Part shown: positions 1 through 64,000 of the stretch, one piece after another
Numbering within the stretch: position 1 is the stretch's first letter
Layout of the letters: each line of letters opens with the position of its first letter
Assembly (NCBI GenBank): GCA_035485115.1
Contig: DATHOG010000166.1
Span: 1,621 to 65,620, forward strand
Length of the DNA stretch: 64,000 nt
Source of the DNA: Candidatus Sulfotelmatobacter sp.
Lineage (GTDB): Bacteria > Verrucomicrobiota > Verrucomicrobiia > Limisphaerales > UBA11358
Reading direction: 5' to 3'
Notes under the pieces: generated by a model
Seen by the model: only the letters and a program-made list of their open reading frames with translations
Databases searched by the model: none
Told to the model about the DNA's origin: nothing
Position numbers and translations under genes: made by a program

Positions 1-1
1 T

Positions 2-886
2 CGAGGCTTGCGGAAAGATGAACGGGCTGTAGCCGTCCAGCTTCACGGCCTCGACCTCCGTCGGCAGGCCGAGATGCAAAAATTCATGGGCGGTGTCAAA
101 TATGTGCGCCCCCCAGTCGCCGAGCGCTCCGTCCCCGAAATCGTACCATGAACGCCAGTCGCCGTTGACATAACCCACGTTGTATTTGTGCTCTTGCGCG
201 GTCGCAAGCCAGCATTCCCAATCCAGCGAGGCGGGGATGGGTTGTTCGGGCAGCAGGCCGTCCACTTTCATGCCGTGCCAGCGGCGGGAGCCGTTCATGA
301 ACGCCGTGATCCGGGTGACATTTTTGATGATGCCAGCCTCGGTCCAGGCCTTGAACTGGAAATAATTCGCTTCGGAATGTCCCTGGTTGCCCATCTGTGT
401 GACGACGCTGAACTTTTTTTCCGCCGCCATCATTTGCGTGATCTGCCGGTAGTTTTGGCCCATCGGCTTTTCGCAATAAACATGCTTGCCCAAGGACATC
501 GCCAGCATGGCGATGGGAAAATGCGAAAAATCCGGCGTGGCGACCAGGACTGCGTCGATGTCCTTGCCCATCTTGTCGAACATCTGGCGGAAGTCCTGAA
601 AGCGCGGCACGTCGGGCAACATCTTCAGCACCGGCAACGTATGCGGCGCGCCCATGTCCGTGTCGCAAAGCGCCACGATATTCGCCAATCCCGTGGCGTG
701 CAGCGCCTTCACATCGTCCTGGCCGCGATTCCCGATGCCGATACAGGCCAGGTTCACCTTGCCGGTCGTGCCTGCGGCCAAAAGGCGCGGGGCAAAATAG
801 GACGTAGCCCCGGCCATGACGGCCGTCTTCAAAAACGAGCGGCGGCGGATCGGCCGGGCGAAGCTTGAGGCGAGGTTCGGATTCAT
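2..886 (-). CDS. Gfo/Idh/MocA-family oxidoreductase with Tat signal (C-terminus runs off the window)
   Basis: Absent from the ORF track because it is open at the window edge. Hand translation from the ATG (complement of 884-886) gives MNPNLASSFARPIRRRSFLKTAVMAGATSYFAPRLLAAGTTGKVNLACIGIGNRGQDDVKAL...VLVATPDFSHFPIAMLAMSLGKHVYCEKPM. That is a twin-arginine leader, a Rossmann IGIGNRG and the family EKP motif. Listed ORFs 96..926(-) and 188..868(+) are shadow frames of this gene. Confidence 0.8.
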   Translation of the reverse strand, partial: MNPNLASSFARPIRRRSFLKTAVMAGATSYFAPRLLAAGTTGKVNLACIGIGNRGQDDVKALHATGLANIVALCDTDMGAPHTLPVLKMLPDVPRFQDFRQMFDKMGKDIDAVLVATPDFSHFPIAMLAMSLGKHVYCEKPMGQNYRQITQMMAAEKKFSVVTQMGNQGHSEANYFQFKAWTEAGIIKNVTRITAFMNGSRRWHGMKVDGLLPEQPIPASLDWECWLATAQEHKYNVGYVNGDWRSWYDFGDGALGDWGAHIFDTAHEFLHLGLPTEVEAVKLDGYSPFIFPQAS

Positions 887-906
887 ACAGCGTGGATTCG
901 TCTTGT

Positions 907-1707
907 TCAGTTGGCCGGCAGTTCACGGAGCTTCACGTTCTTGAATGAAGCCTCGCTGCCGTGTTCCTGCAACAAGATGTGACCGTCCGCCCATTCGCCG
1001 AAATCGGGAATGTTCTTGAATTTGCTGGCCGCGACCCGCGCACGAAAATCGTCCGAGCCACGTTCAAATTCCAGGGTCTTTTTGCCGTTCAACCAGAATT
1101 CCACGTGTTTGCCCTGCGACAGGATCCGCGCATGATTCCACTCGCCCATCGGCATCACCAGCTTGTCCTTCGGCGCCGGGATCAGGTCGTAGAGCGAGCC
1201 GATGGTGCGGTCGCCGTCATGCCCAAGCTTGGCATCCGGATGGTGCGCATCATCGAGGATCTGGAATTCCATGCCGATGGCCGAGCCTTTCGCCGTCGGT
1301 TTGCCGGTGACCTTGTCGATCGGCGAGATGTCCGGCTGCACAAAAATTTTGATGCCGCTATTGCAGCCGTACGTGCACTTGAAATCGGCGGTGAGTTCGA
1401 AATTGGCATAGCGCTCGCGCGTGATGATATCGCCGCCCGTTTGGGACTCGGCTTCCCCGTTGTCAAATCCGGTGTCCACCGTCAGCACACCATCATGGAT
1501 CGTCCAGCTCTTGGTCGGAAAGCTCTCGGACTGCGGGCTGCGCCAGCCATCGGTCGTCTGGCCGTCCCACAACAGTTTCCAGCCCGCCGCCTTTTCCTGC
1601 GCGGTCAAGGTGTTCGGAGCCGGTTCATGAATTTGGATTTGCGCGCACGCCTGCAGGGCCGCACAACAAAGCGCCAGGGAAATGGTTTGAAAATGACGAT
1701 GGTTCAT
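907..1707 (-). CDS. DUF1080 (3-keto-disaccharide hydrolase-like) secreted protein
   Basis: 266-aa ORF with a signal peptide (MNHRHFQTISLALCCAALQACA). Shows GWKLLWDGQTTDGW near the N-terminus, NSGIKIF, EFQILDD, and the family-typical C-terminus GHILLQEHGSEASFKNVKLREL. Confidence 0.85.
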   Translation of the reverse strand: MNHRHFQTISLALCCAALQACAQIQIHEPAPNTLTAQEKAAGWKLLWDGQTTDGWRSPQSESFPTKSWTIHDGVLTVDTGFDNGEAESQTGGDIITRERYANFELTADFKCTYGCNSGIKIFVQPDISPIDKVTGKPTAKGSAIGMEFQILDDAHHPDAKLGHDGDRTIGSLYDLIPAPKDKLVMPMGEWNHARILSQGKHVEFWLNGKKTLEFERGSDDFRARVAASKFKNIPDFGEWADGHILLQEHGSEASFKNVKLRELPAN

Positions 1708-1818
1708 TCGACAGTGTGTTGAGTTCAGAGATTTAGTTGATTGTGCCGATATTTGCCGCCGGGCGCACTAGTATAAACATACGACATCGAAAACCCGGTG
1801 CGGAGTTGCGGTAACAAC

Positions 1819-1833
1819 GGGATAGAGGGGCGC
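1819..1833 (-). promoter_or_regulatory. Half-site resembling the CCCCTCTA motif (site D) upstream of the DUF1080 gene
   Basis: The minus strand reads GCGCCCCTCTATCCC, compared with site C GCGCCCCCTCTAAATAGGGA. Lies 112-126 nt upstream of the DUF1080 start. Confidence 0.2.
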
Positions 1834-1905
1834 GAGCGGGAAAAGGTTTCACCCAACAGTGATCTTGAGCGCGCAAGTCACGGGCAAATATCCGGCACGG
1901 TCCGT

Positions 1906-3468
1906 TTATTGGGGCTGGCTGGAAAACGATTCAAAGACCGCTTCTGCGTCAGCCGGTCCGCCAGCCGTCAAGGCCACGCGAACCGCGCGATCCCAGGGCG
2001 GCAGATTTTTGGCATCGGTGGCGTTGCCGCACGGAATCCATTGTTTGCCGTCCGCACTCGCTGAAAGTTGGAAATGGAAACCCTGGCTCGATTCGAGCCG
2101 TAAAAATAATCTGTCGCCGACGGGAGCCGGCTGCCGTGACAAGTCGCGGATCCGCCCGCGCTCACGCCGCCATACCACAATATTGCCATCTTCCACCGCC
2201 GCACCCACGGCATTGTCGATGTCGCCAAAAGCGCAGATTCCCGCTGAAGCATTGGTTTGCAGCAAAGAAGTATCAATGACGGCGGTGACGGTGTAATCCA
2301 GTGCCGTCGTCGAACGGGCCAGCACCGCCGAAAGAAAATCAGAACGACCGGCGCCGGCAAACAGATGCAGTTTGCCGTGTGCCAGTTGGTATCGCGGCTC
2401 GCGATGCTGCGGCCATTGCCAGCCGGCCTCCAGTTTTTTCCCGCGAAAGGTATCGGTGAAATTTATATCGGTGACCTTTTTCTGCCCGGCGCCGAAGGGG
2501 GAAGCTGCCGAGATGCTCGGGCCTTTTCCGTGATTGAGGGTCGGCCAGTCGTCCCGGCCGAATAAAACTTCATCCAGCATCGCCTCCCGGCCCGTGAAAA
2601 TTGTCCCGGTGGTGGAATAGGCGTGATACAGGAAAAAATATCTGCCTTGTTCATCCTGCACGATGCTGCCATGACCGGGACATTTCCAGGCCGCGTTGCC
2701 GGTCAGGATCGGATTGGCCGGATTTTTTTCCCACGGACCAAAGAGTGAATGCGCGCGTGCCACCCCGAGCGCATAATTGCAATCCGCGCCGCAACAGCCA
2801 TTGCCGGAGTAAAAAAGATAAAACCAGTCGCCGCGTCGCAAAATGAACGGTCCCTCGACCAGGCCACCCTCCCACTTCGTATCGTTGCGAATAAGTTCAT
2901 GCAGTTCGTCCACGAGCTTGGTGCCGTCATCATTCAACCGTTGCAACCAGATCGGGGTCGGCTGGTTTCGGCTGTTGCCGTCCTCTTTCCAGATAAGATA
3001 GCGCACGCCGTTCGTATCGATCACCGGCGCGGGATCGATCGAGCCGTCACCCTGCGCGATGATCGGGCCGTGGTCGGTGTAGGGTCCGCCGGGTTTGTCT
3101 GCCGTCGCCACCGCAACGGCGAGATGTCCGTCATGTTGGCGGGCCACGAAGTAGACAAAGAACTTTCCATCAAATTCCGAGATTTCCGGCGCCCAAAAAT
3201 CCCCGGTCGCCCAGTCCGGACGGTGCGGCAGCACCGCTCCAGTCTGTTCCCAATTCACCAGATCGCGCGAGTGGAGCAGCGGAAACAGCGGCCCCCACGC
3301 CGATGACGTGCAGGTAGCCCAATAATCTTTTCCTACACGGATGATGGACGGATCCGGATGATCGCCGCGAATCACCGGGTTTTCATAGGTCACTTCCGCC
3401 ATGGTTGGCGCGACCAGCCCGGCCAGTAATATCCCTAGGGCCGATAAATATTTTAACGGAGGAAACAT
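1906..3468 (-). CDS. GH43 beta-xylosidase/alpha-L-arabinofuranosidase with C-terminal ConA-like domain
   Basis: 520 aa with a signal peptide. Contains NPVIRGDHPDPSIIRVGKDYW, FWAPEI, GSIDPAPVID and EGPFILRRGDWFYLFYS, typical of the GH43 five-bladed propeller. About 180 aa of C-terminal beta-sandwich follow. Confidence 0.85.
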   Translation of the reverse strand: MFPPLKYLSALGILLAGLVAPTMAEVTYENPVIRGDHPDPSIIRVGKDYWATCTSSAWGPLFPLLHSRDLVNWEQTGAVLPHRPDWATGDFWAPEISEFDGKFFVYFVARQHDGHLAVAVATADKPGGPYTDHGPIIAQGDGSIDPAPVIDTNGVRYLIWKEDGNSRNQPTPIWLQRLNDDGTKLVDELHELIRNDTKWEGGLVEGPFILRRGDWFYLFYSGNGCCGADCNYALGVARAHSLFGPWEKNPANPILTGNAAWKCPGHGSIVQDEQGRYFFLYHAYSTTGTIFTGREAMLDEVLFGRDDWPTLNHGKGPSISAASPFGAGQKKVTDINFTDTFRGKKLEAGWQWPQHREPRYQLAHGKLHLFAGAGRSDFLSAVLARSTTALDYTVTAVIDTSLLQTNASAGICAFGDIDNAVGAAVEDGNIVVWRRERGRIRDLSRQPAPVGDRLFLRLESSQGFHFQLSASADGKQWIPCGNATDAKNLPPWDRAVRVALTAGGPADAEAVFESFSSQPQ

Positions 3469-3507
3469 AATGTATTTCTCGCGGCTGGCATGGTGGCGCC
3501 AAAAAAA

Positions 3508-4923
3508 TCAGTCCAGCAGATGCGGATGTTCGTTGAAGGTTTTCAAGACCAGTTCACCGAAGATGGTGTTGGCCCAGGCGAACCACTTGCGCGTAAATTT
3601 TTTAGGATCGTCCTGGTTGAACGCTTCATGCATGAATCCGGTGCCGGCATGGGTCGTTTGCAAGGTGGTCAGGCAGCGTTGCAATTCCGCCTCATCCGTC
3701 GCCGTGAGGCCTTCGATGATCAGGCCGAGCGGCCAGATCATGCCCGTGCCGACGTGCGGCCCGCCGAGCCCGCTGGCCGCCTTGCCCACGCACCAGTACG
3801 GATTCTCCGGCGAGAGCAGCAGACGCCGGGTGTTCCGATAAATTTTATCGTGCGCCGCGACCGCGCCGAGATACGGCAGCGACAACAGGTTGGGGATGTT
3901 GCCGTCGTCGGTGCAGTAATAGTTTCCAAATGCATCCACTTCAAAGGCGTATACCTTTCCAGCTTTCGGATGATTGACGATGGCGTATTCGTGCAAGGCC
4001 GCCGCTACTTCGTCCGCCAGTGCTAGGCATTGCTTCGCGAGGTCGGTGTCCTGACGCAGTTGTTCCACCATCTCCGCCGCCTGCCGCAAGCTGACGACGG
4101 CGAAAAAGTTCGACGGCACAAGAAACGGAAAGATGGTCGAATCATCGCTGGGACGAAACATGGAATAAATCAGGCCGACGGGTTTGGCCGGATTGCCGTA
4201 GCCGTTGCCGGGCAGCGTATCGGTCTGCTTGTCAGTGAGGCGCTTGAAATGATACGGGCCGTGATTTTCCTTCCGCTGCTGTTCGCGGAAGGTCTGCAAA
4301 ATCAACTTGATGGCGTTATGCCATGCATCGTCAAACGGGGAGGCGTCGCCGGAATTTTTCCAGTAGCCGTGTGCCAGACGGATGGTGTAGCACAGCGAGT
4401 CAACCTCCCATTTACGTTCGTGCACGCCGGGTTTCATGTCCGTGAAGTCGCTCTTCCAGGGGCTGATTTTAGTTTCGTCCTTGTAGAAGGCGTTCGCGTA
4501 CGGATCGAGCAGTACGTTGCGCGTCTGGCGGTTGATGACGCCGGCGACGAGTTGCTGAAGTTGCGGGTCCTCCTTCATCAGGGGCAGATACGGATAGACC
4601 TGCGCCGAGCTGTCGCGCAGCCACATGGCATCGATGTCACCGGTGATGACGTAAGTGTCGGGACGACCGTTGACCATCGTAAAATCCACGGTGGTATCGA
4701 TGGTGTTCGGAAAACAGTTGCCGAACATCCACGCGATTTCCTTGTTGCCGATGGATGATTGGATTTTTTCAACGGCTTTTTCTACCGCGGCACTTTTGAA
4801 TTTTCGTTTATCTTCCGGGGTGCGGACCACCGGGAAACCATTTTCGGCCGCATACAAGGCGGGGGTGAAAGCGGTGGCCGAGGCCAGCAGGGCGGTGCGT
4901 TGGATAAATTCGCGTCGGTTCAT
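3508..4923 (-). CDS. GH125 (DUF1237) exo-alpha-1,6-mannosidase family protein
   Basis: 471 aa with a Tat-like leader MNRREFIQRTALLASATAFTPALYA. The ITGDIDAMWLRDSSAQVYPYL motif and an alpha/alpha-barrel-sized body are typical of GH125. Confidence 0.8.
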   Translation of the reverse strand: MNRREFIQRTALLASATAFTPALYAAENGFPVVRTPEDKRKFKSAAVEKAVEKIQSSIGNKEIAWMFGNCFPNTIDTTVDFTMVNGRPDTYVITGDIDAMWLRDSSAQVYPYLPLMKEDPQLQQLVAGVINRQTRNVLLDPYANAFYKDETKISPWKSDFTDMKPGVHERKWEVDSLCYTIRLAHGYWKNSGDASPFDDAWHNAIKLILQTFREQQRKENHGPYHFKRLTDKQTDTLPGNGYGNPAKPVGLIYSMFRPSDDSTIFPFLVPSNFFAVVSLRQAAEMVEQLRQDTDLAKQCLALADEVAAALHEYAIVNHPKAGKVYAFEVDAFGNYYCTDDGNIPNLLSLPYLGAVAAHDKIYRNTRRLLLSPENPYWCVGKAASGLGGPHVGTGMIWPLGLIIEGLTATDEAELQRCLTTLQTTHAGTGFMHEAFNQDDPKKFTRKWFAWANTIFGELVLKTFNEHPHLLD

Positions 4924-4989
4924 GCGGGCATTATGCCGGTTATATCATCGCACGCCAAATACGTAAATATTGGACGCCGCGAAATTCAA

Positions 4990-7900
4990 TCACTGAATCT
5001 GTACCCGATAAAATCTTGTGTTCGCGCCCGGCGGGTCGTTGAAGGTTTGCATGAAATTATTTCCCGCCAGCGCGCTGCCGAGCGGCAGCCAGGTGGGATC
5101 GGTCAATTGATTTTTATAAAGCACCTGATAATTGAATCCGGCTTGCGTGGGAAATGAGATCGATACATTGGTTCCGTTCGGGGCCGCGCTGGCGGCGAAA
5201 ATTGGAATCAACATCAGGAAATTAGCGTTGCAATCCGCCGTGGCTGAACCGGGTCGCACCAGCCGCAACGTATTGGTCGATCCATCGAGCTTCACTGTCA
5301 CGAGGTTCCCGGAATTATCTTTCAACGGGATATAACCATAAGTTTCCCACGCGGTGTTCGGGATGGAAAAAGTTCCCAGCAGGTTGGTTGTCTGACTGGT
5401 TGTGCCCCAGCCGCCAGTCACGCGTGAAAGAGTGCAGGTCGTCGCGCCGCCGCCGGCCGCCAGCCGCGCATAGAGATTGTAACTGCCCGCCGGAAAATGC
5501 CGGGTATAGTTCGCCCAGGCCCCGGCGCTGAAATATCCAATGCTGTAATCCGTCTTTCCGGTGCCGATGTAAGGCGGGCTGACTAGATCACCGTTGACCT
5601 CCGTGTCCATGCCGTTCTTGCGGTAAATATCCGTTCCAGCAAAATTGACCTGGTGGGTGTCCACATTGGTGATCGAAACCAATCCGGCATAGGCGTTGGT
5701 TTGCGGATTATCAATGTAATGCCCGCCGTTGTAATCGAAATCTTCCGCCTGCAGCACATAATTTCCAAAACTGAAAGTGTCAAAGGAACTGGTCATGGTG
5801 GCGACGTTCCCGTTCGTGTCGGTGGCGGTGATCACCGCCGTATAAACGGTGTTCGGCGCAAGCGGACAACCGACATTCCAGTTGGTGCTCGAGCCGCTAA
5901 AGACCAGGTTGCTCGCCACGATGCCGTTCAAGGTCACGATGATATTACTGGTGGCGATTCCCGCACCGGCCGCCAGATTGAAACTCAAAGTGTTGGTGGA
6001 CTGGCATAGGTTGGTGCCGTTGGGATAGACCGACGAGATTATCGGGATGCCCGGTCCCGAATAGCTGAAGGCCGCCTGCAAAGATTTCCCCGCCGAGCCG
6101 TTGACGTTGGCTGAAAAAATGACCTGCGGCGAAAGCTGCTGTACAGTGATGCCGGGATCAGCCGACAACAGGCCGACCGCCGCCCGATTGAGCGTCACCG
6201 TGATGGAGCCGGAGTTGGTTTGCGTCGGATCGGAAACGCCGATGGAAATCCCGTTTGTATTTTCCCAGGTGATCACCGAAGACTTGTTGTTCACGGAAAT
6301 CAAATCGGCGGAACTGTTTCCATTCGTCCAGAAATTCGCCGCCACCACCCCGAGCGAAACCTTTTTCACCGCCTGCACCGCCGGCGTATTGCTCAAGATC
6401 AGGATATCCGGCGCGTTCGCATAATTGCTGACGGTGGTCGTCGTGGCGTTCGGCAAGATGATGTAGGAATAAGATGCGTTGGTCGGAGTTGTGCCGTGGT
6501 GATAACAAAGCCGGAAGTAATCGTCGGTGCGGCTGGTGGAATCGTCGCCGGAATTGATTTGCGACCATGACCCGGTGTTGGCCGTAAACGACGCGACCAA
6601 GTTGGAATTGCCCGCCGGAATATAATATCCGCCGGTGCCGCTCAACGCGCACCATGACGCCGTGGCAACCGGCAGATTGGAACTCCAGCCCGTGGCCGGC
6701 GTGATGTTCGTGCCGTTGAGCGTGAACGTTTGCGTGATCGGATTTCCCAGCCGGCGGTTTTCCGCCGTCGTGTCCACGCCGGTGGCATCGCCGCAGGTGA
6801 TGCCCGCACCGAGGCAGACGATTTCGTTGTCGAGCATAAACCACGATTTTCTGCCGCTGACCGTGGTGCTCAATGGATGCAGCGACATGCCGGCGACGCC
6901 GTAAGTTTTGGCGACCTGCGCACCGCCGACCCAGTTCTGGTCGGTCGTCTTCGTTTGATTGGCGGAATTACCAAGCGTGTTGGTCTCCGCCGTGGTGCCG
7001 GGCAGATGATACGGATCAACCGTCGGCCAGAAATCGCTATTGAACTGGTTTTCCGTGCTGCCAATATAGAGATAATTCATGCCATCGCCCTGATGCCAGC
7101 CGTGCAGGTTGCCGCTGTTGATGGATTCATAATCCGCCGTGCGACTGGACTCCATGCTGATGGCGAAGCCGAAGCCGCTGCGCAAGGCTACTTCGCGACC
7201 CATGCTTGGGAAATGAAATTGTCCCGAGGCCAGGCGCGGGGAATTGATGAAATTGGTGAAGGCCGTGCCGATGGCCGGCGGCGCGAATTGTCCGATCTGC
7301 CCCATCGCCCCAAGCGTGCTCGAGCCGTCCCCGGATTCCGTTTCATAGGACCACGAGACGATCCGGCCGCGCACGGTGTCCATCATCGTTCCGTTGTAGA
7401 GAAACGGCTCGAAGGAATTGGTCACCCAGGCATAGACGTTGGCCAGGTTCGGGTCGGTGATTTTCCAATCGGTCGAGTTTTGCAAGAGGTCAACAATTTC
7501 CGGAATGTCGCCGAGCAAGACCAGCCCGTAATGGCCATTGTAAGCAATGCCGTCGATCGTGCCGTTGGAGTGAAAGACGAATGAGCCGTCGCTATAAAAA
7601 CCATCTCCCGTGGTCACGTACAAAAACACCGGGCTGAGATTGGTCTGGGCCGTGACCATGCTGTTGGTGCTCCGCCCGGCGATGCCGCGCAGCAACATGA
7701 CGAGCCCCTTGTCCGAAGTGTTGGCCCCGGTCATCCAGCCAAAGGTCGCATACGGGCTATAGGGATTAAAGTGATCGATCGAGACGCAGTAATTGGTGAT
7801 TTGGGTTCCCGTCAACGCCGGATAAAGCAGGAGCATCGCATCGTCCAGCGCCATGGGTCCGCTGTCTTCCCAATGAAACCAGTTGTCGTATTCGGTCGCG

Positions 7901-8274
7901 GTCGTGGTGTACACGTTTGTCGTCATCCAGTCCAACCCGCCGCCCACGGCGGCGGCCAGGCTGGAATTTCCCTGCAACGAACTGCCGGGCGTCGCATAGG
8001 CCAAGGCCATCGCCTGCAAACGCTGGAAGGTGCCGGTGATATTCGCTGACACCGAGCCGAGCGGCAGATCACTCCAGAGATAGGTGCGCGTGGGACTGGT
8101 GTTCATGCTGCTCCAGTCGCTGTTCGCCGTGCTGGTGATGCTCGAAACGCCGCCCCCGTTGTTGATCAGATAATTCTGCCAGTACGTCCGCAACGTATCG
8201 AATTCATCCGCGCGCAAATAATTCAGGCCCGGCAGGAGCAGAAGATACAGGAGGCAAAAGATTTTTATTTTCAT
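4990..8274 (-). CDS. Multidomain polysaccharide lyase family 8 (hyaluronate/chondroitin/xanthan-lyase fold) with Ig-like repeats, a CBM-like module and a conserved C-terminal tail domain
   Basis: 1094 aa with a signal peptide. The PL8 core signature is DGSFVFHSNGTIDGIAYNGHYG plus ...NLHGWHQGDGMNYLY...WPTVDPYHLPGTT. The C-terminal third contains YVLQAEDFDYNGGHYIDNP...WANYTRHFPAGSYNLYARLAAGGG...NFLMLIP and ends in ...NTRFYRVQIQ. Confidence 0.8.
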   Translation of the reverse strand: MKIKIFCLLYLLLLPGLNYLRADEFDTLRTYWQNYLINNGGGVSSITSTANSDWSSMNTSPTRTYLWSDLPLGSVSANITGTFQRLQAMALAYATPGSSLQGNSSLAAAVGGGLDWMTTNVYTTTATEYDNWFHWEDSGPMALDDAMLLLYPALTGTQITNYCVSIDHFNPYSPYATFGWMTGANTSDKGLVMLLRGIAGRSTNSMVTAQTNLSPVFLYVTTGDGFYSDGSFVFHSNGTIDGIAYNGHYGLVLLGDIPEIVDLLQNSTDWKITDPNLANVYAWVTNSFEPFLYNGTMMDTVRGRIVSWSYETESGDGSSTLGAMGQIGQFAPPAIGTAFTNFINSPRLASGQFHFPSMGREVALRSGFGFAISMESSRTADYESINSGNLHGWHQGDGMNYLYIGSTENQFNSDFWPTVDPYHLPGTTAETNTLGNSANQTKTTDQNWVGGAQVAKTYGVAGMSLHPLSTTVSGRKSWFMLDNEIVCLGAGITCGDATGVDTTAENRRLGNPITQTFTLNGTNITPATGWSSNLPVATASWCALSGTGGYYIPAGNSNLVASFTANTGSWSQINSGDDSTSRTDDYFRLCYHHGTTPTNASYSYIILPNATTTTVSNYANAPDILILSNTPAVQAVKKVSLGVVAANFWTNGNSSADLISVNNKSSVITWENTNGISIGVSDPTQTNSGSITVTLNRAAVGLLSADPGITVQQLSPQVIFSANVNGSAGKSLQAAFSYSGPGIPIISSVYPNGTNLCQSTNTLSFNLAAGAGIATSNIIVTLNGIVASNLVFSGSSTNWNVGCPLAPNTVYTAVITATDTNGNVATMTSSFDTFSFGNYVLQAEDFDYNGGHYIDNPQTNAYAGLVSITNVDTHQVNFAGTDIYRKNGMDTEVNGDLVSPPYIGTGKTDYSIGYFSAGAWANYTRHFPAGSYNLYARLAAGGGATTCTLSRVTGGWGTTSQTTNLLGTFSIPNTAWETYGYIPLKDNSGNLVTVKLDGSTNTLRLVRPGSATADCNANFLMLIPIFAASAAPNGTNVSISFPTQAGFNYQVLYKNQLTDPTWLPLGSALAGNNFMQTFNDPPGANTRFYRVQIQ

Positions 8275-8401
8275 TCAGCAGGCGGATGGAAGGGCGGATA
8301 AAAAAATTACGGGATATATCAGGGCAAAAAAGAGCCGGCCCGGCTGGCGGATGGGAAATTCATTGGACCTTGCTAAGTTGACACAGCTTGCCGCCCGAGT
8401 C

Positions 8402-8447
8402 ACCCCCCTCCAAAGAGGGGGTGGCTGGACTAGGGTGGATTTGTTTT
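8402..8447. promoter_or_regulatory. Recurrent inverted-repeat motif CCCCCTC-CAAA-GAGGGGG (site A) between divergent PL8 and GH5 genes
   Basis: Perfect 7-bp arms at 8404-8410 and 8415-8421, followed by ...GGTGGATTTGTT, which resembles site C at 21398-21410. Function is unknown; it could be an operator, a promoter element or a REP-like element. Confidence 0.35.
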
Positions 8448-8516
8448 ACTGTCAAAGCGCTATGCCAGCTTTTGGAGGTCCATTTCAACTGGCTGGCATC
8501 CAGCAGAGAGAAAAAT

Positions 8517-9674
8517 ATGCGGCGACGAGAATTTATTAAGAATACCTTGGGTGGAACTTTGACCTTGGCGGCGGCGCAGATGGCCGGAGTGGCTTTCGCG
8601 GAAGATCCCACGAACGCGCCGGTGCCGGTCAAACCGGTTCCGGCACAAAATAATTTGGACGTGGCGAAGCTTCGCGGTGTCAACCTCGGCTCCTGGCTGG
8701 TGTTGGAGCGTTGGATGGTGCCGACTCTTTATGGCAGTTCTGCCGCCCAGGATGAATATAGCCTTTGCCTCGATTTTGGTGCCAAGGCCAAATCCCACCT
8801 GGACCGGCATCGTGACAAGTTTATCACCGCCTCCGATTTCCGCTGGATCAGGGACTACGGCCTGAACGCCGTCCGCCTGCCCGTCGGCTATTGGGCGTTG
8901 GAAGCCTCCGGGCCGTATGTCGAAAGCTCGCGTTACATCCAATTTGCCCTGGATGAATGCCAGCGCAACGGCCTGAAGCTGCTGCTGGATCTGCACGGCG
9001 CGCCCGGCAGCCAGAACGGCTGGGACCACAGCGGTCGTAGCGGGCCCATCAACTGGCACAAGGACCCGCAAAATATCGCGGAGACCATCCGCGTGCTCGA
9101 GTCCTTCGCCCAGAAATTTGGAAAACATCCGGCACTTTTCGGCATCGAATTGTTGAACGAGCCGCGCAACTCGATCCCGCTGGAGATCCTCCAGCAATTT
9201 TATCAGGACGCCTATGTCGCCCTGCGCAAGCAGCTCGATCCGCAGGTGGCCATCGTCATCCACGATTCGTTCCGCCCGCTCGACTGGAAGAATTTCATGC
9301 AGGAACCGGCGTTCACCAACGTTATTTTGGACACGCATCTTTACCAATGTTTCGATGATAAATCCAAGTCGCGTGATGCGTTCGAGCAGATCGCTTTCTC
9401 CGCCAACCGGAACGCCGAGTTGAACCGGATGCAGCGCGAGGAGCTGCCGACGCTGGTCGGGGAATGGTCTTTGTCGCTGCCGCCGCACTCCGTTAAAAAT
9501 CTTTCGCGGTTGCAGCTCGAATCCGCCTCGCGTGCCTACGGAAGCACGCAGATCTTGAATTACGAGGCGACCCGCGGATGGTTTTTCTGGAGCTACAAGC
9601 TGGAGGCCAATTCGGAATGGAATTTCCGCTATTGCGCCGAGCGCAACTGGCTGCAGGGAAATTTCGCCGCCTGA
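8517..9674 (+). CDS. GH5 glucan 1,3-beta-glucosidase-like (exo-beta-1,3-glucanase subfamily)
   Basis: Start moved to the ATG at 8517, giving a Tat leader MRRREFIKNTLGGTLTLAAAQMAGVAFA. Motifs seen: GVNLGSWLVLERW, RLPVGYWA, DLHGAPGSQNGWDHSG, IELLNEP (acid/base) and GEWS (nucleophile). Confidence 0.85.
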   Translation: MRRREFIKNTLGGTLTLAAAQMAGVAFAEDPTNAPVPVKPVPAQNNLDVAKLRGVNLGSWLVLERWMVPTLYGSSAAQDEYSLCLDFGAKAKSHLDRHRDKFITASDFRWIRDYGLNAVRLPVGYWALEASGPYVESSRYIQFALDECQRNGLKLLLDLHGAPGSQNGWDHSGRSGPINWHKDPQNIAETIRVLESFAQKFGKHPALFGIELLNEPRNSIPLEILQQFYQDAYVALRKQLDPQVAIVIHDSFRPLDWKNFMQEPAFTNVILDTHLYQCFDDKSKSRDAFEQIAFSANRNAELNRMQREELPTLVGEWSLSLPPHSVKNLSRLQLESASRAYGSTQILNYEATRGWFFWSYKLEANSEWNFRYCAERNWLQGNFAA

Positions 9675-9722
9675 AACTTCAAGTAACGTTACTCAAGGCA
9701 GTGTCTTAATTTCAAGAAAGCC

Positions 9723-9760
9723 GGTGGGGCGAGCGTCCCCGCGAGGACGCTCGCCCCACC
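9723..9760. terminator. GC-rich perfect 16-bp stem hairpin between convergent genes (possible bidirectional terminator)
   Basis: GGTGGGGCGAGCGTCC (9723-9738), loop CCGCGA, GGACGCTCGCCCCACC (9745-9760). Lies between the GH5 stop (9674) and the TPR gene stop (9775). There is no clear U-tract, so terminator function is uncertain. Confidence 0.45.
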
Positions 9761-9774
9761 AATTTAAGCCCCCC

Positions 9775-12264
9775 TCAAGGTTGCGGTGCGGAATCGTGAT
9801 AGGGAACACCCGCCTGATAAAGTTTCAGTTGCGATTGGATGACTTCGACCAGCGCGGCGTTCGACTGATCCCCGGCCAGTTGGATGGCATGTTGGGCGGC
9901 TGCGACCGCCTCGGGAAAGCGCCCGGCCTCGGCGTCGGCAGCGGCCAGGGTGCCGAGGATGTAAGGATTTCCGCTGTGCGTCAGTTGATCCGCCCGTTGG
10001 GCCAGTTCCACGGCCTTGCTTCCATCGCGCAACGAATCCTGCCGGCACGTCGCCAGAACCAATGCGAGGTTGTTCAACGTTTGCGCGTCCTCAGGATTCG
10101 ACTGCAACGCCTGCCCATATTGGACGATCGCTTCGCGCGGATCGGCTTTTTGGAGCAGGGCATTGCCGAGATTATAGTGTGCCCGGGCATAGTTTGGATC
10201 CAGCTGGACCGCCGTCTGGAATTGCTTGATTGCCTCGTCCACGTTTCCCGTTTGCAACAAGGCGCTGCCCAGGTTGTTGTGAATTTGCGCGTCGCCGGGA
10301 TTTAATTGAAGCGCCTTTTGGAAATGAAGCATCGCCCCGGCAACTTCATTTTTTTGAAGCAACGCGCTGCCCAGATTATTTTCGGCGTCCGGATAATTGG
10401 ACTGGATGTTCAGCGCCTTTTGGTAATCGGTAATCGCTTCGTCCACATTTCCTTTTTGCCACAGGGCGTTGCCGATATCGTAAAACGCCGGCGCATTGTC
10501 GGGATCAAGCTGGAGCGATTTTTGAAATTCGGCGATGGCCTCGTCCACGTTGCCCTTTTGAAGCAAGGCGTTGCCCAAATTATTATGGGCATCGGCTGCA
10601 TTGGGTTTTAGTTGAAGCGCCTTTTGGAAATGAAGCATGGCTTCATCCTTGGCCCCGTATCTGAACAAGGCATCACCCAGATTATCTTCAATTTCTCCCT
10701 CATCCGGATCAAGTTGGAGCGCCTTTTGGAAATGGAGTATGGCCTCATCTGTTTTTCCGCGTTTGAGCAGTGCGCTGCCTAGATTGTAATGGGCCTGGGC
10801 GTAGTTCGGGCGGATGAGCAGGGCCGTTTGGAATTGCTTGCTCGCTTCATCCAGATTGTCCGTTTGCAGGTAAGCAATCCCGAGATTGTTGTAGGCTGTT
10901 TCATATTGTGGATCCAGTTGAATGGTCTTTTTAAATTCGGAAATCGCATTGTCCGTGTCTCCACGGGAAAGCAGGATCAGGCCAAGTTCATTGTGCGCGA
11001 CAAAACAATCCGGGTTTTTTGCCAGCGTTGCTGTGCACAACGTTTCCCAATTCCGATAAACCCCGGCTTGATTCCATGTCAGTATTCCGACCAGGGCGAA
11101 AAATCCAAAACATGACAACCATTTTAAAATTTCATTCTTCGTCAGGGAATCCACAAGTTTTACCAGGGCTGCGGACACCAGCGCAATCGGGCCAACAATT
11201 GCAAAATACTGCCAATGATCGGCCACCAGCGAGTAACGGAAAAAATAAATATTAACGAATCCCAGCACCGGCAGGAGCATCAACACCGCATAGCCCAGCC
11301 CGAACAAAAACCTCCTCCCCCAACCGCGCCGGTAAATCCAGAAAATGGAAAATGAAACGATCAACAGGATGCCCGGCAGGTACGATAGGGCGTCAGCCGC
11401 GTCAATGTGCCAGAGTGGATAGACGGGAATGAGGCTGGCCGGCCAGACATCCTTGTAGAAATAAAACCAGACCGCCCGGCCCGCGCCGGCCAGCCGCGAC
11501 CAAAAATTATCCGTGCGCACCACGTCATGCGCGATGGCGACATGTGTTTGAAACCAGATGCTGGTGAGGCCGAGGATGAATGCCGCCGCAAAAAATGGAA
11601 TTGTGCGCCGGATGTCTTTCGGGTCAATCCGGTTGCGACGCCACCAGACGACGCCCAGAAGAATGAGCGGCAGCGGAGCCGCTTCAATTTTGCTCAACAA
11701 CGACAATAAAAATGCCGCAAACGAAAACCAATACCATCGCCGCGAACGGCCGTCATCGAATTTCAAATACGCGAGCAACGCCAGCGCGAAGAAAAAAAAC
11801 GACAACGTATTTTTCAATTCCGCGATCCAGGCCACGGACGCCACATTGACCGGATGCAGGGCGAAGAGAACGGCCGCGATCCTTGCCGCCGTGTCCGGGG
11901 GCGGCATCAGCTGCCGCAAAATCCGCCAGAGCAAGACCGCGTTGAGCACATGCAGCAAAATATTGACGAGGCGGTAGCCGGCCGGATTCATTCCCCACAT
12001 CCGCCATTCCAGCCAGAACGCATCGGACATGACGGGAAAGTAATCCGGCGTGATTTTTGTGGCCCAGAATTCATACCAGCCATGCGGGACCTTGATGAGC
12101 CGGTTCTCCACGCAAAGGCCGCCGTCGTCCCAGATAAAGCCGGGCTTTTCGATGGCGGGCGCGTTGGCCGCGGCCGGACGCCACGCCGGCAGATAAACCA
12201 TCAGCGTGGCGGCGAAGAGAAATAAAATGAACATCCAGCCGCGATGCCCAAGCGGGGTGTGCAT
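9775..12264 (-). CDS. Polytopic membrane protein with C-terminal TPR array (TMTC/PMT-like GT-C architecture)
   Basis: Start trimmed to MHTPLGHRGWMFILFLF (complement of 12262-12264), because the longer ORF overlaps the response-regulator gene. About 400 aa of multiple TM helices are followed by more than 10 canonical TPR units (A..YNLG.AL...G..DEAI..FQKALQL.P). Confidence 0.75.
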   Translation of the reverse strand: MHTPLGHRGWMFILFLFAATLMVYLPAWRPAAANAPAIEKPGFIWDDGGLCVENRLIKVPHGWYEFWATKITPDYFPVMSDAFWLEWRMWGMNPAGYRLVNILLHVLNAVLLWRILRQLMPPPDTAARIAAVLFALHPVNVASVAWIAELKNTLSFFFFALALLAYLKFDDGRSRRWYWFSFAAFLLSLLSKIEAAPLPLILLGVVWWRRNRIDPKDIRRTIPFFAAAFILGLTSIWFQTHVAIAHDVVRTDNFWSRLAGAGRAVWFYFYKDVWPASLIPVYPLWHIDAADALSYLPGILLIVSFSIFWIYRRGWGRRFLFGLGYAVLMLLPVLGFVNIYFFRYSLVADHWQYFAIVGPIALVSAALVKLVDSLTKNEILKWLSCFGFFALVGILTWNQAGVYRNWETLCTATLAKNPDCFVAHNELGLILLSRGDTDNAISEFKKTIQLDPQYETAYNNLGIAYLQTDNLDEASKQFQTALLIRPNYAQAHYNLGSALLKRGKTDEAILHFQKALQLDPDEGEIEDNLGDALFRYGAKDEAMLHFQKALQLKPNAADAHNNLGNALLQKGNVDEAIAEFQKSLQLDPDNAPAFYDIGNALWQKGNVDEAITDYQKALNIQSNYPDAENNLGSALLQKNEVAGAMLHFQKALQLNPGDAQIHNNLGSALLQTGNVDEAIKQFQTAVQLDPNYARAHYNLGNALLQKADPREAIVQYGQALQSNPEDAQTLNNLALVLATCRQDSLRDGSKAVELAQRADQLTHSGNPYILGTLAAADAEAGRFPEAVAAAQHAIQLAGDQSNAALVEVIQSQLKLYQAGVPYHDSAPQP

Positions 12265-12359
12265 CGGCGGCTTTGCTGGAATATTTTTTTTCACTGCGTC
12301 CGGCTTATGCTTAAATCGGCGACCGCCTTGGTTTTCGCGGAAAACTTTGTCCGGTCGGT

Positions 12360-12989
12360 TTATATGTGGATCAGTCCGCGCTGGATGGCGACGGTCACGG
12401 CTTCGGTGCGATCGGCAACGTGCAGTTTCGTGAGGATGTTTTTCAGGTAATCTTTCGTCGTGTGCTCGGAGATGTTCAGCACGCCGGCGATCTGTTTGTT
12501 CGCGAGGCCCTTGGCCAGTTCGTGCAGGACTTCGAGTTCGCGCGGCGTGAGCGCCTCGAATTTCTTGCGTCTGGCGAGCCGGCTGGCGACTTCCTCGGGA
12601 ATCCAATTTTGACCCCCGGCCACGGCACGGATCGCGGGAATGAGATGTTCACCCGTGGAATTTTTCAGGACGTAGCCGTACACGCCCGCTTCCATCGCCC
12701 GGTAAATATCCTCGTCGCCATCAAATGCCGTCAGCATCAGGATGCGGGCTGCGGGGGTGTGGGCCTTGATCTCCTTTGCGACCTGGATGCCGTTTTTGAG
12801 CGGCATCCGCGAATCCAACAGGACGAGATCGGGCCGGTGTTTGGTGAATAGTTCGACGGCCTGCGCGCCATTGACGGCCTCGGCCACGATTTCCATGTCC
12901 GGCTCATTGTTGATGATGGCGATGACACCCATGCGCACGACGTAATGGTCGTCGGCGACCAGGATGCGGATTTTAGGTTCCTTCTTCAT
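12360..12989 (-). CDS. NarL/FixJ-family response regulator (REC + LuxR-type HTH)
   Basis: Start at MKKEPKIRILVADDHYVVRMG (complement of 12987-12989). Shows the receiver Asp context LVLLDSRMP and the C-terminal LTPRELEVLHELAKGLANKQIAGVLNISEHTTKDYLKNILTKL. Overlaps the kinase stop by 17 nt. Confidence 0.9.
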   Translation of the reverse strand: MKKEPKIRILVADDHYVVRMGVIAIINNEPDMEIVAEAVNGAQAVELFTKHRPDLVLLDSRMPLKNGIQVAKEIKAHTPAARILMLTAFDGDEDIYRAMEAGVYGYVLKNSTGEHLIPAIRAVAGGQNWIPEEVASRLARRKKFEALTPRELEVLHELAKGLANKQIAGVLNISEHTTKDYLKNILTKLHVADRTEAVTVAIQRGLIHI

Positions 12990-15225
12990 GAATGAGTGAA
13001 ACCGGGGCAGCCGGAGGTTCGCCGTTGTTTTTGGCGATGAGGGCAACGACCGGAATCTCCGCGCGAATGGTCGTTCCCGCATCCGGCGCGCTGGTGATTT
13101 CCACCTGGCCACCCATGCGCTCGACCCTTTCCCGGATGCCCAGAAGTCCAAAATGCCCGTCCTTCGGTCCGACGCACGTTTCCGGTGTGAACCCCTTGCC
13201 GTCGTCCTTGATTTGCAGAACAACTTTTTGCAGTTCAAAATTCAGATTGAGGTTCACCGCGTGTGCGCCGGCATGTTTGACCACGTTCGTGATGGCCTCC
13301 TGGCAGATGCGCAAAAGATTTTCCTCGATGATCTCGGACAAGGGCAGAATTTCCCCGGAGGTCTCGATTTTGATCTGGATGCCTGCGTCGCTTGCGATCT
13401 GACGGCTGTTGACGTTGATGGCGTTGACCAGGTTGAACTGTTCCGCAGCACGGCTGCGCAGGCCCCAGACCGACTGGCGCACATCCGTCTGGCTCTGGCG
13501 CATCAGGTTGCGCGCGAGTTTCAGGTGATGCGAGGATTGGCCCGGGCTTTTTTGGAAATTGTTGGCGACCAGGTCCAGTTGCAGGGCGATGCCGGTCATG
13601 GTCTGTTCCAGCGTGTCATGAAGTTCCTGGGCGAGGCGGGTGCGTTCCGTCAGCACGGCGCGGAATTGGACTTCCGATTCCTTCCGCGCGGTCATTTCCA
13701 CCTTCAACTGGGCGGTCCGTTCCTTGACGCGCACCTCAAGCTGGTCATGCGCCTCCTGCAATTCGTGCTGGGCGGTTTCTTTTTCACGGACCAGTGATTT
13801 TAAAATGGAATTTCTTTTGGAGACCATCACCGACCAGCTGATGGCGACGACCAGGACCAAAAAAACGGCGGCCAGGCTGATCAATAAATGTCGCGGGGTG
13901 AGCCAGCCGGGCTTCTGGATGATGGTGACGTAATGGGAGGCGGGCAACAGAATGTGGAGGGAATTAATTTTTCCATCTTCGCCGGGGTCCAGCAGGCAGA
14001 TGCCGCTGACCTCGACGAGGCTGCCGATGGGAATGGCGGTCAGGAAACTGTTTTGATCCACGGTTTCCTTTTCCGCGACAAAGATGAAATTACTGTTCTG
14101 CAGCACCAAGGTGGTCTGGATGACCGGCGCGGTGGCGGTACGGCCGATGCCCGTCACCAGGCGGTCGATCAACCGGCCTTGCACCGTGACGAAATCTGCA
14201 TGATGAAACCCTTTTTGCAGGTCGGCCACGGTGACGGAGCGCGGCTGCGGCTTGGCACGTGGATCGGAAGTTGCCCGGACGGAGGCATCTTCCAGAACCG
14301 GCAGATAGTTTTTCACCGATGGGAACCCTACGGCTTCAACCACTTCCCCGGCAGCGAAAATATTCGTCAACCGGCATTTGACCTGGAGGCCGCTGTTATC
14401 ATCCTGCAGAAACAAATCGTCACCTGTTCGCTGGTAGGTGACGACGCCTTTGACATGGATCTCGGTAGCGGGTGAATTGTCGAACCGGTATTGGGCGATG
14501 TTATTGAGCCGCGCCTTCGGGGTGTCAAACGGATCGGCCGGCCCCGGTTTTTCGACGATGAAGCCGGTGAACTGGGGAACATAAAGCGTGACCGCAGTGA
14601 TATGCCGCAGGGGCGCATTATAGGCAGAGGCGGCGGTGCCTTTGACCAAGACTTCGGCACCGACCAATGATTGCAAATTTGTGCCCCAAGGAGACTGCAG
14701 GATGGCCCGCAGCCGGTAACCGCCAGAAGTGAGTTCGACCGCCGGCCCTTCTTCACTCAACCAGGCATTGCGGATCACACCGGTGATTTCAATGCGCTGG
14801 CTGTCTTCGGCTCCCGACATCAACTGGTCGACCGTGACCGGTTTGGCTTCCGGCAGCGGCGCCACACCAACTTTCGTCCAGTGCGGTTTGGTAATGCAGG
14901 GCGCGTATCCGCCGGAGCGGGTGACGCCATTTACCTCAACGACATCGCCGGGTACCGGCTGGGTCAGGCCAAGGTTCTCTACAAAGACGCCGCCGCTGGC
15001 ATCCTGAATAAAAAATCTTCCGTTCCAATTGGTCTGGGCGGCGGTGACCACGCCCTTGATGGAAACCGGTACGCCGGTGGACGCGCGTTTGGCCGGGAGC
15101 TGGAGGATCTGCACCGCGTTGGTCAGCTTGTCGTCGGAAGGCGCAGCGGACAAGCATGCACCGACGGACAGCAGCCAAAGCATCGCCACCGGCTTCGAGC
15201 AAGCCCGTATGCCAGACGAGATCAT
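12973..15225 (-). CDS. Sensor histidine kinase (HisKA_3/NarX-type) with a large periplasmic repeat sensor
   Basis: H-box ELHDTLEQTMTGI; HATPase region NVVKHAGA...DDGKGF...GLLGIRERV. One TM helix (LLISLAAVFLVLVVAISW) follows an extracytoplasmic region of about 450 aa. Start chosen at MISSGIRACSKPVAMLWLL (15225); the ORF could extend to 15339. Confidence 0.85.
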   Translation of the reverse strand: MISSGIRACSKPVAMLWLLSVGACLSAAPSDDKLTNAVQILQLPAKRASTGVPVSIKGVVTAAQTNWNGRFFIQDASGGVFVENLGLTQPVPGDVVEVNGVTRSGGYAPCITKPHWTKVGVAPLPEAKPVTVDQLMSGAEDSQRIEITGVIRNAWLSEEGPAVELTSGGYRLRAILQSPWGTNLQSLVGAEVLVKGTAASAYNAPLRHITAVTLYVPQFTGFIVEKPGPADPFDTPKARLNNIAQYRFDNSPATEIHVKGVVTYQRTGDDLFLQDDNSGLQVKCRLTNIFAAGEVVEAVGFPSVKNYLPVLEDASVRATSDPRAKPQPRSVTVADLQKGFHHADFVTVQGRLIDRLVTGIGRTATAPVIQTTLVLQNSNFIFVAEKETVDQNSFLTAIPIGSLVEVSGICLLDPGEDGKINSLHILLPASHYVTIIQKPGWLTPRHLLISLAAVFLVLVVAISWSVMVSKRNSILKSLVREKETAQHELQEAHDQLEVRVKERTAQLKVEMTARKESEVQFRAVLTERTRLAQELHDTLEQTMTGIALQLDLVANNFQKSPGQSSHHLKLARNLMRQSQTDVRQSVWGLRSRAAEQFNLVNAINVNSRQIASDAGIQIKIETSGEILPLSEIIEENLLRICQEAITNVVKHAGAHAVNLNLNFELQKVVLQIKDDGKGFTPETCVGPKDGHFGLLGIRERVERMGGQVEITSAPDAGTTIRAEIPVVALIAKNNGEPPAAPVSLIHEEGT

Positions 15226-15281
15226 GGTGCGGGTTGTTTTCAGTGGTCGCAAAAAGTCTAGCGGGTTCGTCCGTTGCACCC

Positions 15282-15320
15282 CACCCCCTCTAAAGAGGGG
15301 GTAGTAGCAGGATAAGAAAG
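15282..15320. promoter_or_regulatory. Recurrent inverted-repeat motif CCCCCTC-TAAA-GAGGGGG (site B) between the divergent kinase gene and the giant secreted-protein gene
   Basis: Perfect 7-bp arms at 15284-15290 and 15295-15301, with the same core as site A. Confidence 0.35.
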
Positions 15321-15438
15321 TGTTTAGGTTATTAAACATTCACCGCAATCCACTTTGATACAGAATCTGTCAAAACATCTTTTTTGCAAATCATAATTAC
15401 GATTCCTATCACAGCCCGCCCAAGCATTTCAATCAACC

Positions 15439-18400
15439 ATGAAAACCCCCCCTAAAACCTCTAAAGCCAAATGCATCATGACAAAAATACCCGCGGCCAC
15501 TCTCGCCTTGGTTGTCGGATTTGTATTCGTGCAGATAGCCGGTGCGGCACCCACTAACTTTACGTGGAATGCGAGCAGCCCGGGCAATTGGAGCAGCCCG
15601 GGTAATTGGGCGCCGGCCACATCGGCTGCCGGTCCGACGAGCACTGACATTGCCACCTTTGGCAGCACTTTTGAATCGGCCAGCCCGACCACGGTCAACA
15701 ATACGGTTGATACCAGCAGGATCATCTCTATTTTGAGTTTCTCCAATCTTACTTCAAGCGGCAGTTATGCTTACCCGGTCACTTCCATTCCGAGCGGCAA
15801 CACGCTGACAGTCACAAACTACTTTCAGGTCGGTGGAATCGCTCAAGCCGCCAGTTCCGGTGCCGTATCCTCTTATGCTTACTTTGTCGGTGGCGGCACG
15901 CTTAACGTAACCGCGCCGGGCTTGGTGGTGGCGGATGGCGGAAGCGCTACGGGAGGGCAGCCTTGCTCGTACCTGTATCTTCAGGGTTTGACAAATTTTA
16001 GTTACAATAATCCCACTGGAACTTTTGGTGTCGCTACCAACGGCGGGCCGAACAACAGTAATACTGGCAGTACTTATAACCGTGTGAGCGGCACCGTGAT
16101 TTTGGCTTGTGGCAGCAACAATATCACCGCCGGACTTATCGATCTTGGCGCGCCCACCACGGCCACGGTGGGTTGCGGCATGATCGGGCCGACCAGTCCC
16201 ACTATTTTCGGCACCGAGCCGAACGGGGTGCAGAATTATTCCGGCCCCATCGCGAGCGGTAATCCTAATGAGCTTACACTTGGCCCGGGCACCAATAAAA
16301 TAAACGCTGCGACCATCCTGGTAGCTGGTTTTAAAAATCCGTTTATCGTGACCAACTCGGGCGGCGGTTTGAGGATCCGTGGTGTCAGCGGTGCTGAATC
16401 GGATGCGAATGTCAACATCACGGTCGGCAACCGCAATGCCGGTGGCGGCACCGGCCAGACGACGGGATGGTTGATGTTCAACGGATCCTATGTGGATATC
16501 AAGGCCAATACATTTATTCTTGGAAAGGATACGGATTCGGCGACCGTCGGCAGCTCCGCTGTTGGTGGCAATGGTTTGCTTCAATTCGATACCGGCACAA
16601 TTACTGCCAACAGTTTCCTGATGGCGGACAACGGTGGCGCCAACGCTGGAAGCATCCAAGCTGATTGCAATGGGGAAATCATAGTTGGCGCCCACGGCAC
16701 GCTTAATGTCGGGGCCGGCCAGCTTTTTGCGCTGGCCACCAGCACGAGAACGGGACCGTCCGCCGGCTTTTTGATCGCTTCCAATGGATTGATCAATTGC
16801 CAGGGTCCGATCGTCATGGGTGCTTCCTCAAACAGCATTCCTCCCTCCAGCGCTGGATATGCGAACGGCATCATCCAATTGATTGGACACGGCACGTTGA
16901 ACATGGGGCCGAACAGTTATGTCGGTGTTTTAACCAATCCTGTCACCGGTCTTATGCTGGATACGAACAGCGTATTCTCCCTCAGCATTCCGAACCCCGG
17001 TTACACGAATGTTTGCGTCAGCCAGCTTGCCTGGCCGTCGCCGGATAACGGTCTGACCCTTTCCATCGCCGCCATTCCTGCCGGTATTACCAATGGTGAA
17101 ACTTTCCCGTTCCTATCTTATCAGACGTTGACGCCTAGCGTCGGTTATGTCAGCCCCACCACAACGGGGGTGACCACCAATTTTCTTATCAACGACACCA
17201 CCAACACCACTCTGGCCGGGTTTAACCCCAATGTTGTCCTGCCGATCGGTGTGGGCGGCTTCATGTATGCGTCCAACAACAACGTGATCTATCTGCAATT
17301 GACCTCCGGTGCCGGTGCCGGCATTGGCGGTGTGAATCTATTGACCAATGGATACTTTATTTATGGTGCAAGCAACTGGGTGGCCTCGGGATCCGGTGCG
17401 ACGATTGTGAATACCAGCAGCACATATGGAAACACCAGTGTATGTACTCATGATGGCAGAACAATCGTAACTTTGCCCAATACGGGCACAAACGTGGCCA
17501 GATTGACAGGCACCGGGGTCACGACCGGCAGCACCAACATCTGGAGTCAAACCCTGCCGGTTTATGCCAATTCACAAATTGTGCCCGGTTCGACAGTGCT
17601 TTCTCCGGGCGCGGCGGTTACCATCGGTTCCTCCACCTATCTGGCGCATGAAGATGCGATGTCGGGCGCTGACAGCTTCTATTACGAAGTCGATTTTCTT
17701 GACACGAATAACAACTTGATTGCCGCTTATGAATCAACGATTTTGACAAACCTGAGTTGCAGCAGTCCCGGCGTAGATCAATGGAACCTTTTGGCGATAA
17801 CCAATCAAATGCAGATCACCGGCGGCCTTAACACGGGCGTGGTCGTTGGGAGTGTTTCCAACGCCTCGGTCATAGTTCCTGCGCAATCTGCCAACGCCAT
17901 CTTCAAGGCAGTGCTGGTTCAGCGGAATGCCGCCGACCTTGGCTCGATATATTTCTCCGGGGCCAATATCGGATTCCTGTCGTCTCCAGTGGGGCCATCG
18001 CTTTCAGCCGTCAATCCCAATCTGGTCACCCTTTGCACGAATGGTTTCCTGACCACCGTTGCCTCCTCAAGCAGCACGGCAATCAGCAGTGTCCAGGTGA
18101 CTGCCGTCACAACGACACTCGCGGGTTCGGTGACGAACACGACCAGTTACACAAACAATTCATCGGCGGGCATGACCGTTGCCGGCCTTGGAACTTCGGC
18201 GGCGAACATCAGCCTGACCTTGACCGCCAATACCATTTATCAGTCCGTCGTCGTGTCGATCGCCGATGCGGATGGGTTATCAGTCACTGCGGCGCCGGTG
18301 AACTTTGACACCTTGTCGCCCAATCTGGTGATTGAAGCCGCAGATTTCAATTATTCCGGCGGTTCATTCATCGATACGCCTCCGAATGGTGGTTTGGCGC

Positions 18401-20343
18401 TTTATCTGGGACTAGTTGGCATTACAAACATTGACGAATTCAAAGCCACCCGCACCAACTCCCAAAGTTATTATCGTCCTTTGGATTCAACTGTCATCCA
18501 GCTCGCCAGCCCGGCTGCTCCATCTGGAACCGAACAAAAATTTGTCACGGATGCGGCCAATGGCGGCACCAACAAAGAAGTTGCGATTGCATTTGACACT
18601 CCCGGGGACTGGCAGGACTACACCAGAACCGTTGCCAGCAGCGGACAGTCCATCCAGCCCGGAACCTATAATGTGTATTGCTATCTGGCCGATTCCGGCT
18701 CGGGCAACATGGTCAAATTCTACCAGGTCACCAACGGCACCCCGAACACAACGAACCAATTGACGAGCTTGATAGGTAATTTTGGCGGCCCGTCATTCAC
18801 CGATGCTTCCTTTAATAATTTCGTCTACGCGCCTTTGGTGGATGCATTTGGTAATCGGATTGAGCTGGCTGTTACAAACCTGGGTGCCCAGACATTCAGG
18901 GCTCAAATCGCCTCCGGCGTCACGCCGAATGTGGGCTTCTATATGTTTGTGCCCTATGTGCCCACCTTGAATCCTGAGGTTTTAAATGTTTATCCTACGA
19001 ACGGGGTTTTTGAACCCACCAACTCATTTGGCATCACGATTGGACAGGGGAACGGCGTTGCGATATCCACCAACGGCATTGGCTTGACGGTAAATGGTGT
19101 GACCATCCCCACATCAGGGCTGACCTTCACGTCATTGGTTGGCGGGGGCTGGACGGTAAACTATCCCATTCTGTCGAATAACGTGTATACCATCGTGATC
19201 AATGTAACAAACCAAAATGGATATACGGTAACCTATTCGGATAGTTTCAATACATTCGATGTTGTTCACAACTTTCATTGGCTGGCAGTTGATTATGACT
19301 TCAGCACCAACAATGGCACCAGCAGCGGCGGTAGTATTGGCGATGGCTGGACGGGTGGACTTTTCATAAATAATCCAATTGCAACGGGGGACAACCAGGC
19401 GCCAACTAATTCCCAACCTTGGGAGCTTCAGACGAACAGCTATTTTGGTTATCCCACCGGCTTTGGCCCATCCGGCATTGGACCGCTTGGTGGCGACACA
19501 CTTGCCAATTTGGGCGCAGTTGCACATCAGGGTGTTGACATTAATTGGCTTACCAACGCGACACAAGATTCCGGCGGGATAACTTCCAATTCCGTTTATC
19601 GTTTGCAAAGCGTTTTCTTTGGCGGAGGGGCGGCTGAAGTAAATGACGGCGATGGCGTGGGCACTCAAATTGCTGCTGACTCCTTCCTGTTGCCTGAGTT
19701 TAATTATGCGATAACCAATGACGCCTCCTCAAGCGGCACAGACACCAACATATGCGAATTCAATATAGCATATTTCTACGCCACTAATTGGTTGAATTAT
19801 ACCCGCACATTCCCGACCGGGACATTCAATATCTGGGGCCGGCTGGGGGCTGGTGGTGGCGCATTTAGTGGATGCACGCTGAGCATGGTCACGAATGGTT
19901 GGGGCACATCAAATGAACTTACAACTGTGCTGGGTTCATTCTCTGATCCAAGCCCGGCCGGATGGCAAACATATCATTGGATTGAATTATTGGATACCAA
20001 CAGCAATCCCGTATATGTAACATTAAATGGCCAAACCACGTTAAGGTTGACGGCTCCAACGAATGCGACCTCGGCGGGCAATGGCTTGAATCCGTTGTTC
20101 TTCATGCTGGCGCCGGCGACTGCGTCCGCATCGGCGTTCAACATCTCGGCCGCGGACGTCGGTGGCAACCTGCAGATCTCGATTCCGACGCAATCCGGTC
20201 ATAGCTATACGGTCTGGTATTCCGCCGGCCTCACGCCGGCAAGCTGGTCACAGGTTGGGGGCTCCATCCCCGGCGATGGCACCACGCATACGGTGAACGA
20301 GTCCATTAGCGGCAGCGGATTCTTCAAGGTCCAAGCTCAATGA
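15439..20343 (+). CDS. Giant secreted repeat protein (beta-helix/Ig-like repeats) with two CBM-like modules and a conserved C-terminal tail domain
   Basis: 1634 aa with an N-terminal signal ([23 protein letters not shown]; an alternative start is at 15478). The body is Gly/Thr/Asn/Ser-rich. Modules begin [19 protein letters not shown] (about 18325-18965) and ...[24 protein letters not shown]...LFFMLAP (about 19265-20115). The tail ends ...[10 protein letters not shown]. The last two modules are clearly paralogous to the PL8 C-terminus. Confidence 0.8.
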
Positions 20344-21278
20344 TCAAGAAAGGCATGCCCATGAAAAACCAAACATTGAAAGTTCGCCGGAATCGTTCCA
20401 GCAGGCAGGGATTTACGTTGATCGAACTGCTGGTGGTCATCGCCATCATCGCCATTCTCGCCGCGATGCTTTTGCCGGCACTGGCGTCAGCGAAGAAAAA
20501 GGCCCAAGGCATTGGATGCATGAACAATCTGAAGCAATTATGTGTGGGGTGGAAAATGTATTCCGGGGACAACCAGGATCATTTGGCTCCCAATGGCCTT
20601 GAAGCAGACCAGCCCAGCAGCCTCACTGACACAACCAAACCGCAATGGTGTCCCGGGCGGCAGGATTTGGCTTATCCGGCAGCCATGGGAGTCAGTCCCG
20701 CGAACACGCTTCCAAGCAGCCCTACCGGCAATAACGGCGATAAATGTATTCAAATGGGCGTGATATATCCTTACATCAACAATTTGGCGTCTTATAAATG
20801 TCCAGCTGACCAGTTCGGCATCCAGTTATCGGGATTCGCCGGCAACGTCTACTATACTCACGTTCGCAGCATGTCCATGAACTCGTGGCTGGGTCCCATC
20901 TCAGTTTGGAACGCCGGCAGTGCTTTGGTTCAAAACCTCGTTATCTACTATAAAGAGACGGCCATAAGATATCCTTCTGACACGTGGGTTTTTATGGATG
21001 AAAATCCATATAGCATGAACGACGGCAGCTTTCTCGTCCTGCCAGGGGGGACAAGCTGGATTGATTGTCCGGCAACCTATCACAATGGCTGCAATGGAAT
21101 GGCCTTTGTAGACGGCCATGCGGAGATTCATAAATGGCATGATGCCGCGGTGTTGAATGGTTATGCTCCGCCGGCAGTCCCGTACGGCAACCCAAGTTAC
21201 ACACAGGTTGCACCGGCCCAAAATCCGGCGACAGATTTGAACTGGCTGCAAAGCAAAACCACCCAAACCATTAATTAA
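20340..21278 (+). CDS. Prepilin-type N-terminal cleavage/methylation domain protein, DUF1559/H-X9-DG class (pseudopilin-like)
   Basis: [25 protein letters not shown] follows a short basic leader. The C-terminal motif is [16 protein letters not shown] (H-X9-DG). The first ATG overlaps the upstream stop (ATGA at 20340-20343); alternative starts are at 20355 and 20361. Confidence 0.85.
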
Positions 21279-21375
21279 GCCGGATGGCACTTTCAGTTGT
21301 GGAGCTGTTTGTTTTCCGGTTATAATCCGTTCGAAGTAGATTCTCCGCAGCTCTTGAATGCGCAGGTGAAAACTG

Positions 21376-21412
21376 CGCCCCCTCTAAATAGGGATGGTGC
21401 GGATTTGTTATT
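21376..21412. promoter_or_regulatory. Degenerate copy of the CCCCCTC-N4 motif (site C) upstream of GH3
   Basis: GCGCCCCCTCTAAATAGGGATGGTGCGGATTTGTTA. The left arm is intact (21378-21384) and the right arm is degenerate. It shares the GGATTTGTT tail with site A and lies 40-56 nt upstream of the GH3 ATG. Confidence 0.3.
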
Positions 21413-21433
21413 TCAACCAAAATCATTGGGCTC

Positions 21434-23194
21434 ATGATGTCTTCACCATCCCGCACCTTGTTTCCAATCCTGTTCGCCGCCGCCTTTTCGATCAGTGCCA
21501 TTAGCGCGCCGACGGACAAGGACATCGACCGGCGCGTAAACGAGCTGCTGCAGCAAATGACGCTGGACGAAAAAATCGGACAGATGACCCAGGTGGATTC
21601 CGATGCGCTGGCGGGTAACGAAGGGAACGTGCAAAAATACTTTTTGGGTTCCGTGTTGAGCGGTGGTTCGTCGGACCCGGACGGCGGCGACAATTCGCCG
21701 CAGAGCTGGCTGCGGTACTCCGCAAAATTTGAAGCGCAGGCGCTGGAAACCCGTTTAAAAATCCCGTTGCTCTACGGCATCGATGCCGTTCACGGCCATA
21801 ATAACATCGATGGCGCGGTGATTTTTCCGCACAACGTCGGCATGGGCGCGACGCATGATGCGAAACTGGTCCGGCGCGAGGAAGAGGTCACCGCTGCGGA
21901 AATCGCCGGCACCGGCATCAATTGGGCGTTTGCGCCATGCATCGCCGTGGCACGCAATGAACGGTGGGGACGCACGTACGAAAGTTACAGCGACGATCCG
22001 GCGCTGGTTGCCAAGCTCGGGGCGGCGGCGGTGACGGGGATGCAGGGCAAGGAACTTTCCGACAGCCCGGTTTCCGTCCTGGCCTGCGCAAAACATTTTG
22101 TCGGTGACGGCGGCACGGCCAACGGGGTTGACCAGGGCAATGCCGTTTGCGACGAGGCGACGCTGCGCAAAGTGTATCTGGCGCCCTATCGCGCGGCCAT
22201 CAAGGCGGGGGCCGGTTCGATCATGGTTTCCTACAGCAGTTGGAACGGCGAAAAAATGAGCGGTAATAAACATCTGCTCACGGACGTCCTGAAAAATGAA
22301 ATGGGTTTCAAGGGATTTTTGATCTCCGACTGGGCCGCCATCGACCAGTTGGGAAAAGATTATAAATCGGATGTCGAAAAATCCATCAACGCCGGCATGG
22401 ACATGGTGATGATTCCTTACGGGCCGGACAAAAAGAACAATTACGTCGAGTTCATCGACGATCTAAAAGCGTTGGTGGGCGAAGGCAAGGTTCCACAATC
22501 ACGCGTCGACGATGCGGTGGCGAGAATTTTGCGGGTCAAATTACAGATGGGACTGTTCGACCGGCCGGCGGTTGACCCGGCGTTGACGGCGGCGATTGGT
22601 TCGCCGGAACATCGTGCGGTGGCGCGGCAGGCAGTGCGCGAATCATTGGTATTGTTGAAAAACAATAAAAACATGCTGCCGCTGTCTAAAAATATCAAGC
22701 GGCTGGCCGTGATCGGCGCGGGGGCGGATGACCTGGGCATGCAATGCGGCGGCTGGACGATCAGCTGGCAGGGCTCGCATGGCAATGTGACGCATGGCGG
22801 AACAACAATCCTGACGGCGATCCGGCAGGCGGTTTCGCCGGAAACCCAGGTGACATATTCAGCCGATGGCAGCAATGTGGAAGATCCCGATGCGGTGATC
22901 GTGGTGGTGGGTGAATCGCCGTACGCGGAGATGAAAGGCGACCGGACCAACCTGGATATCTCGGCGGCGGATGCGGCGCTGATCACCGAGGCCAAAAAAC
23001 TGGGCGCGCCGGTGGTGACGGTTTTGCTGTCCGGCCGGCCCCTGGTTTTGCGTTCGGCGTTGGATGAGAGTGATGCGTTCGTGGCGGCCTGGCTGCCGGG
23101 CACGGAAGGCGAAGGCGTGACGGACGATCTGTTTGGCGACGCCAAATTCACCGGCAAACTGGCGCGCGCATGGCCGCAAGACAGCCTGCGCTGA
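21434..23194 (+). CDS. GH3 beta-glucosidase / exo-beta-glucanase
   Basis: 586 aa with a signal peptide. Motifs: [29 protein letters not shown] and GFLISDW (nucleophile Asp), followed by a C-terminal alpha/beta sandwich. Confidence 0.9.
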
Positions 23195-23201
23195 TAACCT
23201 T

Positions 23202-24380
23202 GTGCGTTTCCTTTTTCTACGGTTCGCGCTGCTGTTTATGCTTGCGGTTTGCGTTCCGGCGATAGCTTTGCCGCCGGGGCTGATGATTGATGTGGCGGGG
23301 ATCGATCATGACCGGATTCTCCGGGCGGCGGACGCTGCGCTGCAACTGGAGCCGATCACCATCACGAAGTGGCATTCCAATCTAAGCGAGGGCGGGACGA
23401 ATGATTTTTATTCCAACGCGGATTATTTCTGGCCCGACCCAAAGAAGCCGGACGGCCTGCCCTATATCAACCGCGACGGCGAATCGAATCCGAACAATTT
23501 CTGGCAGCACCGGATGGCCATGCGCAATCTGCGGGACGCGGTGGCGGCGCTGGCGGCGGCCTACAAGGTCACCGGCGAGGAGCGTTACGCGGTCAAGGCG
23601 GCGGAATTGTTACGGGTATTTTTTCTGGACCCGCAGACACGGATGAACCCGAACCTGCAATACGCGCAGGCCGTGCCGGGCAGTTCGCCGGGGCGTAGCT
23701 GGGGCATCATCGATGGGCTGCATCTGATCGAGATCCCGCCGGCCATCACCGCCATGGAAAAATCGCCGGCCTTTACGCCGGCATTGACCGATGGATTGAA
23801 ACAATGGTTTCAGGCAATGTCTGATTGGATGATGACGAGCACGAACGGCCGGGCGGAGGCCACCGCGCACAACAACCATGCGGTAGCGTACTGGTTGCAG
23901 ATCGCCTGTTACGCGCGTTTCACCGGCGATGAGGCGAAGTTGGCGGATTGCCGCCGCCAGTTCAAGGAGGTGTTCGTGCCGGTCCAGATGACGACGAACG
24001 GAAGTTTCCCGCTCGAGCTGGCGCGCACCAAACCTTACGGCTATTCCATCTTCCAACTCGATAACATGGTCGCGCTCTGCCAGGTGCTTTCGACGCCGTC
24101 CGACGATCTCTGGAAATATGAACTGCCGGATGGCCGCGGCATCCGTGTGGCGGTCGCGTATCTGTATCCGTTTTTGGCGGATAAATCCAAGTGGCCACTT
24201 AAGCCGGATGTTCAGGCATGGGAATCGTGGCCGTCGCGACAGCCGGGTTTATTGTTTGCGGGCCTCGCGCTACGCAAACCCGAATATCTGGAGCTGTGGG
24301 AAAAATTACCGGCGGATCCGGTTGATCCTGAAGTCCGGCGTAACATCGCCATCACGCAACCTATTCTTTGGATTCAGTAA
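23202..24380 (+). CDS. Alginate-lyase-fold (PF05426-like, PL5-type alpha/alpha toroid) protein
   Basis: WHSNLSEGGTNDFYSNADYFWPDP, RMAMRNLRDAV and HNNHAVAYWLQIA resemble the alginate_lyase family. A GTG at 23202 gives a signal peptide (VRFLFLRFALLFMLAVCVPAIA). An ATG alternative is at 23238, and the listed ORF start 23133 overlaps GH3. Confidence 0.65.
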   Translation: MRFLFLRFALLFMLAVCVPAIALPPGLMIDVAGIDHDRILRAADAALQLEPITITKWHSNLSEGGTNDFYSNADYFWPDPKKPDGLPYINRDGESNPNNFWQHRMAMRNLRDAVAALAAAYKVTGEERYAVKAAELLRVFFLDPQTRMNPNLQYAQAVPGSSPGRSWGIIDGLHLIEIPPAITAMEKSPAFTPALTDGLKQWFQAMSDWMMTSTNGRAEATAHNNHAVAYWLQIACYARFTGDEAKLADCRRQFKEVFVPVQMTTNGSFPLELARTKPYGYSIFQLDNMVALCQVLSTPSDDLWKYELPDGRGIRVAVAYLYPFLADKSKWPLKPDVQAWESWPSRQPGLLFAGLALRKPEYLELWEKLPADPVDPEVRRNIAITQPILWIQ

Positions 24381-24454
24381 AGTCACGGGTTTGTCCATGA
24401 TCCGCCGGCAGCATTAAAACTTGCCACCGGGAACCTGAAACTTTTTAATGCCGC

Positions 24455-25564
24455 ATGGACTCACGGGAAGCATTCGTTGCGTTGAACATGATCGAGGGCG
24501 TCGGGCCGATACGTGCCCGTTCGTTGCTCGAGCATTTCGGCGATGCCGTCAAAATCCTTTCCGCCACCAAAAGTTCGCTGCTCCGCGTCCATAATATCGG
24601 CGAAGACACTGCTGAAAAAATTTCCACGTGGGAAAAATCCATTGACCTGCCGGGCGAACTCAAACGCATCACCGATTTCGGCTGTCATGTGTTGATCCAG
24701 TCGGATGAAAATTATCCCGCGATGCTCCGCGAGATCTACGACCCGCCGCTGGTGCTGTACGTGAAAGGCGGGATCACCGCGAAGGATAAAAACGCCGTGG
24801 CGATAGTCGGCTCGCGCATGACCACGCACTACGGCATCGAGACCGCGCGCAAGCTTTCGTATCAGCTTGCCTACACGAGCGTGACGGTGGTGAGCGGCGG
24901 GGCGCGCGGCATTGATACTGCGGCGCATCAGGGCGCATTGTCGGGCAAGGGCCGGACGATTGCGGTATTGGGAACAGGAATCAATTTGATTTTCCCGCCA
25001 GAGAATGCGGAGCTGTTCGAGCGCATCGCGGCGAACGGCGCCGTGATGACGCAATTCCCATTCAACCGCCCGGCGGACAAGCAAAGTTTCCCCATCCGCA
25101 ACCGCATCGTGGCGGGCATGACGCTGGGCACGGTGGTCGTGGAGGCAAACCTGACGAGCGGCGCGTTGATCACGGCGAATTTTGCCACGGAATACGGACG
25201 GCAGATTTTTGCGGTGCCGGGTCGCATCGATTCGCCGCGTAGCAAGGGCTGCCATGACCTCATCAAAAAGGGGGCGAAGCTGTGCGAGGGCGTGGAAGAC
25301 ATCCTGAGCGAGTTCGAGTATCTGTTTCCCGCGAGCAACAAACCGCCCACGGCGAGCGAGACGGGCGTTTTACCCGCGCTGGAATTGAACGGGAACGAGC
25401 AAAAGGTTTTTGATGCCGTGCAGACGGACGACGAGTCGAGCATCGACGAGATCATCCGGGCGAGCGGCCTGCCGAGTTCGGCGGTGAACGTGGCGCTGTT
25501 CAGCCTGGAAATGAAACGGCTCGTGAAACAGTTGCCGGGAAAACTGTTCGTGCGGAACCAGTGA
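24455..25564 (+). CDS. dprA: DNA-processing protein DprA (Smf)
   Basis: 369 aa. Motifs: IVGSRMTTHYG, VVSGGARGIDTAAHQGAL, PIRNRIVAGM, and a C-terminal winged-helix tail. Confidence 0.9.
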   Translation: MDSREAFVALNMIEGVGPIRARSLLEHFGDAVKILSATKSSLLRVHNIGEDTAEKISTWEKSIDLPGELKRITDFGCHVLIQSDENYPAMLREIYDPPLVLYVKGGITAKDKNAVAIVGSRMTTHYGIETARKLSYQLAYTSVTVVSGGARGIDTAAHQGALSGKGRTIAVLGTGINLIFPPENAELFERIAANGAVMTQFPFNRPADKQSFPIRNRIVAGMTLGTVVVEANLTSGALITANFATEYGRQIFAVPGRIDSPRSKGCHDLIKKGAKLCEGVEDILSEFEYLFPASNKPPTASETGVLPALELNGNEQKVFDAVQTDDESSIDEIIRASGLPSSAVNVALFSLEMKRLVKQLPGKLFVRNQ

Positions 25565-25787
25565 ATGGTGGAACGAACACCTTCCCATCAACCCAAAGAT
25601 GGTGGGACGAGCACCTCACCCGCCATAGCCGCTGTTGCTACTCCCCATCGGCTCCGCAGACTTCGCCGACGCGGAGAGGGGGAAACGCTCCCGGCGTCTC
25701 GACGGAGGAACGCAGTGGGTGGTTCAAGGGGTGCAAGGCCCTCTCGCCGTAAACTTCAATTCGTATTTTTGCGGTTTTCGTGGTTAA

Positions 25788-28400
25788 ATGAAGATGATGA
25801 CCGGCGTCGCCGAACAACCCGTTCCGCCCTCCGCAATTTCAGAATTGAAATTGCCGGAGCTGCTCGCGCCTGCCGGCGATTGGGAGTGTGCGCGGGCGGC
25901 CGTGGAAAATGGCGCGGACGCGATCTACTTCGGCCTCGACAAGTTCAACGCGCGGATGCGCGCGCATAATTTCACCGAGGGCGACCTGCCGGCGTTGATG
26001 GAATTTCTCCACCGGCGCGGTGTGCGCGGCTATGTGACGTTCAACACGCTCATCTTCCAGAACGAACTGGCCGACGCGGAAAACTATCTGCGCGCGATCA
26101 TTTCGGCGGGCGTGGACGCGGCCATCGTGCAGGATGTCGGTATCTGCCGGCTGATCCGCCAGCTCTCGCCGGATTTTCCGATCCATTCCTCCACGCAGAT
26201 GACCATCAGCAGCGCGGCGGGTGTGGAGTTCGCGCGGGAACTGGGCTGCAATCTAGCCGTGCTGGCGCGGGAATGTTCGATCGCAGAAATTGAAAAAATT
26301 CGCGCGGCAACGGTCGCAAGCCCGTCACCTGCCACGTCCCGCACATCATTACCATTGGAAGTTTTCGTGCACGGCGCGCTATGCGTGGCGTATTCCGGCC
26401 AGTGTCTCACCAGCGAATCACTCGGAGGGCGCAGCGCCAATCGCGGCGAATGCGCGCAGGCCTGCCGGATGCCGTACGATCTGATTTCGGACGGAAAACA
26501 GATTCCGCTCGGCGATAGAAAATATCTGCTTAGCCCGCAGGATTTGGCAGGCATCGAGGTTTTGCCGGAACTGGTGAAGGCGGGCGTGGCGTCGCTGAAA
26601 ATCGAAGGGCGTTTGAAATCGCCGGAATATGTCGCGAGCATCACGCGGGTATATCGCAAAGCCCTGGATGATTTACAATATACGAATGACGATTTACGCG
26701 CGGCCAATCAGGATCTGCGTAAATTCGAAATTGGAAACCAGAAGTACGAATTGGAGATGTCGTTTTCGCGCGGGCTGTTCACCGGTTGGTTCGGTGGCAA
26801 CGACAATCAGAAGCTGGTACACGCGCGGTTCGGTAAAAAACGCGGCGTGTTTCTGGGCGAGGTTAAAAAACTTATAAACGATGGCGTGGTGACGGATTTG
26901 ATCGCGCCGTTGAAACCCGGCGATGGCATTGTTTTCGATGCCGGCAACCCGGCGGAAAAGGAGGAGGGTGGACGGGTATATGAAATTAAAAATTCAAAAT
27001 TAAAAATTCAAAACGCCGAAGCGGAGCTGCGGTTTGGATATGGCGATATTGATTTTTCGCGGGTGCGTGTCGGTGACAAGATCTGGAAGACGGACGATCC
27101 GGAACTGGATAAAAACCTGCGCCAGACTTTTGCCGGCGAAAAAATCCGTTTTCAACGTCCAGTGGAAATGGAAGTGCACGGCCTTGCCGGCAAACCGCTG
27201 ACGTTGATCGTGCGCGATGAAGAGGGGCACGTGGTCAAGGCGGATTCCACGATGCCGCTGGCGTTGGCGGAAAAAACCCCGCTCAGCGAAGACAAGTTGC
27301 GGGAACAGCTTGGGCGTCTCGGCGGCACGCCGTTCCGACTGGGTGTGTTAAAGAATTTTTTGTCGGGCGAGGTTTTGCTGCCGGTGAGCGAATTGAACCG
27401 CCTGCGTCGCGATGCGGTGGCGGAATTGGAAAAACTTCGGGCACAGCCGAAAAGATGGAAGCTCAGTGAGTGCGGAGTGCGGAGTGCGGAGTGCGGAGTG
27501 AATGAGGCGTCCGTCGGTCTGAAATCCGAAGTGACCAGCCCGCAATTGATTGTTCTCGTCCGCAACCTCCCACAGCTTGAAGCCGCGTTAAAATGCGGCG
27601 TGGAAACGGTTTATTGCGAATTTGAAGACCCCAAGAAGTATCGTGAAGCGGTAACGACGTTTCATACGGCGTTCGGGTGTAAAGCGGGGGTCGGGAACCA
27701 GAAGCCGGGAATTTTCGTCGCGCCGCCACGCATCTTCAAGACGGGTGAGGAGTGGATCTTGAACTTGGTCCGTTCCGCGAATGCCGACGGGTATTTGATC
27801 CGCAATTACGACCATTTGAAGTTTTTCGCGGACACGCGCCGCGTCGGCGATTTTTCCTTGAACGTCGCGAACGGGCTTACGGCGGATTATTTTCGGAATC
27901 GTTACGGTCTCGAACGCGTGACGGCGAGCTATGATCTAAACGCCACGCAGCTCGACGCGTTGCTCCAGGCGGCGCCGCCGGAATGGTTCGAGGTGACGAT
28001 CCACCAGCACATGCCGATGTTCCACATGGAGCATTGCGTGTTCTGCGCTTTTTTGTCGAAGGGAAAAGACTACCACGATTGCGGGCGGCCGTGCGACAAG
28101 CACGAGGTCAGGCTGCGCGATCGTGTGGGCGCGGAGCATCCGCTCAAGGCCGATGCCGGCTGCCGCAACACGGTTTTCAACTCGCAGGCGCAGACCGGCG
28201 CGGAATTCGTGGAGCGCCTGCTCGCGCTCGGCGTCCGGAATTTCCGGATCGAATTTTTGAACGAACCGCCGGAGGAGGTCATGAAGACCATTGCCAAATA
28301 TCGCCAGCTTTTGCGCGGCGAAATTTCCGGCACGCAGTTGTGGCGTGAATTGAAATTGTTCAACCAGCTCGGCGTCACGCGCGGACAAATGGGGAAATAA
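25788..28400 (+). CDS. Tandem U32-family (peptidase U32 / UbiU-UbiV-like Fe-S) protein
   Basis: 870 aa. The N-terminal half has ELLAPAGDWECARAAVENGADAIYFG and the Cys cluster CVAYSGQCLTSESLGGRSANRGECAQACR. The C-terminal half has a second TIM-barrel-like unit (VETVYCEFEDP...) with its own Cys cluster HCVFCAFLSKGKDYHDCGRPC. Confidence 0.8.
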   Translation: MKMMTGVAEQPVPPSAISELKLPELLAPAGDWECARAAVENGADAIYFGLDKFNARMRAHNFTEGDLPALMEFLHRRGVRGYVTFNTLIFQNELADAENYLRAIISAGVDAAIVQDVGICRLIRQLSPDFPIHSSTQMTISSAAGVEFARELGCNLAVLARECSIAEIEKIRAATVASPSPATSRTSLPLEVFVHGALCVAYSGQCLTSESLGGRSANRGECAQACRMPYDLISDGKQIPLGDRKYLLSPQDLAGIEVLPELVKAGVASLKIEGRLKSPEYVASITRVYRKALDDLQYTNDDLRAANQDLRKFEIGNQKYELEMSFSRGLFTGWFGGNDNQKLVHARFGKKRGVFLGEVKKLINDGVVTDLIAPLKPGDGIVFDAGNPAEKEEGGRVYEIKNSKLKIQNAEAELRFGYGDIDFSRVRVGDKIWKTDDPELDKNLRQTFAGEKIRFQRPVEMEVHGLAGKPLTLIVRDEEGHVVKADSTMPLALAEKTPLSEDKLREQLGRLGGTPFRLGVLKNFLSGEVLLPVSELNRLRRDAVAELEKLRAQPKRWKLSECGVRSAECGVNEASVGLKSEVTSPQLIVLVRNLPQLEAALKCGVETVYCEFEDPKKYREAVTTFHTAFGCKAGVGNQKPGIFVAPPRIFKTGEEWILNLVRSANADGYLIRNYDHLKFFADTRRVGDFSLNVANGLTADYFRNRYGLERVTASYDLNATQLDALLQAAPPEWFEVTIHQHMPMFHMEHCVFCAFLSKGKDYHDCGRPCDKHEVRLRDRVGAEHPLKADAGCRNTVFNSQAQTGAEFVERLLALGVRNFRIEFLNEPPEEVMKTIAKYRQLLRGEISGTQLWRELKLFNQLGVTRGQMGK
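26985..27012 (+). repeat. Perfect 14-bp x2 AT-rich tandem repeat inside the U32 CDS
   Basis: ATTAAAAATTCAAA ATTAAAAATTCAAA, encoding IKNSKLKIQN. It is an AT-rich island in an otherwise GC-rich gene. Confidence 0.9.
27465..27500 (+). repeat. Heptanucleotide tandem repeat (AGTGCGG x4 plus partial flanking units) inside the U32 CDS linker
   Basis: Four perfect units at 27469-27496, flanked by AGTG and AGTG(A). Encodes SECGVRSAECGV at the junction of the two U32 halves. Confidence 0.9.
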
Positions 28401-28403
28401 ACC

Positions 28404-29297
28404 GTGATCATCATCACCGACGAACATTGCACCGGCTATTCGCGGGCCGGCCATCCCGAGCGCCCGCAGCGCATCACTTCGACGGTCGAACTCCTGAAAT
28501 CGCCAACCGGGCTGCCGGTGGAATGGCGCACGCCGACGGTCGCGACCGATGAAAAAATCCTGCGCGCACACACGCCGGCAATGCTTGCGCGGCTTGAGAT
28601 ACCGGAGGATTTTGATGCAGACACGCCTTTTTTTGAGGGCATCTCCAAATATGCACGTAGCTCGGTGGCGGCGGCGCTGGATGCACTGAAGCTCTGTCGG
28701 GAAGAAAAAAATGTTTTCAGCCTGATGCGTCCGCCTGGGCATCACGCGACGCGCGAGACGTCGATGGGGTTTTGTTACCTGAACAATATTGCGATCGCCA
28801 CGCTGGAAGCGATCCATACGGGGGCAAAACGCGTGGCGGTCTTTGACTTTGACGTTCACCACGGCAACGGTACGGAGGACATTTTGTTGAACCAGGCCGG
28901 CATCGAATTTTTTTCCGTGCACCAGCATCCCGCGTATCCGAACACCGGCGCGGCGAATCGCGGCCGCAACTGCTTCAATTATCCCGTGATCCCGGGTGCC
29001 ACACGCCAGACGTATCGCGCCGCGCTCACCCGTGCGCTGGATGATCTGAAACATTTCCGGCCTGGACTCATCGCCGTGTCCGCGGGTTTCGACGCCTACG
29101 CGCGCGATCCGCTGGCCGATGCGCCGCTGCTTGCGGAAGATTTTCACTGGCTGGGCAAAACGTTGCGCGAAACGAAGGTTCCATTTTTCAGCCTGCTCGA
29201 AGGCGGTTACAGCCGTGACCTGCCGGAACTGATTCTGGCTTACGTCCGAGGCATGGAAGGGCAAGAATGCCCTCGACAAACGGAGGCGAAAACTTAA
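28404..29297 (+). CDS. Histone-deacetylase-family (acetoin utilization/acetylpolyamine amidohydrolase-like) protein
   Basis: 297 aa with a GTG start 3 nt after the U32 stop. Motifs: RPPGHHA, FDFDVHHGNGT, SAGFDAY, EGGY. Confidence 0.85.
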   Translation: MIIITDEHCTGYSRAGHPERPQRITSTVELLKSPTGLPVEWRTPTVATDEKILRAHTPAMLARLEIPEDFDADTPFFEGISKYARSSVAAALDALKLCREEKNVFSLMRPPGHHATRETSMGFCYLNNIAIATLEAIHTGAKRVAVFDFDVHHGNGTEDILLNQAGIEFFSVHQHPAYPNTGAANRGRNCFNYPVIPGATRQTYRAALTRALDDLKHFRPGLIAVSAGFDAYARDPLADAPLLAEDFHWLGKTLRETKVPFFSLLEGGYSRDLPELILAYVRGMEGQECPRQTEAKT

Positions 29298-29306
29298 TCT
29301 CCGCGC

Positions 29307-29843
29307 ATGGCTTCACCGGCAATGCCTTTCATATTCGGCGGCTTGATTGCATGGAGCATTTATCGCCGCATCCGCCGCAACATCGGGGAACAAAAATTAC
29401 GGCCGCGCCGGATCATTTTGTCCCTGGTCATTTTCGCGGTCGTTGGAACCTTGATTGTCACATCGGCATTTATGCTCCATAACCCGGGGATGCTTTTGGG
29501 ATTTGGCGGCGGCCTGCTGGTGGGAGCGGGTCTGGGATTTTTCGGGTTGCACCTGACCAAATTTAGAACAACCGACGAAGGACATTTCTATACGCCCAAT
29601 ACCTACATTGGCGGCGCGCTTTCACTGCTGCTGATCGGAAGGGTGGCCTATAACTACTGGAAAAATGGCGGCTTCACACCTCCGCCGGGTCATCAGCCAG
29701 TGCCGAGTCCGCTCACGTATTTCATCATCGGCCTGACGTTTGGCTACTACATCGTTTATTACATCGGCCTCTTCGTCCACACGCACGACAAGAAGCCGCC
29801 AGTCCCGCCGGTTCCGCCGGTCCCGCCAGTCATGCAAAATTAA
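29307..29843 (+). CDS. Small polytopic membrane protein, unknown function, Pro-Val repeat tail
   Basis: 178 aa with about 4 hydrophobic helices and a C-terminal KKPPVPPVPPVPPV. No family recognised. Confidence 0.6.
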   Translation: MASPAMPFIFGGLIAWSIYRRIRRNIGEQKLRPRRIILSLVIFAVVGTLIVTSAFMLHNPGMLLGFGGGLLVGAGLGFFGLHLTKFRTTDEGHFYTPNTYIGGALSLLLIGRVAYNYWKNGGFTPPPGHQPVPSPLTYFIIGLTFGYYIVYYIGLFVHTHDKKPPVPPVPPVPPVMQN

Positions 29844-29854
29844 AGATACCCCGT

Positions 29855-30778
29855 GTGACCGTCCTTGAAGCGATCCAGAAAAGTGCGGATTTTCTCGGCA
29901 AAAAAAATGTCGAGTCCGCGCGGCTGAACGCCGAACTGTTGCTGGCGCACGTGCTCAAGCTGCCGCGCATGAAGTTGTATCTGAATTTCGAGCGTGTCCT
30001 GACTCCGGCGGAAACCGACGGATTGCGGGAACTGGTCAAACGACGTGGCAATCGTGAACCGCTGCAGCACATCGTTGGCTCAACCTCGTTTTGCGGCTGC
30101 GAGATCGCGGTGAACCGTCACGCACTGGTGCCGCGGCCGGAAACGGAGTTACTGGTGGAACTGGGCTGGAAGTTTCTGCATGGCCGGGTGGGCGGTCCCC
30201 CGTCCGGCGAGCGGCGCGCAGGGGACTGCGCGCCCTACCAGGCCCTCGACTTTGGCACGGGAACGGGTTGCATTGCGATTGCGCTAGCGGTGAAATGTCC
30301 GGAGGCAAGGGTTTCAGCGCTGGATGTTTCGGCGGAGGCCATTGCCTTGGCAAAACAAAATGCCGAAGCAAATAAGGTTTCGGAGCGGATCGAATTTGTA
30401 CAGGGCGATGGGTTTGCGGTATTTGATTTAGGGACGGCGACACGCCGTCCCTCCCAATTTGATTTGATCATTAGCAACCCGCCCTATATCGCTTCGGCGG
30501 ACATTGAAACGCTCCAGCCGGAAGTCCGCGATTTTGACCCGCGCATGGCATTGGACGGCGGCACGGATGGCCTGGATTTCTATCGCCGGCTGGCGGGCGG
30601 AGGAAAAAGCTTTCTCAAGCCGGATGGCAAAATCATGGTGGAATTCGGCGACGGCCAGGCGGAGGCGATAAAAAGCATCTTCGAAAGCGAAAAGTGGATT
30701 GTCGAAGCCGTGCAAGAGGACTACTCTCACCGCGCCAGATTTCTGGTGGCGAAATCCTCCTCATTTTCATCGTCATAA
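29855..30778 (+). CDS. prmC: Release-factor glutamine N5-methyltransferase PrmC (HemK)
   Basis: REPLQHIVGSTSFCG, LVPRPETE, LDFGTGTGCIA and ISNPPYI (the NPPY motif). Confidence 0.9.
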   Translation: MTVLEAIQKSADFLGKKNVESARLNAELLLAHVLKLPRMKLYLNFERVLTPAETDGLRELVKRRGNREPLQHIVGSTSFCGCEIAVNRHALVPRPETELLVELGWKFLHGRVGGPPSGERRAGDCAPYQALDFGTGTGCIAIALAVKCPEARVSALDVSAEAIALAKQNAEANKVSERIEFVQGDGFAVFDLGTATRRPSQFDLIISNPPYIASADIETLQPEVRDFDPRMALDGGTDGLDFYRRLAGGGKSFLKPDGKIMVEFGDGQAEAIKSIFESEKWIVEAVQEDYSHRARFLVAKSSSFSSS

Positions 30779-30831
30779 ATCGATTTGAGGATGAGGAAGA
30801 GGATGAGCATGAGAATGAATCTTTAAAAATC

Positions 30832-32094
30832 ATGGACAGTTTTTTGATCAAAGGCGGCGTGCCGTTGCACGGCACGGTGGAAATCAGCGGCAGCAAAAAT
30901 GCCGCGCTCCCAATCCTGGCGGCGACGCTCCTCACGGACGAACCGTGCGTCATCCGGCGCGTGCCGGACTTGAGCGACACGCGGTTCATGGTGAAGATCC
31001 TCGAATCGCTTGGTGCCACGGCGAAGTTCGAGGACGGCACCCTCACCGTTCACGCCAAAAAAATCAAGGGCTATGCGGACTATGATCTTGTGCGCAAAAT
31101 GCGCGGTTCCATATGCATCGCCGGCCCGTTGCTGGGCCGTCTGAGGAAGGCACGCATCTCGCTGCCTGGCGGTTGCATCATCGGCGCGCGGCCGATCAAT
31201 CTGCATTTGAAAGGTTTTCAGGCCCTCGGGGCTAAAATCAAGATTGAGGGCGGTTATGTGGATGCCGTGGCCAAAAAACTGGTCGGCGCGTCCATGTTCC
31301 TCGGCGGGCGTGCGGGTCCGACGGTGCTCGGCACCGCCAATCTGATGATGGCGGCGGCGCTGGCGGAGGGTATCACTGTGATTGAAAGTGCAGCTTGTGA
31401 ACCGGAAGTGGTGGACGTGGCATGTTTCCTCAATGCGATGGGCGCGAAGATCCATGGTGCCGGCAGCCCGACGGTGACGATCGAGGGCGTGGAAAAACTT
31501 CACGGCGCGGAACACGAGGTCATTCCTGACCGCATCGAGACGGCGACATTTATCATCGCCGCCGCCGCGACGAACGGCGAGATCACCATCAAAGGCGGAC
31601 GCGCCGACCACCTGCGCGCCGTGCTGGACAAATTGAACGAGGCGAATGTTTCCGTCGAGCGGCGCGGTGCCGACATGATCGTGAAGCGCAAAGGCAAATT
31701 GAAACCGGCAGACGTGACAACGCTGCCATATTCGGGTTTTCCGACGGATGTGCAGGCGCAGATGATGGCATTGCTCACTCTGGCGCCGGGCATCAGCATC
31801 ATCACGGAGCGGATCTTTGAATCGCGCTTCATGCACGTCAGCGAGCTGGCGCGCCTCGGGGCAGAAATCGAGATCGAGGGGCCGAGCGCGATCATCAAAG
31901 GCGGCAAGCCGTTGAGCGGCGCGCCGGTGATGGCGAGCGACCTGCGCGCGAGCGCGGCTTTGGTCATCGCGGGCCTGGCGGCGAAGGGCGCGACGCAGGT
32001 GAACCGCATCTACCATCTGGACCGCGGTTACGAAAAGATGGACGAGAAACTTCACAAGCTGGGTGCACGGATCCAGCGGGTGGAGGAGAAATGA
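30832..32094 (+). CDS. murA: UDP-N-acetylglucosamine 1-carboxyvinyltransferase MurA
   Basis: Start trimmed to MDSFLIKGGVPLHGTVEISGSKNAALPILAATLL (ATG 30832). Shows the catalytic-loop region KMRGSICIAGPLL and ends ...KLGARIQRVEEK*. Confidence 0.92.
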   Translation: MDSFLIKGGVPLHGTVEISGSKNAALPILAATLLTDEPCVIRRVPDLSDTRFMVKILESLGATAKFEDGTLTVHAKKIKGYADYDLVRKMRGSICIAGPLLGRLRKARISLPGGCIIGARPINLHLKGFQALGAKIKIEGGYVDAVAKKLVGASMFLGGRAGPTVLGTANLMMAAALAEGITVIESAACEPEVVDVACFLNAMGAKIHGAGSPTVTIEGVEKLHGAEHEVIPDRIETATFIIAAAATNGEITIKGGRADHLRAVLDKLNEANVSVERRGADMIVKRKGKLKPADVTTLPYSGFPTDVQAQMMALLTLAPGISIITERIFESRFMHVSELARLGAEIEIEGPSAIIKGGKPLSGAPVMASDLRASAALVIAGLAAKGATQVNRIYHLDRGYEKMDEKLHKLGARIQRVEEK

Positions 32095-32131
32095 TTTCCG
32101 TGAAATTCCAAACCGTGATAAATTGGCATAC

Positions 32132-32332
32132 ATGAATGCGACCTTGCCTGAACCCGAAATCGTGACGCGCAAAGGCAAACCCGTGTCCGTCATCATCCCC
32201 ATCAAGGACTACGAGGAGCTTTTGGAGCGCGTGGAGGATTCTGCCGACGTGACGTGGCTCAAGCGTGCCCGCAACAAACCGCTTCACTACCGTCCGCTGG
32301 AGGAATATCTTACCGCGCGCAAGCGCAAGTGA
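32132..32332 (+). CDS. Phd/YefM-RelB-like antitoxin
   Basis: 66 aa: MNATLPEPEIVTRKGKPVSVIIPIKDYEELLERVEDSADVTWLKRARNKPLHYRPLEEYL. Its stop lies 2 nt before the toxin ATG. Confidence 0.75.
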   Translation: MNATLPEPEIVTRKGKPVSVIIPIKDYEELLERVEDSADVTWLKRARNKPLHYRPLEEYLTARKRK

Positions 32333-32334
32333 CC

Positions 32335-32588
32335 ATGTATCGCGTGCGGCTTGAACGCGCCGCTGAAAAAGATCTCTCGCGGCTTTCAGCGGAGATTCAC
32401 GACCGTATTATAACGGCAATCCAAGCGCTGGCGGTGAATCCCCGTCCATCCGGCTGCCGGAAACTTACTGGCAGCAAGAACGACTGGGTATCCGCGTTGG
32501 CGATTACCGCGTTATCTATGAGATAGGCGACAAGATTCGCATCGTGCGCGTCAACCGCGTGCGCCACCGCCGCGAAGTGTATCGCTGA
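32335..32588 (+). pseudogene. RelE/ParE-family toxin interrupted by a 1-nt frameshift
   Basis: Frame 1 reads MYRVRLERAAEKDLSRLSAEIHDRIITAIQALAVNPRPSGCRKLTGSKNDW, then nonsense to a stop at 32526. The conserved C-terminus IRVGDYRVIYEIGDKIRIVRVNRVRHRREVYR* is in the adjacent frame (32490-32588). One base appears to be missing at the TGGGT run near 32487-32489. Confidence 0.7.
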
Positions 32589-32635
32589 AACAGTGCAAGC
32601 CGGGCGCGCGGATCCAGCGGGTGGAGGAAACGTAA
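32587..32635 (+). repeat. Relic duplicate of the murA 3' end (imperfect direct repeat of 32046-32094)
   Basis: GAAACAGTGCAAGCCGGGCGCGCGGATCCAGCGGGTGGAGGAAACGTAA versus the murA end GAAACTTCACAAGCTGGGTGCACGGATCCAGCGGGTGGAGGAGAAATGA. A 20-nt identical core is present. In the murA frame the relic would read KPGARIQRVEET* versus KLGARIQRVEEK*. Confidence 0.8.
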
Positions 32636-32720
32636 GGCGCGGACAGCGCCGTCGCGGAAGTCGCTTTCCGAGACGGGCACCATCCGCGCCCGATTTAACT
32701 CCCCACAAATTTTCCAAGCG

Positions 32721-32772
32721 CTCGTCGCCGTGCTCATACCCGAATTAATTCGGGTATGAGCACGGCGACGAG
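32721..32772. repeat. Perfect 52-bp palindrome (26-bp arms, no spacer)
   Basis: CTCGTCGCCGTGCTCATACCCGAATT|AATTCGGGTATGAGCACGGCGACGAG. Lies in the spacer between the TA cassette and the minus-strand gene ending at 32801. It could act as a bidirectional terminator or a recombination/binding site. Confidence 0.9.
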
Positions 32773-32800
32773 AACGAGGATTTTCCAGTCAATCGTGTTT

Positions 32801-33145
32801 TCATGCGGCGAGGGTGGCGATATCGCTGCTGGCAACGTAGATGCGCGCCTGACGGCGGGCCTGGTGGAGCGCCGCCTCGGCCTTTTCCTCGAACAGGGCG
32901 GGGAAGACGAGCAGCGGGAACAACGTGTTCCACGCGATGGCGGCGGCTTCGTTGGCGGCGCGGCGCACGGGTGCGTTCAGCTCGGTGTCGGTGGCGACGA
33001 GCCGCCGGGCGAGCAGTTCCTTTTTCAGCCGTTCGAATTCGGTATCGAGGGCGGCGCGGAACGGCGCGGGGACCGGCAAGGGCCGCAGCGCGAAGCGCGT
33101 TTCGGGCCCGAATCGGGCCCGGAGTTTGTTTTCTTTCGGTTTCAT
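32801..33145 (-). CDS. Hypothetical protein
   Basis: 114 aa from MKPKENKLRARFGPE..., with helical-looking composition. The longer ORF to 33214 would run into the hairpin at 33194-33223. No family recognised. Confidence 0.45.
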   Translation of the reverse strand: MKPKENKLRARFGPETRFALRPLPVPAPFRAALDTEFERLKKELLARRLVATDTELNAPVRRAANEAAAIAWNTLFPLLVFPALFEEKAEAALHQARRQARIYVASSDIATLAA

Positions 33146-33193
33146 AATTGGTTCTTTCTCAGTTCTTTCTCTGGTTTGGTTCAAAAAGCGAAA

Positions 33194-33223
33194 AACCCGC
33201 GGTTGCCTTGGCAATCGCGGGTT
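33194..33223 (-). terminator. Intrinsic-terminator-like hairpin (minus-strand orientation) with no annotated upstream gene
   Basis: AACCCGCGGTTGCC TT GGCAATCGCGGGTT. On the minus strand it is followed by TTTTTCGCTTTTT; on the plus strand only by TTTTAG. Confidence 0.45.
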
Positions 33224-33544
33224 TTAGAAAAATCTTAAGTTAAATTTTAGAATTTCGTTCCCGCAATGCCGGAATAGCCGCAATCACGTGTCCAAATGGC
33301 GGAGCCATGAGACGCGAGCGGCATCATCAGCAGTTTGACAAAAGTGGTTTTCACAACTATCAAAGGCATAAGAAACAGTATTTACGGCGGTTTGTCAACA
33401 TCAATTTCGTCCCGAGTTTATGGGGTAACTCAGCGGTTTATCCAAGGTCCCGGCGGGCGGTGAAGATTAAATTAAGATTAAGGCGATGGTAAAAAGGCAT
33501 TGTCCGATTCGACAGCGGTGCTAAATTGATTCAAACATTCACGC

Positions 33545-34543
33545 ATGAGCCAACCGTTAAAAATGGTGACGTGTCCGGGTTGCGACGCCAAGACGTTCAT
33601 CCCCGGCGACCTGCCGCCGCTGGCGACGGAGCCGTGCAAGAAGTGCGGGCATGCGATCATGATGCCGATGGTGCTGCGGCAATTCGAGTTGCGGAGCAAG
33701 ATTGCGAGCGGCGGCATGGGCTCGGTGTATCGCGCGTGGGACATGATGCTGGAACGGATGGTGGCGGTGAAGCTGATGAAGAAGGAGATGCTCGATGATC
33801 CCAAGATGGTGGAGGCGTTTGCGGTGGAGGCGCGCGCGTGCGCGAAATTGAACCACCAGAACATCATCCACCTCTACACTTTCGACGAATGGCAGGGAGA
33901 ACGTTATCTGGTGATGGAACTGGCGGACCAGGGCAGCCTGGACACGCGCATCGAAAAATTGCATCGCGTGGACGAATTGCGCGTGCTGGACGTGGGCATC
34001 CAGATTTCCCAGGCGCTGGATGCGGCGTTGAAGCACGACATGCTGCATTGCGATATCAAGCCGGGCAACATCCTGTTCAACAACGAGCACCAGCCGAAAC
34101 TGGTGGACTTCGGCCTGGCACGCAAAACGGACGCGGAGGCGGAATCGGCGGAGTTCACGCGCGGGACGCCGTATTACGTGGCGCCGGAGAAGATCAAGCG
34201 CGAGCCGGAGACCTTTTTATCGGACATGTATTCGCTGGGGGCGACGCTGTATCACGCCATCACGGGACACGTGCCCTTTGATGCGCCGACGCCGGATGAA
34301 GTGGTGCAGGCGCATGTGTACACGCCACTCACGCCGCCGAACCAGGTGGTGCCGGAAATCTCGCAAGCCACGAGCGATGCGTTGTCCCGGTCGCTGGCAA
34401 AAAATCCCGGAGAACGTTTTCTAAGTTACGATGACTTCATCATGGCGCTGGAATCGGCGCGCAGCCAGTTGCTGTTCTATCAGTCCCAACAGCCGGAACA
34501 GCAGCAGCCCAAGCGCATGACGAGCTGGTGGCGCAGAAAGTAA
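33545..34543 (+). CDS. Ser/Thr protein kinase with N-terminal zinc ribbon
   Basis: CPGCDAKTF...CKKCGH, then Hanks-kinase motifs: GGMGSVYRA, VAVKLM, HCDIKPGNILF, DFGLA, GTPYYVAPE. Confidence 0.9.
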   Translation: MSQPLKMVTCPGCDAKTFIPGDLPPLATEPCKKCGHAIMMPMVLRQFELRSKIASGGMGSVYRAWDMMLERMVAVKLMKKEMLDDPKMVEAFAVEARACAKLNHQNIIHLYTFDEWQGERYLVMELADQGSLDTRIEKLHRVDELRVLDVGIQISQALDAALKHDMLHCDIKPGNILFNNEHQPKLVDFGLARKTDAEAESAEFTRGTPYYVAPEKIKREPETFLSDMYSLGATLYHAITGHVPFDAPTPDEVVQAHVYTPLTPPNQVVPEISQATSDALSRSLAKNPGERFLSYDDFIMALESARSQLLFYQSQQPEQQQPKRMTSWWRRK

Positions 34544-34673
34544 AACGGTTCTCCGCTATTTTCGGTGGAATGGCTGGAAGGGATTTAAACAACCGGGATT
34601 ACCTTATTTAAAATTCATGGAAACCACTTCAGTTTGCAAAGGAACTTCCACTTGTGAATTGTTTTTAACGGCG

Positions 34674-34716
34674 AATAAAAAACATACCCGCATTGATGCC
34701 GTGCAATGCGGGTATG
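34674..34716 (-). terminator. Rho-independent terminator inside the MITE-like element
   Basis: Stem CATACCCGCATTG (34683-34695) pairs with CAATGCGGGTATG (34704-34716) around an 8-nt loop. On the minus strand it is followed by TTTTTTATT. Confidence 0.6.
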
Positions 34717-34722
34717 TGAATT

Positions 34723-34896
34723 TTATAGATCATCGACAGGTTTGTTGACTTTGAAATGCAACGGGTGGTATCTAGGGGTATCTAGGATAAGGGTGGTATC
34801 CAGAATAATATAGCCGGGGCTGAATACCATCCTCTCCGTGAAACCTGCCGGAACGCCCTTTTTCAGGCCGGACAGAATGGCTTTGTCAGACATCAT
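34723..34896 (-). CDS. Possible 57-aa ORF carried by the MITE-like element
   Basis: MMSDKAILSGLKKGVPAGFTERMVFSPGYIILDTTLILDTPRYHPLHFKVNKPVDDL. It starts inside IR-R and ends just before the internal terminator. It is below the track length cutoff and no family is recognised, so it may be fortuitous. Confidence 0.2.
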   Translation of the reverse strand: MMSDKAILSGLKKGVPAGFTERMVFSPGYIILDTTLILDTPRYHPLHFKVNKPVDDL

Positions 34897-34928
34897 TCCA
34901 CCGAAAACAGCGAGGAACGAGTAAAACA

Positions 34929-34970
34929 GAAAAAAAAGGCGGACGATATCATCGTCCGCCTTTTGTTTTT
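34929..34970. terminator. Bidirectional rho-independent terminator
   Basis: A-run, then GGCGGACGAT (34938-34947), ATC, ATCGTCCGCC (34951-34960), then TTTTGTTTTT. Lies immediately downstream of the minus-strand gene ending at 34983 and of the right TSD copy of the MITE. Confidence 0.8.
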
Positions 34971-34982
34971 CAGGGGTAAAGC

Positions 34983-35390
34983 TTACTGGGGCGGGGCGTT
35001 GGTCGAGGTGGTCGAATCATCGGCTTTCTTTTTCTTCATCATTTTCCCATCGGCGACGCGCGTGGCGTTGAACTTGCCGGAGTCGTCTTTCTTGCCGGCG
35101 GCGCTGACGTAATCGCCGACCGCGATATCGGAAAGCGTGGCGGGCTTACCGTCCTTGGTGATCTTGGTTTCGGAGGTGATGACAATGGTGGTTTCGCCGA
35201 CGGTGATGGTCATGGCGGCGGTGTCCACAGAGGCGACTTTGCCGTGAATGCCACCAGCATGATGATGGGGCGCAGTGGCGGCCGGGGCGCCGTTAGTAGA
35301 AGCATCCTGAGCGCGGGTGACTGAGGGGATCGCAACCAAGGCAGCGGTCAAAAGACCGAGCAGGGCGACTTTCGTGATTTGTTTATTCAT
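34983..35390 (-). CDS. Small secreted protein (DUF5666-like beta-barrel suspected)
   Basis: 135 aa with signal peptide MNKQITKVALLGLLTAALVAIPSVTRA, an HHHAGG stretch, ...ITVGETTIVITSETKITKDGKPATLSDIAVGDYVSAAG..., and a Lys-rich tail. Confidence 0.6.
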   Translation of the reverse strand: MNKQITKVALLGLLTAALVAIPSVTRAQDASTNGAPAATAPHHHAGGIHGKVASVDTAAMTITVGETTIVITSETKITKDGKPATLSDIAVGDYVSAAGKKDDSGKFNATRVADGKMMKKKKADDSTTSTNAPPQ

Positions 35391-35454
35391 AGTTATGTTT
35401 TGTTTGAATTTCAGTTGATTGGACAGAACGACCGGAGAAAAGGTTTCAAAGATT

Positions 35455-35964
35455 TTACCAGGCCCGCTCGGCCAGCAACTCGGTTATATTGCGTGCAAGA
35501 TCCTCGGCGAGAAGCGGTTGCGCCTGCCGTTCGGCGCTGGCAAGGTCCTGCCCGATGGCAACGAGGGTGTGCCCCCGCACCTCCCGGTCCAGCAATACCT
35601 TGCCGGTGCTGCGTTCGCGGGCGATCACGTGGACGACGACCTCAATCCGGTAATTTTCCGGCGTGATGGCGTCTGTGCCGGAGTAGCCCAGGCCGGCGCG
35701 CCGGTAGGCGGTGATCACGCCGCTGACGATGATATCGCCGCCGCCCTGCGTATCGAGATGGTAGGTGGCGTCTTCCTGGAACCGTTCGCGGAGGGCCTGG
35801 GTAAACGCATCGCCCAGGCGCGGTTCGAGCGTCTGGTTGTTGAACGGCTGTACTTCAACGGAATGGTTTCCATCCTTGTCCGGCATGGGGCCGAGGTGAT
35901 AGCTCGCGCAACCGGCGAGGGCAAAGGCGAGGGCGGCAGGCAGAAAGATTTTCAGCAGTCGCAT
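35455..35964 (-). CDS. Lipoprotein, LptE-like (LPS-assembly lipoprotein family suspected)
   Basis: 169 aa with lipobox LAGC at residues 16-19. Size and the pattern VEVQPFNNQTLEPRLGDAFTQALRERF match LptE-type lipoproteins. Lies directly downstream of the BamD-like gene. Confidence 0.5.
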   Translation of the reverse strand: MRLLKIFLPAALAFALAGCASYHLGPMPDKDGNHSVEVQPFNNQTLEPRLGDAFTQALRERFQEDATYHLDTQGGGDIIVSGVITAYRRAGLGYSGTDAITPENYRIEVVVHVIARERSTGKVLLDREVRGHTLVAIGQDLASAERQAQPLLAEDLARNITELLAERAW

Positions 35965-35972
35965 CTTGGAAA

Positions 35973-36962
35973 TCAGTTGTGCGAAGACATCTGCAGGCGC
36001 GGTTTCAACACATCAATGCGCTGGCGTGCCTGGGCGGCGAGCGGGGAACCCGCATCGAGCTGCAGCACGTCGTTGTAATAGACGACGGCGCCCGCCCATT
36101 TGTGGTTGGCCTCATAATACCGGGCAATCTGGAAGCTGCCTTGCACCTGTTCCGCCTTCATTTTGACGATGGCGTTTTGCGCCGCCGGCACGCGTTTGTC
36201 ATCGGGAAAAAACGTGATGAAGTCGGTATAGGAGGCGATGGCCTTGCTCGCGCAGCTCTGGTCGTACTCCGCCGTGTCCGCCTGTTTTTCCCAGGCGACG
36301 CCCGCGCGGTACATCGCGTCCGCGGCGATATCCGGCTGGTCATGGTAACGGTCGGCCGCGAGTTCGTAGGCCTTCACGGCCTCGGCGTAATCCTTTTGTT
36401 TTTCGCGCGCGGCGCCGATGCGCAACTGCGCGTGCGGGGCGACGTCGCTGAACGGCCCGTTGTCCACGATTTTTCCGTACAGTTTCGCGGTTTCATCCAT
36501 CGAGGGAAAAAACGGGATCACGCCCCAGACCCGGAACCATTCGCCGCCGAGAAAACGGTTGGCGATCTCGTATTGACGGACCAGCACCTCGTTGTACTCG
36601 CCGCTTTTCGGATACTTGGTCATGATGCTCTGGTAGGCATTGAAGGCGGCCTCGTCCTTGCCCTGGGTTTCCAGGCAGCGGCCGAGCAGGTATTCCGCGC
36701 GCGGCGAATAGTCGGAGAGCGGCCAGATGCGCAGGACGCGGTGGCAGGCATGGATGGTGGTCGCGTAATCCCGGGCCTTGAAGGCATCCTCGGCGACCTG
36801 CAATTGATCCTTGGCGCGCGAACGCTGCCAGCTCAACGTCTCGCCGTAGCTTTCGTAATACCAGCCTTCACCGGGAATATACACCAGCGGGGCGGGGGAA
36901 CGGAACGGCAGCAGCGCGATGAACGCGACCAGCAATATCCAGAATGAAAGGCGGCTTGCCAT
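35973..36962 (-). CDS. bamD: BamD/YfiO-like TPR outer-membrane assembly factor
   Basis: Start at MASRLSFWILLVAFIALL (complement of 36960-36962). TPR-like helical repeats with the typical ...AEDAFKARDYATTI..., TKYPKSGEYNEVL, YTDFITFFPDDKRVPAAQ. No lipobox Cys was seen. Confidence 0.55.
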   Translation of the reverse strand: MASRLSFWILLVAFIALLPFRSPAPLVYIPGEGWYYESYGETLSWQRSRAKDQLQVAEDAFKARDYATTIHACHRVLRIWPLSDYSPRAEYLLGRCLETQGKDEAAFNAYQSIMTKYPKSGEYNEVLVRQYEIANRFLGGEWFRVWGVIPFFPSMDETAKLYGKIVDNGPFSDVAPHAQLRIGAAREKQKDYAEAVKAYELAADRYHDQPDIAADAMYRAGVAWEKQADTAEYDQSCASKAIASYTDFITFFPDDKRVPAAQNAIVKMKAEQVQGSFQIARYYEANHKWAGAVVYYNDVLQLDAGSPLAAQARQRIDVLKPRLQMSSHN

Positions 36963-37003
36963 GTCCAAACGGTAATGGCGTCCGGTGTTCAAGTCAAAAC
37001 CAT

Positions 37004-37507
37004 TCAACCCCGGTAAACCATCAGCACGCCGTAATCCGTCATGATCTTTTGCGTGCCCACGTCGAACTGCTCATAGGCGATCGTATGGATGCTGATGAGG
37101 TTGGTTTCGCCAATCGTGTTCAAGTATTCCGAAACCCGGTCATCGAAATGATCGTGCCCGGACTCGATGCACTGGGCGCGGCGGATGGTGTGGATGCGGA
37201 GGCGTTTGCCCGAACCTTTTTGGACGACCTCCAGCGGCGGCTTCGGCTTGTCGATCAACATCTCGCCCGGCTTGTCGCGCACCGGGACCTTCAGGTGCAG
37301 TTCCGGTTTTTTTAACGCCGGGGGCGCAGAGGGCGGGCCGGACGGGGGCGGCGGTGTGACCGACGGCAGGGGGCCGGTGGTGACTTTGCCGGTGGCGGGA
37401 ATGGTGATGGCGGTATTGCAGGCGGGGCATTCGATCTGCGTGCCGGCGCCGCTCTCGTCCACGGCCAGTTCCTGGTCGCAGTTCGGACAGTTGAAGACGA
37501 TGTCCAT
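37004..37507 (-). CDS. Zinc-ribbon protein with proline-rich linker and conserved C-terminal domain, unknown function
   Basis: MDIVFNCPNCDQELAVDESGAGTQIECPACNTAITIP, then a PPPPSGPPSAPP linker and a compact C-terminal domain of about 70 aa. Its stop abuts the BamD-like gene. Confidence 0.6.
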   Translation of the reverse strand: MDIVFNCPNCDQELAVDESGAGTQIECPACNTAITIPATGKVTTGPLPSVTPPPPSGPPSAPPALKKPELHLKVPVRDKPGEMLIDKPKPPLEVVQKGSGKRLRIHTIRRAQCIESGHDHFDDRVSEYLNTIGETNLISIHTIAYEQFDVGTQKIMTDYGVLMVYRG

Positions 37508-37702
37508 AGTTCAGGGTTTTGTTGGCCAGAGCCTAAATCCGTCGCGACCGGCAAACCAGAAAATAATCGCGGCCGCAGGAGCCAAAGGAAAAAGGAAAAA
37601 ATAGAAGGAAACGGGGGGGAAACCGGCAACCTGAAATCTGCAACCCAGAGAGAGGGGTGAACACCTGATGGTCGGAATGCAGTGGCGGTGCATAATCGGG
37701 GG

Positions 37703-37870
37703 ATGAATCAGCCTGCCCGTACTCGTCGTCGGCCCAAGCCGGAGCTTTCGGCGCATCAAAAACAAATGCGCTTTTTCACCTGCCTGGCCATGGCGGTGGG
37801 TTTCATATTGTTTGCCGCAATCTTCTGGTTTATCAACCGGACCAGCCTCGTCACCGTCAGCGCTCACTGA
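37703..37870 (+). CDS. Possible small single-pass membrane protein
   Basis: MNQPARTRRRPKPELSAHQKQMRFFTCLAMAVGFILFAAIFWFINRTSL: a basic N-terminus plus one TM helix. It is the only plausible ORF in the 600-nt gap; the minus-strand ORF 37511..37984 looks like noise. Confidence 0.3.
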   Translation: MNQPARTRRRPKPELSAHQKQMRFFTCLAMAVGFILFAAIFWFINRTSLVTVSAH

Positions 37871-38104
37871 AAAAATTTGCCGCACTGAAACCTGGGCGGA
37901 TAGTTGATGGTTTGATCGGCGGTCCTTCCGGACGGGCACTATTTGGGGACAGCGCGCTCTGCCAGTCGCAATTAATTTAGCCAAAGCAACTTAAGTATCT
38001 TTTCCGAGTTTTGCTGACTTTTGGCAGGTTTGAATAATGACGCCGGCGAAGCCGGTCTTACCACACCAATCTGGTGCTGGCAACGGGAGGGGCAACTTGG
38101 CCCC

Positions 38105-39364
38105 TTACATGAAGTTGTTCAATACACCCTTCAACAAACCCGGCTTGGGTTCCGGCTTGATGACGGGCAGGGGCGCGACCGTCGGCGGCGCGGGCGGGGG
38201 GACTTCCGCCGCCTCGACCACCATCATCTTCGCCGTCGCGACCTTGGTCGAGCGCTGCTGCATGTTCGAATGCGTATGGTCGAGCCGCTGGCGCATGGTC
38301 GGCTTGTTGATGCTGTACTGCATGGCGGTGTCCTCGGTGATGTCGCCGTCGAGGTGGGCTTTCAACAGGGATTGTTCAAAACTATGCCAGCCATTGGAGG
38401 TGCCGGCCTCGATGATCTCGTGCAGGCGGCGGTTTTCGTTTTCGCCCAGTTCAATCGCCTCGCGCGTGCGCAGGCTGCTGCCCATGAATTCGGTGACGAG
38501 GAGGCGGCCGCCGGATTTTTTCGGGACCAACCGCTGGCCGACGACATAGCGCAGGGTGCCCGCGAGCCGTTCGCGCACGAGTTGTTCCTCGTCCTTGGTG
38601 AACAGGCCGAGAATGCGGTGGATGGTCTGGTCGGCGCTGATGGTGTGCAGCGTGGCGAAAACCAGGTGGCCGGTCTCACCGGCCGTGAGCGCGATCTCCA
38701 TGGTCTCGCGGTCGCGGATTTCGCCAACCAGGATGACCTTCGGCGCCTGGCGCAGGGCGGAGCGCAGACCGTCGGGGAAACTGAAAAAGTCGCGGCCAAA
38801 TTCGCGCTGGCTGAAGGTGGACTTCAACTGCGGATGCATGAATTCGATGGGGTCCTCGAGCGTCACCACGTGGACCTTGCTGGTGGCGTTGATTTCATTC
38901 AGCAACGCGGCGAGGGTGGTGGTCTTGCCGTTGCCGGTGCCGCCGGTGATGAACACGAGGCCGTTTTTCTCCTCGATGATGCTTTTGAAGACCGGCGGGA
39001 GGTTGAGCGCCTCGAGCGACGGCACCATGGGGGCGAGCCGGCGCATGACCATCGCGAAACTGCCGCGCTGCTTGTAGATGTTCACGCGGAAACGGCAGGT
39101 ATCCGCGAGGGCATAGCTGCAGTCGCACGCGCCGGTGCGGTCCAAATCCTCCTGAAGCTTGGCATTGCCGGCGATGATGACGCGCGCAAAGCCCTCGATG
39201 CGCGGGCCGTTCAACATCGGCTCGCCCAGCCCGGGCGTTTCCAGTTGCCCGTGGACCTCGACCTGCGGCAGCTTGCCGGGCACGAACAACAGGTCGGAGA
39301 TGTCCTTGTGGCTCTCCACCATGAGGCTGAGGAGACGGTTGAATTCTGCAAATGTATTGTCCAT
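38105..39364 (-). CDS. pilT: PilT/PilU-family type IV pilus retraction-type ATPase with extended Pro-rich C-terminal tail
   Basis: Walker A GGTGNGKTTT, Asp box VVTLEDPIEF, Walker B KVILVGEIRD, His box GHLVFATLHT. About 70 extra C-terminal residues follow (...EVPPPAPPTVAPLPVIKPEPKPGLL...). Confidence 0.85.
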   Translation of the reverse strand: MDNTFAEFNRLLSLMVESHKDISDLLFVPGKLPQVEVHGQLETPGLGEPMLNGPRIEGFARVIIAGNAKLQEDLDRTGACDCSYALADTCRFRVNIYKQRGSFAMVMRRLAPMVPSLEALNLPPVFKSIIEEKNGLVFITGGTGNGKTTTLAALLNEINATSKVHVVTLEDPIEFMHPQLKSTFSQREFGRDFFSFPDGLRSALRQAPKVILVGEIRDRETMEIALTAGETGHLVFATLHTISADQTIHRILGLFTKDEEQLVRERLAGTLRYVVGQRLVPKKSGGRLLVTEFMGSSLRTREAIELGENENRRLHEIIEAGTSNGWHSFEQSLLKAHLDGDITEDTAMQYSINKPTMRQRLDHTHSNMQQRSTKVATAKMMVVEAAEVPPPAPPTVAPLPVIKPEPKPGLLKGVLNNFM

Positions 39365-39367
39365 AGG

Positions 39368-39847
39368 TCAGATTTTTTTGCGAAATAATTCCTGGGGTTG
39401 GGCGACGTTCAACACGGACAGGTCAAAACCGTTATCGGGGTTGCGGACCTTGGCCTCGACGAGCTGGCGGGCGACGATGCTGGCGCAATTCGCGCTGTAA
39501 TATTTTACCAGGCCCGCGCCGGCCGATGATTTGAAAAGCACGATTAGCAGGCAATGCACGTCGATTTCGGAGACGAACACGCTGAGTTTTTCGCCCTGCT
39601 GGTAGGTATTGTGGAAATTCTTTTCGCCGACCAGCCCCGCGATGGTCTGGCTGGCCATGAAGGCCCCGCTCGCCAGCGCCGCCAGCGTGGTCAGGTCCGC
39701 GTCGCCCGCGTCGCCCTGGCTCGTGATCATAAAACCGCCCTTGTCCACGATGAGCGCGGCGGTGGCCGAGGTCTGGACGAGGAACTCGCGCAGCGCGTCG
39801 TCAAACGTTCGGGCGTCTTCCTCCAGGAGTTGCGGGAGCGTGGCCAT
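39368..39847 (-). CDS. mglB: MglB-like Roadblock/LC7 domain protein (GTPase-activating partner of MglA)
   Basis: 159 aa. AALIVDKGGFMITSQGDAGDADLTTLAALASGAFMASQTIAGLVGE...LSVFVSEIDVHCLLIVLF aligns by eye with Myxococcus MglB. Its start lies 1 nt downstream of the mglA stop. Confidence 0.8.
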   Translation of the reverse strand: MATLPQLLEEDARTFDDALREFLVQTSATAALIVDKGGFMITSQGDAGDADLTTLAALASGAFMASQTIAGLVGEKNFHNTYQQGEKLSVFVSEIDVHCLLIVLFKSSAGAGLVKYYSANCASIVARQLVEAKVRNPDNGFDLSVLNVAQPQELFRKKI

Positions 39848-39848
39848 T

Positions 39849-40463
39849 TTATGCGTATTGCGGCGTGGACTGGTTGATGAACTTCTGCAACAACATCCGG
39901 GTGATCATGTTGAGGCTTTCAAACACGCCTTCGCATTTGTGGGCCGTCGCTTCGAACGAAGGGACCTGAACCTCGCGGTTGTTCAGCAGGTATTCCATGT
40001 ATTCGACCGGCGCGGCATTGGGCAGATCGCGCTTGTTGTACTGCAAAACATAGGGGATTTCCGCCAGGTTCAGCTTCTGCGACGTGAGGTTGTCCATCAG
40101 GTTTTGGAAGCTCTCGACGTTCTCCGGCATCTTTTCGTACTGCGAATCCGCCACGAACACGATCCCGTCCACCCCGCGCAGAACGAGCTGGCGCGTGGTG
40201 TTGTAGATCACCTGGCCGGGAACCGTGTAAAGCTGGAACTTCGTCTTGAAGCCGCGGATCGTCATCGCCTCGATGGGGAGAAAATCGAAGAACAGCGTGC
40301 GGTCGGAACTCGTCGCGAGCGAGACGAGCTTGCCTTTGTTGCCGCTGACGGTCTGCACATGGTCGTGAACCTGTACCAGATTCGTCGTCTTGCCGCCCAT
40401 CGCGGGGCCGTAAAAGACGATCTTGACCTGTAATTCTTTGGTAGCTTGATTGATGATTGCCAT
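39849..40463 (-). CDS. mglA: MglA, Ras-like small GTPase of the gliding/polarity family
   Basis: Start at MAIINQATKELQVKIVFYGPAMGGKTTNL (complement of 40461-40463). DRTLFFDFLP, LYTVPGQV, VFVADSQ and QYNKRDLPNA closely follow M. xanthus MglA. Confidence 0.9.
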   Translation of the reverse strand: MAIINQATKELQVKIVFYGPAMGGKTTNLVQVHDHVQTVSGNKGKLVSLATSSDRTLFFDFLPIEAMTIRGFKTKFQLYTVPGQVIYNTTRQLVLRGVDGIVFVADSQYEKMPENVESFQNLMDNLTSQKLNLAEIPYVLQYNKRDLPNAAPVEYMEYLLNNREVQVPSFEATAHKCEGVFESLNMITRMLLQKFINQSTPQYA

Positions 40464-40479
40464 AAACAACTTGGTAATA

Positions 40480-42261
40480 TTAAAACTGTTTTTTGCGGTC
40501 GAGTTCCGCCGCGAGCCCGACGAGCTGCGCCTTCGGCAGGGATTCACCCGCACGGCCGAACGCCGCGAAATAGATTGAGTTCACACGGAAAATTTTCCAC
40601 GGCACGTTGCCGATGGTGAAACCGACGTTGTTCAGCGCGCCCATCCGCAGTTCGCGCGTGCTCTGGTTCACCCGTTCGAAGATCTGCGGCAAAAACGCGG
40701 CGATCGCGTCCGCATTCAGCTCGGCGGGCACGTTGCTTGCCACGCGCAAACCGTCCGCGAGCGCCACGACTGCGCCGGTGACTCCCGGCAGGGCCAGCGC
40801 GCGGGATACAACCTCCTGCGGGTGCGCCTGGCGGTTGATGAAATCTGTCTGCGGCGCGGCGGCCATGCGCAACACTGGCGCATCCTGCTTGTCCGCGGCG
40901 GTGAAGAAATTAGTGTCTGCCACTTTTTGTACGGCCAGCGCGGCCGGCGCGATAGGCGCGGCGGCAGGCGGGTCGATTGTTTGCGCTGCCGGATCGGAAT
41001 TTCCGTTCGGGAAACCGAAAAACAGGTTGGGGATCTCTTCCGCGACCTGGACCTTACGTTTTGTAAAGCCGTTTTTCTGTGCGGCCATGAACGCCGGCGC
41101 GAGCACCTTCAACGGCAGCTCCAGCGGCAAATCGTCAAAGGGCGAGGCGGGCGAACCCGGTCTCGCCAGCGCGCGCACTTCCTTCCAGGTCATCGTCACG
41201 CGACCGCGTTTCAGGCCCGCGTCCACAAAGGCGGAATTCAGGGGCACATTCGAGAAACCGCCCGCCATGATCTCGTCTTTCAATTCCTGCGGCCAGTTTT
41301 CCGCGAGGTCGTCGAGCGTTATGTGAAGCACAGACTGCGCAGGCTGCGGACGCGGCGCGGAGGAATTCGCCGGCGTTGGCGCTGCGGGCGCAGTCGAAAA
41401 TTTGAACGGCGGCAGGGCGGAATTGCCGTTGGAGTGTCCAATCGGGTGACCATTGCCGTTGCCTTGGCCATTTTTGTTTTGCGGCGGCTGGGGAAAAACC
41501 GGGGCAACGGGAGTGATTGGGGCGGCCGGCGCGGCCGGTGGCACGACCTGACGCGGTTTGAAGGTAAAAACTTCGGTGTCACTGGTAGGCGCGGGCGCAA
41601 TGACGCGCGGCGGAAGGGGGGACGGCTTGGGGATGATTGGCGGCGGCGTGAACGGCACGGGATTGTTCTGCGCCCGCAGGTCCGTGACGGAGGGCGATGC
41701 GGCGGACGGCTTCAAGGGCTGGGTGGTGAAGGTGAGGCCCCGACCGCGTCCATCAAAGGGTCCGGATATGTCCCCGGTAACGTCCACTTTTTGCACCGGC
41801 TTGCGCGAGAGGAGCGCGGGGTTCAGGCGTGACAAAATTTCAGGCAACGGCAGGATGATCTGGCGGCTGTCATGTTCGCCGCCGGAGTTGGCGAACATTC
41901 CCGGGGCCAGGCGGCGCAGTTCGCCGAAGGAGATTTTCACCGAACCGAACGCGAGCTGCTGCAGGACGGTTTCCACCGCAAGCGCAATCATCTGTCCCGG
42001 TTGCGGGGAAGACATAAGCTTCGACTTCAAGTCCATTGGCAGGTGCGTCACAACACTGGTGAGCGGGATGAAAATTTCCGTGGCATCGGCCCCCGTGTTG
42101 CGTGCCGCCGCGGCGGCGGCCCGGCGCTGAAATTCCGTTGGTGTTTCCGGCGGCGGGGTGGCGGCGGGCGGCGGCGTGGGCGGTGCCACCTGCCGCGCGG
42201 GTGAGGAATCTTCCGCGTGACGCAGCAGGCTCCTGAAGAAGCCTGCGAATTTTAATTTCAT
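40480..42261 (-). CDS. Proline-rich scaffold protein with two copies of a 60-aa module and a C-terminal Roadblock/LC7-like domain
   Basis: About 593 aa from MKLKFAGFF. The repeated module is seen at IFIPLTSVVTHLPMDLKSKL...VKISFGELRRLAPGMF and LHITLDDLAENWPQELKDEI...RVTMTWKEVRALARPG. There are long PxP tracts. The C-terminus ALALPGVTGAVVALADGLRVASNVPAELNADAIAAFLPQIFERVNQSTRELRMG...WKIFRVNSIYFAAFG looks like Roadblock. Confidence 0.65.
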   Translation of the reverse strand: MKLKFAGFFRSLLRHAEDSSPARQVAPPTPPPAATPPPETPTEFQRRAAAAAARNTGADATEIFIPLTSVVTHLPMDLKSKLMSSPQPGQMIALAVETVLQQLAFGSVKISFGELRRLAPGMFANSGGEHDSRQIILPLPEILSRLNPALLSRKPVQKVDVTGDISGPFDGRGRGLTFTTQPLKPSAASPSVTDLRAQNNPVPFTPPPIIPKPSPLPPRVIAPAPTSDTEVFTFKPRQVVPPAAPAAPITPVAPVFPQPPQNKNGQGNGNGHPIGHSNGNSALPPFKFSTAPAAPTPANSSAPRPQPAQSVLHITLDDLAENWPQELKDEIMAGGFSNVPLNSAFVDAGLKRGRVTMTWKEVRALARPGSPASPFDDLPLELPLKVLAPAFMAAQKNGFTKRKVQVAEEIPNLFFGFPNGNSDPAAQTIDPPAAAPIAPAALAVQKVADTNFFTAADKQDAPVLRMAAAPQTDFINRQAHPQEVVSRALALPGVTGAVVALADGLRVASNVPAELNADAIAAFLPQIFERVNQSTRELRMGALNNVGFTIGNVPWKIFRVNSIYFAAFGRAGESLPKAQLVGLAAELDRKKQF

Positions 42262-42540
42262 CGTGCTAGCCATGACTTGGTATGTGTCGCAAACTTTGGC
42301 GACGCTGTACTTGAGCAATAACCCTGCCAGCCTGAAAAAGGGGTGTTTTGATGATAAAAATTGTCCTGCAGTTGGACTGGTCCGCGGGGAAATGTCCTAT
42401 TTGCGGCGATAAAACATATTTTCAAACGAAACGTGTTCAAACGGAACGCGGATTGCTTAGAATGATTGAAAAGAAGAATGGTTTGGCGCTTGAGTTTGCG
42501 CCTTGCTGCATTTAGCGGTACGGTAATTAATAGCTATCAG

Positions 42541-43617
42541 ATGGAACAAAGGAACAAAATCTTGGTGCTGGATGATGACGAGGACTGGTTGCTGCTCTGT
42601 CGCGACCTGTTCAGCTCGCTGCCCAGCCAGCCGGAAGTCTTCACCGCCAACTCCGCGCGCCGGGCGCTGACCATCATCGAGGCCGAAAAAATCCGGCTGC
42701 TCATCTGCGACCTGAAAATGCCGCGCATCGACGGATTGCAGATGCTCGCCATCGTGCGCCGGCGCTTTCCGGGATTGCGCACGATTGTCTTGAGCGGCCT
42801 GGAGGACGAGGAGTACCGTTCACGCGCCTACGCGCTGGGCGTGGACTTGTTCTGGTTGAAAACCGAGATGCAGCGGAACACGAAGTTCTTCAACGAATGT
42901 CTCGAGTCGCTGATGAGCAATAATACGGTCGAAGGCGACACCGGCTTCCGCGGCATCCAGAGCAAAAGCCTCATGGACATCATCCAGATGGAATGTCTTT
43001 CCCGCAGTTCCACGGTGTTGCGCATCACGCGCGGGCCGCTGGTGGCTAAAGTGTGGATCCAGGATGGCGATTTGATCGATGCCGAGTGCGACGGCGCGCG
43101 CGGCGAGGCGGCGTTTCAACGACTGCTCGCGTGGAAATCCGGGTCGTTCGAAAATCTTCCCCCCGAGCCGAACCGCGAACGCACGATCCAAAAATCCGTG
43201 AACGGCCTGCTGCTTGAATCCGCGCAGACGATGGATGAGAACGCCAATCCCGTCGGCCAGGATTCGATGGAAAGCGCGGCGCACCGCAAGACGATCTGGA
43301 AACTTTCACAACTCACGCGCGAGGGCGCGGATTTCATCCTGTCCGTGCCGCCGGAGGGGCAGGGCGAACCGGAAGCCATCGGCACCCAGAGCATCGCCTC
43401 GATCGCACATTGGTCGCGGCGCGCGGACGAGATCGCGCGGCGGCTGGGCGAAAAACTGGAGGCCGGGCCGTTGTCGCACGTCAGCGGGCAGAATTTGGAA
43501 CGCCAGGTGCTTCTGGTTTCACACGGTGACAAGGCATTTTTGGTCGGCTGGCCTGCGGACGCCGGCGGCAACCTGCCTGAAAAAACACGAAAAATTGCTG
43601 CATCATGGGATTCTTAA
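42541..43617 (+). CDS. Response-regulator receiver + DUF4388 (PATAN-like) protein with extra C-terminal domain
   Basis: Start at MEQRNKILVLDDDEDW. REC features: ICDLKMPRIDG, IVLSG. DUF4388-like: GFRGIQSKSLMDIIQMECLSRSSTVLRITRGPLVAKVWIQDGDLIDAECDGARGEAAFQRLLAWKSGSFE. The C-terminal domain of about 110 aa is of unknown (Roadblock-like?) fold. Confidence 0.75.
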   Translation: MEQRNKILVLDDDEDWLLLCRDLFSSLPSQPEVFTANSARRALTIIEAEKIRLLICDLKMPRIDGLQMLAIVRRRFPGLRTIVLSGLEDEEYRSRAYALGVDLFWLKTEMQRNTKFFNECLESLMSNNTVEGDTGFRGIQSKSLMDIIQMECLSRSSTVLRITRGPLVAKVWIQDGDLIDAECDGARGEAAFQRLLAWKSGSFENLPPEPNRERTIQKSVNGLLLESAQTMDENANPVGQDSMESAAHRKTIWKLSQLTREGADFILSVPPEGQGEPEAIGTQSIASIAHWSRRADEIARRLGEKLEAGPLSHVSGQNLERQVLLVSHGDKAFLVGWPADAGGNLPEKTRKIAASWDS

Positions 43618-43931
43618 AAAAATTATTCGGCGGCCTCGCGACCGTCCAGCAACTGCCCTCCGGCACGATCACGGTGGACAGGAGCGGACGCATCGTCGCC
43701 TCGACCGTGTCCACCCAATATCCGAAAAAGCTGCTGCAGATCATCGGGCACGACGTGCTCGAACTGCTCAGCGAAGCCCGGGCGGCGCAGATGCCGCTGG
43801 CCGAGTTGAGCCTGCATTTCGGCAGCCTGCGCATCACCGCCCGCGAACTGCGCGGCGGTGCCATCATCTTCCTCCTCCCGCAATCCGCGTTGCTGCCCGT
43901 TCCGCAACTGTCCAACCACCCACACGCATGA
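43605..43931 (+). CDS. Hypothetical 108-aa protein, translationally coupled on both sides
   Basis: MGFLKKLFGGLATVQQLPSGTITVDRSGRIVAST... Overlaps the upstream stop by 13 nt and the downstream start by 4 nt (ATGA at 43928-43931). Confidence 0.5.
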   Translation: MGFLKKLFGGLATVQQLPSGTITVDRSGRIVASTVSTQYPKKLLQIIGHDVLELLSEARAAQMPLAELSLHFGSLRITARELRGGAIIFLLPQSALLPVPQLSNHPHA

Positions 43932-44317
43932 GCACCAAAGACATCAACCAGCTGGTCACCCAGATCGAGACGCATATCGAGTGCTGGAAACAGTTCAACC
44001 AGTTCATCGCCTCGGCGCGCGCCAAGAAGTTCGGGCCGGCGGACGAGAACCATTTCCTCGAGATCAAAAGCATCATCGTGCAGGAGCTGGAATTGATCTA
44101 TTCCAGCATCGAGGTCCAGTCGCCCACGCGCGAAGAGATCCACCATCTCATCACCAACGCGCCCTCCCTGCGGTTCTTGAGCGAGATGAGCGAGGGCGGA
44201 CTGCGCGGCCTCGAAACGCAATGGCACAAGATCTACATCGGCTGGCATGCCATCCTCGGCCAGTTGAAGGTGAAACAGCGCGTCGTGGAGGAGAAAACCT
44301 TCTGGGGCAAAAAATAA
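43928..44317 (+). CDS. Hypothetical 129-aa helical protein
   Basis: MSTKDINQLVTQIETHIECWKQFNQFIASARAKKF..., the real 3' part of listed ORF 43214..44317. Composition is unbiased and coding-like. No family recognised. Confidence 0.6.
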   Translation: MSTKDINQLVTQIETHIECWKQFNQFIASARAKKFGPADENHFLEIKSIIVQELELIYSSIEVQSPTREEIHHLITNAPSLRFLSEMSEGGLRGLETQWHKIYIGWHAILGQLKVKQRVVEEKTFWGKK

Positions 44318-44384
44318 CCCGCCGGCGCAAACCATAGGAGGAAAAATTTCACCGGCAAAAAAATATTCCGCCCTGCGGTTTTTT

Positions 44385-46328
44385 TTGCTGCTGCTCGCGG
44401 CAGTTTTTTCGCTGCCGTCACAATTCAGCGTCGCGCCGGAGATGGGCATGGATCCGTCCTGGCGGCTCTCGCTCCAGCTCGCCACGCTCCAGTCCAAGAT
44501 TTTCGGGCATGACTTCGTTTTTACCTACGGTCCGCTCGGGTGGCTGATGGTCCGCACCGAATTGAGCAAGGCCGGGTTGTTGTTCTACGATTTTTTTATC
44601 CTGGCCGGGCTGGTTTCCATCTACCGCGAGCTGCTGCCGTTCCGTCCAAAACTGATCGATGCCGTCCTGCTCATCGTGCTGGCGCTGGTCACGCGGGCCT
44701 GCCTGCTGGAAGGCTCGGTGGTGATCCTGTTCACCATTCTTTGCCACTGGCTGTGGCGGATCTGTGAACGCGGCGGGTTTTTTCCCGTGGTCGCGAGCCT
44801 GGTCGCCGCGACGCTGCTTTTTTTTGGCAAGGCCAACTATGGGTTGATCATGGCCGGGCTCATCCCCGCCTTTGCCGTGGGATTGGTGATTTTCCATCGC
44901 GCCCGGCGGCGGTGCGGCCTGGTCCTGTTGTTCGGGTTTATTTCCGCCGTCTGGCTCGGCGCCCGGGTTTGGAACGTGGACCTGCCGCAATATCTTGGCT
45001 CCAGCCTGCAGATCGTCTCCGGCTATAACGATGCCATGATGAAGATCGGGTTGCGCACTTCGTTCAAGGTGGAGTTGTATTCCCCGTTTCAACTGCCCTT
45101 CGATTACCAGCTCGCCTGTCCGTTTTTGCTGGCGCTGGCCTTGCTGTTTTTTTGGGGACGCCGCCGGCTGCCGGCGCGTGAACAAATTTTCCTGCTGCCG
45201 CTCGTCGCTTTCGCCGCGTTCCTGCTTTTCAAAAACGCCTTTGTCCGCTCCGATTCGATGCACGACCTCTTGTTTTACCAGGGCCTGCCGCTGTTGCTGG
45301 CCTTTTTCTGTATCGCGTGGCGCGGGGCGGCACCGGTGAAGGTTCTTTTGCTGTTGAGCCTGCCCTATCCCGTTGCGCTCGCCGGCGTGGGGGGGGATTT
45401 CTTCCAACCCGCCAATCTGGCCTCGGCATTTCCGATGAATTATTTTCAACAAGCCCTGGCTGCGCCGCGCAACGAAAGTGTGGAGGATTTGCAGCGCACG
45501 CTCGCAGCCGGGTATCCCGAGGCCGCGCTGCCCGCCGCCATCCGCGCGCGCATCGGTGCGTCCTCCGTGGACGTGATGCCGTGGGAATCCTCCATTGCCG
45601 TGCGCAACGGATTGAACTATCGCCAGCGTCCCATACCGCAATCATATTCCGCCTACACCGTCGCGTTGGATACAATGAACGCGGAATTTTTACGGTCAAC
45701 CAATGCCCCCGACTGGATTCTCTATACCGGTGCGGAGCCGCTGGCGATGGATAGTCGTCCGGCGGCATGGGATGAATCCATCACCAAACGCGCGCTGCTG
45801 GAAAATTATGCCCTGGAAACAGAATTTGAACTGTCGCAGCACAACGCGTTGCACACCAAACTCGCTCCTTATCCGGTTTTCTTGCTGAAACACCGGCCCG
45901 GTTGCCGGCGGCTGGTCGCCGTTGCCACGAACAATGTCACCCTGGAATTTGACCGGCCATTGGCGATTCCGGAGAGCACGAACCTGATTTTTTTGACGCT
46001 GGAGATGAAACGTTCGCTGCCTGGAAAACTTCAGGCCGCCGTTTTACGTCCGGGGCCGATGTGGGTGGCCTTTTCGACCCCCGGCGGCGAGATGGTGAAC
46101 CGTGCGATCTCCGGACTGCTCGGAACCGGCGTGCTGGTGAACCGCCGGGTCGAGACCGCCGTCGAAACCCGCCGCTGGCTGTCGGGCGCGGCGGACCAAA
46201 ATCCCGCCGTGAGTGCCATCCGCTTCCGCAATGCCGCTGCCTGGGCGTTTCAACCGCCTTTTGAAGGAACGTTGGTGGAATATCGCCTGGAGGAAGCCGG
46301 AATTACAAACGCGCCGGCGGCAAAATAA
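44385..46328 (+). CDS. Large polytopic membrane protein with C-terminal soluble domain, unknown function (candidate glycan-assembly protein)
   Basis: 647 aa (TTG start; the first ATG is about 60 nt downstream). More than 10 hydrophobic helices are followed by a non-membrane region of about 250 aa. No family recognised. Confidence 0.65.
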   Translation: MLLLAAVFSLPSQFSVAPEMGMDPSWRLSLQLATLQSKIFGHDFVFTYGPLGWLMVRTELSKAGLLFYDFFILAGLVSIYRELLPFRPKLIDAVLLIVLALVTRACLLEGSVVILFTILCHWLWRICERGGFFPVVASLVAATLLFFGKANYGLIMAGLIPAFAVGLVIFHRARRRCGLVLLFGFISAVWLGARVWNVDLPQYLGSSLQIVSGYNDAMMKIGLRTSFKVELYSPFQLPFDYQLACPFLLALALLFFWGRRRLPAREQIFLLPLVAFAAFLLFKNAFVRSDSMHDLLFYQGLPLLLAFFCIAWRGAAPVKVLLLLSLPYPVALAGVGGDFFQPANLASAFPMNYFQQALAAPRNESVEDLQRTLAAGYPEAALPAAIRARIGASSVDVMPWESSIAVRNGLNYRQRPIPQSYSAYTVALDTMNAEFLRSTNAPDWILYTGAEPLAMDSRPAAWDESITKRALLENYALETEFELSQHNALHTKLAPYPVFLLKHRPGCRRLVAVATNNVTLEFDRPLAIPESTNLIFLTLEMKRSLPGKLQAAVLRPGPMWVAFSTPGGEMVNRAISGLLGTGVLVNRRVETAVETRRWLSGAADQNPAVSAIRFRNAAAWAFQPPFEGTLVEYRLEEAGITNAPAAK

Positions 46329-46339
46329 AATCCGCGCCG

Positions 46340-47407
46340 TCAGCCGTTGGAAATTTCCAGCCAGTTCGGGTTTTGCTTTGCGTGTTCCGCGATTTCCTCC
46401 AAAACCTTTTCCAGTGAAGTTTTTGGCGACCAGTTCCAGGCCTTTGCCGCGAGTGACGGGTCCAAAATCATCCACGGAATGTCAAACGGACGCGGCGTCG
46501 CCTCCGCCGCCACGGCGTGTTTGCCAAAACACATGTCGCACCAGTCGGTGAGCTGTGCGAGTGACATGGAGTTTTTCACACCACCGCTGAAGTTGGCCGT
46601 GCGCGGTTTGTTTTGGCCATCGCTTTTCATTTGCGCGAGCAACGCCGGGACGAGATCGCGTGGATGCAGGCAATCGCGCACCTGATGGCCGCCGCCATCG
46701 AAGCCGATGTATTTCAGCGGACGACGGCGCAGATGCGAGTTGAGCCAAAAGGAAAAAATTCCCTGGTCGGCCTTGCCGAACTGGCCCGCGCCCGCCAGCA
46801 CGCCGCAGCGGTTGATCCAGACGGGAAAATTGAAGGTCTCGCCGTATTCCAGCGCGATGGTTTCGCTGGCCAGTTTGCTCGAGCCATAGAGCGAAATCGG
46901 CGGCGCAGTGGAAAATTTTTCACTCACGCCGGCAACCGAAATCCCTGCCGGCAATTTTACCTTGGGTTTCGGACGGAACGCCTTTTTGTGAACCTCCACC
47001 GGCAAGGCTGCGAGCGGGGGCACGGAATAGACCCGGCTGGTGCTCAACAAGATCAGTCCGGCGCGGCGGGCTTTGCAGTATTCCAAAATATTGACCGTGC
47101 CCCAGAGATTATGTTCGAGCAACTGGCGGGAGCTGGTTTTTCCATCCACCCCGGCGAGCACGCTGGGATTGGCGGCGGCATCGATCACGAAATCGGCAGC
47201 GGGGAGGGTTTCAAAATCCGTCGCGCTGCGGACATCGGCATGAAAAATCTTCACCCCCAGCTTCGCGAGTTCGCGGCGGTTAAGCTCGCTGCCGGGGCGG
47301 ATGAAATTGTCCACGCCGAAGATCTGGACCTTGGCCGACGACTCCAACAGCGCCTTCGCCAGCGTGCTGCCGACGAACCCGCAGATGCCTGTGATGAAAA
47401 TTTTCAT
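46340..47407 (-). CDS. NAD-dependent epimerase/dehydratase (extended SDR; CDP-paratose-2-epimerase-like)
   Basis: Start at MKIFITGICGFVGSTLAKALL (GxxGxxG). STSRVYS...YGSSKLASE carries the catalytic YxxxK. Confidence 0.85.
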   Translation of the reverse strand: MKIFITGICGFVGSTLAKALLESSAKVQIFGVDNFIRPGSELNRRELAKLGVKIFHADVRSATDFETLPAADFVIDAAANPSVLAGVDGKTSSRQLLEHNLWGTVNILEYCKARRAGLILLSTSRVYSVPPLAALPVEVHKKAFRPKPKVKLPAGISVAGVSEKFSTAPPISLYGSSKLASETIALEYGETFNFPVWINRCGVLAGAGQFGKADQGIFSFWLNSHLRRRPLKYIGFDGGGHQVRDCLHPRDLVPALLAQMKSDGQNKPRTANFSGGVKNSMSLAQLTDWCDMCFGKHAVAAEATPRPFDIPWMILDPSLAAKAWNWSPKTSLEKVLEEIAEHAKQNPNWLEISNG

Positions 47408-47448
47408 TTTGATTGAGTGCGCTTCAATTTCGTCGTGCGTGTCGTGCG

Positions 47449-48636
47449 TCAATAGTTTAGCAGGGTGATGTCAAACGGGGCAACATAGCACGTCGGAAAC
47501 AGGGCGCTGCCCAGCAGGGCGCAAAATGTGATCCGGCGGCATTCATTGGTCTGGCATTGCCGGGCGAGGACCGCCGCGGCGATGAAAAGCACCGGAAATG
47601 CGTAGAACAGGCTGCGGGACAGGTCAAAAACCAAAATCGTCGCCAGCAGCACGGGAATGACGGCGCAAACGGCCAGCGCCAGTAAAAAATATTTCCGGCG
47701 GACGAGCAGCAGGGCCACCGCCAGCCCCACGATCACCAGGCCGCCCTTGAGACCGGTCAAAATAGCGGTCGGGAGAAAGTGGATGGATTTTTTTGTCATG
47801 GACCATTCACAGATGTCGCTGCCCTCGTAGAAGGTTCCCCACCGGTGAGCCAGCCACAACCGGACGGCAACAAACGTGATCACGCCGGCGATGAGGCCGA
47901 TCTGTCCCGGCTGCGGCATTAAAAAGTTTTTCAGGCTGAAATCACCCGTCTTCAGGCTGCGGCGAAGTCCGATCCACAGCCAGATCAACGGCGCGGTCAG
48001 GATGGCACGCTCATCTGTCAGGCCGCCGGCCAGGATGGCTGCCGCCGCCACGAGGGGCGAGGTCGTCCAGACGGCCAGCGCGATGAGAAAATAGGCGTAG
48101 CCGTCATAAAAGAAAAAATCGCTGAATCCCCACTGGCCGGGAAATGACACGGCCACCATCATCGCCGCCAGGAGGGCGGATAACTTGTCCTGAAAGATTT
48201 CACGGGTGATGGCCAGCACCAGCAGCAAAAACAAACACGCGAGAACCTGCTGCAACGCCAACGCCGTCGTCGGACTGAGGCCCAAAACATGGGCGACCAG
48301 CGGCACGAACACGCGGTAGGACATTTTTTCCATATGCGAGATGACGCCTTCCCGGTCCTCGTGCATTTGCACGGCCATTTCCTTGACCGGTACCGGTTGC
48401 AATGGATGGTCAAACTTCCATTGCATCACGGCGGTGCCGAATTCTTCTCCGCCGTAATGGAAATGGCGGTAGTTCGGCAGGGCAGTCATGATGGCGAAGA
48501 TGGCCAGCAGCACCGTCAAGATCATGATGTTTTTCTGCGCCAGTCCCCATGAATCAATCCGGTTCAGAAATCCGTCCAACCCTCGTGCCGCCGCCCGCAG
48601 TCCGTCCCGCGAAACGTTTGGTGTCTGGCTGTTCAT
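47449..48636 (-). CDS. Polytopic membrane protein, unknown function
   Basis: About 395 aa from the first ATG (the ORF extends to a TTG at 48666), with at least 9 predicted helices. Sits between the two SDR genes. Confidence 0.6.
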   Translation of the reverse strand: MNSQTPNVSRDGLRAAARGLDGFLNRIDSWGLAQKNIMILTVLLAIFAIMTALPNYRHFHYGGEEFGTAVMQWKFDHPLQPVPVKEMAVQMHEDREGVISHMEKMSYRVFVPLVAHVLGLSPTTALALQQVLACLFLLLVLAITREIFQDKLSALLAAMMVAVSFPGQWGFSDFFFYDGYAYFLIALAVWTTSPLVAAAAILAGGLTDERAILTAPLIWLWIGLRRSLKTGDFSLKNFLMPQPGQIGLIAGVITFVAVRLWLAHRWGTFYEGSDICEWSMTKKSIHFLPTAILTGLKGGLVIVGLAVALLLVRRKYFLLALAVCAVIPVLLATILVFDLSRSLFYAFPVLFIAAAVLARQCQTNECRRITFCALLGSALFPTCYVAPFDITLLNY

Positions 48637-48675
48637 GGATTCGGGGTTCGCCGGCGTTATCCGCAAGGCGGCAGA

Positions 48676-49725
48676 TCAGTTCAACGCCTCGAAAATTTCC
48701 TTCATGATTTCCTGCAGTCCGTAGCGGTATTTCCAGTTTGGATAATGCGATTGGAATTTGCGCACGTCGCTGATGTACCAGATATGATCGCCGATGCGGT
48801 TGTCCTCGACGTAGGTATGGGACAGTTTTTTGCCGCTGATCTGTTCGCACAGATCGATGGCTTCGAGCATGGAGCAGTTTGAATGGCGGCTGCCGCCGGC
48901 GTTATAGACTTCGCCGGAGCGCGGCTTGAGAAAAAATTGCCAGAACATCTCCACGAGGTCGTGGCTATGGATGTTATCGCGCACCTGCTTGCCCTTGTAG
49001 CCGAACACGCGATAGGGCCGGCCCGTGGCGGTACATTTCATCAGGTAAGCCAGGAAGCCATGGAGTTCCGTGCCGGCATGCGCCGGGCCGGTGAGGCATC
49101 CGCCGCGAAAGATGGCCGTCTTCATGCCGAAGTAACGGCCATATTCCTGCACCAGAATGTCCGCCGCCACCTTGCTCGCGCCGAAAAGTGAATGTTTGGT
49201 CTGATCGATGGACATCGTTTCATCAATGCCGGTGTGATAGGCATGCGCGGGATCGATTTCCCAGCGCTTCTCCAGTTCGCGCAACGGCAGGCGGTTGGGG
49301 GTGTCGCCATAGACCTTGTTTGTGCTGGTGAAAATAAAAACAGCTTCGGGGCAATGCAGCCGCGCGGCTTCCAGCAGGTTCAGCGTGCCGACGGCGTTGA
49401 CGCCGAAATCAGTGTGCGGCTCGCGCGCCGCCCAATCGTGCGACGGCTGCGCGGCGGTATGGACGACGACTTTCACGGAACCGCCGAGTTTGGCAAAAAC
49501 CCGGTTCACTCCGTCGGAGTCGCGGATATCCACGGCTTCGTGACGGTAGTTCTTCAGGGATTTTTCCAGCTTGGTGCGGGTAAGCGCGGTGGAGGCTTCC
49601 GCGCCGAAAAATTTCGCCCGCATATCGTTGTCCACGCCGACGATATCCAGACCTTCGTTGTGAAAACGTTTGCTGGTTTCAGAACCGATAAGTCCGGCCG
49701 AACCGGTGACGAGGGCGATGCTCAT
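48676..49725 (-). CDS. NAD-dependent epimerase/dehydratase (extended SDR)
   Basis: Start at [21 protein letters not shown] (complement of 49723-49725). TSTNKVYG...[11 protein letters not shown] carries YxxxK. Paralogous to 46340..47407. Confidence 0.85.
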
Positions 49726-49864
49726 GACGCGGCATGATGCCTGTGAACCGGATTTTTTGCAATGACGACAAATTTTCGCGCATTGATTTTGCATCTGTCG
49801 GGTCAACGCGATAACTTCGGCGAAGTTACAACTCGTCCGCCCGGTTTTGCTGGAAATCAAACAT

Positions 49865-51403
49865 ATGATGCCCGCAGAGGAAAAACTATCCGCCAGTCTT
49901 CCGGCTCCGCATGCCGGACGTTTTTTTTGTCCGTTCGCCATGTTTCTCTTCATCGCCGCGCTGCACCTGTGGTTTTACACGCACCTGCCGGAATCACGTC
50001 GCGACGATGGCTGGCCCAGCATCGTGATGCGCAACTGGCACGAATACGGCTATGCGGCGCTGCATGGGCAACTTGTTGCCAATCCCGGCGGCCTGGTTGC
50101 TGGCGAGGCGCAGTTCGTTTATCCCGGCCACCGCCCGGCTTTTTTGATCGCACCGTATCTGTTGAAGGAACTGCCCGGGGCGGCCTTCGGCGATGGCGCA
50201 TTATATGACTTTGCGGTGCTGGCGGCGACTTTTGCCGCCATGCTGGGACTGTTTGGCAATAACTGGCGCGGGATATTTTTTGGCGCGGTCATTTGCTTCA
50301 CCCCGGGTTTCATCAACAACGTTGCGGCGATTGACACCATCAATGTCCCTGCGCTGTTCAGCTTGTCGGTGTTGGGATTCGCCGCCGCCGTTTTTTCGCG
50401 GCGTGATTCAAGTTTGATGCTTCGCGTCGTCGCGCTGGCGGCCACGCTTGTATTCATGTGTTTGAACTGGTCGACCCTTTTTCCGCTCGGGGTCGCGGCG
50501 GTTTATATTTTTTGCAAACGGCGTGACTGGAGACCTGCGGCGGTTTTTTTTATTCCGGCGCTGTTGGTTGGGCTTGCTGTTCTGGTTGTGTCCATGCAAA
50601 GCAAACATACGGGTACGGGAGCAACCGGCGGCGACTTTTGGAACGCCTATCTTTTTGGTCCGCTGGGCTATGATCACGGCGGCATGACGTGGGGCAAGGC
50701 TTTCGTGCGCATCGGGGCGGTGAACTCGATCGCATGGCTGTCCCTGGCCGCGGCCGGACTGGTCGCGCTGTTTTTGAACGGGCGTGGCGAAAACTGGCGA
50801 CGCGCACCCTGGCCGCTGCTTGCCGGTATTGCCGCCGTGTTTGCGTTGCGCAATTATAACGCACACCATCCGTGGAACTCCGTTTGTTACATCGGTCTGG
50901 GTCTGCTCTTTTCATTGGAATTGCTGACTGCGAACGGGCCGGATTCCGTCCCGCACCGGAGCCGGTTCGCGACCGTGGCCGCGCTCGTTTTTACCCTGGC
51001 CTACGCCATCGCGTGGATGGCGCTGGATGATTTCAACGCGCGCGACTTGCGGACGGTGCGCGACCTGGTCGTGAACAACACGCCGCGCCATGGACTTGTC
51101 CTCGTCGCGGGCGACCTCCTGCCGGCGGGGCCGGCCGACTTGAAAAATTTTACCGAGATGTTCGACCGCAAGCTGGAAATGTTTGAGGATTGGAATCATC
51201 AGGCCGATGGTCGCGAGGTGTTTGTGTTAACGCATGGCGAGCTGCCCGCGGGCGCTTCTTTCGTGGCGAAAAGTCATCTGGAGCAGAAGGGCACGGACAA
51301 GGTCGTCGCGGTGTTGTTCGATTTTTATCGCGCGAATATCGCGCGCCGCTCCCCGGGGATTCGCCGGACCTATTTTGACGACTACCAGCTCGGAAAATTC
51401 TGA
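49865..51403 (+). CDS. Polytopic membrane protein with acidic first loop and C-terminal soluble domain, unknown function
   Basis: About 512 aa from MMPAEEK. The first TM ([15 protein letters not shown]) is followed by [11 protein letters not shown], then about 10 further helices and a tail of about 120 aa. Confidence 0.6.
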
Positions 51404-51405
51404 TT

Positions 51406-52725
51406 TCAGGATCGACCGGCCTCTTGGCGGATAAGCGCCGCGATCTTTTCACCCTCGCGCACGGCGAAGTTGGTGCCGCGGTCCTCGGGGAACACCTGTG
51501 AGAAATTTGCGAGGAAAACCCCGGGCAGCGGGGTTTGGTAATCGGGGATCTTTTCTTCGTAACTGGTGTCCACGATGTGCTGGGCGGCCCGGAAACGGAA
51601 AACAAATTTTTCCTCGACCTGCTTCGCATCGAAATGCGGGAACAGCTTCAACAGATAACCGAACCAGAGCCCGGTAAGATCCTCGTCGGTCAGGTTGAAC
51701 GTTTTGCCGTCCGGTGCCAGGTACGCGCCGATGTAGTAAACGTTCTTTCCGCCGTATAGGTTTTTATCGATGAAATTCGTGTGCTGGATGAAGACCAGAA
51801 AGGGCGCGCCCGGTTCGTTGACGTTCACCCAGTAATTGTTGCCGAGGCTTTGCCCGCTCGTGAACACCAGGCAGGCCGCGCCGAGATACTCGATGCTCCG
51901 CAAGTTGGCCGCATAGTCATTGAATTTCTCGCCGACCGGCAGGAGTTTTGCGAGCGCGGGCGACGGGCCGGTGAAGAGGCAGAAGTCGAACGGCATTTTT
52001 TCGCCGTTCACCTGCGCGGCGCGTTCATCTGCAAAAAACTTTTCCACCGGCGTACGCATCAGGATTTTCACCCCGCGTTCGCGCAGGATTTTTTCCAGCG
52101 CAGCCGTGACACTATTGAAGCCGCCGTTGAAGTAGCCGAGTTTTTCGCCGCCGCCGCCGGAGCGCGAATTGGCGCGGGTATGGATGCGCGCCCAGAACCA
52201 GGCCATGGAAACCTTGTCAAAGTGCCGGTCGAATTTGCCCTTTAGCAACGGCGTCCAGATCGAGTCCATCGCGCTGCGGCCGCAGGCGCGGGTCATCCAG
52301 GCATGCGCGGTCTGGCGCGTGAAGCCGCGCCAGTTCTTCTGGTGCTTGAGATACAACGCGGTGAAGCCGGTGCGGAGTCGTCCCCAAAAACTGCACGGCG
52401 AAAATTTCAACAGGTCGCCCGGCGTCTTGAACGGGTGGATTTTTCCGTCACGAAAAATTCCCACGGAACTGGCGCGCCACATCAATTTGTCCTCGAGGCC
52501 GAGTTCCTTCACCAGACCGAGGATCGCCGTGTCGGTGAGGAAAAGATGGTGGTACGTTTTTTCGAGCGACGTGCCCTGGATCTGGAATCCGCCGGCCAGG
52601 CCGCCGAGGTCGCCGGCCAGCTCGACGATGGTGACGGAAAAGTTTTTGTCCGCGGACAGCCGCAGCGCGGCGACGAGGCCGGTATAGCCGCCGCCGACAA
52701 TCAGGACTTTTTTCGGTTCGCTCAT
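51406..52725 (-). CDS. FAD/NAD(P)-dependent oxidoreductase (amine-oxidase/phytoene-desaturase fold)
   Basis: Start at MSEPKKVLIVGGGYTGLVAALRLS...VELAGDLGGLAGG (dinucleotide-binding motif). Overlaps the GtrA stop by 1 nt (TGATG). Confidence 0.8.
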   Translation of the reverse strand: MSEPKKVLIVGGGYTGLVAALRLSADKNFSVTIVELAGDLGGLAGGFQIQGTSLEKTYHHLFLTDTAILGLVKELGLEDKLMWRASSVGIFRDGKIHPFKTPGDLLKFSPCSFWGRLRTGFTALYLKHQKNWRGFTRQTAHAWMTRACGRSAMDSIWTPLLKGKFDRHFDKVSMAWFWARIHTRANSRSGGGGEKLGYFNGGFNSVTAALEKILRERGVKILMRTPVEKFFADERAAQVNGEKMPFDFCLFTGPSPALAKLLPVGEKFNDYAANLRSIEYLGAACLVFTSGQSLGNNYWVNVNEPGAPFLVFIQHTNFIDKNLYGGKNVYYIGAYLAPDGKTFNLTDEDLTGLWFGYLLKLFPHFDAKQVEEKFVFRFRAAQHIVDTSYEEKIPDYQTPLPGVFLANFSQVFPEDRGTNFAVREGEKIAALIRQEAGRS

Positions 52726-53117
52726 CAACTTTTGCGGAAGGAGACCAGGCGGTTCAGATTGTATTGCAGCAGCACGACGGCGACGATGACCACGCCGTAT
52801 GCATAAAGCGCGTTCCAGTGCCAGTGCTCGACAAATAGCTTGAGCAGCAACGCGGAGGCGATCCAGCCCAGAAATGCGACCAGGAAAAACAGGGCCAATC
52901 GCCGGCCGATGCGGTCGCTGACGCGGAAATTGAACCGTACATTCAAAAAAAAAGATAGCAGGGTGCCGGCTGCATAACCGATGGCGTTGGCGGTTTGCAC
53001 GGCCAGTCCCGCGTATTGGACCAGCACCGCGTAGAGCGCACACGTCAGCAGTGTGCCGGAACCGCCGATGGCGCAGTAGATCAAAAATTGCCGATACTCG
53101 AGCTGGCGGTTTTTCAC
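52725..53117 (-). CDS. GtrA-family small membrane protein
   Basis: 130 aa, 4 TM, with YRQFLIYCAIGGSGTLLTCALYAVL and ...LLQYNLNRLVSFR, typical of GtrA. Confidence 0.8.
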   Translation of the reverse strand: MKNRQLEYRQFLIYCAIGGSGTLLTCALYAVLVQYAGLAVQTANAIGYAAGTLLSFFLNVRFNFRVSDRIGRRLALFFLVAFLGWIASALLLKLFVEHWHWNALYAYGVVIVAVVLLQYNLNRLVSFRKS

Positions 53118-53124
53118 GCGGGAA

Positions 53125-53817
53125 TCATTGGATTATCGCCGCTGCCTGCTCATGATAGCAACAATAGCCGATCCACCGGAATTTAAAGCCCGTGGTGGCG
53201 ATGAATTCATTGAACGCCTTGAATTCGCCCTGCTGCCAGCCGGGATAATTAAACAGTTCGTCGAACACGATCACTGTGCCCGGACGGATGCGGTCGAGTA
53301 ACAGTTCAAAAATGGTCCTGGTCGAGGAATACAGATCGCAGTCAATGTGCAGGAACGCCGCGTGATCTTTGTGCCCGGCGAGGAAGGGGGGGAGTGATTC
53401 ATTGAACCAGCCCTTGTGCAATTTCACGTTGGCGCGGACGGCGGGCAGTTGGGCCAGGGCAAAACGTCCTTTGTCAAAATTCGGACGCCAGAATTCCGGC
53501 AGTCCCTCGAAGGAATCGAATCCATGGATTGTGCGCGTCGTCAGCTGGGCAAGATGGTTGATGGTGGTGCCCTGGAACACACCGAATTCACAGATGAGGC
53601 CGTTGTCATCTTTCATCTGCTTTACGGCGTGAGTCAGAAGTTCAAAATCGTTTTTGAAGGCGGGCACATCCGCCATGTGTTCGGCCACAAAACGCGCCGT
53701 TTCTTCCAGGGCAAGATCTTGCAATTTGCGTTCAATATTCTGGCCGTCCAAAAAATGCAGGAACCGGGGGTACAACCGCCGGGTGACCGGATTGGTCAGG
53801 ATGAAATGCTTGGTCAT
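53125..53817 (-). CDS. Class I SAM-dependent methyltransferase (TylF/Methyltransf_24-like)
   Basis: Start at MTKHFILTNP (complement of 53815-53817; ATGA overlap with the GT2 stop). Shows ICEFGVFQGTTINHLA and FLHIDCDLYSSTRTIFELLLDRIRPGTVIVFDE. Confidence 0.75.
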   Translation of the reverse strand: MTKHFILTNPVTRRLYPRFLHFLDGQNIERKLQDLALEETARFVAEHMADVPAFKNDFELLTHAVKQMKDDNGLICEFGVFQGTTINHLAQLTTRTIHGFDSFEGLPEFWRPNFDKGRFALAQLPAVRANVKLHKGWFNESLPPFLAGHKDHAAFLHIDCDLYSSTRTIFELLLDRIRPGTVIVFDELFNYPGWQQGEFKAFNEFIATTGFKFRWIGYCCYHEQAAAIIQ

Positions 53818-54782
53818 AGATTTTTTTTCTCCGGTGGCACGATACCGGCGGTGTCGCGCAAAATCCACAGCGGCCGGCCCTTGACCTCCTCGTAGATGCG
53901 CCCGATGTATTCGCCGAGGATGCCGAGGCAGATGAGTTGCACGCCGCCGAGGAACAGAACGGAGATGACGATGGTCGGGAAACCGGCGCCGGGCGCGAGG
54001 CCGATGCGGGAGAATTGCGCGGAAAAAATTTTTTGTGCGAGCGTAAAAATAACGCCGAAAAAGGCGAACGCGGAAACCCACAGCCCCAGATACGTCGCCA
54101 GCCGCAACGGCGCGGCGGAAAATGAGAACAGGCCGTCCATCGCCAGCTTGAACGATTTTTTGAACGTGTATTGCGGCACGCCGGCGGCGCGCTCCTGACG
54201 ATCAAACTCGATGGAAATCTGCCGGAAACCGCACCAGGTCCGCAGACCGCGCAGGTAGCGGCTGCGTTCGGGCAGCGAGTTCATGACGGCGACGACCCGT
54301 TTGTCGAGCAGGCAGAAATCGCCCGCATCGCGCGCCATGGGCAGCGGCGTCATTTTCTGTAAAAGCCGGTAAAATCCCCACGCCAGGATTTTTTTAAACA
54401 GGGGATCCCGGCGTTTTTTGCGGGTGGCGAATACGACTTCGTAGCCTTCGCGCCATTTTTCCAGCAGCCGGGAAATTTCCTCGGGCGGGTCCTGCAAATC
54501 GGCGTCAATGATGACCGCACAGTCGCCCGTGGCGAAATGCAGCCCGGCGCTGACGGCGGTCTGGTGGCCGAAATTACGCGCGAAACACAGGCCAAGCCAG
54601 CGCGGGTCTTTTTGGTTCTGCGCCTTGAGGATTTCCCAGGTGCGGTCGTGCGAGCCGTCGTTCACACAGATGATTTCATAGTCCGTGTTCCACGTCGCGG
54701 CGACCGAGCCGAGCCGTGTGAACAGCTTCGGCAGCACGTCCTCTTCGTTAAAACATGGGACGATGATGGAAATCTTCGGCAT
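53814..54782 (-). CDS. GT2 polyprenyl-phosphate glycosyltransferase (GtrB/ArnC/DPM1-like)
   Basis: Start at MPKISIIVPCFNEE. Shows VNDGSHDRT, IIDADLQDPPE and two C-terminal TM helices. Confidence 0.85.
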   Translation of the reverse strand: MPKISIIVPCFNEEDVLPKLFTRLGSVAATWNTDYEIICVNDGSHDRTWEILKAQNQKDPRWLGLCFARNFGHQTAVSAGLHFATGDCAVIIDADLQDPPEEISRLLEKWREGYEVVFATRKKRRDPLFKKILAWGFYRLLQKMTPLPMARDAGDFCLLDKRVVAVMNSLPERSRYLRGLRTWCGFRQISIEFDRQERAAGVPQYTFKKSFKLAMDGLFSFSAAPLRLATYLGLWVSAFAFFGVIFTLAQKIFSAQFSRIGLAPGAGFPTIVISVLFLGGVQLICLGILGEYIGRIYEEVKGRPLWILRDTAGIVPPEKKNL

Positions 54783-54815
54783 GATTGACCTCGGTGGAGG
54801 ATGACAGATTTCCAT

Positions 54816-55820
54816 TCAGCCCGCCAAAACTTTTTCGTAAATGGTCTTGAACTGGCGCGCCACGTCCGGCCATGTCGCGGGTTTCGGCGGCGCGGGCAAG
54901 GTCGGCGCGTCCGCATAAAATTTTTTCAACGCGCCGGCGGTGGCGGCCACGGAATCCGTCACCGGGCAAAATTGCACGCCGGCGTCGAACGTGCTGCGCG
55001 CCCAGGGCAAATCACTTAATAAAAGCGGGCATTCGCAGGCGGAGGCCTCGAGCGCGGACAGGCTCAGGCTTTCCATCGCGCTCAGCAAAACAAAGCCCCG
55101 TGCGGCGCGGTAAACGTTTGCGAGCGCGGCCCGGTCGGAGATGCCGCCTTCGTAGCGGACGAGTTTTGGGTTTTGCTTCGCGAGCGCGAAGAATGCCTGT
55201 GCGTAGGCATCGTTTTCCGCGTAAGCCTTGCCGATGACCCATACCGGCGTTTGCGCGGTGACCGCGGCTTGCGCGAGTTCCAGCACCCGTTTGCGTTCGG
55301 TGATCGTCGCAGTGCACACGAGCCATTCACCGCGTTCGGTTTTGGGCGCGGCGAAGAATTCCGGCTCGACGCCGTTGGGCACCACAAAAATCTTTTCCGG
55401 CAACGCGCCGAATTTCAACTGCATCAATTGTTTTTCCCACGGCGTCAACGCCACGAGCGCGTCGGCGAGCCGGAAACTTTCCCAGCCGAAGGCCGTGGCG
55501 AGCGCCTTCGGGGCGAAGGTTTCAACACTACGGCGGAAGACGCGCCGGAGGTTCCGCTGGAAAGGAGTATGCGAGCCGGCGGCGGTCAGGAGTTCGGCCA
55601 TGACGACCTTGATGCCTTTTTGTCTGGCGAACTGCATCTGGTCAACCGGCATGCGCCCGACAAAATGGATCACATCCGCGGTCTGGGTGCCGTCCCACCA
55701 GCGCATGAATTCGGCTTGAATCCCAATCCCCTGCAACGCCAGCCGGGTCTGGTCAATCTGGGTTTGGACGCCGCCATGCGCCAACATGGCGGGAACATGG
55801 CGGTCGAACACGATTTTCAT
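54816..55820 (-). CDS. Glycosyltransferase, GT4/GT1-fold (tandem paralog A)
   Basis: MKIVFDRHVPAMLAHGGVQTQI...VVPNGVEPEFF...ERKRVLELA...GFVLLSAMESLSLSALEASACECPLLLSDLPW. Confidence 0.75.
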   Translation of the reverse strand: MKIVFDRHVPAMLAHGGVQTQIDQTRLALQGIGIQAEFMRWWDGTQTADVIHFVGRMPVDQMQFARQKGIKVVMAELLTAAGSHTPFQRNLRRVFRRSVETFAPKALATAFGWESFRLADALVALTPWEKQLMQLKFGALPEKIFVVPNGVEPEFFAAPKTERGEWLVCTATITERKRVLELAQAAVTAQTPVWVIGKAYAENDAYAQAFFALAKQNPKLVRYEGGISDRAALANVYRAARGFVLLSAMESLSLSALEASACECPLLLSDLPWARSTFDAGVQFCPVTDSVAATAGALKKFYADAPTLPAPPKPATWPDVARQFKTIYEKVLAG

Positions 55821-55837
55821 GATCGGGAAGTTTTCAT

Positions 55838-56854
55838 TCAATCCACGACGCGGCCGGCGATGACATCCTGATAAATGGTTTGTAACTGCCGGGCGACCTG
55901 CTGCCAGGTTGCCGGCGGCGGGGGCGGCGGCAGCGCGGGTGCTTCGGCATGGAAAATTTTCAGCGCGCCGGCGGTTTTGGCGGCGTCAACATTTACGGGG
56001 CAATAGCGGGCATGTTCCCCGAAGGTGCTTCGCGCCCAGGGCAGGTCGCTCAAAAATAGAGGGCAGCCGCTGGCGGCAGCTTCTTCCGCCGACAAACTGC
56101 GCGTTTCCATGGTGCTTAAAAGCACGAAGCCGCGCGCCGAGCGGTAAATCCGGGCCAGCTCCGCGCGGTCGCTGATGCCGCCGGCATATTTGATGTAACG
56201 GGGATTTTTTTCCGCGATCGAGAAAAAACGCTTCGCATAAGGATCGTCTTCCGAGTAAGCGCGTCCCAAAACCTGCAATGGCGTTTGGGCGATGACGGCG
56301 GCCCCGGCCAGTTCCAACACGCGTTTGCGTTCGGTGATGGTGGCGGTGCAGACGAGCCATTCATTGCGGGGAACCGGCGGTGTTTGAAAAAAAACATCCT
56401 CGACGCCGTTGGGCACCACAAAAATTTTCCCGGGACGGACGCCGAACTTGTAATGGAAAAGGTATTTTTCCCATCCGGTGTTGGCGATGCAGGCGTCGGC
56501 GATCCGGTAACTTTCCCAGCCGAACGCCTGCGCCATTATACGCGGCGCAAAATGTTCCACCCCCCAGCGGAAGACGCGACGCGCGCCACGCTGCCACGGT
56601 GTCTGGGAGCCTTGCCCGGTGAGGATGTTGGCGTGGACGACCTTGATCTTTTTCTGCCGGGCGAAGTTGATCTGATCCACGGGCATGATGCCGACGTAAT
56701 GGATCAGGTCACCCTCTTGTTTTTCATCCCACCAGCGGAGCGGTTCGACGTCGACCCCGATTTCGGCAAGCGCCGCCATGGTGCGTTGAATTTGCACGGC
56801 CTGTCCACCGTGGGCGAGGGAAAACGGCAGCGAACAGTGGAACAGGATCTTCAC
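55838..56854 (-). CDS. Glycosyltransferase, GT4/GT1-fold (tandem paralog B)
   Basis: MKILFHCSLPFSLAHGGQAVQI...VVPNGVEDVFF...ERKRVLELA...GFVLLSTMETRSLSAEEAAASGCPLFLSDLPW. Collinear with paralog A along its full length. Confidence 0.75.
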   Translation of the reverse strand: MKILFHCSLPFSLAHGGQAVQIQRTMAALAEIGVDVEPLRWWDEKQEGDLIHYVGIMPVDQINFARQKKIKVVHANILTGQGSQTPWQRGARRVFRWGVEHFAPRIMAQAFGWESYRIADACIANTGWEKYLFHYKFGVRPGKIFVVPNGVEDVFFQTPPVPRNEWLVCTATITERKRVLELAGAAVIAQTPLQVLGRAYSEDDPYAKRFFSIAEKNPRYIKYAGGISDRAELARIYRSARGFVLLSTMETRSLSAEEAAASGCPLFLSDLPWARSTFGEHARYCPVNVDAAKTAGALKIFHAEAPALPPPPPPATWQQVARQLQTIYQDVIAGRVVD

Positions 56855-56909
56855 GCGCCGAGGTTAATGGTTTGGAGGCATTCCGGCCAGCGGGTAAAAA
56901 TTTTACGGG

Positions 56910-57926
56910 TCATTTTCCGAGCAGCAGGGTTTTCATCACGGGAATTTGCCGGATGCCGCTCCCGATCAGGCAGGCGGCGAAACATAGGCCGGCCGCATAG
57001 GCCGGGGCGGCCAGCAGGCTGAACGCGATGGAATTTTTCCAAGGACCGGCGTATGTCATCAGGCCTTTGAGAAGGAAGTCCTGGATGATGTAGATATCAA
57101 GGCTCCGGCGTCCCCATTCCGCGAGCAGAGGAGACTTTTTATACCGGTAAATTGTGAACGCGACCAGGGTGAACAAGGCGGAGGCCAGCCCATTGATCAA
57201 CCAGCGCAACAAAACATTGTGCCAATTTCCGGCGAGCCGCATCCGGGTGGTATAGATATAGGTGTCCACGTTCCACAGAAAATAACCGGCGGCAACCGCC
57301 GCGCACAGAAAGACCCAGACCGTCCAGGGAACACGCGCCGGCAGGCGGATTTGACCCTGCCCGGCCAGCGCATACCCGAGGCAAAAAAACGGAAAGGTGT
57401 ATTTGAAGAGATAGATGCAGGCGCCGTCGGGTGCCAGAAGAAAAAGCGCCGTCGCGAGGGCAAAATATTCCAGGCGGTCCAGTTTGAATTTTTTTAAGAT
57501 GGCGACAACGAGCGTTGAGCCAAAAAGCGCCCAGAGAAACCACAGGCCCGGCCGGAAATGCCTGACCGTGTCCGACACGCCCTGCCAGCCGGCGGCCGGC
57601 TGTTGGCACAGTTGCCAGATGAGGACCAGCGACAGCGCGAGCAGCGGCCAGCAGATGGCCGGCAACAGGATCTGACGGAACCGTTTTCGAAGGTAGCCGG
57701 CCCAATCTGCGCCCGCCATGGAGTGTTGCGAAAGGTAGCCGCTCAACAACATGAACAGCGGCATATGAAACATGTAGAATGCCTTGAAGATCGGATCGTC
57801 ATAATACCTGGTCACATCGCCGCCGTAACCGATGTATTGGATGGCATGCCCCCACAACGTCATGAAAATCAAGGCGCCGCGCAAACAATCAATGAAATCG
57901 TTCCGTGATCCGGCGTTGGCTGGCAT
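56910..57926 (-). CDS. Acyltransferase-3 family membrane O-acyltransferase
   Basis: Start at MPANAGSRNDFIDCLRGALIFMTLWGHAIQY (complement of 57924-57926; alternative at 57974). About 10 TM helices. Confidence 0.7.
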   Translation of the reverse strand: MPANAGSRNDFIDCLRGALIFMTLWGHAIQYIGYGGDVTRYYDDPIFKAFYMFHMPLFMLLSGYLSQHSMAGADWAGYLRKRFRQILLPAICWPLLALSLVLIWQLCQQPAAGWQGVSDTVRHFRPGLWFLWALFGSTLVVAILKKFKLDRLEYFALATALFLLAPDGACIYLFKYTFPFFCLGYALAGQGQIRLPARVPWTVWVFLCAAVAAGYFLWNVDTYIYTTRMRLAGNWHNVLLRWLINGLASALFTLVAFTIYRYKKSPLLAEWGRRSLDIYIIQDFLLKGLMTYAGPWKNSIAFSLLAAPAYAAGLCFAACLIGSGIRQIPVMKTLLLGK

Positions 57927-58043
57927 AATACGTACCGGTATAATGGAACTCCCGCGTATCCGACCGCAAAACATTTCTGCGCCCGGCTCCGAATTTGCGG
58001 GTGTTTTGAATTTGAATTGAGTTCTACGGATGGTGCCGGAAGA

Positions 58044-59213
58044 ATGGGGGAAATGTCGTCCGCCGCCAGCATCCGCGTCATCCATGTGTTTCCGAACAGC
58101 GCGCGCCTGACTTGCGGCCCTTGCAACGCGGTCATCGCCTTTATTGAATGCCAGTTGCAGCACGGCCTGGATGTCCGGGCGATTTCACCGGCGGACCCCC
58201 ACATTCCGGTTGACCGGCGGCAGGCCATCGAACACCTGCCCATCACGGAATTCGACCCGGCAGGCGCCGCCCCTGAATCCGTGGCGCTGGCGGCCGCAGG
58301 CGATGCGCCGGCTGTCTTCCATTTCCACGGGCTCTCGCCGTGGTCCGATCAGCTTGCCCGGACGCTACGGAAAAAAGGCATTCCCTATGTCTTCACTTCG
58401 CACGGCCAGTTGAATTTTCACGGAGCCGTTCACGGGCTGAAAAAAACCGTCTATCTCAACTTCGTCAACCGCTTTGTCAGAAATGCCGGCGGGCTTCATT
58501 TCTTCACCGGCTGCGAGGCCCGTTGGTGCAAACTTCTGCTGCCGTTTTGGCGCGGCAAAAGCCTGGTGCTGCATAACCTGATCCGCCTGGAAGAAGTGCC
58601 GGCGGCGGCCGCCCGCCCGCGCGGACCGCTGGGGATTGCGGCGGACGCATTTGTTTTCGCGTATTTGGGGCGGCTTGACGTGGAATGCAAGGGGCTCGAC
58701 TGTTTGATGGCGGCTTTCGCCCGCCTGGCGGCGGACAGAAACGTTTTTCTGGTGCTGATCGGTCCGGATTTTAAAATGGGCCGGCAAACTTTGGAGGCAC
58801 AGGCCCGCCGGCTGGGATGCGGCGAAAAAGTGCGGTTTACGGGTCCGCAAACCGGCCGGGCAAAATGGGAATTTCTGAAGCTGGCGGATGCCTTTGTGTT
58901 TCCTTCCCGCTGGGAGGCCTTTGGCATCGCGCTCGTCGAGGCTGCCGCAGCCGGTCTGCCGGTCATCGTCTCCCGGCAGATCAATATCGCGCCCGAACTC
59001 AAGGCTTGCGCCGCCGCGTTGGAAAGCCCGTTGTCCGCAACCGCATTGAGCCAGGCCATGTCGCGGCTCCTGTCTGACGAAACCCTAAGACGGTCTTTGT
59101 CCGCTGCCGCCCGGCGTTGGGTGATGGATACCTGCTCCTATGAGCCGGCCGGACCGCGCTTTGTGGAATTCTACCAGTCGGTCTGGTCCGGCCGGAACAA
59201 GCACGGGACTTGA
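58044..59213 (+). CDS. Glycosyltransferase family 4
   Basis: Start at MGEMSSAASIRVIHVFPNS. C-terminal GT-B motif: FVFPSRWEAFGIALVEAAAAGLPVIVS. Confidence 0.8.
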   Translation: MGEMSSAASIRVIHVFPNSARLTCGPCNAVIAFIECQLQHGLDVRAISPADPHIPVDRRQAIEHLPITEFDPAGAAPESVALAAAGDAPAVFHFHGLSPWSDQLARTLRKKGIPYVFTSHGQLNFHGAVHGLKKTVYLNFVNRFVRNAGGLHFFTGCEARWCKLLLPFWRGKSLVLHNLIRLEEVPAAAARPRGPLGIAADAFVFAYLGRLDVECKGLDCLMAAFARLAADRNVFLVLIGPDFKMGRQTLEAQARRLGCGEKVRFTGPQTGRAKWEFLKLADAFVFPSRWEAFGIALVEAAAAGLPVIVSRQINIAPELKACAAALESPLSATALSQAMSRLLSDETLRRSLSAAARRWVMDTCSYEPAGPRFVEFYQSVWSGRNKHGT

Positions 59214-59228
59214 GAACTGCCGGGTGCA

Positions 59229-60218
59229 TCAGCCCGTCACGCAGGGAGCGGCGAGGTGTTTTTCCACGAACGTTTCCACGCGCGGCCAGACTTCGTCCAC
59301 GGTGACGTCGTGCAGGCAGAACGGTTTTTCAAAACGGCAATAATCGGCGCAGGGTTTGTAAGGGCAGGCGCGGCCTTCGAAAATTTCCGCCGCCGGGTGA
59401 AGCGGCCGCCACCATTCGTGCATGGACGGGCCGTAGAGCGTGAAGGTGGGTACGCCGCTGATGGCAGCGAGGTGGGCCGGGCCCGAACAGTTGCCGATGA
59501 AGACAGCGGCCTGGTCAATGTGCGTGAACAGTTCACTGACGGTTTGCGGGCAGGCGGAAGGTTCACCGTGATCCTGCCACCACGCGAGCTGATCGGGATC
59601 GCAGGCTATCCGGACGGAAAAATTATCTTTCCGCAGCCGCGAGGCAATGACATGAAAATTTTCCAAGGGCCAGACGCGGGCGGGCAGGCGGGCGCCGGAA
59701 TGGATCAAAACCGCGGATTGCCCTGGACGCGCCGGGACGGCGAGTTCATTTTGCGCCGGCAGATCAAGACCGAGCGCGCGGCCGGCTTCACGCCAGTATT
59801 CATATTGGTGGGCGAGCGGTCCCGGGCGGTTTAGCGCATGGGTCAGGTACCGGCGGCTTTTGAGGCGGGAGAAGCCGAACCGCTGCCGCGCCCCGGTGTA
59901 TTTCATGAAGAGATGATCGCGCGGGTCCCAACGGGCGGAGACGGCGTAATCAAATTGTTGCGCGGCGAGGCGGCGGCGCAGCCGGGACATTTCCAGCCAC
60001 GGCCAGCGCCACATCTCATATTTGCCGTGGAATACGGTCCACGGCGCGTGAAATGGCTCAACCTTTACAGACGGCCAGAGGCGGGGAGCGAGTTCCCGGG
60101 CGAACGGTTTGGCGACGAGCGTGACGGAAAATTTTTTTTCGGCGGCCTGCAGGAACGGCGTGGCGACGGCCAGGTCGCCAAGACCCCAAAATTGCAGGAC
60201 GAGCAGCCGGGGTTTCAC
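59229..60218 (-). CDS. Glycosyltransferase family 9 (heptosyltransferase-like)
   Basis: MKPRLLVLQFWGLGDLAVATPFLQAA..., ...FIGNCSGPAHLAAISGVPTFTLYGPS. Confidence 0.8.
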   Translation of the reverse strand: MKPRLLVLQFWGLGDLAVATPFLQAAEKKFSVTLVAKPFARELAPRLWPSVKVEPFHAPWTVFHGKYEMWRWPWLEMSRLRRRLAAQQFDYAVSARWDPRDHLFMKYTGARQRFGFSRLKSRRYLTHALNRPGPLAHQYEYWREAGRALGLDLPAQNELAVPARPGQSAVLIHSGARLPARVWPLENFHVIASRLRKDNFSVRIACDPDQLAWWQDHGEPSACPQTVSELFTHIDQAAVFIGNCSGPAHLAAISGVPTFTLYGPSMHEWWRPLHPAAEIFEGRACPYKPCADYCRFEKPFCLHDVTVDEVWPRVETFVEKHLAAPCVTG

Positions 60219-60221
60219 GGT

Positions 60222-61766
60222 TCAAACAGGCGCGGCGACAGCCGGCCGGGGCAGGCGGCGGATGGGCGTTGGGACGACGGCGGGTTTTTTCGGGCGGCAG
60301 ACACCCCAGTTGAAGGCCACGCTGAAACCGGTCAATTTGGCGATTCCGCCGACATTGTCACAATAGGCGCCGAACATGAAGAAGTAGCTGAACAAACCAA
60401 TAATGGTCATTACCAGCCAGAAACGATTGAAAGTTTTTATTTCCTCATCGCCATAACGATAGTTGCATATAAGTATGTACAGGCTTGCCGCCGTCAGCCA
60501 GAGGTAGCTGATCATACCCCAGATACCAAACGGCATCAGCGTGGACAAGGGGCCGTTGTGATAGTCCATGGAGACGGCCAAGCCTTGTCCGCTGGCATCG
60601 AGGTTTTCCCCCGAGTTGACAAAAGTGCCGCCGCCCATGTAATTGAAATCGTCCGCCTGCAACGAGTAGCCTTTCCCGAGCAACAGGTATTGCGGCACCT
60701 TCGGCCAGACATCGCGCCACATGGCTTCGCGCCAGGCCTTGCTGCCATCCGCATCAATTTGAACCTGGGGGTCCAGTTTGAGCGGCAGGAAAGAAATGGA
60801 ACGCTGCAGCGTGACCGGCAATTTATCAGCGAATGGAAAAATCATCGCCGCCCCGACAAACAAGCCCAAAAGCACCACCGGCAGCAGGCGGGAACGGTGC
60901 AATCCTTCCAAGAAAAACAGCAAGGTGAACATCATGCCCATGCCGATGAAAACGATGCGAAAACCACCAAGCAGGGACACGACAACGGAAAAGACGAACA
61001 ACAACTGCCGCCAAGTCGGCCCCATCAAGACGCCCCGCAGGCCGTATTTTACCAGCATGAAAAGGTACACGACGCCGGCAGAAGACGCCAGCGCAGTAAA
61101 CCGGACAGACGCGATTCCCTGCGTCTGGTCGACCTGGTCCATCGCCACCCCCGACGGCGGAAAAAGCAAGTTGACGTAATTCAACGGCGCGGGCAGCAAC
61201 GGAAACAGGTCGCTGATAAAGCCGGGCGAAGCCGCCAGACAAATCAGCGCTATGTAGAGGCCGCGTTTTTCCTTCGGGATTTTCCGGCTCGTGAGTGCGA
61301 AAAAGGTGGCTATGCCCAAGAAAACGTCCAGATACTTTTTCCCTCCCCCCGTGCTGCCGCCAAGCGAGTGCAGACCGATGCCGCCGGTCAGATACGCGGT
61401 CAGGTACACCATCCCCAGCGTAAACATGAGCGGCCAGACGAATACCGGCGCGCTGATGAACCGCCGGTCGCTGTTCAACGTCCGTTCGATGACGGACAGG
61501 CCGAGGCTCAACATGACCACCGCCTCCCACAGCGGCGGCTTGCCGGGCAGAAAAAAACATACCGCCGGGCAGCCCAGGCCGAACAACAGGATGGGATAAT
61601 GCCACTTGATAAAAATTGGCGAAGCAATCAGGACCGCCAGAAATGCGAAGAATCCCATCGTGCCATAGTCCAGCGGATCGCACAACAGCCAGCCCACCAG
61701 TGCCGCGAGCGGAATGATCACCACGTAGGTGACCAGCAACCGGATGGCTTGGGCGGGATTTGTCAT
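60222..61766 (-). CDS. O-antigen ligase/polymerase-like (Wzy_C-type) polytopic membrane protein
   Basis: Start at MTNPAQAIRLL. At least 10 TM helices, with a periplasmic loop carrying ...SMDYHNGPLSTLMPFGIWGM (HN...G..G pattern). Its stop lies 3 nt before the GT9 start. Confidence 0.6.
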   Translation of the reverse strand: MTNPAQAIRLLVTYVVIIPLAALVGWLLCDPLDYGTMGFFAFLAVLIASPIFIKWHYPILLFGLGCPAVCFFLPGKPPLWEAVVMLSLGLSVIERTLNSDRRFISAPVFVWPLMFTLGMVYLTAYLTGGIGLHSLGGSTGGGKKYLDVFLGIATFFALTSRKIPKEKRGLYIALICLAASPGFISDLFPLLPAPLNYVNLLFPPSGVAMDQVDQTQGIASVRFTALASSAGVVYLFMLVKYGLRGVLMGPTWRQLLFVFSVVVSLLGGFRIVFIGMGMMFTLLFFLEGLHRSRLLPVVLLGLFVGAAMIFPFADKLPVTLQRSISFLPLKLDPQVQIDADGSKAWREAMWRDVWPKVPQYLLLGKGYSLQADDFNYMGGGTFVNSGENLDASGQGLAVSMDYHNGPLSTLMPFGIWGMISYLWLTAASLYILICNYRYGDEEIKTFNRFWLVMTIIGLFSYFFMFGAYCDNVGGIAKLTGFSVAFNWGVCRPKKPAVVPTPIRRLPRPAVAAPV

Positions 61767-61819
61767 GGCTTCAACAGACGGCGGAAGATAAACCACGTGC
61801 ACGGCCGCTTCAACTGCAA

Positions 61820-63016
61820 TCAACCTAGCGGGGCCCGCACCCGCTCACGCACCCGGTTCAAGATCGGCAATGAAAAATACCGGTAAACCAACACTGCCAA
61901 GCAAAAAGTAAAAACGACTGGAACAACGACTTTGCATACATATACCGGGATACTTCCCTTCGAGGGCCCCCAAATGTTATGCCACCATCCAACCAGTGGT
62001 CCATGGAGCAAAAACCATTCAAAACTTACGATGCCAATAAAGCGCAACCAGCGCGATGACAAAAGCCGGGCTCCGAAACAATTTGCGTCATAAACAAAAA
62101 AAAGGAGCAAAAAAGTCGAGAAGGTCGGGAGATACTTAAATGTTTCAATGCTCCAATACTGAGCATAGTCCTGAACGCTTGGGTTCAAGCTTACACCGTA
62201 AGCCCAAAAGCAAAGCGTGAAAACAAGCAATCCAGCGCCGGCGTAACCGAGTACGGCCAGGTTTTTTTTAGCGTTTAAGCGCGGTTTATTTTTGACATAG
62301 CTGGCTGCGAAAACCACCCCGAAGGCAAAACTATCCACCACACAAAGAGGAAAGCGTTGGATAAAAAAACTTATCTCCGTGTTCGTGTGGCTGTGGGGCA
62401 GAAAGGACATCCCTGCCGGCCAGGCTACTAGCCTCAAAAAAAAGGGCGCCAAAAAAAGTGGCGTGACGATTGCAATTGCAGATGAGCCCAGAGCAAGCCC
62501 GCGCGTCAAATAGAAAAGAATTGGCAGCAAAATATAAAAATGCGCCTCGACCATGAGGCTCCAGTATGAAAGGTTAAAGGGAACCAGCGACAAGACATAG
62601 CTGTTCCAGCCGCTCGCCCAACGCAGCCCGTCAAACACGTAATTTATATCGTGGAACTGAATCCAATAAAAGGGGATGAACAGTGCGATTGACAGATAAA
62701 AGGGTGGAAGTATTTTTGCAAGGCGTCGCCTGGCATAACCTTGCACATACCAGGAGGCGGGATTTTTCTCCCGCTCTTTAAAAAAAGGATAAGAAATCAA
62801 AAAACCGGATAATACAAAAAAAACCGGCACGCCCATCCATCCTGAAAAAATAAGATAGCTGATAATGGTCGCGAGATGTGACGTGGAAGGATTCACGTAA
62901 AAGCAATGAAATAAAATTACCAGCAATATGGCAACACCCCGCAACCCATCCAGCACATCGAAATGGCTGCCGGTGCTTGGCAGGATTTCCCATCGTTTTA
63001 GTTTGGCCTCTGACAT
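61820..63016 (-). CDS. Acyltransferase-3 family membrane O-acyltransferase (visibly AT-richer gene)
   Basis: MSEAKLKRWEILPSTGSHFDVLDGLRGVAILLVILFHCF...GWMGVPVFFVLSGFLISYPF. Contains many A/T homopolymer runs, unlike its neighbours. Confidence 0.8.
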   Translation of the reverse strand: MSEAKLKRWEILPSTGSHFDVLDGLRGVAILLVILFHCFYVNPSTSHLATIISYLIFSGWMGVPVFFVLSGFLISYPFFKEREKNPASWYVQGYARRRLAKILPPFYLSIALFIPFYWIQFHDINYVFDGLRWASGWNSYVLSLVPFNLSYWSLMVEAHFYILLPILFYLTRGLALGSSAIAIVTPLFLAPFFLRLVAWPAGMSFLPHSHTNTEISFFIQRFPLCVVDSFAFGVVFAASYVKNKPRLNAKKNLAVLGYAGAGLLVFTLCFWAYGVSLNPSVQDYAQYWSIETFKYLPTFSTFLLLFFVYDANCFGARLLSSRWLRFIGIVSFEWFLLHGPLVGWWHNIWGPSKGSIPVYVCKVVVPVVFTFCLAVLVYRYFSLPILNRVRERVRAPLG

Positions 63017-63094
63017 CGCGCGGATTATCAATTGTCCGCGCGGAAGTTGAAAGTTGAAAACACAGCCGGTTTTCCGTCAAGATGGGCGGCCGCA

Positions 63095-64000
63095 ATGCAA
63101 CAAAACGTCAAAGAAAATATCGCCGGACTCAAAGCCCGGCTTTTGGCCGGCGACCCGCAATTTTGGCCCTTGCTGAAACCGGCCTCACGGGAGGCGCTCG
63201 ATTTTGAAGAATTATTTTTACTCTCGTCCCTTCGCAAAAAGGCGCACGCGCGCAACCTCGCCCGGCCCGGACCACCGAAGGAAAAACTCCGTTTCGCCAT
63301 TGTCGGCGGGTACAGCCTGTATCCGCTCCATGAACTCATCGAGCATCTTTGTGAAGTGGAAAATCTGCCGCTCGAACTCTGGCAGGGCGACTACGACAAT
63401 TATATTTCTGAAGTCATGGATGACGGCAGCGAACTCTATTCGTTCGCGCCCCAGGTCATCTTCATGCTGCCGGCCGAACGCCGCTGTGTTTATACCGGCA
63501 AGTTGACCGATCCGCGCGAAACGCAACAGGCGGAAGCTAAAAATGTGGTGGACTCGGTTTTGGAACTGGCGCGCAAGGCGAATGAAAAAAGCGGCGCCGA
63601 AATCATCACCACCAATTTCATGCTGCCCGCGCGGCACGACCTTGGTGCCTTTCGCGCGCGCACCCTGGGCTCGGACTGGAGTTTTCGCAAGTGGACGAAC
63701 CTCGAACTGGGCTTGAACGCGCCCGCCTACCTGCATCTTTGCGATTGGGAGTTTTTGGCAAACCGCCTCGGCGGCCTGGCCGCGCGTGATGAACGCTCGT
63801 GGTTCGAGAGCAAACAGCCTTGTTCGTCCGCGCTGCTCGTGGAGCTGGCGCGCGAGGTGGCGCATCTTATTTTTTCACTCAAACGCGCGCCGAAGAAAGT
63901 TTTGGTCCTGGATCTGGACAACACGCTTTGGGGCGGCGTGGTGGCTGATGACGGGCTGGAAGGCATTGAGCTGGGGGACACTTCGCCGCGCGGCGAGGCC
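63095..64000 (+). CDS. FkbH-like HAD-superfamily IIIC phosphatase domain protein (3' end off the window)
   Basis: Absent from the ORF track because it is open-ended. Hand translation gives MQQNVKENIAGLKARLLAGDPQFW...KLRFAIVGGYSLYPL...KKVLVLDLDNTLWGGVVADDGLEGIELGDTSPRGEA. The LDLDNTLWGGV...G.E.I.LG motif is the FkbH/HAD-IIIC signature. Confidence 0.75.
   Translation, partial: MQQNVKENIAGLKARLLAGDPQFWPLLKPASREALDFEELFLLSSLRKKAHARNLARPGPPKEKLRFAIVGGYSLYPLHELIEHLCEVENLPLELWQGDYDNYISEVMDDGSELYSFAPQVIFMLPAERRCVYTGKLTDPRETQQAEAKNVVDSVLELARKANEKSGAEIITTNFMLPARHDLGAFRARTLGSDWSFRKWTNLELGLNAPAYLHLCDWEFLANRLGGLAARDERSWFESKQPCSSALLVELAREVAHLIFSLKRAPKKVLVLDLDNTLWGGVVADDGLEGIELGDTSPRGEA

Follow-up and report, generated by a model that had tools for sequence, protein, structure and literature searches.

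Chromosomal toxin-antitoxin (TA) pairs are very common, clearly mobile between genomes and mostly located outside recognisable mobile elements. Elements of the ICESt1/ICESt3 type carry the 3′ end of their target gene twice, as attL/attR direct repeats, with the element supplying the working end, and these systems require both a fixed, identical core and a tyrosine integrase. CIMEs represent integrase-less remnants, for which tandem accretion at one site is known. The pdif modules of Acinetobacter plasmids are small, recombinase-less and often TA-bearing units that are moved between short sites by the host XerC/XerD proteins and are bounded by inverted 28-bp XerC/D sites. ICESt1/ICESt3 and CIMEs, found at the fda end of Streptococcus thermophilus, have been reviewed (PMC5704250).

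A further arrangement, 'insertion with long target duplication', has been described for restriction-modification units (Nobusato et al. 2000, Gene 259:99; Furuta, Abe and Kobayashi 2010, PMC2853133). In the published insertions, the two repeats match one another, as well as the target, almost perfectly (e.g. 44/46 and 47/47), and the authors also proposed a life cycle that makes use of these repeats (PMC2853133). Within the open-access literature this layout was found for restriction-modification units and not for TA pairs, an absence that carries little weight. For the movement of chromosomal TA pairs, the locus described here represents a clear-cut example, as it combines an empty site with a mosaic junction and tandem arrays.

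Two copies of the murA 3′ end

The DNA stretch analysed here (64,000 nt in total, hereafter referred to as the window) originates from a soil Verrucomicrobium and harbours a copy of the essential cell-wall gene murA (Table 1) that is 76-92% identical to the murA genes of 80 Limisphaerales/Verrucomicrobia contigs from metagenome-assembled genomes (MAGs). These MAG contigs are designated L001, L003, L021 etc., and sequencing runs with relevant contigs are designated X1 and X4 to X7. A repeat search revealed that positions 32046-32087 recur at 32587-32628 with 83% identity over 42 nt and a start-to-start spacing of 541 nt, the repeat measuring 49 nt if counted through to the stop codon. Both copies contain an exact 20-nt block, CGGATCCAGCGGGTGGAGGA (32068-32087 and 32609-32628). 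The live end translates as K L H K L G A R I Q R V E E K *, and the downstream copy, referred to here as the relic, as K Q C K P G A R I Q R V E E T *. When the terminal 60 nt of murA were aligned locally with the following 4 kb, the score was 28, whereas 56 further 4-kb blocks, drawn from both strands of the window, scored no higher than 13. An nhmmer profile built from 81 murA tails matched the relic with an E-value of 3.8e-5 over the whole set of DNA under comparison. The duplicated murA end with a 20-nt identical core, as proposed in an earlier sequence-only reading, was thus borne out by inspection, repeat search and alignment scores, and the similarity persisted under the formal alignment statistics to which that reading had left it.

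Table 1. Features of the murA locus (positions refer to the window)
Feature	Position	Strand	Description
murA	30832-32094	+	UDP-N-acetylglucosamine 1-carboxyvinyltransferase, 420 aa, intact; Pfam EPSP_synthase, E=6e-105
Live murA end (upstream repeat copy)	32046-32094	+	Left part native-like to about 32060
Cassette leader	32095-32131	+	From about 70 aligned left junctions in relatives of the cassette
Antitoxin gene	32132-32332	+	66 aa, Phd/YefM-RelB type, intact
Toxin gene	32335-32588	+	RelE/ParE family, pseudogene
Relic of the original murA end (downstream repeat copy)	32587-32635	+	Own stop codon TAA at 32633-32635
Native hairpin	32636-32690		Inverted repeat, GGCGCGGACAG ... CCATCCGCGCC, directly after the relic
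Perfect palindrome (26+26 nt)	32721-32772		Between convergent genes; native flank, not part of the cassette
137-aa gene	32801-33214	-	No Pfam match; conserved, convergent; native downstream neighbour of murA

Gene content and condition of the cassette

Gene content and Pfam matches confirmed that only the antitoxin and toxin genes are located between the two murA-end copies, and that the start of the relic shares bases with the toxin stop codon (TGA, 32586-32588), as had been read from the sequence. The antitoxin matched PF02604 (PhdYeFM_antitox) with 29.3 bits, just below the cut-off of 29.8, and PF18506 (RelB-like) with 27.1 bits (cut-off 27); its homologues were shown to carry the same precomputed Pfam domain matches. 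In total, 1610 antitoxin homologues were identified at E<=1e-8, forming at least 120 clusters of 80-91% identity. The family of the window cassette is a very common one. The toxin gene, which starts 2 nt past the antitoxin stop codon, matched PF05016 (ParE_toxin) in two reading frames, at profile positions 1-45 and 59-89, with scores of 16 bits for the N-terminal piece and 25.9 bits for the C-terminal piece (cut-off 23), and intact toxin homologues carry the same domain. From these domain matches, the gene pair is a predicted type II TA module, consisting of a Phd/RelB-type antitoxin and a RelE/ParE toxin.

Comparison with L001, whose homologue is intact (84 aa), revealed in an alignment that the toxin gene is interrupted by a 1-nt deletion near position 32487, causing a frame shift (GACTGG-GTATCC in the window, GACTGGCGCATCC in the L001 homologue). 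The N-terminal part stops at TAG 32524-32526, and the C-terminal part continues in another frame to the TGA mentioned above. The same deletion was observed in the contig from run X1. The toxin is thus inactivated in the window genome, indicative of an eroding module.

Within the leader, TTTCCG (32095-32100) and TGATAAATT (32122-32130) are likely to represent the -35 and extended -10 elements of a putative TA promoter, elements also given as TTTACG/TGATAAACT and proposed from their conservation. A consensus scan of 31950-32850 for a sigma-70 promoter returned none, and the promoter is accordingly advanced as a candidate. The first 18 nt of the leader resemble what is left of a thiC 3′ end after decay. 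The G+C content of the cassette (0.55-0.58) was slightly below that of murA (0.60-0.65), a difference that is not diagnostic.

Empty sites and mosaic structure of the two copies

Contigs of a relative with ~92% identity, recovered from public moss metagenomes, join position 32060 to position 32602 and lack exactly 541 nt. These contigs, whose tail consists of GAGAAACTTCACAAACT, GGGCGCGCGGATCCAGCGGGTTCAGGAAACGTAA and GGCGCGGACAG in succession, originate from two independent samples (X4/X5 and X6/X7) and cross the native hairpin before reaching the palindrome at 32721, which is the empty site that had been predicted. As the empty-site reference is a relative with ~92% identity, the exact crossover point is uncertain. 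Neither a circular form nor a same-strain excision product was seen among the assembled contigs.

The sequence following the relic was shown to be the native downstream flank of murA. The convergent 137-aa gene lies downstream of murA in 41 of the 80 relatives, and the same hairpin element is present 0-10 nt past the murA stop codon in L008, L009, L035, L042 and L056. In the latter contig, a similar hairpin occupies the place of the 32721 palindrome, and its sequence past the murA stop codon is colinear with the sequence past the relic (score 92; offsets 10-368 and 1-364, respectively). In all 41 the gene has stayed within 4 kb of murA, and 26 of them exhibited a gap of at most 422 nt between the two genes, with a single tail. 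A second copy in relatives without the TA pair, which the sequence-only reading had named as a refutation, was thus absent from these 26.

Comparison with the empty site revealed complementary differences in the two copies. The left part of the live copy contains the rare CTT CAC (Leu-His) also present in the empty site, and its right part differs from it (GGT GCA, GAG AAA TGA). Conversely, the left part of the relic differs from the empty site at 5 of 17 nt, whereas from 32602 onwards the relic is identical to it, except for two adjacent bases (32623-32624) that separate the empty-site relative from both window copies, and then runs into the native flank. The relic stop codon is located at the native stop position of the empty-site relatives, with a native-type ending (EET*). 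GGC GCG represents the majority state among relatives, and GCA is also native in L056. With the live copy being native-like on its left side and the relic on its right side, the two copies constitute a crossover mosaic rather than an in-place duplication, and we infer that the last 7-34 nt of the live murA end (GGT GCA ... GAG AAA TGA) probably came in with the cassette.

The question of which copy is foreign could be answered by position, as the live end adjoins the cassette and the relic adjoins native downstream sequence, but not by the phylogeny that had been suggested for this purpose. When tails of 33-51 nt were compared with 80 murA ends in a nearest-neighbour test, relic and live copy proved about equally close to many of them, the tail being too short and too conserved to identify the foreign copy. 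The likeness to attL/attR sites that had been remarked upon holds for the layout only, no integrase having been found in any insert and unrelated gene ends being used by the one cassette family, and does not extend to the 20-nt block, which is probably not an att core, since the mosaic places the exchange at or to the left of this block and the crossover intervals differ between loci.

Recurrence at murA and behind other genes

The same TA pair was found behind murA in L001, an independent MAG, where it encodes an intact toxin and is followed by a relic. The L001 relic (RIKEVEPK*) resembles the native RVKEVEGK* of L003 and bears a lineage-specific three-codon extension that is present in the live gene of L003. 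Between the window and L001, the TA pair and murA are equally diverged (about 80-85% identity), so that the event is old, and some of the relic differences may reflect later decay. A recent transfer between these two lineages was rejected, as there is no identity step at the cassette border.

Other cargo also occurs at this position. In 15 of the 41 relatives, 0.5-3 kb of unrelated cargo was present at the murA end, including HicAB, ParDE, an Mrr-type nuclease, a serpin and an acyltransferase. In L021, two murA relics bracket HicAB and another two-gene cassette, and in L029 a murA relic lies past an acyltransferase gene, both contigs representing tandem arrays with a tail copy ahead of each cassette. 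A motif of ~40 nt, ATTTTACAGACTGCAATTTACTTGGGACTGACCC, was observed directly past the murA stop codon in eleven relatives and is absent from empty sites; an inverted copy is located at the far cassette end in L007, L017, L031, L033 and L043. This motif, which is absent from the window and L001 cassettes, might be bound by a recombinase whose gene lies elsewhere. A 16-nt inverted-repeat motif of the relatives' cassettes is likewise absent from the window and had three matches in viral contigs, no more than expected by chance. It is unrelated to an ISL3-type MITE located at 34538-34927.

The search for the TA pair elsewhere that had been proposed yielded, in addition to L001, close relatives behind three other genes with a relic of the respective gene end downstream. 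Antitoxins 78-88% identical to that of the window are encoded behind thiC with relics of 134-141 nt (L093/L109, L112 and L128), and cassette relatives were also found behind a cytochrome-c-like gene (82-nt relic) and a hisS-like gene (44-nt relic). Where close relatives of the cassette follow a trypsin-like protease gene, glgB or glnD, no relic was seen, and a relic is present at only about 9 of 70 testable metagenome loci of cassette relatives, most being without. The thiC, cytochrome-c-like, hisS-like and murA ends used by this one TA family have no sequence in common, and the inferred crossover interval of L021 corresponds to window positions 32069-32075, compared with 32061-32063 for the window itself. 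These unrelated gene ends, relic lengths of 44-141 nt and differing crossover intervals argue against a single fixed att core. No Pfam match to an integrase or transposase was obtained for about 50 insert and flanking ORFs of the relatives, nor is a recombinase encoded within the window cassette, whose insert codes for antitoxin and toxin only.

Pooled over loci, the differences between live ends and relics were mostly synonymous (74.5 versus 37.5, with 21% synonymous sites), an excess that was significant against neutrality (p=2e-24) and against in-place duplication with a neutrally evolving relic (p=2e-11). At the thiC loci, pS reached 0.6-0.84, and two of the three thiC relics retain an open, conserved reading frame, the L128 relic having one in-frame stop codon. 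Divergence of this synonymous type indicates that both copies were working gene ends in different lineages.

Proposed mechanism and alternative explanations

The empty site, the mosaic and the recurrence together support the earlier proposal that a cassette recombined at the murA 3′ end and brought a replacement gene end with it. The account that we consider probable, as a whole, is that the exchange was ordinary homologous recombination, with the paired gene-end copies serving as portable homology arms, and that a cassette with its home at thiC arrived at murA. The 0.5-kb cassette would have entered the last roughly 35-50 nt of murA through a reciprocal exchange between the native murA end and a short murA-end copy carried along by the cassette. 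Following this exchange, murA would consist of native sequence to about 32060 and then of the imported end (... GAG AAA TGA), which completes the gene, so that murA would have been intact throughout; the original end (... GAA ACG TAA), attached to the native hairpin, would have moved 541 nt downstream as a non-coding relic. The incoming DNA may have been a small circle [tail + cassette], derived from recombination between the donor repeats and inserted Campbell-style, or equally a linear piece [tail - cassette - relic] that was taken up and crossed in at both sides. The usual home of the family appears to be the thiC end, a remnant of which would provide the -35 element of the promoter. The murA gene may first have been reached by a rare illegitimate, microhomology-type event, after which the cassette would have spread among murA alleles by homology.

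More tentatively, and with some doubt on our part, this Phd-RelE family may be a recombinase-free mobile element with a life cycle of its own, carrying a short copy of the 3′ end of its host gene. The cassette would leave as a circle through recombination of its two end copies and re-enter naive alleles of the same gene by homologous crossover, always repairing the gene. Occasionally, it would jump to a new gene by microhomology and carry along a remnant of the previous host's end, such as the thiC piece that may now serve as the -35 element of the cassette promoter. If so, the Limisphaerales murA end would be one of several 'landing strips' where cassettes accumulate in arrays.

The attL/attR-type layout at the 3′ end of a protein-encoding gene, with a replacement end, would also be expected if a site-specific recombinase encoded elsewhere moved non-autonomous cassettes, the murA end and the sequence past its stop codon serving as the attachment site, in a manner resembling integrative-element-derived cis-mobilisable elements or integron cassettes. 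The hotspot of unrelated cargo in 15 of the 41 relatives, the arrays with a tail copy before each cassette (L021 and L029) and the ~40-nt motif of eleven relatives, with its absence from empty sites and its inverted far-end copy in five, are consistent with such a system. However, recombinase genes were absent from the inserts and flanks examined, the window and L001 cassettes lack the motif, and one TA family occupies the ends of murA, of thiC and of the cytochrome-c-like and hisS-like genes, which have no sequence in common. Moreover, relic lengths and inferred crossover points vary, and the repeat copies differ at many positions instead of exhibiting a defined identical core with arms, all of which makes a recombinase acting in trans unlikely.

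A true 'insertion with long target duplication' would imply that tail-less DNA entered at a staggered break, that repair doubled about 50 nt and that the copies diverged afterwards, the live one under selection and the relic freely. Although an event of this kind is still required for the first arrival at murA, and the locus displays the published hallmarks of a repeat of >30 bp spanning a stop codon, a small insert without a mobility gene and single-copy empty sites (PMC2853133), we judge it improbable as the origin of the present copies. Their differences are complementary, the live copy being changed only to the right of about 32063 and the relic only to the left of 32602, and 67% of the pooled differences are synonymous, compared with about 35% expected (p=2e-11). 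The high pS at thiC, despite the open and conserved frame of two of the three relics, and the three-codon extension shared by the L001 relic and the L003 live gene are also difficult to reconcile with divergence in place. Lastly, a repeat this short (42-49 nt, 83%) in a metagenome-assembled genome might have arisen by chance, or through a chimeric assembly of a cassette-bearing and a cassette-free strain. Such an artefact is highly improbable and was refuted by the scores well above background (28 versus <=13; E=3.8e-5), by the same architecture in the unrelated MAG L001, by an empty-site allele lacking exactly the repeat spacing and by an independent Logan contig from run X1 that is identical to the window over 31998-32735. 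This contig indicates that the layout is not a mis-join by the window's assembler, with the qualification that run X1 may be the source sample of the window.

Comparison with known systems

The locus suggests that a cassette can bring along a copy of the end of its target and rely on host recombination, so that the essential gene would never be broken. If this proves general, relics of gene ends would allow such insertions to be recognised by a simple sequence mark, and would help to explain why accessory and defence genes gather behind conserved housekeeping genes.

In contrast to pdif modules, the window cassette is bounded by direct copies of a coding gene end. It likewise differs from integron cassettes, as its repeats are direct copies of a coding end and not attC-type palindromes, with no integrase seen near the arrays. 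With ICESt1 and CIMEs, the locus has in common the direct repeats that hold the 3′ end of the target, the working end supplied by the element, the tandem accretion (in L021) and, as in CIMEs, the lack of an integrase. Unlike in ICESt1/ICESt3, the payload is only 0.5 kb, several unrelated gene ends are used and the crossover points vary; neither the window cassette nor about 50 insert ORFs of relatives yielded a recombinase, and the use of murA, thiC, cytochrome-c-like and hisS-like ends is at odds with one fixed core.

The nearest description of the locus is the 'insertion with long target duplication' of restriction-modification units. Both concern a small addictive unit without a mobility gene that leaves the target gene intact and lies between direct repeats, which measure from tens of bp to about 100 bp and often span the neighbour's stop codon, with one repeat copy at the empty site of a related genome. 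Of the features used by Nobusato and Furuta, the window exhibits a repeat of >30 bp, a single-copy empty site and an insert of <20 kb without mobility genes, but neither near-identical copies nor restriction-modification cargo. Instead, its cargo is a type II TA pair and its copies are 83% identical, and this level of identity, the complementary mosaic and the mostly synonymous differences indicate that one of the two copies originated in another lineage and was not generated by the insertion itself.

Organisation of the locus and reality of the repeat

The murA gene is followed by a cassette comprising an antitoxin and a toxin gene (the TA pair) and by a second copy of its own last 49 nt, designated here as the relic, as opposed to the live end of murA itself.

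Features of the murA locus in the window
Feature	Position	Strand	Remark
prmC	29855-30778	+	
murA	30832-32094	+	live end, 32046-32094
Antitoxin, 66 aa	32132-32332	+	Phd/RelB-type, intact
Toxin	32335-32588	+	RelE/ParE-family; Pfam ParE_toxin matched in two different frames
Relic, 49 nt	32587-32635		murA-end look-alike, after toxin
Hairpin	32636-32690		3' of relic
Perfect palindrome, 26+26 nt	32721-32772		
Convergent gene, 137 aa	32801-33214	-	

A repeat search aligned 32046-32087 with 32587-32628 (42 nt, 83% identity, including an exact 20-nt block) at a spacing of 541 nt. The last 60 nt of murA and the relic gave a local alignment score of 28, whereas 56 further 4-kb blocks from the window, taken on both strands, scored 13 at best, and a profile of 81 murA tails recovered the relic with E=3.8e-5. 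The sequence-only reading, which had proposed a repeat of the murA end downstream of the TA pair, was thereby confirmed, the similarity holding under formal alignment statistics. A Logan contig of public sequencing run X1 was a 100% match to the window across 31998-32735, and the layout is therefore no mis-join by the window's assembler.

Alignment with an intact homologue revealed that one base is missing from the toxin gene near 32487; owing to this frameshift, the TA module is already eroding in this genome. A contig of run X2 equals the window over 32100-32482, ending 5 nt short of the frameshift site (32482-32492 region); no X2 contig covers the remainder, for which low depth or polymorphism at the frameshift may be the cause.

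Empty-site allele and mosaic structure of the two copies

An empty site (a murA end with a single end copy and no insert) had been expected to read from the murA end into the palindrome at 32721, and precisely such an allele was found in two independent moss-metagenome sets (runs X4/X5 and X6/X7, both seemingly deposited in duplicate). The contig of this ~92% identical relative follows murA to 32060, resumes at 32602 and continues into the palindrome, omitting exactly 541 nt, which equals the repeat spacing. Its tail, obtained by aligning X4/X5 and X6/X7 to each repeat copy separately, reads ...GAG AAA CTT CAC AAA CTG GGC GCG CGG ATC CAG CGG GTT CAG GAA ACG TAA GGCGCGGACAG...

The left part of the live copy has the rare Leu-His codons CTT CAC in common with the empty site, and its right part departs from it (GGT GCA, GAG AAA TGA). 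The relic departs in its left part (CAG TGC ... CCG; L>Q, H>C, L>P), and from GGC GCG through GAA ACG TAA into the flank it carries native states absent from the live copy; its right part differs from the empty-site contig only at 32623-32624 (GG vs TC), two differences that separate the relative from both window copies. Each window copy is thus altered only on its cassette-facing side. Such a mosaic would be expected if the native end had recombined reciprocally with another, diverged end present on incoming DNA, with a putative crossover at ~32061-32063, at most extending up to the 20-nt block, a position that is approximate because the reference is a relative and not the ancestor.

Native flank and relatives of the murA locus

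The source of the window belongs to the Limisphaerales (Verrucomicrobia subdivision 3), and murA was present at 76-92% identity in 80 MAG contigs, 41 of which keep the convergent 137-aa gene within 4 kb. The gap between the two genes was <=422 nt in 26 of these 41 and held 0.5-3 kb of extra genes in 15. At empty sites, a hairpin (GAGCGCGGACAG...CTGTCCGCGCTCC type) was located 0-10 nt past the murA stop, with a TTCCCCAC box and another hairpin beyond it. In the window, this series begins immediately past the relic TAA, and 364 nt of post-relic sequence are colinear with 368 nt past the murA stop of L056, an empty-site relative (score 92); the relic therefore occupies the position of the original murA end.

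In a murA tree from which the tail was left out, the window was sister to (L001,(L002,L003)). L001, an independent MAG, carries the same TA pair with an intact toxin; L002 has the left junction of L001 with different cargo and L003 a native end, a distribution that requires no fewer than two gains or losses. Insert-bearing and insert-free loci were interleaved over the tree. In L002 (2400-3200), the murA end ...GGAGGAGAAATAA is followed by TTTAC, as in the L001 left junction, and three small ORFs (67, 124 and 61 aa), none with a Pfam match, stand in place of the TA pair; cargo seems to have been exchanged behind the common junction, and no relic was detected. Eight murA records (L018, L021, L027, L045, L048, L049, L059 and L062) are titled Bifidobacteriaceae, Methylomirabilota, Acidobacteriota genera or Akkermansia muciniphila; their murA, prmC and flanks are of Limisphaerales type, and they look like mis-binned or mislabelled MAGs.

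The L001 relic ends in ...KLKKLGARIQRIKEVEPK* and the live end in ...RVEEK*; the relic is longer by three codons, an extension that is the native ending of the close relative L003 (RVKEVEGK*). In L021, the order behind murA is HicA/HicB, relic 1, another two-gene cassette, relic 2 and an ORF of 196 aa; a relic is also located 3' of an acyltransferase gene in L029, and a marginal one (E=0.019, murA-tail profile) was identified in L048. The L021 region (5263-7400) forms a tandem array with a murA-end copy ahead of every unit, the mutual differences of these copies being almost exclusively synonymous; its two-gene cassette has no Pfam match and the 196-aa ORF is secreted-looking. Defence genes gather at the murA-end site, with the gene for a GmrSD-type (type IV) restriction nuclease just past the relic of L001 (2075-3934) and an Mrr-type nuclease as cargo in L007.

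A ~40-nt conserved motif, ATTTTACAGACTGCAATTTACTTGGGACTGACCCGTTTA, was observed immediately 3' of the murA stop in eleven relatives and 3' of the L029 relic, and in decayed form 3' of both L021 relics; neither empty sites nor the window cassette carry it. Loci noted for it are L043 (5264-5855), L031, L033, L007, L017, L028, L011, L014, L030 and L036. In L007, L017, L031, L033 and L043, the far end of the insert is formed by an inverted copy of TACTTGGGACTGACCC, with short AAACGGGTC repeats beside it. In L028 (5275-5330), 28 nt of the post-stop motif are duplicated in exact tandem (TGTAATTTACTTGGGACTGACCCCTTTA, two copies). The inserts of this type may represent a distinct, non-autonomous cassette aimed at the murA end, possibly enzyme-driven.

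Recurrence behind other genes and a thiC remnant

The antitoxin family is a very large one, for which 1610 members were found at E<=1e-8 (>120 clusters, 80-91% identity). Genomic contexts were collected by exact protein look-up and a metagenome scan. At each locus collected, the 250 nt 5' of the antitoxin were sought 3' of the toxin, with shuffled controls. Relics were detected behind thiC (L093/L109, L112 and L128; 134-141 nt, score 56-95, null maximum about 15), a cytochrome-c-like gene (L154; 82 nt, stop included, score 64), a hisS-like gene (L162, L169 and L172; 44 nt, score 20-22, null maximum 13-15) and an upstream gene that was not identified (L150; 104 nt, score 74). No relic was found at about 60 other cassette loci, nor behind a protease gene, glgB or glnD; the gene-end footprint is therefore recurrent, though not universal. 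The search for the TA pair at other 3' ends thus recovered the same pair at murA in L001 and close relatives of the cassette at thiC, cytochrome-c-like and hisS-like ends. On the 2970-nt metagenome contig L124 (693-2970), three thiC-like pieces (45, 33 and 106 aa) lie 3' of one TA cassette and may form a serial array of thiC ends.

Left junctions from some 70 loci of cassette relatives were aligned, and most read ...GA(G)(A/C)TTTACGC(G/C)AAGGCGTGAAC just 5' of a conserved CGTGATAAACT box. This sequence is the thiC C-terminus (G-S/N-E-L/I-Y-A-K-A-stop), either as such or as a decayed coding remnant (TTTACGCGAAGGCGTGAA; noted at window 32095-32131, L091:960-1004 and L093:1960-2000), and is also present where the upstream gene is not thiC. 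A recognisable thiC end was found at 13 of 76 metagenome loci, seven of them with the full gene. Between the murA stop and the box, the remnant reads TTTCCGTGAAATTCCAAA in the window and TTTACGCGAACAAAGGAA in L001, suggesting that the thiC end is the usual home of the family and that murA was reached secondarily; a role of the likeness between the murA end GGAGAAATGA and the thiC end GGGAAATGAGA as microhomology is speculation. TTTACG is located 18 nt 5' of TAAACT, which is preceded by TG (TG-n-TAAACT), and the two probably constitute the -35 and extended -10 elements of the TA promoter, one not called by a consensus scan.

Origin of the copies and mode of exchange

Live ends and relics were compared codon by codon. 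Synonymous and non-synonymous differences numbered 4 and 1 for L021 relic 1, 4 and 0 for relic 2, 3 and 0 for L029, 14 and 6 for the thiC relic of L093, and 4 and 4 for the window, where three of the latter are clustered in the left 15 nt. Pooled over seven pairs (Nei-Gojobori), 74.5 synonymous vs 37.5 non-synonymous differences were counted, with synonymous sites at 21% (p=2e-24 vs neutrality). In thiC pairs, pS reached up to 0.6-0.84, and the conserved C-terminus is still readable in two of three thiC relics, that of L128 having one in-frame stop. The synonymous excess shows that live ends and relics belonged to functional genes of separate lineages while they diverged, the two copies having been joined recently relative to their divergence. 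Duplication in place followed by mutation would not leave each copy altered only on its cassette side, and the pooled excess likewise speaks against it (p=2e-11 vs the expectation for a freely evolving relic beside a gene under selection). The proposal that the cassette had replaced the murA end is supported by the empty-site allele, the mosaic copies and the recurrence of the footprint.

Movement of the cassette by a trans-acting recombinase is considered unlikely, being retained mainly on account of the ATTTTACAGACTGCAATTTACTTGGGACTGACCCGTTTA motif with its inverted copies. Against it, Pfam searches found no integrase or transposase domain in the window cassette or in about 50 insert/flank ORFs of relatives, where cargo comprises HicAB, ParDE, Phd-like, acyltransferase, Mrr-type nuclease, serpin and GmrSD genes and many matchless ORFs. 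Both exchanges in L021 map to window-equivalent 32069-32075 (shared differences among three copies), as opposed to the window's own at ~32061-32063. The involvement of unrelated gene ends, relics of 44-141 nt, these differing exchange points and an imported part of the window murA of at most 34 nt argue for homology-driven exchange over one dedicated att core. Given the short import, the incoming DNA probably carried a short tail and not a long donor murA stretch.

Under such homology-driven exchange, the two gene-end copies would act as portable homology arms. Recombination between them would release a circle of tail and cassette, and a crossover of the circle tail with a naive allele would, in a single step, insert the cassette and rebuild the gene, as would two crossovers with a linear piece of tail, cassette and relic. 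These steps are inferred but testable; neither a circle nor a same-strain excision product was seen among assembled contigs.

Comparison with known systems

Searches of the open-access literature turned up no toxin-antitoxin pair described with such a layout. The attL/attR-like arrangement noted in the sequence-only reading stands as a resemblance in layout to integrase-driven elements that replace a gene 3' end, and to their integrase-less remnants; however, such elements possess an integrase and a fixed core, both of which are missing here. The nearest description is the class termed 'insertion with long target duplication', reported for restriction-modification units (Nobusato et al. 2000; Furuta et al. 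2010, PMC2853133), in which repeats of >30 bp, often spanning a stop codon, occur without a mobility gene and the empty site holds one copy. The class is of unknown mechanism; a life cycle that relies on the repeats has been proposed (PMC2853133). The window locus shares this layout, but its copies are a mosaic of two diverged ends and not target duplicates, so that the feature from which the class takes its name does not apply, and its cargo is a toxin-antitoxin pair instead of a restriction-modification unit.

Follow-up and report, generated by a model that had tools for sequence, protein, structure and literature searches.

A probable non-coding ISL3-derived MITE inserted at the stop codon of a Ser/Thr kinase gene

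Correia elements of Neisseria, ERIC/IRU and RUP are small terminator-carrying, MITE-like repeats able to act on neighbouring transcripts, and members of the ISL3 family (ISfinder) generate 8-bp direct repeats and have GG ends. A MITE described in Microcystis aeruginosa PCC 7806 is 187 nt long, has ends starting with GGCTCTTCG, is flanked by 8-nt direct repeats and has an ISL3 partner (PMC11448079). Here we analyzed a 64-kb stretch of DNA, termed the window, in which the segment 34547–34919 is very probably a non-coding ISL3-derived MITE that, in a soil bacterium, inserted at a kinase stop codon and left the kinase gene unbroken. The element has a counterpart in the ISL3-derived MITE of Microcystis, and the insertion is a clean but ordinary case.

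The boundaries of the 373-bp element follow from its TIR and target-site duplication structure as well as from the empty sites in orthologues. An inverted-repeat search returned arms at 34548–34572 and 34894–34918 (25 nt, 88% complementary), which become 26 nt long once compared with the wider family. The left TIR, GGTTCTCCGCTATTTTCGGTGGAATG, thus occupies 34547–34572 on the plus strand and the right TIR (reverse complement CGTTCCTCGCTGTTTTCGGTGGAATG) 34894–34919 on the minus strand; the left and right arms agree with one another at 22 of 26 positions and, individually, at 24 of 26 with the TIR of the autonomous ISL3 insertion sequence (IS) found in locus L093. The 25-nt inverted repeat of the original prediction is therefore real and its right arm, 34894–34918, was correctly placed, whereas the left arm, given as 34547–34571, was off by 1 nt and the true TIR is 26 nt. 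Within the window the 14-mer TTTTCGGTGGAATG occurs exactly twice, once per strand, at the TIR positions. The octamer AGTAAAAC, with only three occurrences in the window, forms the target-site duplication: the left copy at 34539–34546 directly precedes the GG with which the left TIR opens, and the right copy at 34920–34927 directly adjoins the right TIR. The flanking octamers had likewise been recognized, with the right one at the correct position but the left one shifted to 34538–34545. With 26-nt TIRs the octamers touch the element ends with a gap of 0, and the length is 373 bp instead of the 374-bp interior originally proposed. The GC content of the element is 44.8%, compared to 57.5% for the window.

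The terminal dinucleotides are GG at the left end and CG at the right end, the family having GG. A related strain with the same insertion, represented by an RNA contig from run X33, keeps the consensus end, C, at position 34919, indicating that the right-end mismatch is probably a mutation that followed the insertion. As this terminal base is mutated, the present copy may have lost its mobility. In the source metagenome, unitigs cross both element ends uninterrupted, so that the element is not an assembly artefact, and an independent ENA assembly (L001) contains the same insertion. The insertion is old enough to be common to strains that are ~9% diverged.

The gene upstream of the element encodes a Ser/Thr protein kinase of 332 aa (33545–34543, plus strand; Pfam Pkinase, E=1.7e-47), whose orthologues share 75–86% amino acid identity and end in the same ...WWRR(K/Q) before the stop. 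Its stop codon TAA, 34541–34543, lies within the left target-site duplication, confirming that the left octamer supplies the end of the reading frame. Downstream, a convergent gene on the minus strand (34983–35390) encodes a DUF5666 protein of 135 aa (Pfam DUF5666, E=1.3e-10). A terminator scan combined with folding located the locus's own two-way terminator, common to the kinase and DUF5666 genes, at 34934–34964, where the sequence is terminator-like on both strands.

To characterize the site without the element, we fetched 80 orthologous kinase loci, of which ~45 keep the DUF5666 neighbour; the junction sequence was inspected in 32 of the latter. The TIR is absent from all 80 kinase loci. 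In the orthologous kinase/DUF5666 loci the terminator, GGCGGACG...CGTCCGCC, directly follows the kinase stop; in 31 of the 32 inspected loci the stop is at once followed by AAAAAGGCGGACG..CGTCCGCC, the exception being L171. This stop–terminator junction equals the window minus 34547–34927, i.e. the reconstructed empty site, and matches the pre-insertion state that had been predicted, with the kinase stop adjoining the terminator. By one measure, the gap spans 59–131 nt in the ~45 orthologous loci, with L171 as an outlier at 347 nt, compared to ~500 nt in the window. Furthermore, contigs with the empty site were observed in runs X17, X18, X27, X5 and X7.

These loci bear directly on the reading of the segment as an ancestral intergenic spacer, with an inverted repeat and octamers arising by chance. 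The element is single-copy within the window, where neither the TIR nor the interior recurs elsewhere in the 64 kb, as such a spacer would have it. The ~45 orthologous loci, examined for the same sequence lacking a duplication, however have a short gap devoid of this sequence and present the empty site instead, which we count as refuting; moreover, a large IS/MITE family has these ends as its conserved termini. We therefore assign the ancestral-spacer reading a negligible probability.

The extent of this family became evident from a TIR pattern scan of 185,579 species genomes, which yielded at least 116 loci, so that related TIRs are plentiful. At least 92 element ends, mostly in Verrucomicrobiota genomes assembled from metagenomes (MAGs), show the terminus GGTTCYYCGCTGTTTTCGGTGGAATG; in at least 92 ends it continues to GGTTCYY, with no conservation over the adjoining 20 nt on the outside. 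Several MAGs contain many copies, such as VER1 with at least eight sharing one common interior in differing flanks, and the 26-nt ends are common to many interior subfamilies in at least two phyla. Among the matches listed, 30 are short two-ended elements of 145–508 bp. Of these, 10 exhibit a perfect 8/8 duplication, each a different one, and 7 more exhibit 7/8. Since a perfect 8/8 duplication has a chance of ~1/65,536 at any single element and the same architecture recurs at many unrelated loci, the pattern exceeds chance. A literature search found no mention of the TIR string.

An autonomous partner with the same TIRs, proposed as a check on the mobile origin, was also found. Positions 1–1330 of L093, from the Verrucomicrobiia MAG JOPF050, constitute a 1330-bp IS containing a 420-aa ORF, which matches DDE_Tnp_ISL3 (5e-63), HTH_Tnp_ISL3 and Zn_ribbon_ISL3 in Pfam and scores 289 bits against NCBIfam NF033550 (cut-off 180). 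Relatives of this IS are present in the same soil metagenomes. Among the autonomous copies, the IS of L093 abuts a contig end, those of L002, L010, L055 and L089 are truncated, that of L008 has its left flank outside the sequence covered and that of L043 is decayed; the evidence for duplication comes from the short elements.

The relation to ISL3 raises the alternative of a one-off copy, in which a complete IS arrived at this site and its transposase gene was subsequently deleted in situ, with no amplified MITE family behind it. In its favour, the 22-nt stretch 34837–34858 agrees at 20/22 (E ~7e-4) with the transposase genes of the ISL3 copies L093, L002 and L043, at their homologous VRENCRNA codons and in the right orientation, and the exact 373-bp sequence was found at this locus only. 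The three IS copies are mutually homologous, and the match thus counts as a single observation; the remaining interior has no similarity to the IS, and tblastx and blastx of the element against ISL3 transposases returned nothing beyond 8 residues. The source metagenome (run X1) contains diverged sibling copies of the MITE: at least five contigs are 80–88% identical to the non-IS interior 34547–34651, start at the element end (34547/34548) and continue into different flanks. The deleted form must therefore have spread after it arose, which renders a one-off deletion improbable. Three of these sibling contigs have a depth of 9.9–11, compared to ~10 for the source genome; being metagenome contigs they are not assignable to one genome, and the copy number rests on these depths. 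This interior subfamily was seen only in runs X1, X3, X5 and X33. A blastn comparison of the interior with 117 loci (L001, the same locus, and the TIR-bearing L002–L117) detected only the TIRs and a similar hairpin in L032 and L116, and a regular-expression search for the hairpin over the fetched loci, including the 80 orthologous loci, gave nothing further. Likewise, a six-frame pseudo-protein query of 34547–34775 for siblings called as ORFs produced 763 word-sharing candidates, none with E<=10.

We also assessed the coding potential of the MITE. In line with the claim that it lacks a transposase, its only ORFs of at least 40 aa encode 57 and 43 aa, neither with a family match. The former, a 57-codon ORF on the minus strand at 34723–34896, starts as described at an ATG in the inner end of the right TIR. 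The element could accordingly be viewed as a mobile insertion cassette carrying a genuine micro-gene that runs from the right TIR to its own terminator: the ATG is preceded by GGTGGA, the ORF ends 5 nt ahead of a canonical minus-strand terminator, and it was called by a gene caller on two contigs. However, among 5.8 billion clustered proteins the 57-aa product retrieved only itself, the exact protein occurring at this locus only (2 contigs), and it had no Pfam match. The ATG, moreover, belongs to the inner TIR end, which is conserved throughout the family. Sibling copies lack 94–167 nt of the ORF and do not preserve the frame, with joints in X1 contigs at 34723->34891, 34745->34840 and 34773->34897. 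These joints mark a variable segment, 34724–34890, missing from at least one sibling copy. It includes the 22-nt stretch resembling the ISL3 transposase gene (34837–34858) and the three GG(TG)GTATCYAG direct repeats, which are present at 34763–34803 as noted originally. Without a homologue among 5.8 billion proteins and mostly absent from the sibling copies, the ORF is almost certainly not a gene and probably incidental; a micro-gene cassette is very unlikely.

The non-coding MITE interior contains a hairpin at 34682–34717, detected by the terminator scan on both strands, with a perfect 14-bp stem (7/14 pairs G-C) and an 8-nt loop. On the minus strand it is preceded by an A-run and followed by the T-run TTTTTTATT, whereas on the plus strand it is followed by GAATTTTATA. 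The fold energies are -23.9 and -25.6 kcal/mol (z ~-4.7). The hairpin thus has the form of a rho-independent terminator, a GC-rich stem-loop plus U-run, the minus strand having the better of the two T-runs; the original prediction of a minus-strand terminator inside the element agrees with it, the predicted hairpin being terminator-like on both strands. That the element brings in regulatory signals is plausible for this predicted two-way terminator-like hairpin.

The hairpin is also the core of a repeat module, ~34685–34745, whose abundance far exceeds that of the MITE, with depths of 570–700 vs 10 in X1, 351 vs ~20 in X18 and 45 vs 14 in X17. An origin of the module from the 3' terminus of a paralogous protein-coding gene was rejected, as the spacing between the GACAAAT block and the hairpin varies by 1–2 nt among copies. 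Inspection of 34675–34730 showed neither the GTAG nor the CGTC tetranucleotide of REP/RAYT at the ends of the stem, whose first bases are ACAT... and last bases ...ATGT. A search of viral contigs for the hairpin core gave 22 matches, all unrelated chance palindromes, and Rfam had no window match at gathering scores, a permissive scan of 34300–35200 giving sub-threshold noise only.

Together, these features permit a tentative joint reading that we consider rather unlikely, in which the hairpin module is a separate, more abundant repeat and the GGTTCYYCGCTGTTTTCGGTGGAATG elements form a large undescribed MITE superfamily scattering terminators. The module would then exist in tens of copies per genome and recur as exact 31-mers in >20 soil, peat, moss and rhizosphere runs. 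The superfamily would span Verrucomicrobiota and Acidobacteriota, acquire ready-made two-way terminators and spread them between genes.

For the preferred reading as an ordinary ISL3-derived MITE, we infer mobilization in trans by an ISL3 transposase encoded elsewhere. An ISL3-type DDE transposase from an autonomous element would have recognized both 26-nt ends and inserted the MITE via staggered cuts 8 bp apart in AGTAAAAC, an octamer that would have overlapped the kinase stop codon just ahead of the shared terminator. Repair would have doubled the octamer, and the kinase would thereby have retained its TAA and full reading frame. As a consequence for transcription, the kinase mRNA would now extend through ~140 nt of the MITE before meeting a terminator, compared to 0–10 nt previously, and the convergent transcripts of the DUF5666 gene would face a second barrier before the kinase; the metatranscriptome contigs here are few and not strand-specific.

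The locus provides a worked example of a MITE provable from sequence via an empty site, a duplication, a partner IS and sibling copies. It also illustrates a benign insertion, the 8-bp duplication allowing an element to land on a stop codon with the gene unharmed. The 26-nt terminus is a simple marker of an ISL3/MITE group of soil and freshwater Verrucomicrobiota that is very widespread and apparently without a name, and should aid annotation of spurious small ORFs and of contig breaks in MAGs. A new biological question would arise only if the idea of terminator carriage were true.

Compared to known systems, the element shares with autonomous ISL3 insertion sequences such as L093 1–1330 the 26-nt ends (24/26) and, at its left end, the GG terminus (the right end reads CG); it also has the 8-bp duplication that ISfinder lists for the family. 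In contrast to them it has no transposase, and at most 22 nt may derive from a transposase gene. With Correia, ERIC/IRU and RUP it has in common a small TIR-bounded repeat between convergent genes and a strong internal stem-loop, predicted here from sequence alone, whereas those repeats derive from different IS lineages or lack a known partner and have duplications of other lengths. The hairpin module resembles REP/RAYT palindromes (PMC3733652) as a short high-copy palindrome outside genes, but has no GTAG or CGTC head, and its conserved part extends ~40 nt to one side only, ending at the T-run. The closest likeness is to the Microcystis MITE (PMC11448079), which is also non-coding, <600 bp and bounded by imperfect ends (starting GGCTCTTCG there, GGTTCTTCG here). 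It likewise has 8-nt direct repeats and a partner element with matching ends that encodes an ISL3 transposase; a stem-loop is predicted in it, and the ORFs overlapping its ends are incidental. It differs in belonging to Cyanobacteria, compared to a probable Verrucomicrobiota lineage here, and in its unrelated interior and length (187 nt vs 373 bp). The ends of the present element, by contrast, are 26 nt long and common to many interior subfamilies in at least two phyla, and this copy sits on a stop codon with the gene undisrupted.

The element occupies positions 34547–34919, between a Ser/Thr kinase ORF (33545–34543; Pkinase 1.7e-47) and a convergent minus-strand gene for a DUF5666 protein located downstream (34983–35390), with a predicted two-way terminator at 34934–34964 separating the two genes. 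The repeat search yielded inverted arms at 34548–34572 and 34894–34918 that are 88% complementary, and these arms contain the only two occurrences in the 64-kb window of the 14-mer TTTTCGGTGGAATG, the inner part of the terminal repeat, one on each strand, confirming the inverted repeat of the original prediction. Comparison with the wider family extends the terminal repeat to 26 nt (34547–34572 and 34894–34919), the two arms agreeing at 22 of 26 positions. With this length the flanking octamers adjoin the element without a gap and the element measures 373 bp, instead of the 374 bp initially proposed. The octamer AGTAAAAC is indeed present on both sides, at 34539–34546, like the left arm one base higher than first reported, and at 34920–34927 (three occurrences in the window in total). 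The left octamer supplies the kinase stop codon TAA (34541–34543), as had been suggested. The GC content of the element is 44.8%, compared with 57.5% for its surroundings.

We compared this locus with 80 kinase-relative loci (75–86% amino acid identity) fetched from public metagenomes. The convergent DUF5666 neighbour is kept in about 45 of the 80, where 59–131 nt separate the kinase stop from the aligned DUF5666 part (347 nt in one outlier, L171), the corresponding distance in the window being about 500 nt. The terminal repeat was absent from all 80 loci with up to six mismatches allowed. In direct comparison, the orthologues have the sequence ...TGGTGGCGNNNNNN TAA AAAAAGGCGGACGTTGCCGTCCGCC... 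and the window devoid of 34547–34927 has ...TGGTGGCGCAGAAAGTAA AACAGAAAAAAAAGGCGGACGATATCATCGTCCGCC, showing that the anticipated pre-insertion state, a compact convergent gene pair, corresponds to the orthologue arrangement. Moreover, contigs of two sequencing runs (X17 and X18) contain the empty-site joint 34534→34932, and loose contig ends in X27, X5 and the RNA run X7 lead from the stop codon directly into the hairpin, representing the empty state. An assembly artefact as the source of the insertion was ruled out, as unitigs of the source metagenome cross both element ends at even depth, an independent ENA assembly of the locus (L001) contains the identical 373 bp, and a peat metatranscriptome (X33) contains an RNA contig of about 91% identity that covers 34848–35012. 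The insertion is thus common to a somewhat diverged strain.

Scanning one genome per species (185,579 species) with the pattern CGCTNTTTTCGGTGGAATG resulted in at least 116 loci, compared to about 17 matches expected by chance according to our own estimate. Verrucomicrobiota MAGs, frequently represented by several contigs each, account for most of the loci listed, and a few loci are from Acidobacteriota. Among the matches listed, the conserved block reaches outward to GGTTCYY in 92 of 118, and the 20 nt outside it are devoid of conservation, indicating a sharp family boundary. The interiors enclosed by this boundary form many unrelated groups, some of them clearly multi-copy in one MAG, as in VER1 with at least eight copies sharing a single common interior within differing flanks. 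Pairing of forward and reverse ends gave at least 30 short elements of 145–508 bp. Perfect 8/8 duplications, different in sequence each time, flank 10 of the 30 listed (GGCCTTTG, CGCAAGTT, TTACACAA, TTCGAGTT, TGAAAATT, CTGCTTCG, CAGTTTTA, TTAAAAGG, AATGGATT and the window's own, printed for L001 as GTTTTACT, the reverse complement of AGTAAAAC), and seven more match at 7/8, so that other copies do carry their own 8-bp duplications. This terminus, common to many Verrucomicrobiota MAGs, was not found in the literature searched, which lends it some annotation value.

The same 26-nt terminus was also observed outside the Verrucomicrobiota, in an Anaerolineae MAG (L002) containing in addition an ISL3 transposase and in Acidobacteriota MAGs (L012, L020, L050, L079), pointing to either horizontal spread of the element or mis-binned contigs. 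TPA co-assembled bins labelled "uncultured Klebsiella sp." or "Bifidobacteriaceae" contain many copies of the Verrucomicrobiota-type MITE (L004, L013, L021, L034, L039, L046, L053, L090, L114 and others), and these organism labels look unreliable. At L024, two family ends lie within about 20 nt in opposite orientation (around 6480–6540), where two family elements are adjacent or nested. Many other same-ended MITE subfamilies (L003, L029, L036, L040, L052, L057, L075 and others) have an inner motif in common, consisting of a short hairpin, (A/G)ATCCC-NNNN-GGGAT, and then ..TCAGCCCAGGGTTGC; it may serve as a subterminal binding site or form a structured RNA.

At several loci the terminal repeat runs on into an ORF starting MTPEKLFHELLGLGLNWEV, and a complete element, the autonomous partner with the same terminal repeats that had been sought, is present at L093 (1–1330; ends GGTTCTTCGCTGTTTTCGGTGGAATG and TATTCCACCGAAAACAGCGAAGAACC). 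Its 420-residue protein matches DDE_Tnp_ISL3 (5e-63), HTH_Tnp_ISL3 and Zn_ribbon_ISL3 and scores 289 bits against the NCBIfam "ISL3 family transposase" model (cut-off 180). Each end of the window element agrees with the L093 repeat at 24 of 26 positions, and relatives of this IS with 80–88% nucleotide identity occur in soil metagenomes holding the window's organism. The 8-bp duplications were scored on the short elements, the autonomous copies being all cut or decayed.

The window contains a single copy of the MITE. The source soil metagenome (X1) yielded at least five further contigs, 80–88% identical to 34547–34651, which begin at 34547/34548 and differ in their outside flanks. Their depths of 3.2, 10.2, 2.9, 9.9 and 11, compared to about 10 for the source genome, would fit a small family in the same genome, although metagenome contigs are not assignable to a single genome. 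In some of these siblings, 94–167 nt are missing from the part that separates hairpin and right end (joints 34723→34891, 34745→34840 and 34773→34897).

The 57-codon minus-strand ORF of the interior (34723–34896) is best read as incidental: a homologue search for its protein found none, most of it is removed in the sibling copies, and its ATG is the conserved inner end of every family terminal repeat. A 22-nt stretch (34837–34858) agrees in 20 positions, and in the correct orientation, with the VRENCRNA codons of the transposase gene in three ISL3 copies (E ~7e-4); it may, on weak evidence, be what remains of this gene after the element arose by internal deletion. The hairpin at 34682–34717, a perfect 14-bp stem, scores terminator-like on both strands, in line with the internal minus-strand terminator predicted originally. 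This hairpin and some 40 nt adjoining it on one side are far commoner than the MITE, with depths of 570–700 versus 10 in X1, 351 versus about 20 in X18 and 45 versus 14 in X17; 3 of 36 sampled element 31-mers, most likely those of the hairpin, were recovered from over 20 runs of soil, moss, peat and rhizosphere samples. Other copies of the module comprise (A/G)GACTCGACAAAT, 10–12 nt, CTATAAAATTC, the hairpin and a T-run, and diverge beyond; their variable spacing argues against coding sequence. In two MAG loci (L032, L116), a similar hairpin lies about 125 nt after a variant terminal repeat. The module may be either a core common to a MITE clade or a separate terminator-like repeat picked up by MITEs.

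Together, these data show that a non-autonomous ISL3-type element inserted into AGTAAAAC, duplicating the octamer; an ISL3 transposase would have moved it in trans. The duplication restores the TAA and thereby leaves the kinase protein unaltered, with the end ...WWRRK* as in the orthologues. The first predicted terminator-like signal for the kinase transcript would now lie about 140 nt into the MITE, formerly directly 3' of the stop, and on the other strand the MITE hairpin would form a second barrier behind the predicted native terminator. The X33 RNA contig extends through the native terminator and reaches the MITE's right end, hinting at read-through from the DUF5666 side, although contigs are strandless and the library may contain DNA. 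The right terminal base on the plus strand is G in the window and the consensus C in the X33 strain, indicating that the window copy has probably mutated at this position since insertion and, judged from this base, may no longer be mobile.

Further features were observed in the window. A perfect 52-bp palindrome without loop (32721–32772; 26+26 nt, CTCGTCGCCGTGCTCATACCCGAATT/AATTCGGGTATGAGCACGGCGACGAG) sits between a toxin–antitoxin cassette and a 137-residue ORF; it is also present in L001 and, in imperfect form, in an orthologous locus (L140). A similar palindrome lies upstream of murA (~30745–30820, centre AATCGATT), with one pyrimidine-rich and one purine-rich arm. The final 42 nt of the murA-like gene (32046–32087; EPSP_synthase family) recur 541 bp downstream at 32587–32628 with 83% identity, flanking a small Phd/RelB-like antitoxin (32132–32332) and a ParE-family toxin; the cassette looks to have integrated into the 3' end of this gene, bringing a replacement end. 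The toxin gene (32337–32588) as it stands stops after 63 residues and, read through, matches Pfam ParE_toxin over 1–89 of 89 (E=4.8e-14); a 1-nt deletion near 32487 seems to have disrupted it. The 102-bp units that follow one another at 10127–10953 (60–74% identity) would fit a coding sequence with 34-residue tandem repeats, for example of the TPR type, and 54986–55494 and 56020–56528, 71–92% identical and 1034 bp apart, are probably a tandem gene duplication.

Overall, the analysis confirms the original finding and supports nearly every point of its interpretation. ISfinder describes ISL3 elements with an 8-bp duplication and GG ends. The window element is an ISL3-derived MITE, an additional member of this known kind of element. 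It resembles a MITE of Microcystis, which is likewise short (187 nt, ends starting GGCTCTTCG), with 8-nt direct repeats and an ISL3 partner (PMC11448079).

Follow-up and report, generated by a model that had tools for sequence, protein, structure and literature searches.

A conserved six-gene MglA module with several Roadblock-fold proteins in Limisphaerales and a clade-specific PilT-family ATPase

In the window (the whole 64-kb stretch of DNA that was analysed), genes for a scaffold protein, the GTPase MglA and the Roadblock protein MglB lie on one strand, and genes for a REC-PATAN (DUF4388) response regulator and the small proteins sm108 and sm129 lie on the other (Table 1). These six genes are the core of a module that, among the genomes scanned, is confined to Limisphaerales (Verrucomicrobiota subdivision 3). 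Of the related Limisphaerales loci, 60 have room for all six genes, and each of these 60 contains the full set; the arrangement, with tight or overlapping gene spacing, holds down to 36% scaffold identity. Three of the core genes other than mglA and mglB, when searched, had hundreds to more than 1000 homologues each, and the named matches were all Verrucomicrobiota-type bins. MglA-MglB pairs are widespread and their neighbourhoods are generally variable (PMC4316618), so that an ordinary mglA-mglB pair could in principle lie beside unrelated genes by chance, with no larger module; the synteny data contradict this, and we consider it very improbable. We conclude that the MglA module is conserved and, as an earlier, sequence-only reading had proposed, self-contained, with several proteins of Roadblock fold. 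That reading had also not recognised the composition as a described one. No published description of the present gene composition was found in the literature searched, but the linkage of MglA/MglB to PATAN (DUF4388) proteins is already published (Wuichet & Sogaard-Andersen 2015; Makarova 2006, cited by PMC4316618), and in other phyla PATAN genes occur near mglA/mglB (PMC4316618).

All seven genes of the locus (the six core genes and pilT) were confirmed from gene calls at the positions and with the spacing claimed for them: the coordinates give gaps of 16, 1 and 3 nt within the minus-strand operon and overlaps of 13 and 4 nt within the plus-strand operon. Since REC-DUF4388 homologues are 358 aa long, the response regulator gene probably starts at 42541, not at the start of the open reading frame. 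One sigma-70-like site, at 42436-42463 on the plus strand, was found between the operons, and the count of such sites in this region was not above shuffled expectation.

Table 1. Genes, domains and other features of the MglA locus, in window coordinates
Feature	Position	Strand	Remarks
PilT-family ATPase	38105-39364	-	419 aa; core residues 1 to ~352, Pro-rich tail ~353-419
MglB, Roadblock/LC7 protein	39368-39847	-	159 aa
MglA, Ras-like GTPase	39849-40463	-	204 aa
Scaffold	40480-42261	-	593 aa; starting from the upstream TTG, 612 aa
Scaffold C-terminal Roadblock-like domain	40483-40854	-	residues ~470-592 of 593
Scaffold repeat copy 2 (ScafM)	41056-41331	-	residues ~311-402
Scaffold repeat copy 1 (ScafN)	41806-42078	-	residues ~62-152
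Scaffold N-terminal amphipathic peptide MKLKFAGFFRSLLRH	42217-42261	-	
Divergent intergenic region between both operons	42262-42540	none	set by gene coordinates
REC-PATAN/DUF4388 response regulator	42541-43617	+	358 aa; full ORF 42466-43617
PATAN/DUF4388 domain of response regulator	about 42967-43242	+	between REC and C-terminal domain
Response regulator C-terminal domain	43249-43614	+	~120 aa, conserved
sm108, small Roadblock-fold protein	43605-43931	+	108 aa
sm129, very conserved small protein	43928-44317	+	129 aa

Judged by sequence, MglA and MglB are bona fide members of their families. MglA shares 53% identity with M. xanthus MglA 6hjh (217 bits), with which the motifs GxxxxGKTT, DRTLFFDF, YTVPGQ and NKRD all align, and its identity across 75 loci is 86-96%. 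MglB, presumed to be the GTPase-activating protein (GAP) of MglA, matches Robl_LC7 above the cut-off of 23 (1.2e-11, 44.6 bits). At 33% identity to T. thermophilus MglB 1j3w (60.8 bits) its assignment is clear, but the view that it is very close to the Myxococcus protein cannot be upheld. The GTPase also bears on whether the locus is a signalling cassette akin to the Streptomyces conservon CvnA-D, a reading invited by the combination of a GTPase, a Roadblock protein, small uncharacterised proteins and a link to two-component signalling. It is contradicted by domain content, the locus having neither a histidine kinase nor a DUF742-type protein, and the MglA proteins of M. xanthus and T. thermophilus, to which the GTPase is close, belong to group 1, whereas conservon GTPases belong to group 2 (PMC4316618); of the explanations considered, this is the least probable.

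Of the three or four Roadblock-like domains proposed for the locus, three (MglB, the scaffold C-terminus and sm108) are supported, and the C-terminal part of the REC protein (residues 270-383) is a fourth candidate. Robl_LC7 is matched by the scaffold C-terminus of the window protein (4e-4, 20.4 bits) and by that of 17 of 18 homologues (5.6e-5 at best), always below the gathering cut-off of 23, in line with the earlier description of this region as Roadblock-like, and many scaffold homologues carry the JGI name 'predicted regulator of Ras-like GTPase activity (Roadblock/LC7/MglB family)'. For sm108, a Roadblock fold is supported by an AlphaFold model of beta-beta-alpha-beta-beta-beta topology (mean pLDDT 79.6, core 85-95). 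The 50 Foldseek matches listed, out of 954 with E<=10, were all Roadblock/LC7, MglB, LAMTOR or Rag/GATOR complex chains (probability 1.00 throughout, best E 3.9e-5). Model and Foldseek thus agree on the Roadblock nature suspected for this protein, whose best PDB profile match is the Roadblock protein 7yh1 (E 0.059). Profile-profile comparison revealed no link between any two of the Roadblock candidates; it fails even on MglB and sm108, for which other evidence supports a common fold, and is therefore a test of low power.

The remainder of the scaffold had been described as carrying two copies of a 60-aa module. Two copies are indeed present (ScafN versus ScafM by hhalign, probability 97.4, E 1e-11), but the aligned length is ~113 columns, and the domain that is duplicated measures about 90 to 110 aa. 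The AlphaFold pLDDT of both copies exceeds 90. Foldseek returned no PDB match (best E 3.2), and there was neither a Pfam match nor a PDB sequence match; as modelled, the repeat is a well-folded domain without a known PDB or Pfam relative.

The scaffold and sm108 at their N-termini, and PilT at its C-terminus, have a common terminal amphipathic peptide, with the motif G-hydrophobic-hydrophobic-[KR]-x-hydrophobic-hydrophobic. In 104 of 119 scaffold homologues the motif lies within the N-terminal 60 aa, and it occurs nowhere else in those proteins; 109 of 113 sm108 homologues and the mglB-linked PilTs have it as well. A six-frame translation of the window contains just four matches, all at the scaffold, sm108 and PilT genes. 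The N-terminus of sm108 reads MGFLKKLFGG and PilT ends in GLLKGVLNNFM, while the membrane-targeting sequence of E. coli MinD is KGFLKRLFGG (PMC5471200). The terminal peptides resemble the latter and are putative membrane-targeting sequences. Such anchors, comparable to LAMTOR1 for Ragulator, together with at least three Roadblock-type domains around one GTPase and the presence of LAMTOR subunits and Asgard Roadblock proteins among the sm108 Foldseek matches, would suit a Ragulator-like platform, in which a membrane-anchored Roadblock scaffold brings in the GTPase to serve an endomembrane or trafficking-type role in a bacterium of the Planctomycetes-Verrucomicrobia-Chlamydiae (PVC) group. We regard this as improbable, as the GTPase is an MglA, 53% identical to the Myxococcus protein and not of Rag or Arf type, MglB-type Roadblock GAPs are ordinary in bacteria, the module has no linked trafficking-type genes, and the similarity in fold is one that all Roadblock proteins share.

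The response regulator matches Response_reg (1.5e-16) and DUF4388 (1e-14), and the acidic pocket, phospho-acceptor Asp and Lys of its receiver are conserved in 79 sequences, which points to an intact receiver site joined to a PATAN domain. Neither its C-terminal domain nor sm129 had a Pfam match or a PDB sequence match. The identity of sm129 across loci is 55-94%, with invariant motifs ECWKQF, FLExK and WHKIYIGWHxILGQ. A search of 1.84 billion representatives gave 168 relatives, among them a tandem form of three copies that likewise follows a REC-PatA_N gene; distant sm129-like proteins are membrane-anchored and have no linkage to MglA.

The PilT-family ATPase scores 346.9 bits on TIGR01420 (PilT/PilU family, cut-off 319.1). 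Its best solved relatives, by sequence comparison, are the PilT proteins 5fl3, 2gsz and 3jvu, that is, retraction ATPases. The Walker A, Asp box, Walker B and His box all align with solved PilTs; the AIRNLIRE motif, by contrast, is not conserved. The atypical Pro-rich tail that had been noticed is real and conserved (~65 aa), clade-specific and restricted to mglB-adjacent copies. A 59%-identical PilT relative lies directly upstream of two ORFs, one of which matches residues 117-282 of PilT at 41% in tblastn; read by eye, these ORFs are presumably PilB- and PilC-like. Of the seven-gene arrangement, the six core genes are conserved as described above, but pilT follows mglB in just 20 of 67 loci, confined to one derived clade with several losses, and 47 loci have no pilT at the locus. 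PilT is an accessory, later addition downstream of mglB in the window's clade. What is conserved is accordingly a GTPase module of six genes and not the 'GTPase-ATPase' module first envisaged, and any pilus output of the core module is at most putative.

The absence of pilus structural genes near the locus extends to the whole window, where no pilA/B/C/M-Q gene was found; the sole pilin-like gene encodes a prepilin-type N_methyl protein (20340-21278), ~17 kb from pilT. Outside the six core genes the flanks differ among loci, with many of the genes lying on the opposite strand. Envelope genes are frequent neighbours (BamD, LptE, an LPS-type cluster), and a neighbour in 44 loci is, from its sequence, what we take to be an undecaprenyl-diphosphatase-like gene.

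We lean, with somewhat better than even confidence, towards a membrane-associated MglA switch of which type IV pilus retraction is an output in the window's clade. MglA would alternate between GTP and GDP states, with an MglB dimer as its GAP. The Roadblock domains of the scaffold C-terminus and sm108 would pair with each other or with MglB, forming a platform for the positioning or regulation of MglA, the role that MglC has in Myxococcus and Ragulator has for Rag GTPases, and the terminal peptides would anchor this platform at the cytoplasmic membrane. An unlinked kinase would phosphorylate the REC domain and so switch the module, and sm129 might, more speculatively, bridge the REC domain and MglA in a RomX-like manner. 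We infer these protein-protein interactions and the membrane binding. Output could proceed through the PATAN domain, which in Synechocystis binds PilB1 and PilC experimentally (bioRxiv 10.1101/2021.06.11.447907), and, in the window's clade, through recruitment of the tailed PilT retraction ATPase; in Myxococcus, type IV pili are under MglA control (PMC11580455). A less probable but sizeable alternative is that the six genes form a general GTPase switch at the membrane, acting mainly in polar or envelope organisation, cell division or a PVC-specific membrane process and not on the type IV pilus, with PilT a late, dispensable recruit. The patchy, single-clade occurrence of pilT after mglB would then be expected, as would a window without pilus assembly genes, the frequent envelope-gene neighbours (including the undecaprenyl-diphosphatase-like one) and the membrane-anchored sm129-like proteins unlinked to MglA. 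However, the flanks are variable, many of their genes being on the opposite strand, and genomes without pilT-mglB adjacency could have pilus genes, including a pilT copy, elsewhere. Experiments also connect the PATAN domain with the pilus motor, and the MglA systems studied to date are known for acting on motility machines.

Among known systems, the Streptomyces conservon likewise is a conserved multi-gene cassette with an MglA-family GTPase, a Roadblock protein and a two-component link, and differs in the kinase, the DUF742 protein and the MglA group noted above. In Ragulator (LAMTOR1-5), several Roadblock-fold subunits, some of them among the sm108 Foldseek matches, form a membrane-anchored platform for the Rag small GTPases; the platform here is predicted, bacterial, built around another GTPase family, and its proposed anchor is an amphipathic peptide, not lipidation. 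Cyanobacterial PatA-type (PATAN-REC) regulators (PixE, PixG and others) share the PATAN/DUF4388 and receiver domains, PATAN being the output domain that binds PilB1 and PilC, but here the order is reversed (REC first), a conserved ~120-aa C-terminal domain is added, and the gene accompanies MglA/MglB and not a chemosensory operon. In Thermus thermophilus and Bdellovibrio an MglA-MglB pair, present here too, controls pilus-dependent functions, and the solved PilT (5fl3) and MglB (1j3w) nearest to the window proteins are Thermus proteins. No equivalent of the scaffold, REC-PATAN protein, sm108 or sm129, and no pilT joined to the mglAB operon, is described in the literature searched; the Bdellovibrio system works with RomR and a TPR protein. 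The logic of the module resembles that of the Myxococcus xanthus polarity module (MglA, MglB, MglC, RomR, RomX, RomY), although most partners differ. Both combine MglA (53% identity) with an MglB-type Roadblock GAP and a Pro-rich linker protein; the extra Roadblock proteins here (sm108, scaffold C-terminus) are comparable to MglC, the receiver-domain protein to RomR, and the small protein encoded beside the REC protein is a possible RomX analogue. Similarity of sm129 to RomX was not detected, provided that the PDB set searched includes RomX 8ZNA. The REC protein here is REC-PATAN-third domain, whereas RomR is REC, Pro-rich, Glu-rich. Further differences from Myxococcus are that all parts here lie in one locus, the scaffold has two copies of a domain without a known relative, three proteins carry MinD-like terminal peptides and, in one clade, pilT directly follows mglB.

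Members of the MglA family are marked by a P-loop of the form GxxxxGK[ST], an NKxD motif, likeness to solved MglA structures and an adjoining cognate mglB gene. MglA of the window aligned with Myxococcus xanthus MglA (6hjh) at 217 bits and 53% identity, with GPAMGGKTT and NKRD aligned. In switch II of MglA, a Thr replaces the Asp of DxxGQ (TVPGQ), and the intrinsic arginine finger sits in DRTLFFDF; the family-specific YTVPGQ and DRTLFFDF of the window protein match M. xanthus exactly and are invariant in an alignment across 75 loci. The mglB gene starts 1 nt after the mglA stop, and the pair is kept in all loci. MglB matched the Robl_LC7 profile (1.2e-11, 44.6 bits, cut-off 23) and is 33% identical to Thermus thermophilus MglB; since it reached only 64 against a cut-off of 200, it is not the NCBIfam Thermus-type equivalog. 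We conclude that the locus is a real MglA/MglB switch with lineage-specific partners.

The core module consists of a Pro-rich scaffold, MglA and MglB on the minus strand, and of a REC-PATAN protein (PATAN being DUF4388) and two small proteins, sm108 and sm129, on the plus strand. The sequence-only reading had described these and pilT as seven tightly packed genes, and the ORF coordinates reproduce that spacing, with 16, 1 and 3 nt between the minus-strand genes and overlaps of 13 and 4 nt between those on the plus strand. Four genes agree with the calls on a JGI contig of the same sequence (scaffold, 612 aa; MglA, 204; MglB, 159; PilT, 419), while an exact look-up of the 593-aa scaffold gave no record. 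A start at 42541 was assigned to the REC protein from the length of its homologues, 358 aa.

Features of the MglA/MglB locus and its surroundings (the seven genes are from the ORF list)
Feature	Position	Strand	Details
PilT	38105-39364	-	419 aa
MglB	39368-39847	-	159 aa
MglA	39849-40463	-	204 aa
Scaffold	40480-42261	-	593 aa; 612 aa if an upstream TTG is the start
REC-DUF4388 protein	inside ORF 42466-43617	+	
REC C-terminal domain	43249-43614	+	last ~120 aa of the REC-PATAN protein
sm108	43605-43931	+	108 aa
sm129	43928-44317	+	129 aa
Amphipathic peptide, PilT C-terminus	38120-38140	-	GLLKGVLNNFM at end
Amphipathic peptide, scaffold N-terminus	42223-42243	-	family start like KFAGFLRGLLR
Amphipathic peptide, sm108 N-terminus	43608-43628	+	MGFLKKLFGG at start
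Left part of window	1-24 kb		polysaccharide-degrading enzymes, TPR protein, histidine kinase
1634-aa ORF and N_methyl gene	15439-21278	+	
N_methyl protein	20340-21278		312 aa, prepilin N_methyl motif (1.3e-9); sole pilin-like gene of the window
DprA	24455-25564	+	
Downstream of pilT			Zn-ribbon protein, BamD, LptE, Ser/Thr kinase, AroA, PrmC, others
Zn-ribbon protein, BamD, LptE	35455-37507	-	
Right part of window	44.4-63 kb		membrane protein, then LPS/O-antigen-type cluster
LPS/O-antigen-type cluster	46340-63031		

Scaffold homologues numbered more than 945, and all matches with an organism name came from Verrucomicrobiota-type bins; JGI names many of them 'predicted regulator of Ras-like GTPase activity (Roadblock/LC7/MglB family)'. 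In a scan that covered each species by one genome, relatives appeared in 187 stretches, and the best 80 loci were labelled nearly throughout as Limisphaerales, Verrucomicrobiia or subdivision 3. The sequence-only reading had proposed a comparison of the neighbourhood across relatives. When the window proteins were compared with related loci by tblastn, counting only loci with room for the genes, all six core genes were found in 60/60 loci with order and orientation unchanged, and the module was borne out to that extent. This synteny persisted at scaffold identity as low as 36%; across loci, identity was 86-96% for MglA and 55-94% for sm129. A chance neighbourhood of mglA-mglB is contradicted by the 60/60 synteny and was rejected. 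Record titles of several locus-bearing bins (L015, L032, L034, L044, L075, L008 and L018) read 'uncultured Bifidobacteriaceae', 'Candidatus Acidiferrales' or 'Methylacidimicrobium fagopyrum'; bins with such titles that carry this verrucomicrobial locus are probably mislabelled or contaminated.

The idea that several Roadblock domains surround one GTPase is supported for three of them, in MglB, in sm108 and, less firmly, in the scaffold C-terminus. The scaffold C-terminus scored 20.4 bits against Robl_LC7, below the cut-off of 23, and the match recurs in 17 of 18 scaffold homologues (best 5.6e-5). An AlphaFold model of sm108, built from 113 homologues that are all at least 71% identical, had a mean pLDDT of 79.6 (85-95 in the core). 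The Roadblock-LC7 core fold is alpha-beta-beta-alpha-beta-beta-beta; the predicted topology of sm108 is a short helix followed by beta-beta-alpha-beta-beta-beta, the first Roadblock helix being cut down in the model to a short N-terminal amphipathic helix. A Foldseek search against the PDB returned 954 matches at E<=10, the best 50 of which were all Roadblock/LC7, MglB, LAMTOR or Rag/GATOR complex chains (for the matches listed, probability 1.00 and TM 0.47-0.61; best E 3.9e-5). The best PDB profile match of sm108, a weak one (E 0.059), was a Roadblock protein. No Roadblock match was obtained in a Pfam search of 25 sm108 homologues, and sm108, sm129 and the REC C-terminal domain had no Pfam or NCBIfam match. 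Sequence searches with the REC C-terminal domain (Pfam, hhalign, PDB profile) found no Roadblock match; since the same tests miss sm108 too, they say little about this domain. With a concatenated query of sm108 and the REC C-terminal domain, only REC-PATAN proteins were among the matches listed. When MglB, the scaffold C-terminus, sm108, the REC C-terminal domain, sm129, PATAN and the PilT tail were compared in all pairs by hhalign, the scaffold repeat pair alone scored, and the probability of all other pairs was below 12; these negatives weigh little, because MglB and sm108 were missed despite their independently supported common Roadblock fold.

The two scaffold repeat copies (ScafN and ScafM) are homologous (hhalign probability 97.4, E 1e-11, about 113 columns). 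Both are predicted to be small alpha/beta domains (pLDDT >90), joined in the model by a disordered Pro-rich linker. The repeat had no Pfam match and its model no Foldseek match in the PDB (best E 3.2), and a PDB profile search with the whole scaffold gave nothing meaningful.

The REC-PATAN protein matched Response_reg (1.5e-16) and DUF4388/PATAN (1e-14), in which REC spans ORF residues 32-134, DUF4388 spans 168-259 and the extra C-terminal domain comes last. The acidic pocket, the phospho-acceptor Asp and the Lys of REC are kept in 79 sequences. Relatives of sm129 numbered 168 among 1.84 billion representatives. A more divergent metagenome contig (L166:148-2619) has a REC-PatA_N gene, next an 82-aa gene and then a gene whose 384-aa product consists of three tandem sm129-like repeats. 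Distant sm129 relatives (22-33% identity) bear, as judged by eye, C-terminal hydrophobic, transmembrane-like segments; P0457 is one protein in which such a segment was seen. The two distant relatives with inspected contigs (P0436 and P0457) are encoded directly upstream of HU, HisS and AspS, and no MglA link was found on these contigs; the distant, longer relatives examined had no function-explaining or informative fused Pfam domain. In L167 and L168, the sm129-like gene comes after genes for a BamD-like TPR protein, BacA and a heptosyltransferase. The distant sm129-like proteins of L163, L164, L167 and L168 look like a separate uncharacterised family. PDB profile searches with sm129 and the REC C-terminal domain gave nothing meaningful. 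In Myxococcus, the receiver domain of RomR is linked to MglA-GTP by RomX, a small protein that folds as a three-helix bundle and is deposited as 8ZNA (bioRxiv 10.1101/2024.02.20.581209). From its size and its adjacency to the REC gene alone, sm129 could be a RomX analogue; its profile matched no relevant PDB chain among those searched, which may not include 8ZNA.

PilT scored 346.9 bits against the PilT/PilU model TIGR01420 (cut-off 319.1), and its best solved relatives are retraction ATPases, that of T. thermophilus (5fl3, 240 bits) being followed by those of Aquifex and Pseudomonas. Walker A (GGTGNGKTT), the Asp box (TLEDPIEF), Walker B (ILVGEIRD) and the His box (TGHLVFATLHT) align to solved PilTs. 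PilT retraction ATPases typically carry the motif AIRNLIRE, which is not conserved in the window protein, where SSLRTREAIELGE aligns with TAIRNLIRENK of Aquifex PilT; Thermus PilT 5fl3 likewise diverges at this position. All mglB-adjacent PilTs with a complete C-terminus have a common tail of NKPTMRQRLD, MMVVxAA and then a Pro-rich stretch; most end in KPEPxPGLLKG(I/V)LNGF(I/M), and a few are shorter or divergent. A metagenome scan placed the next-closest PilT relatives (51-67% identity) in unrelated contexts that resemble RND pump, UvrA and GlmS, the neighbouring ORFs having been read without a profile check, and the terminal tail motif was absent from all these non-adjacent relatives. Thus, the PilT tail co-varies with mglB adjacency. 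Directly downstream of one relative are two ORFs that were read, also without a profile check, as PilB- and PilC-like; by tblastn, the first of them matches residues 117-282 of PilT at 41%. If this reading is right, the source lineage of the linked PilT would lie within the pilus-motor ATPases.

As a core component, which the sequence-only reading had taken it to be, PilT could not be upheld: among 67 loci with at least 1.4 kb beyond mglB, pilT lies directly after mglB, on its 3' side, in only 20, and the other 47 have unrelated genes there, often on the opposite strand. The PilT-bearing loci form one clade in a neighbour-joining tree of concatenated core proteins, on which pilT presence requires six changes by parsimony and fits one gain and about five losses. 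The window itself contains no PilB, PilC, PilM-Q or pilin gene except for the one N_methyl protein. The main rival explanation, in which the output of the core module is non-pilus, is to be weighed at this point: the 47 loci and the pilus gene content of the window speak for it and the experimental tie of the PATAN domain to the pilus motor against it, and we consider it rather unlikely.

Three of the proteins carry an amphipathic peptide at one end. The start of sm108 nearly equals the membrane-targeting sequence of Escherichia coli MinD, KGFLKRLFGG (PMC5471200). In a search with the pattern G-[FLIM]-[FLIM]-[KR]-x-hydrophobic-hydrophobic, 104 of 119 scaffolds had a match, always inside the N-terminal 60 residues, and 109 of 113 sm108 homologues had one inside the N-terminal 12. 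A six-frame translation of the 64-kb window had four matches, all at the scaffold, sm108 and PilT genes; because the pattern was defined after the sequences were seen, this statistic is only indicative. By its sequence, the common peptide may be a shared membrane anchor or a shared docking site.

Several observations were made on the surrounding genes. Downstream of pilT, a 167-aa protein (Zn-ribbon, Pro-rich linker and conserved C-terminal domain) is encoded by a gene with a 4-nt overlap with the start of BamD, and LptE is next. The Zn-ribbon protein was found in 19 related loci, mostly with BamD and LptE directly after it, which suggests an uncharacterised partner of outer-membrane biogenesis. 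On the metagenome contigs L085, L086 and L109, these three genes 3' of pilT are replaced by three others that resemble, by eye, an AbiE-type toxin-antitoxin pair and a helicase. DprA, a natural-transformation DNA-processing protein, is encoded some 12.5 kb away from pilT; pilus retraction and DNA uptake may be connected. A 1634-aa ORF with no Pfam match has a 4-nt overlap with the N_methyl gene. The LPS/O-antigen-type cluster (epimerases, glycosyltransferases, acyltransferases, a methyltransferase and a Wzy-type ligase) comes directly after a 647-aa protein with no family match, read as a membrane protein. Promoter and terminator scans gave counts at the level of shuffled background.

To our knowledge, MglA/MglB is the best-understood bacterial small-GTPase polarity switch, with nearly all knowledge coming from Myxococcus and some from Thermus and Bdellovibrio. 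In an order of Verrucomicrobia that is uncultured and abundant in the environment, this locus represents a compact solution reached independently: all partners are encoded in one place, among them several Roadblock proteins and a domain that has no known relative. In the mechanism that we find most likely, and towards which we lean with some reserve, the MglA switch would sit at the membrane, phosphorylation of the REC-PATAN protein would control it, Roadblock pairings would organise it, and control of a type IV pilus motor would be its output in the clade of the window. A more ambitious possibility, which we hold to be quite doubtful, is a bacterial platform of Ragulator type: three or four Roadblock domains and the previously unseen duplicated domain would be held on the cytoplasmic membrane by MinD-like end-peptides and would recruit the MglA switch and, in one clade, PilT by the same peptide code. 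If true, this would be a new wiring of a small GTPase to a secretion-superfamily ATPase. Three proteins are marked by a common membrane-targeting-like peptide, and in one clade the operon has captured a retraction motor. The module defines candidate regulators and effectors of MglA that can be tested, and it shows, as a natural experiment, how switches of this kind may gain outputs.

No description of the module was found in literature searches on MglA or Roadblock with Verrucomicrobia or Planctomycetes. MglA-family members have been noted in Verrucomicrobia, and mglA genes of groups 1 and 5 occur occasionally near PATAN genes (Wuichet & Sogaard-Andersen 2015, PMC4316618); proximity of MglB and PATAN is credited to Makarova 2006 as cited there. 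In cyanobacterial regulators, PATAN domains are binding partners of PilB1 and PilC (bioRxiv 10.1101/2021.06.11.447907), and type IV pilus formation in Myxococcus is governed by MglA (PMC11580455). The actinobacterial conservon has a histidine kinase (CvnA) and a DUF742 protein (CvnC); neither is among the seven window genes, and a conservon reading was therefore rejected. PatA-type regulators have PATAN at the N-terminus and REC at the C-terminus, whereas the window protein has the reverse order and an extra C-terminal domain. It also differs in architecture from Myxococcus RomR, which is composed of REC, Pro-rich and Glu-rich parts. The module also brings bacterial examples, beside Ragulator and the Asgard archaeal proteins, into the discussion of Roadblock platforms on which small GTPases act.
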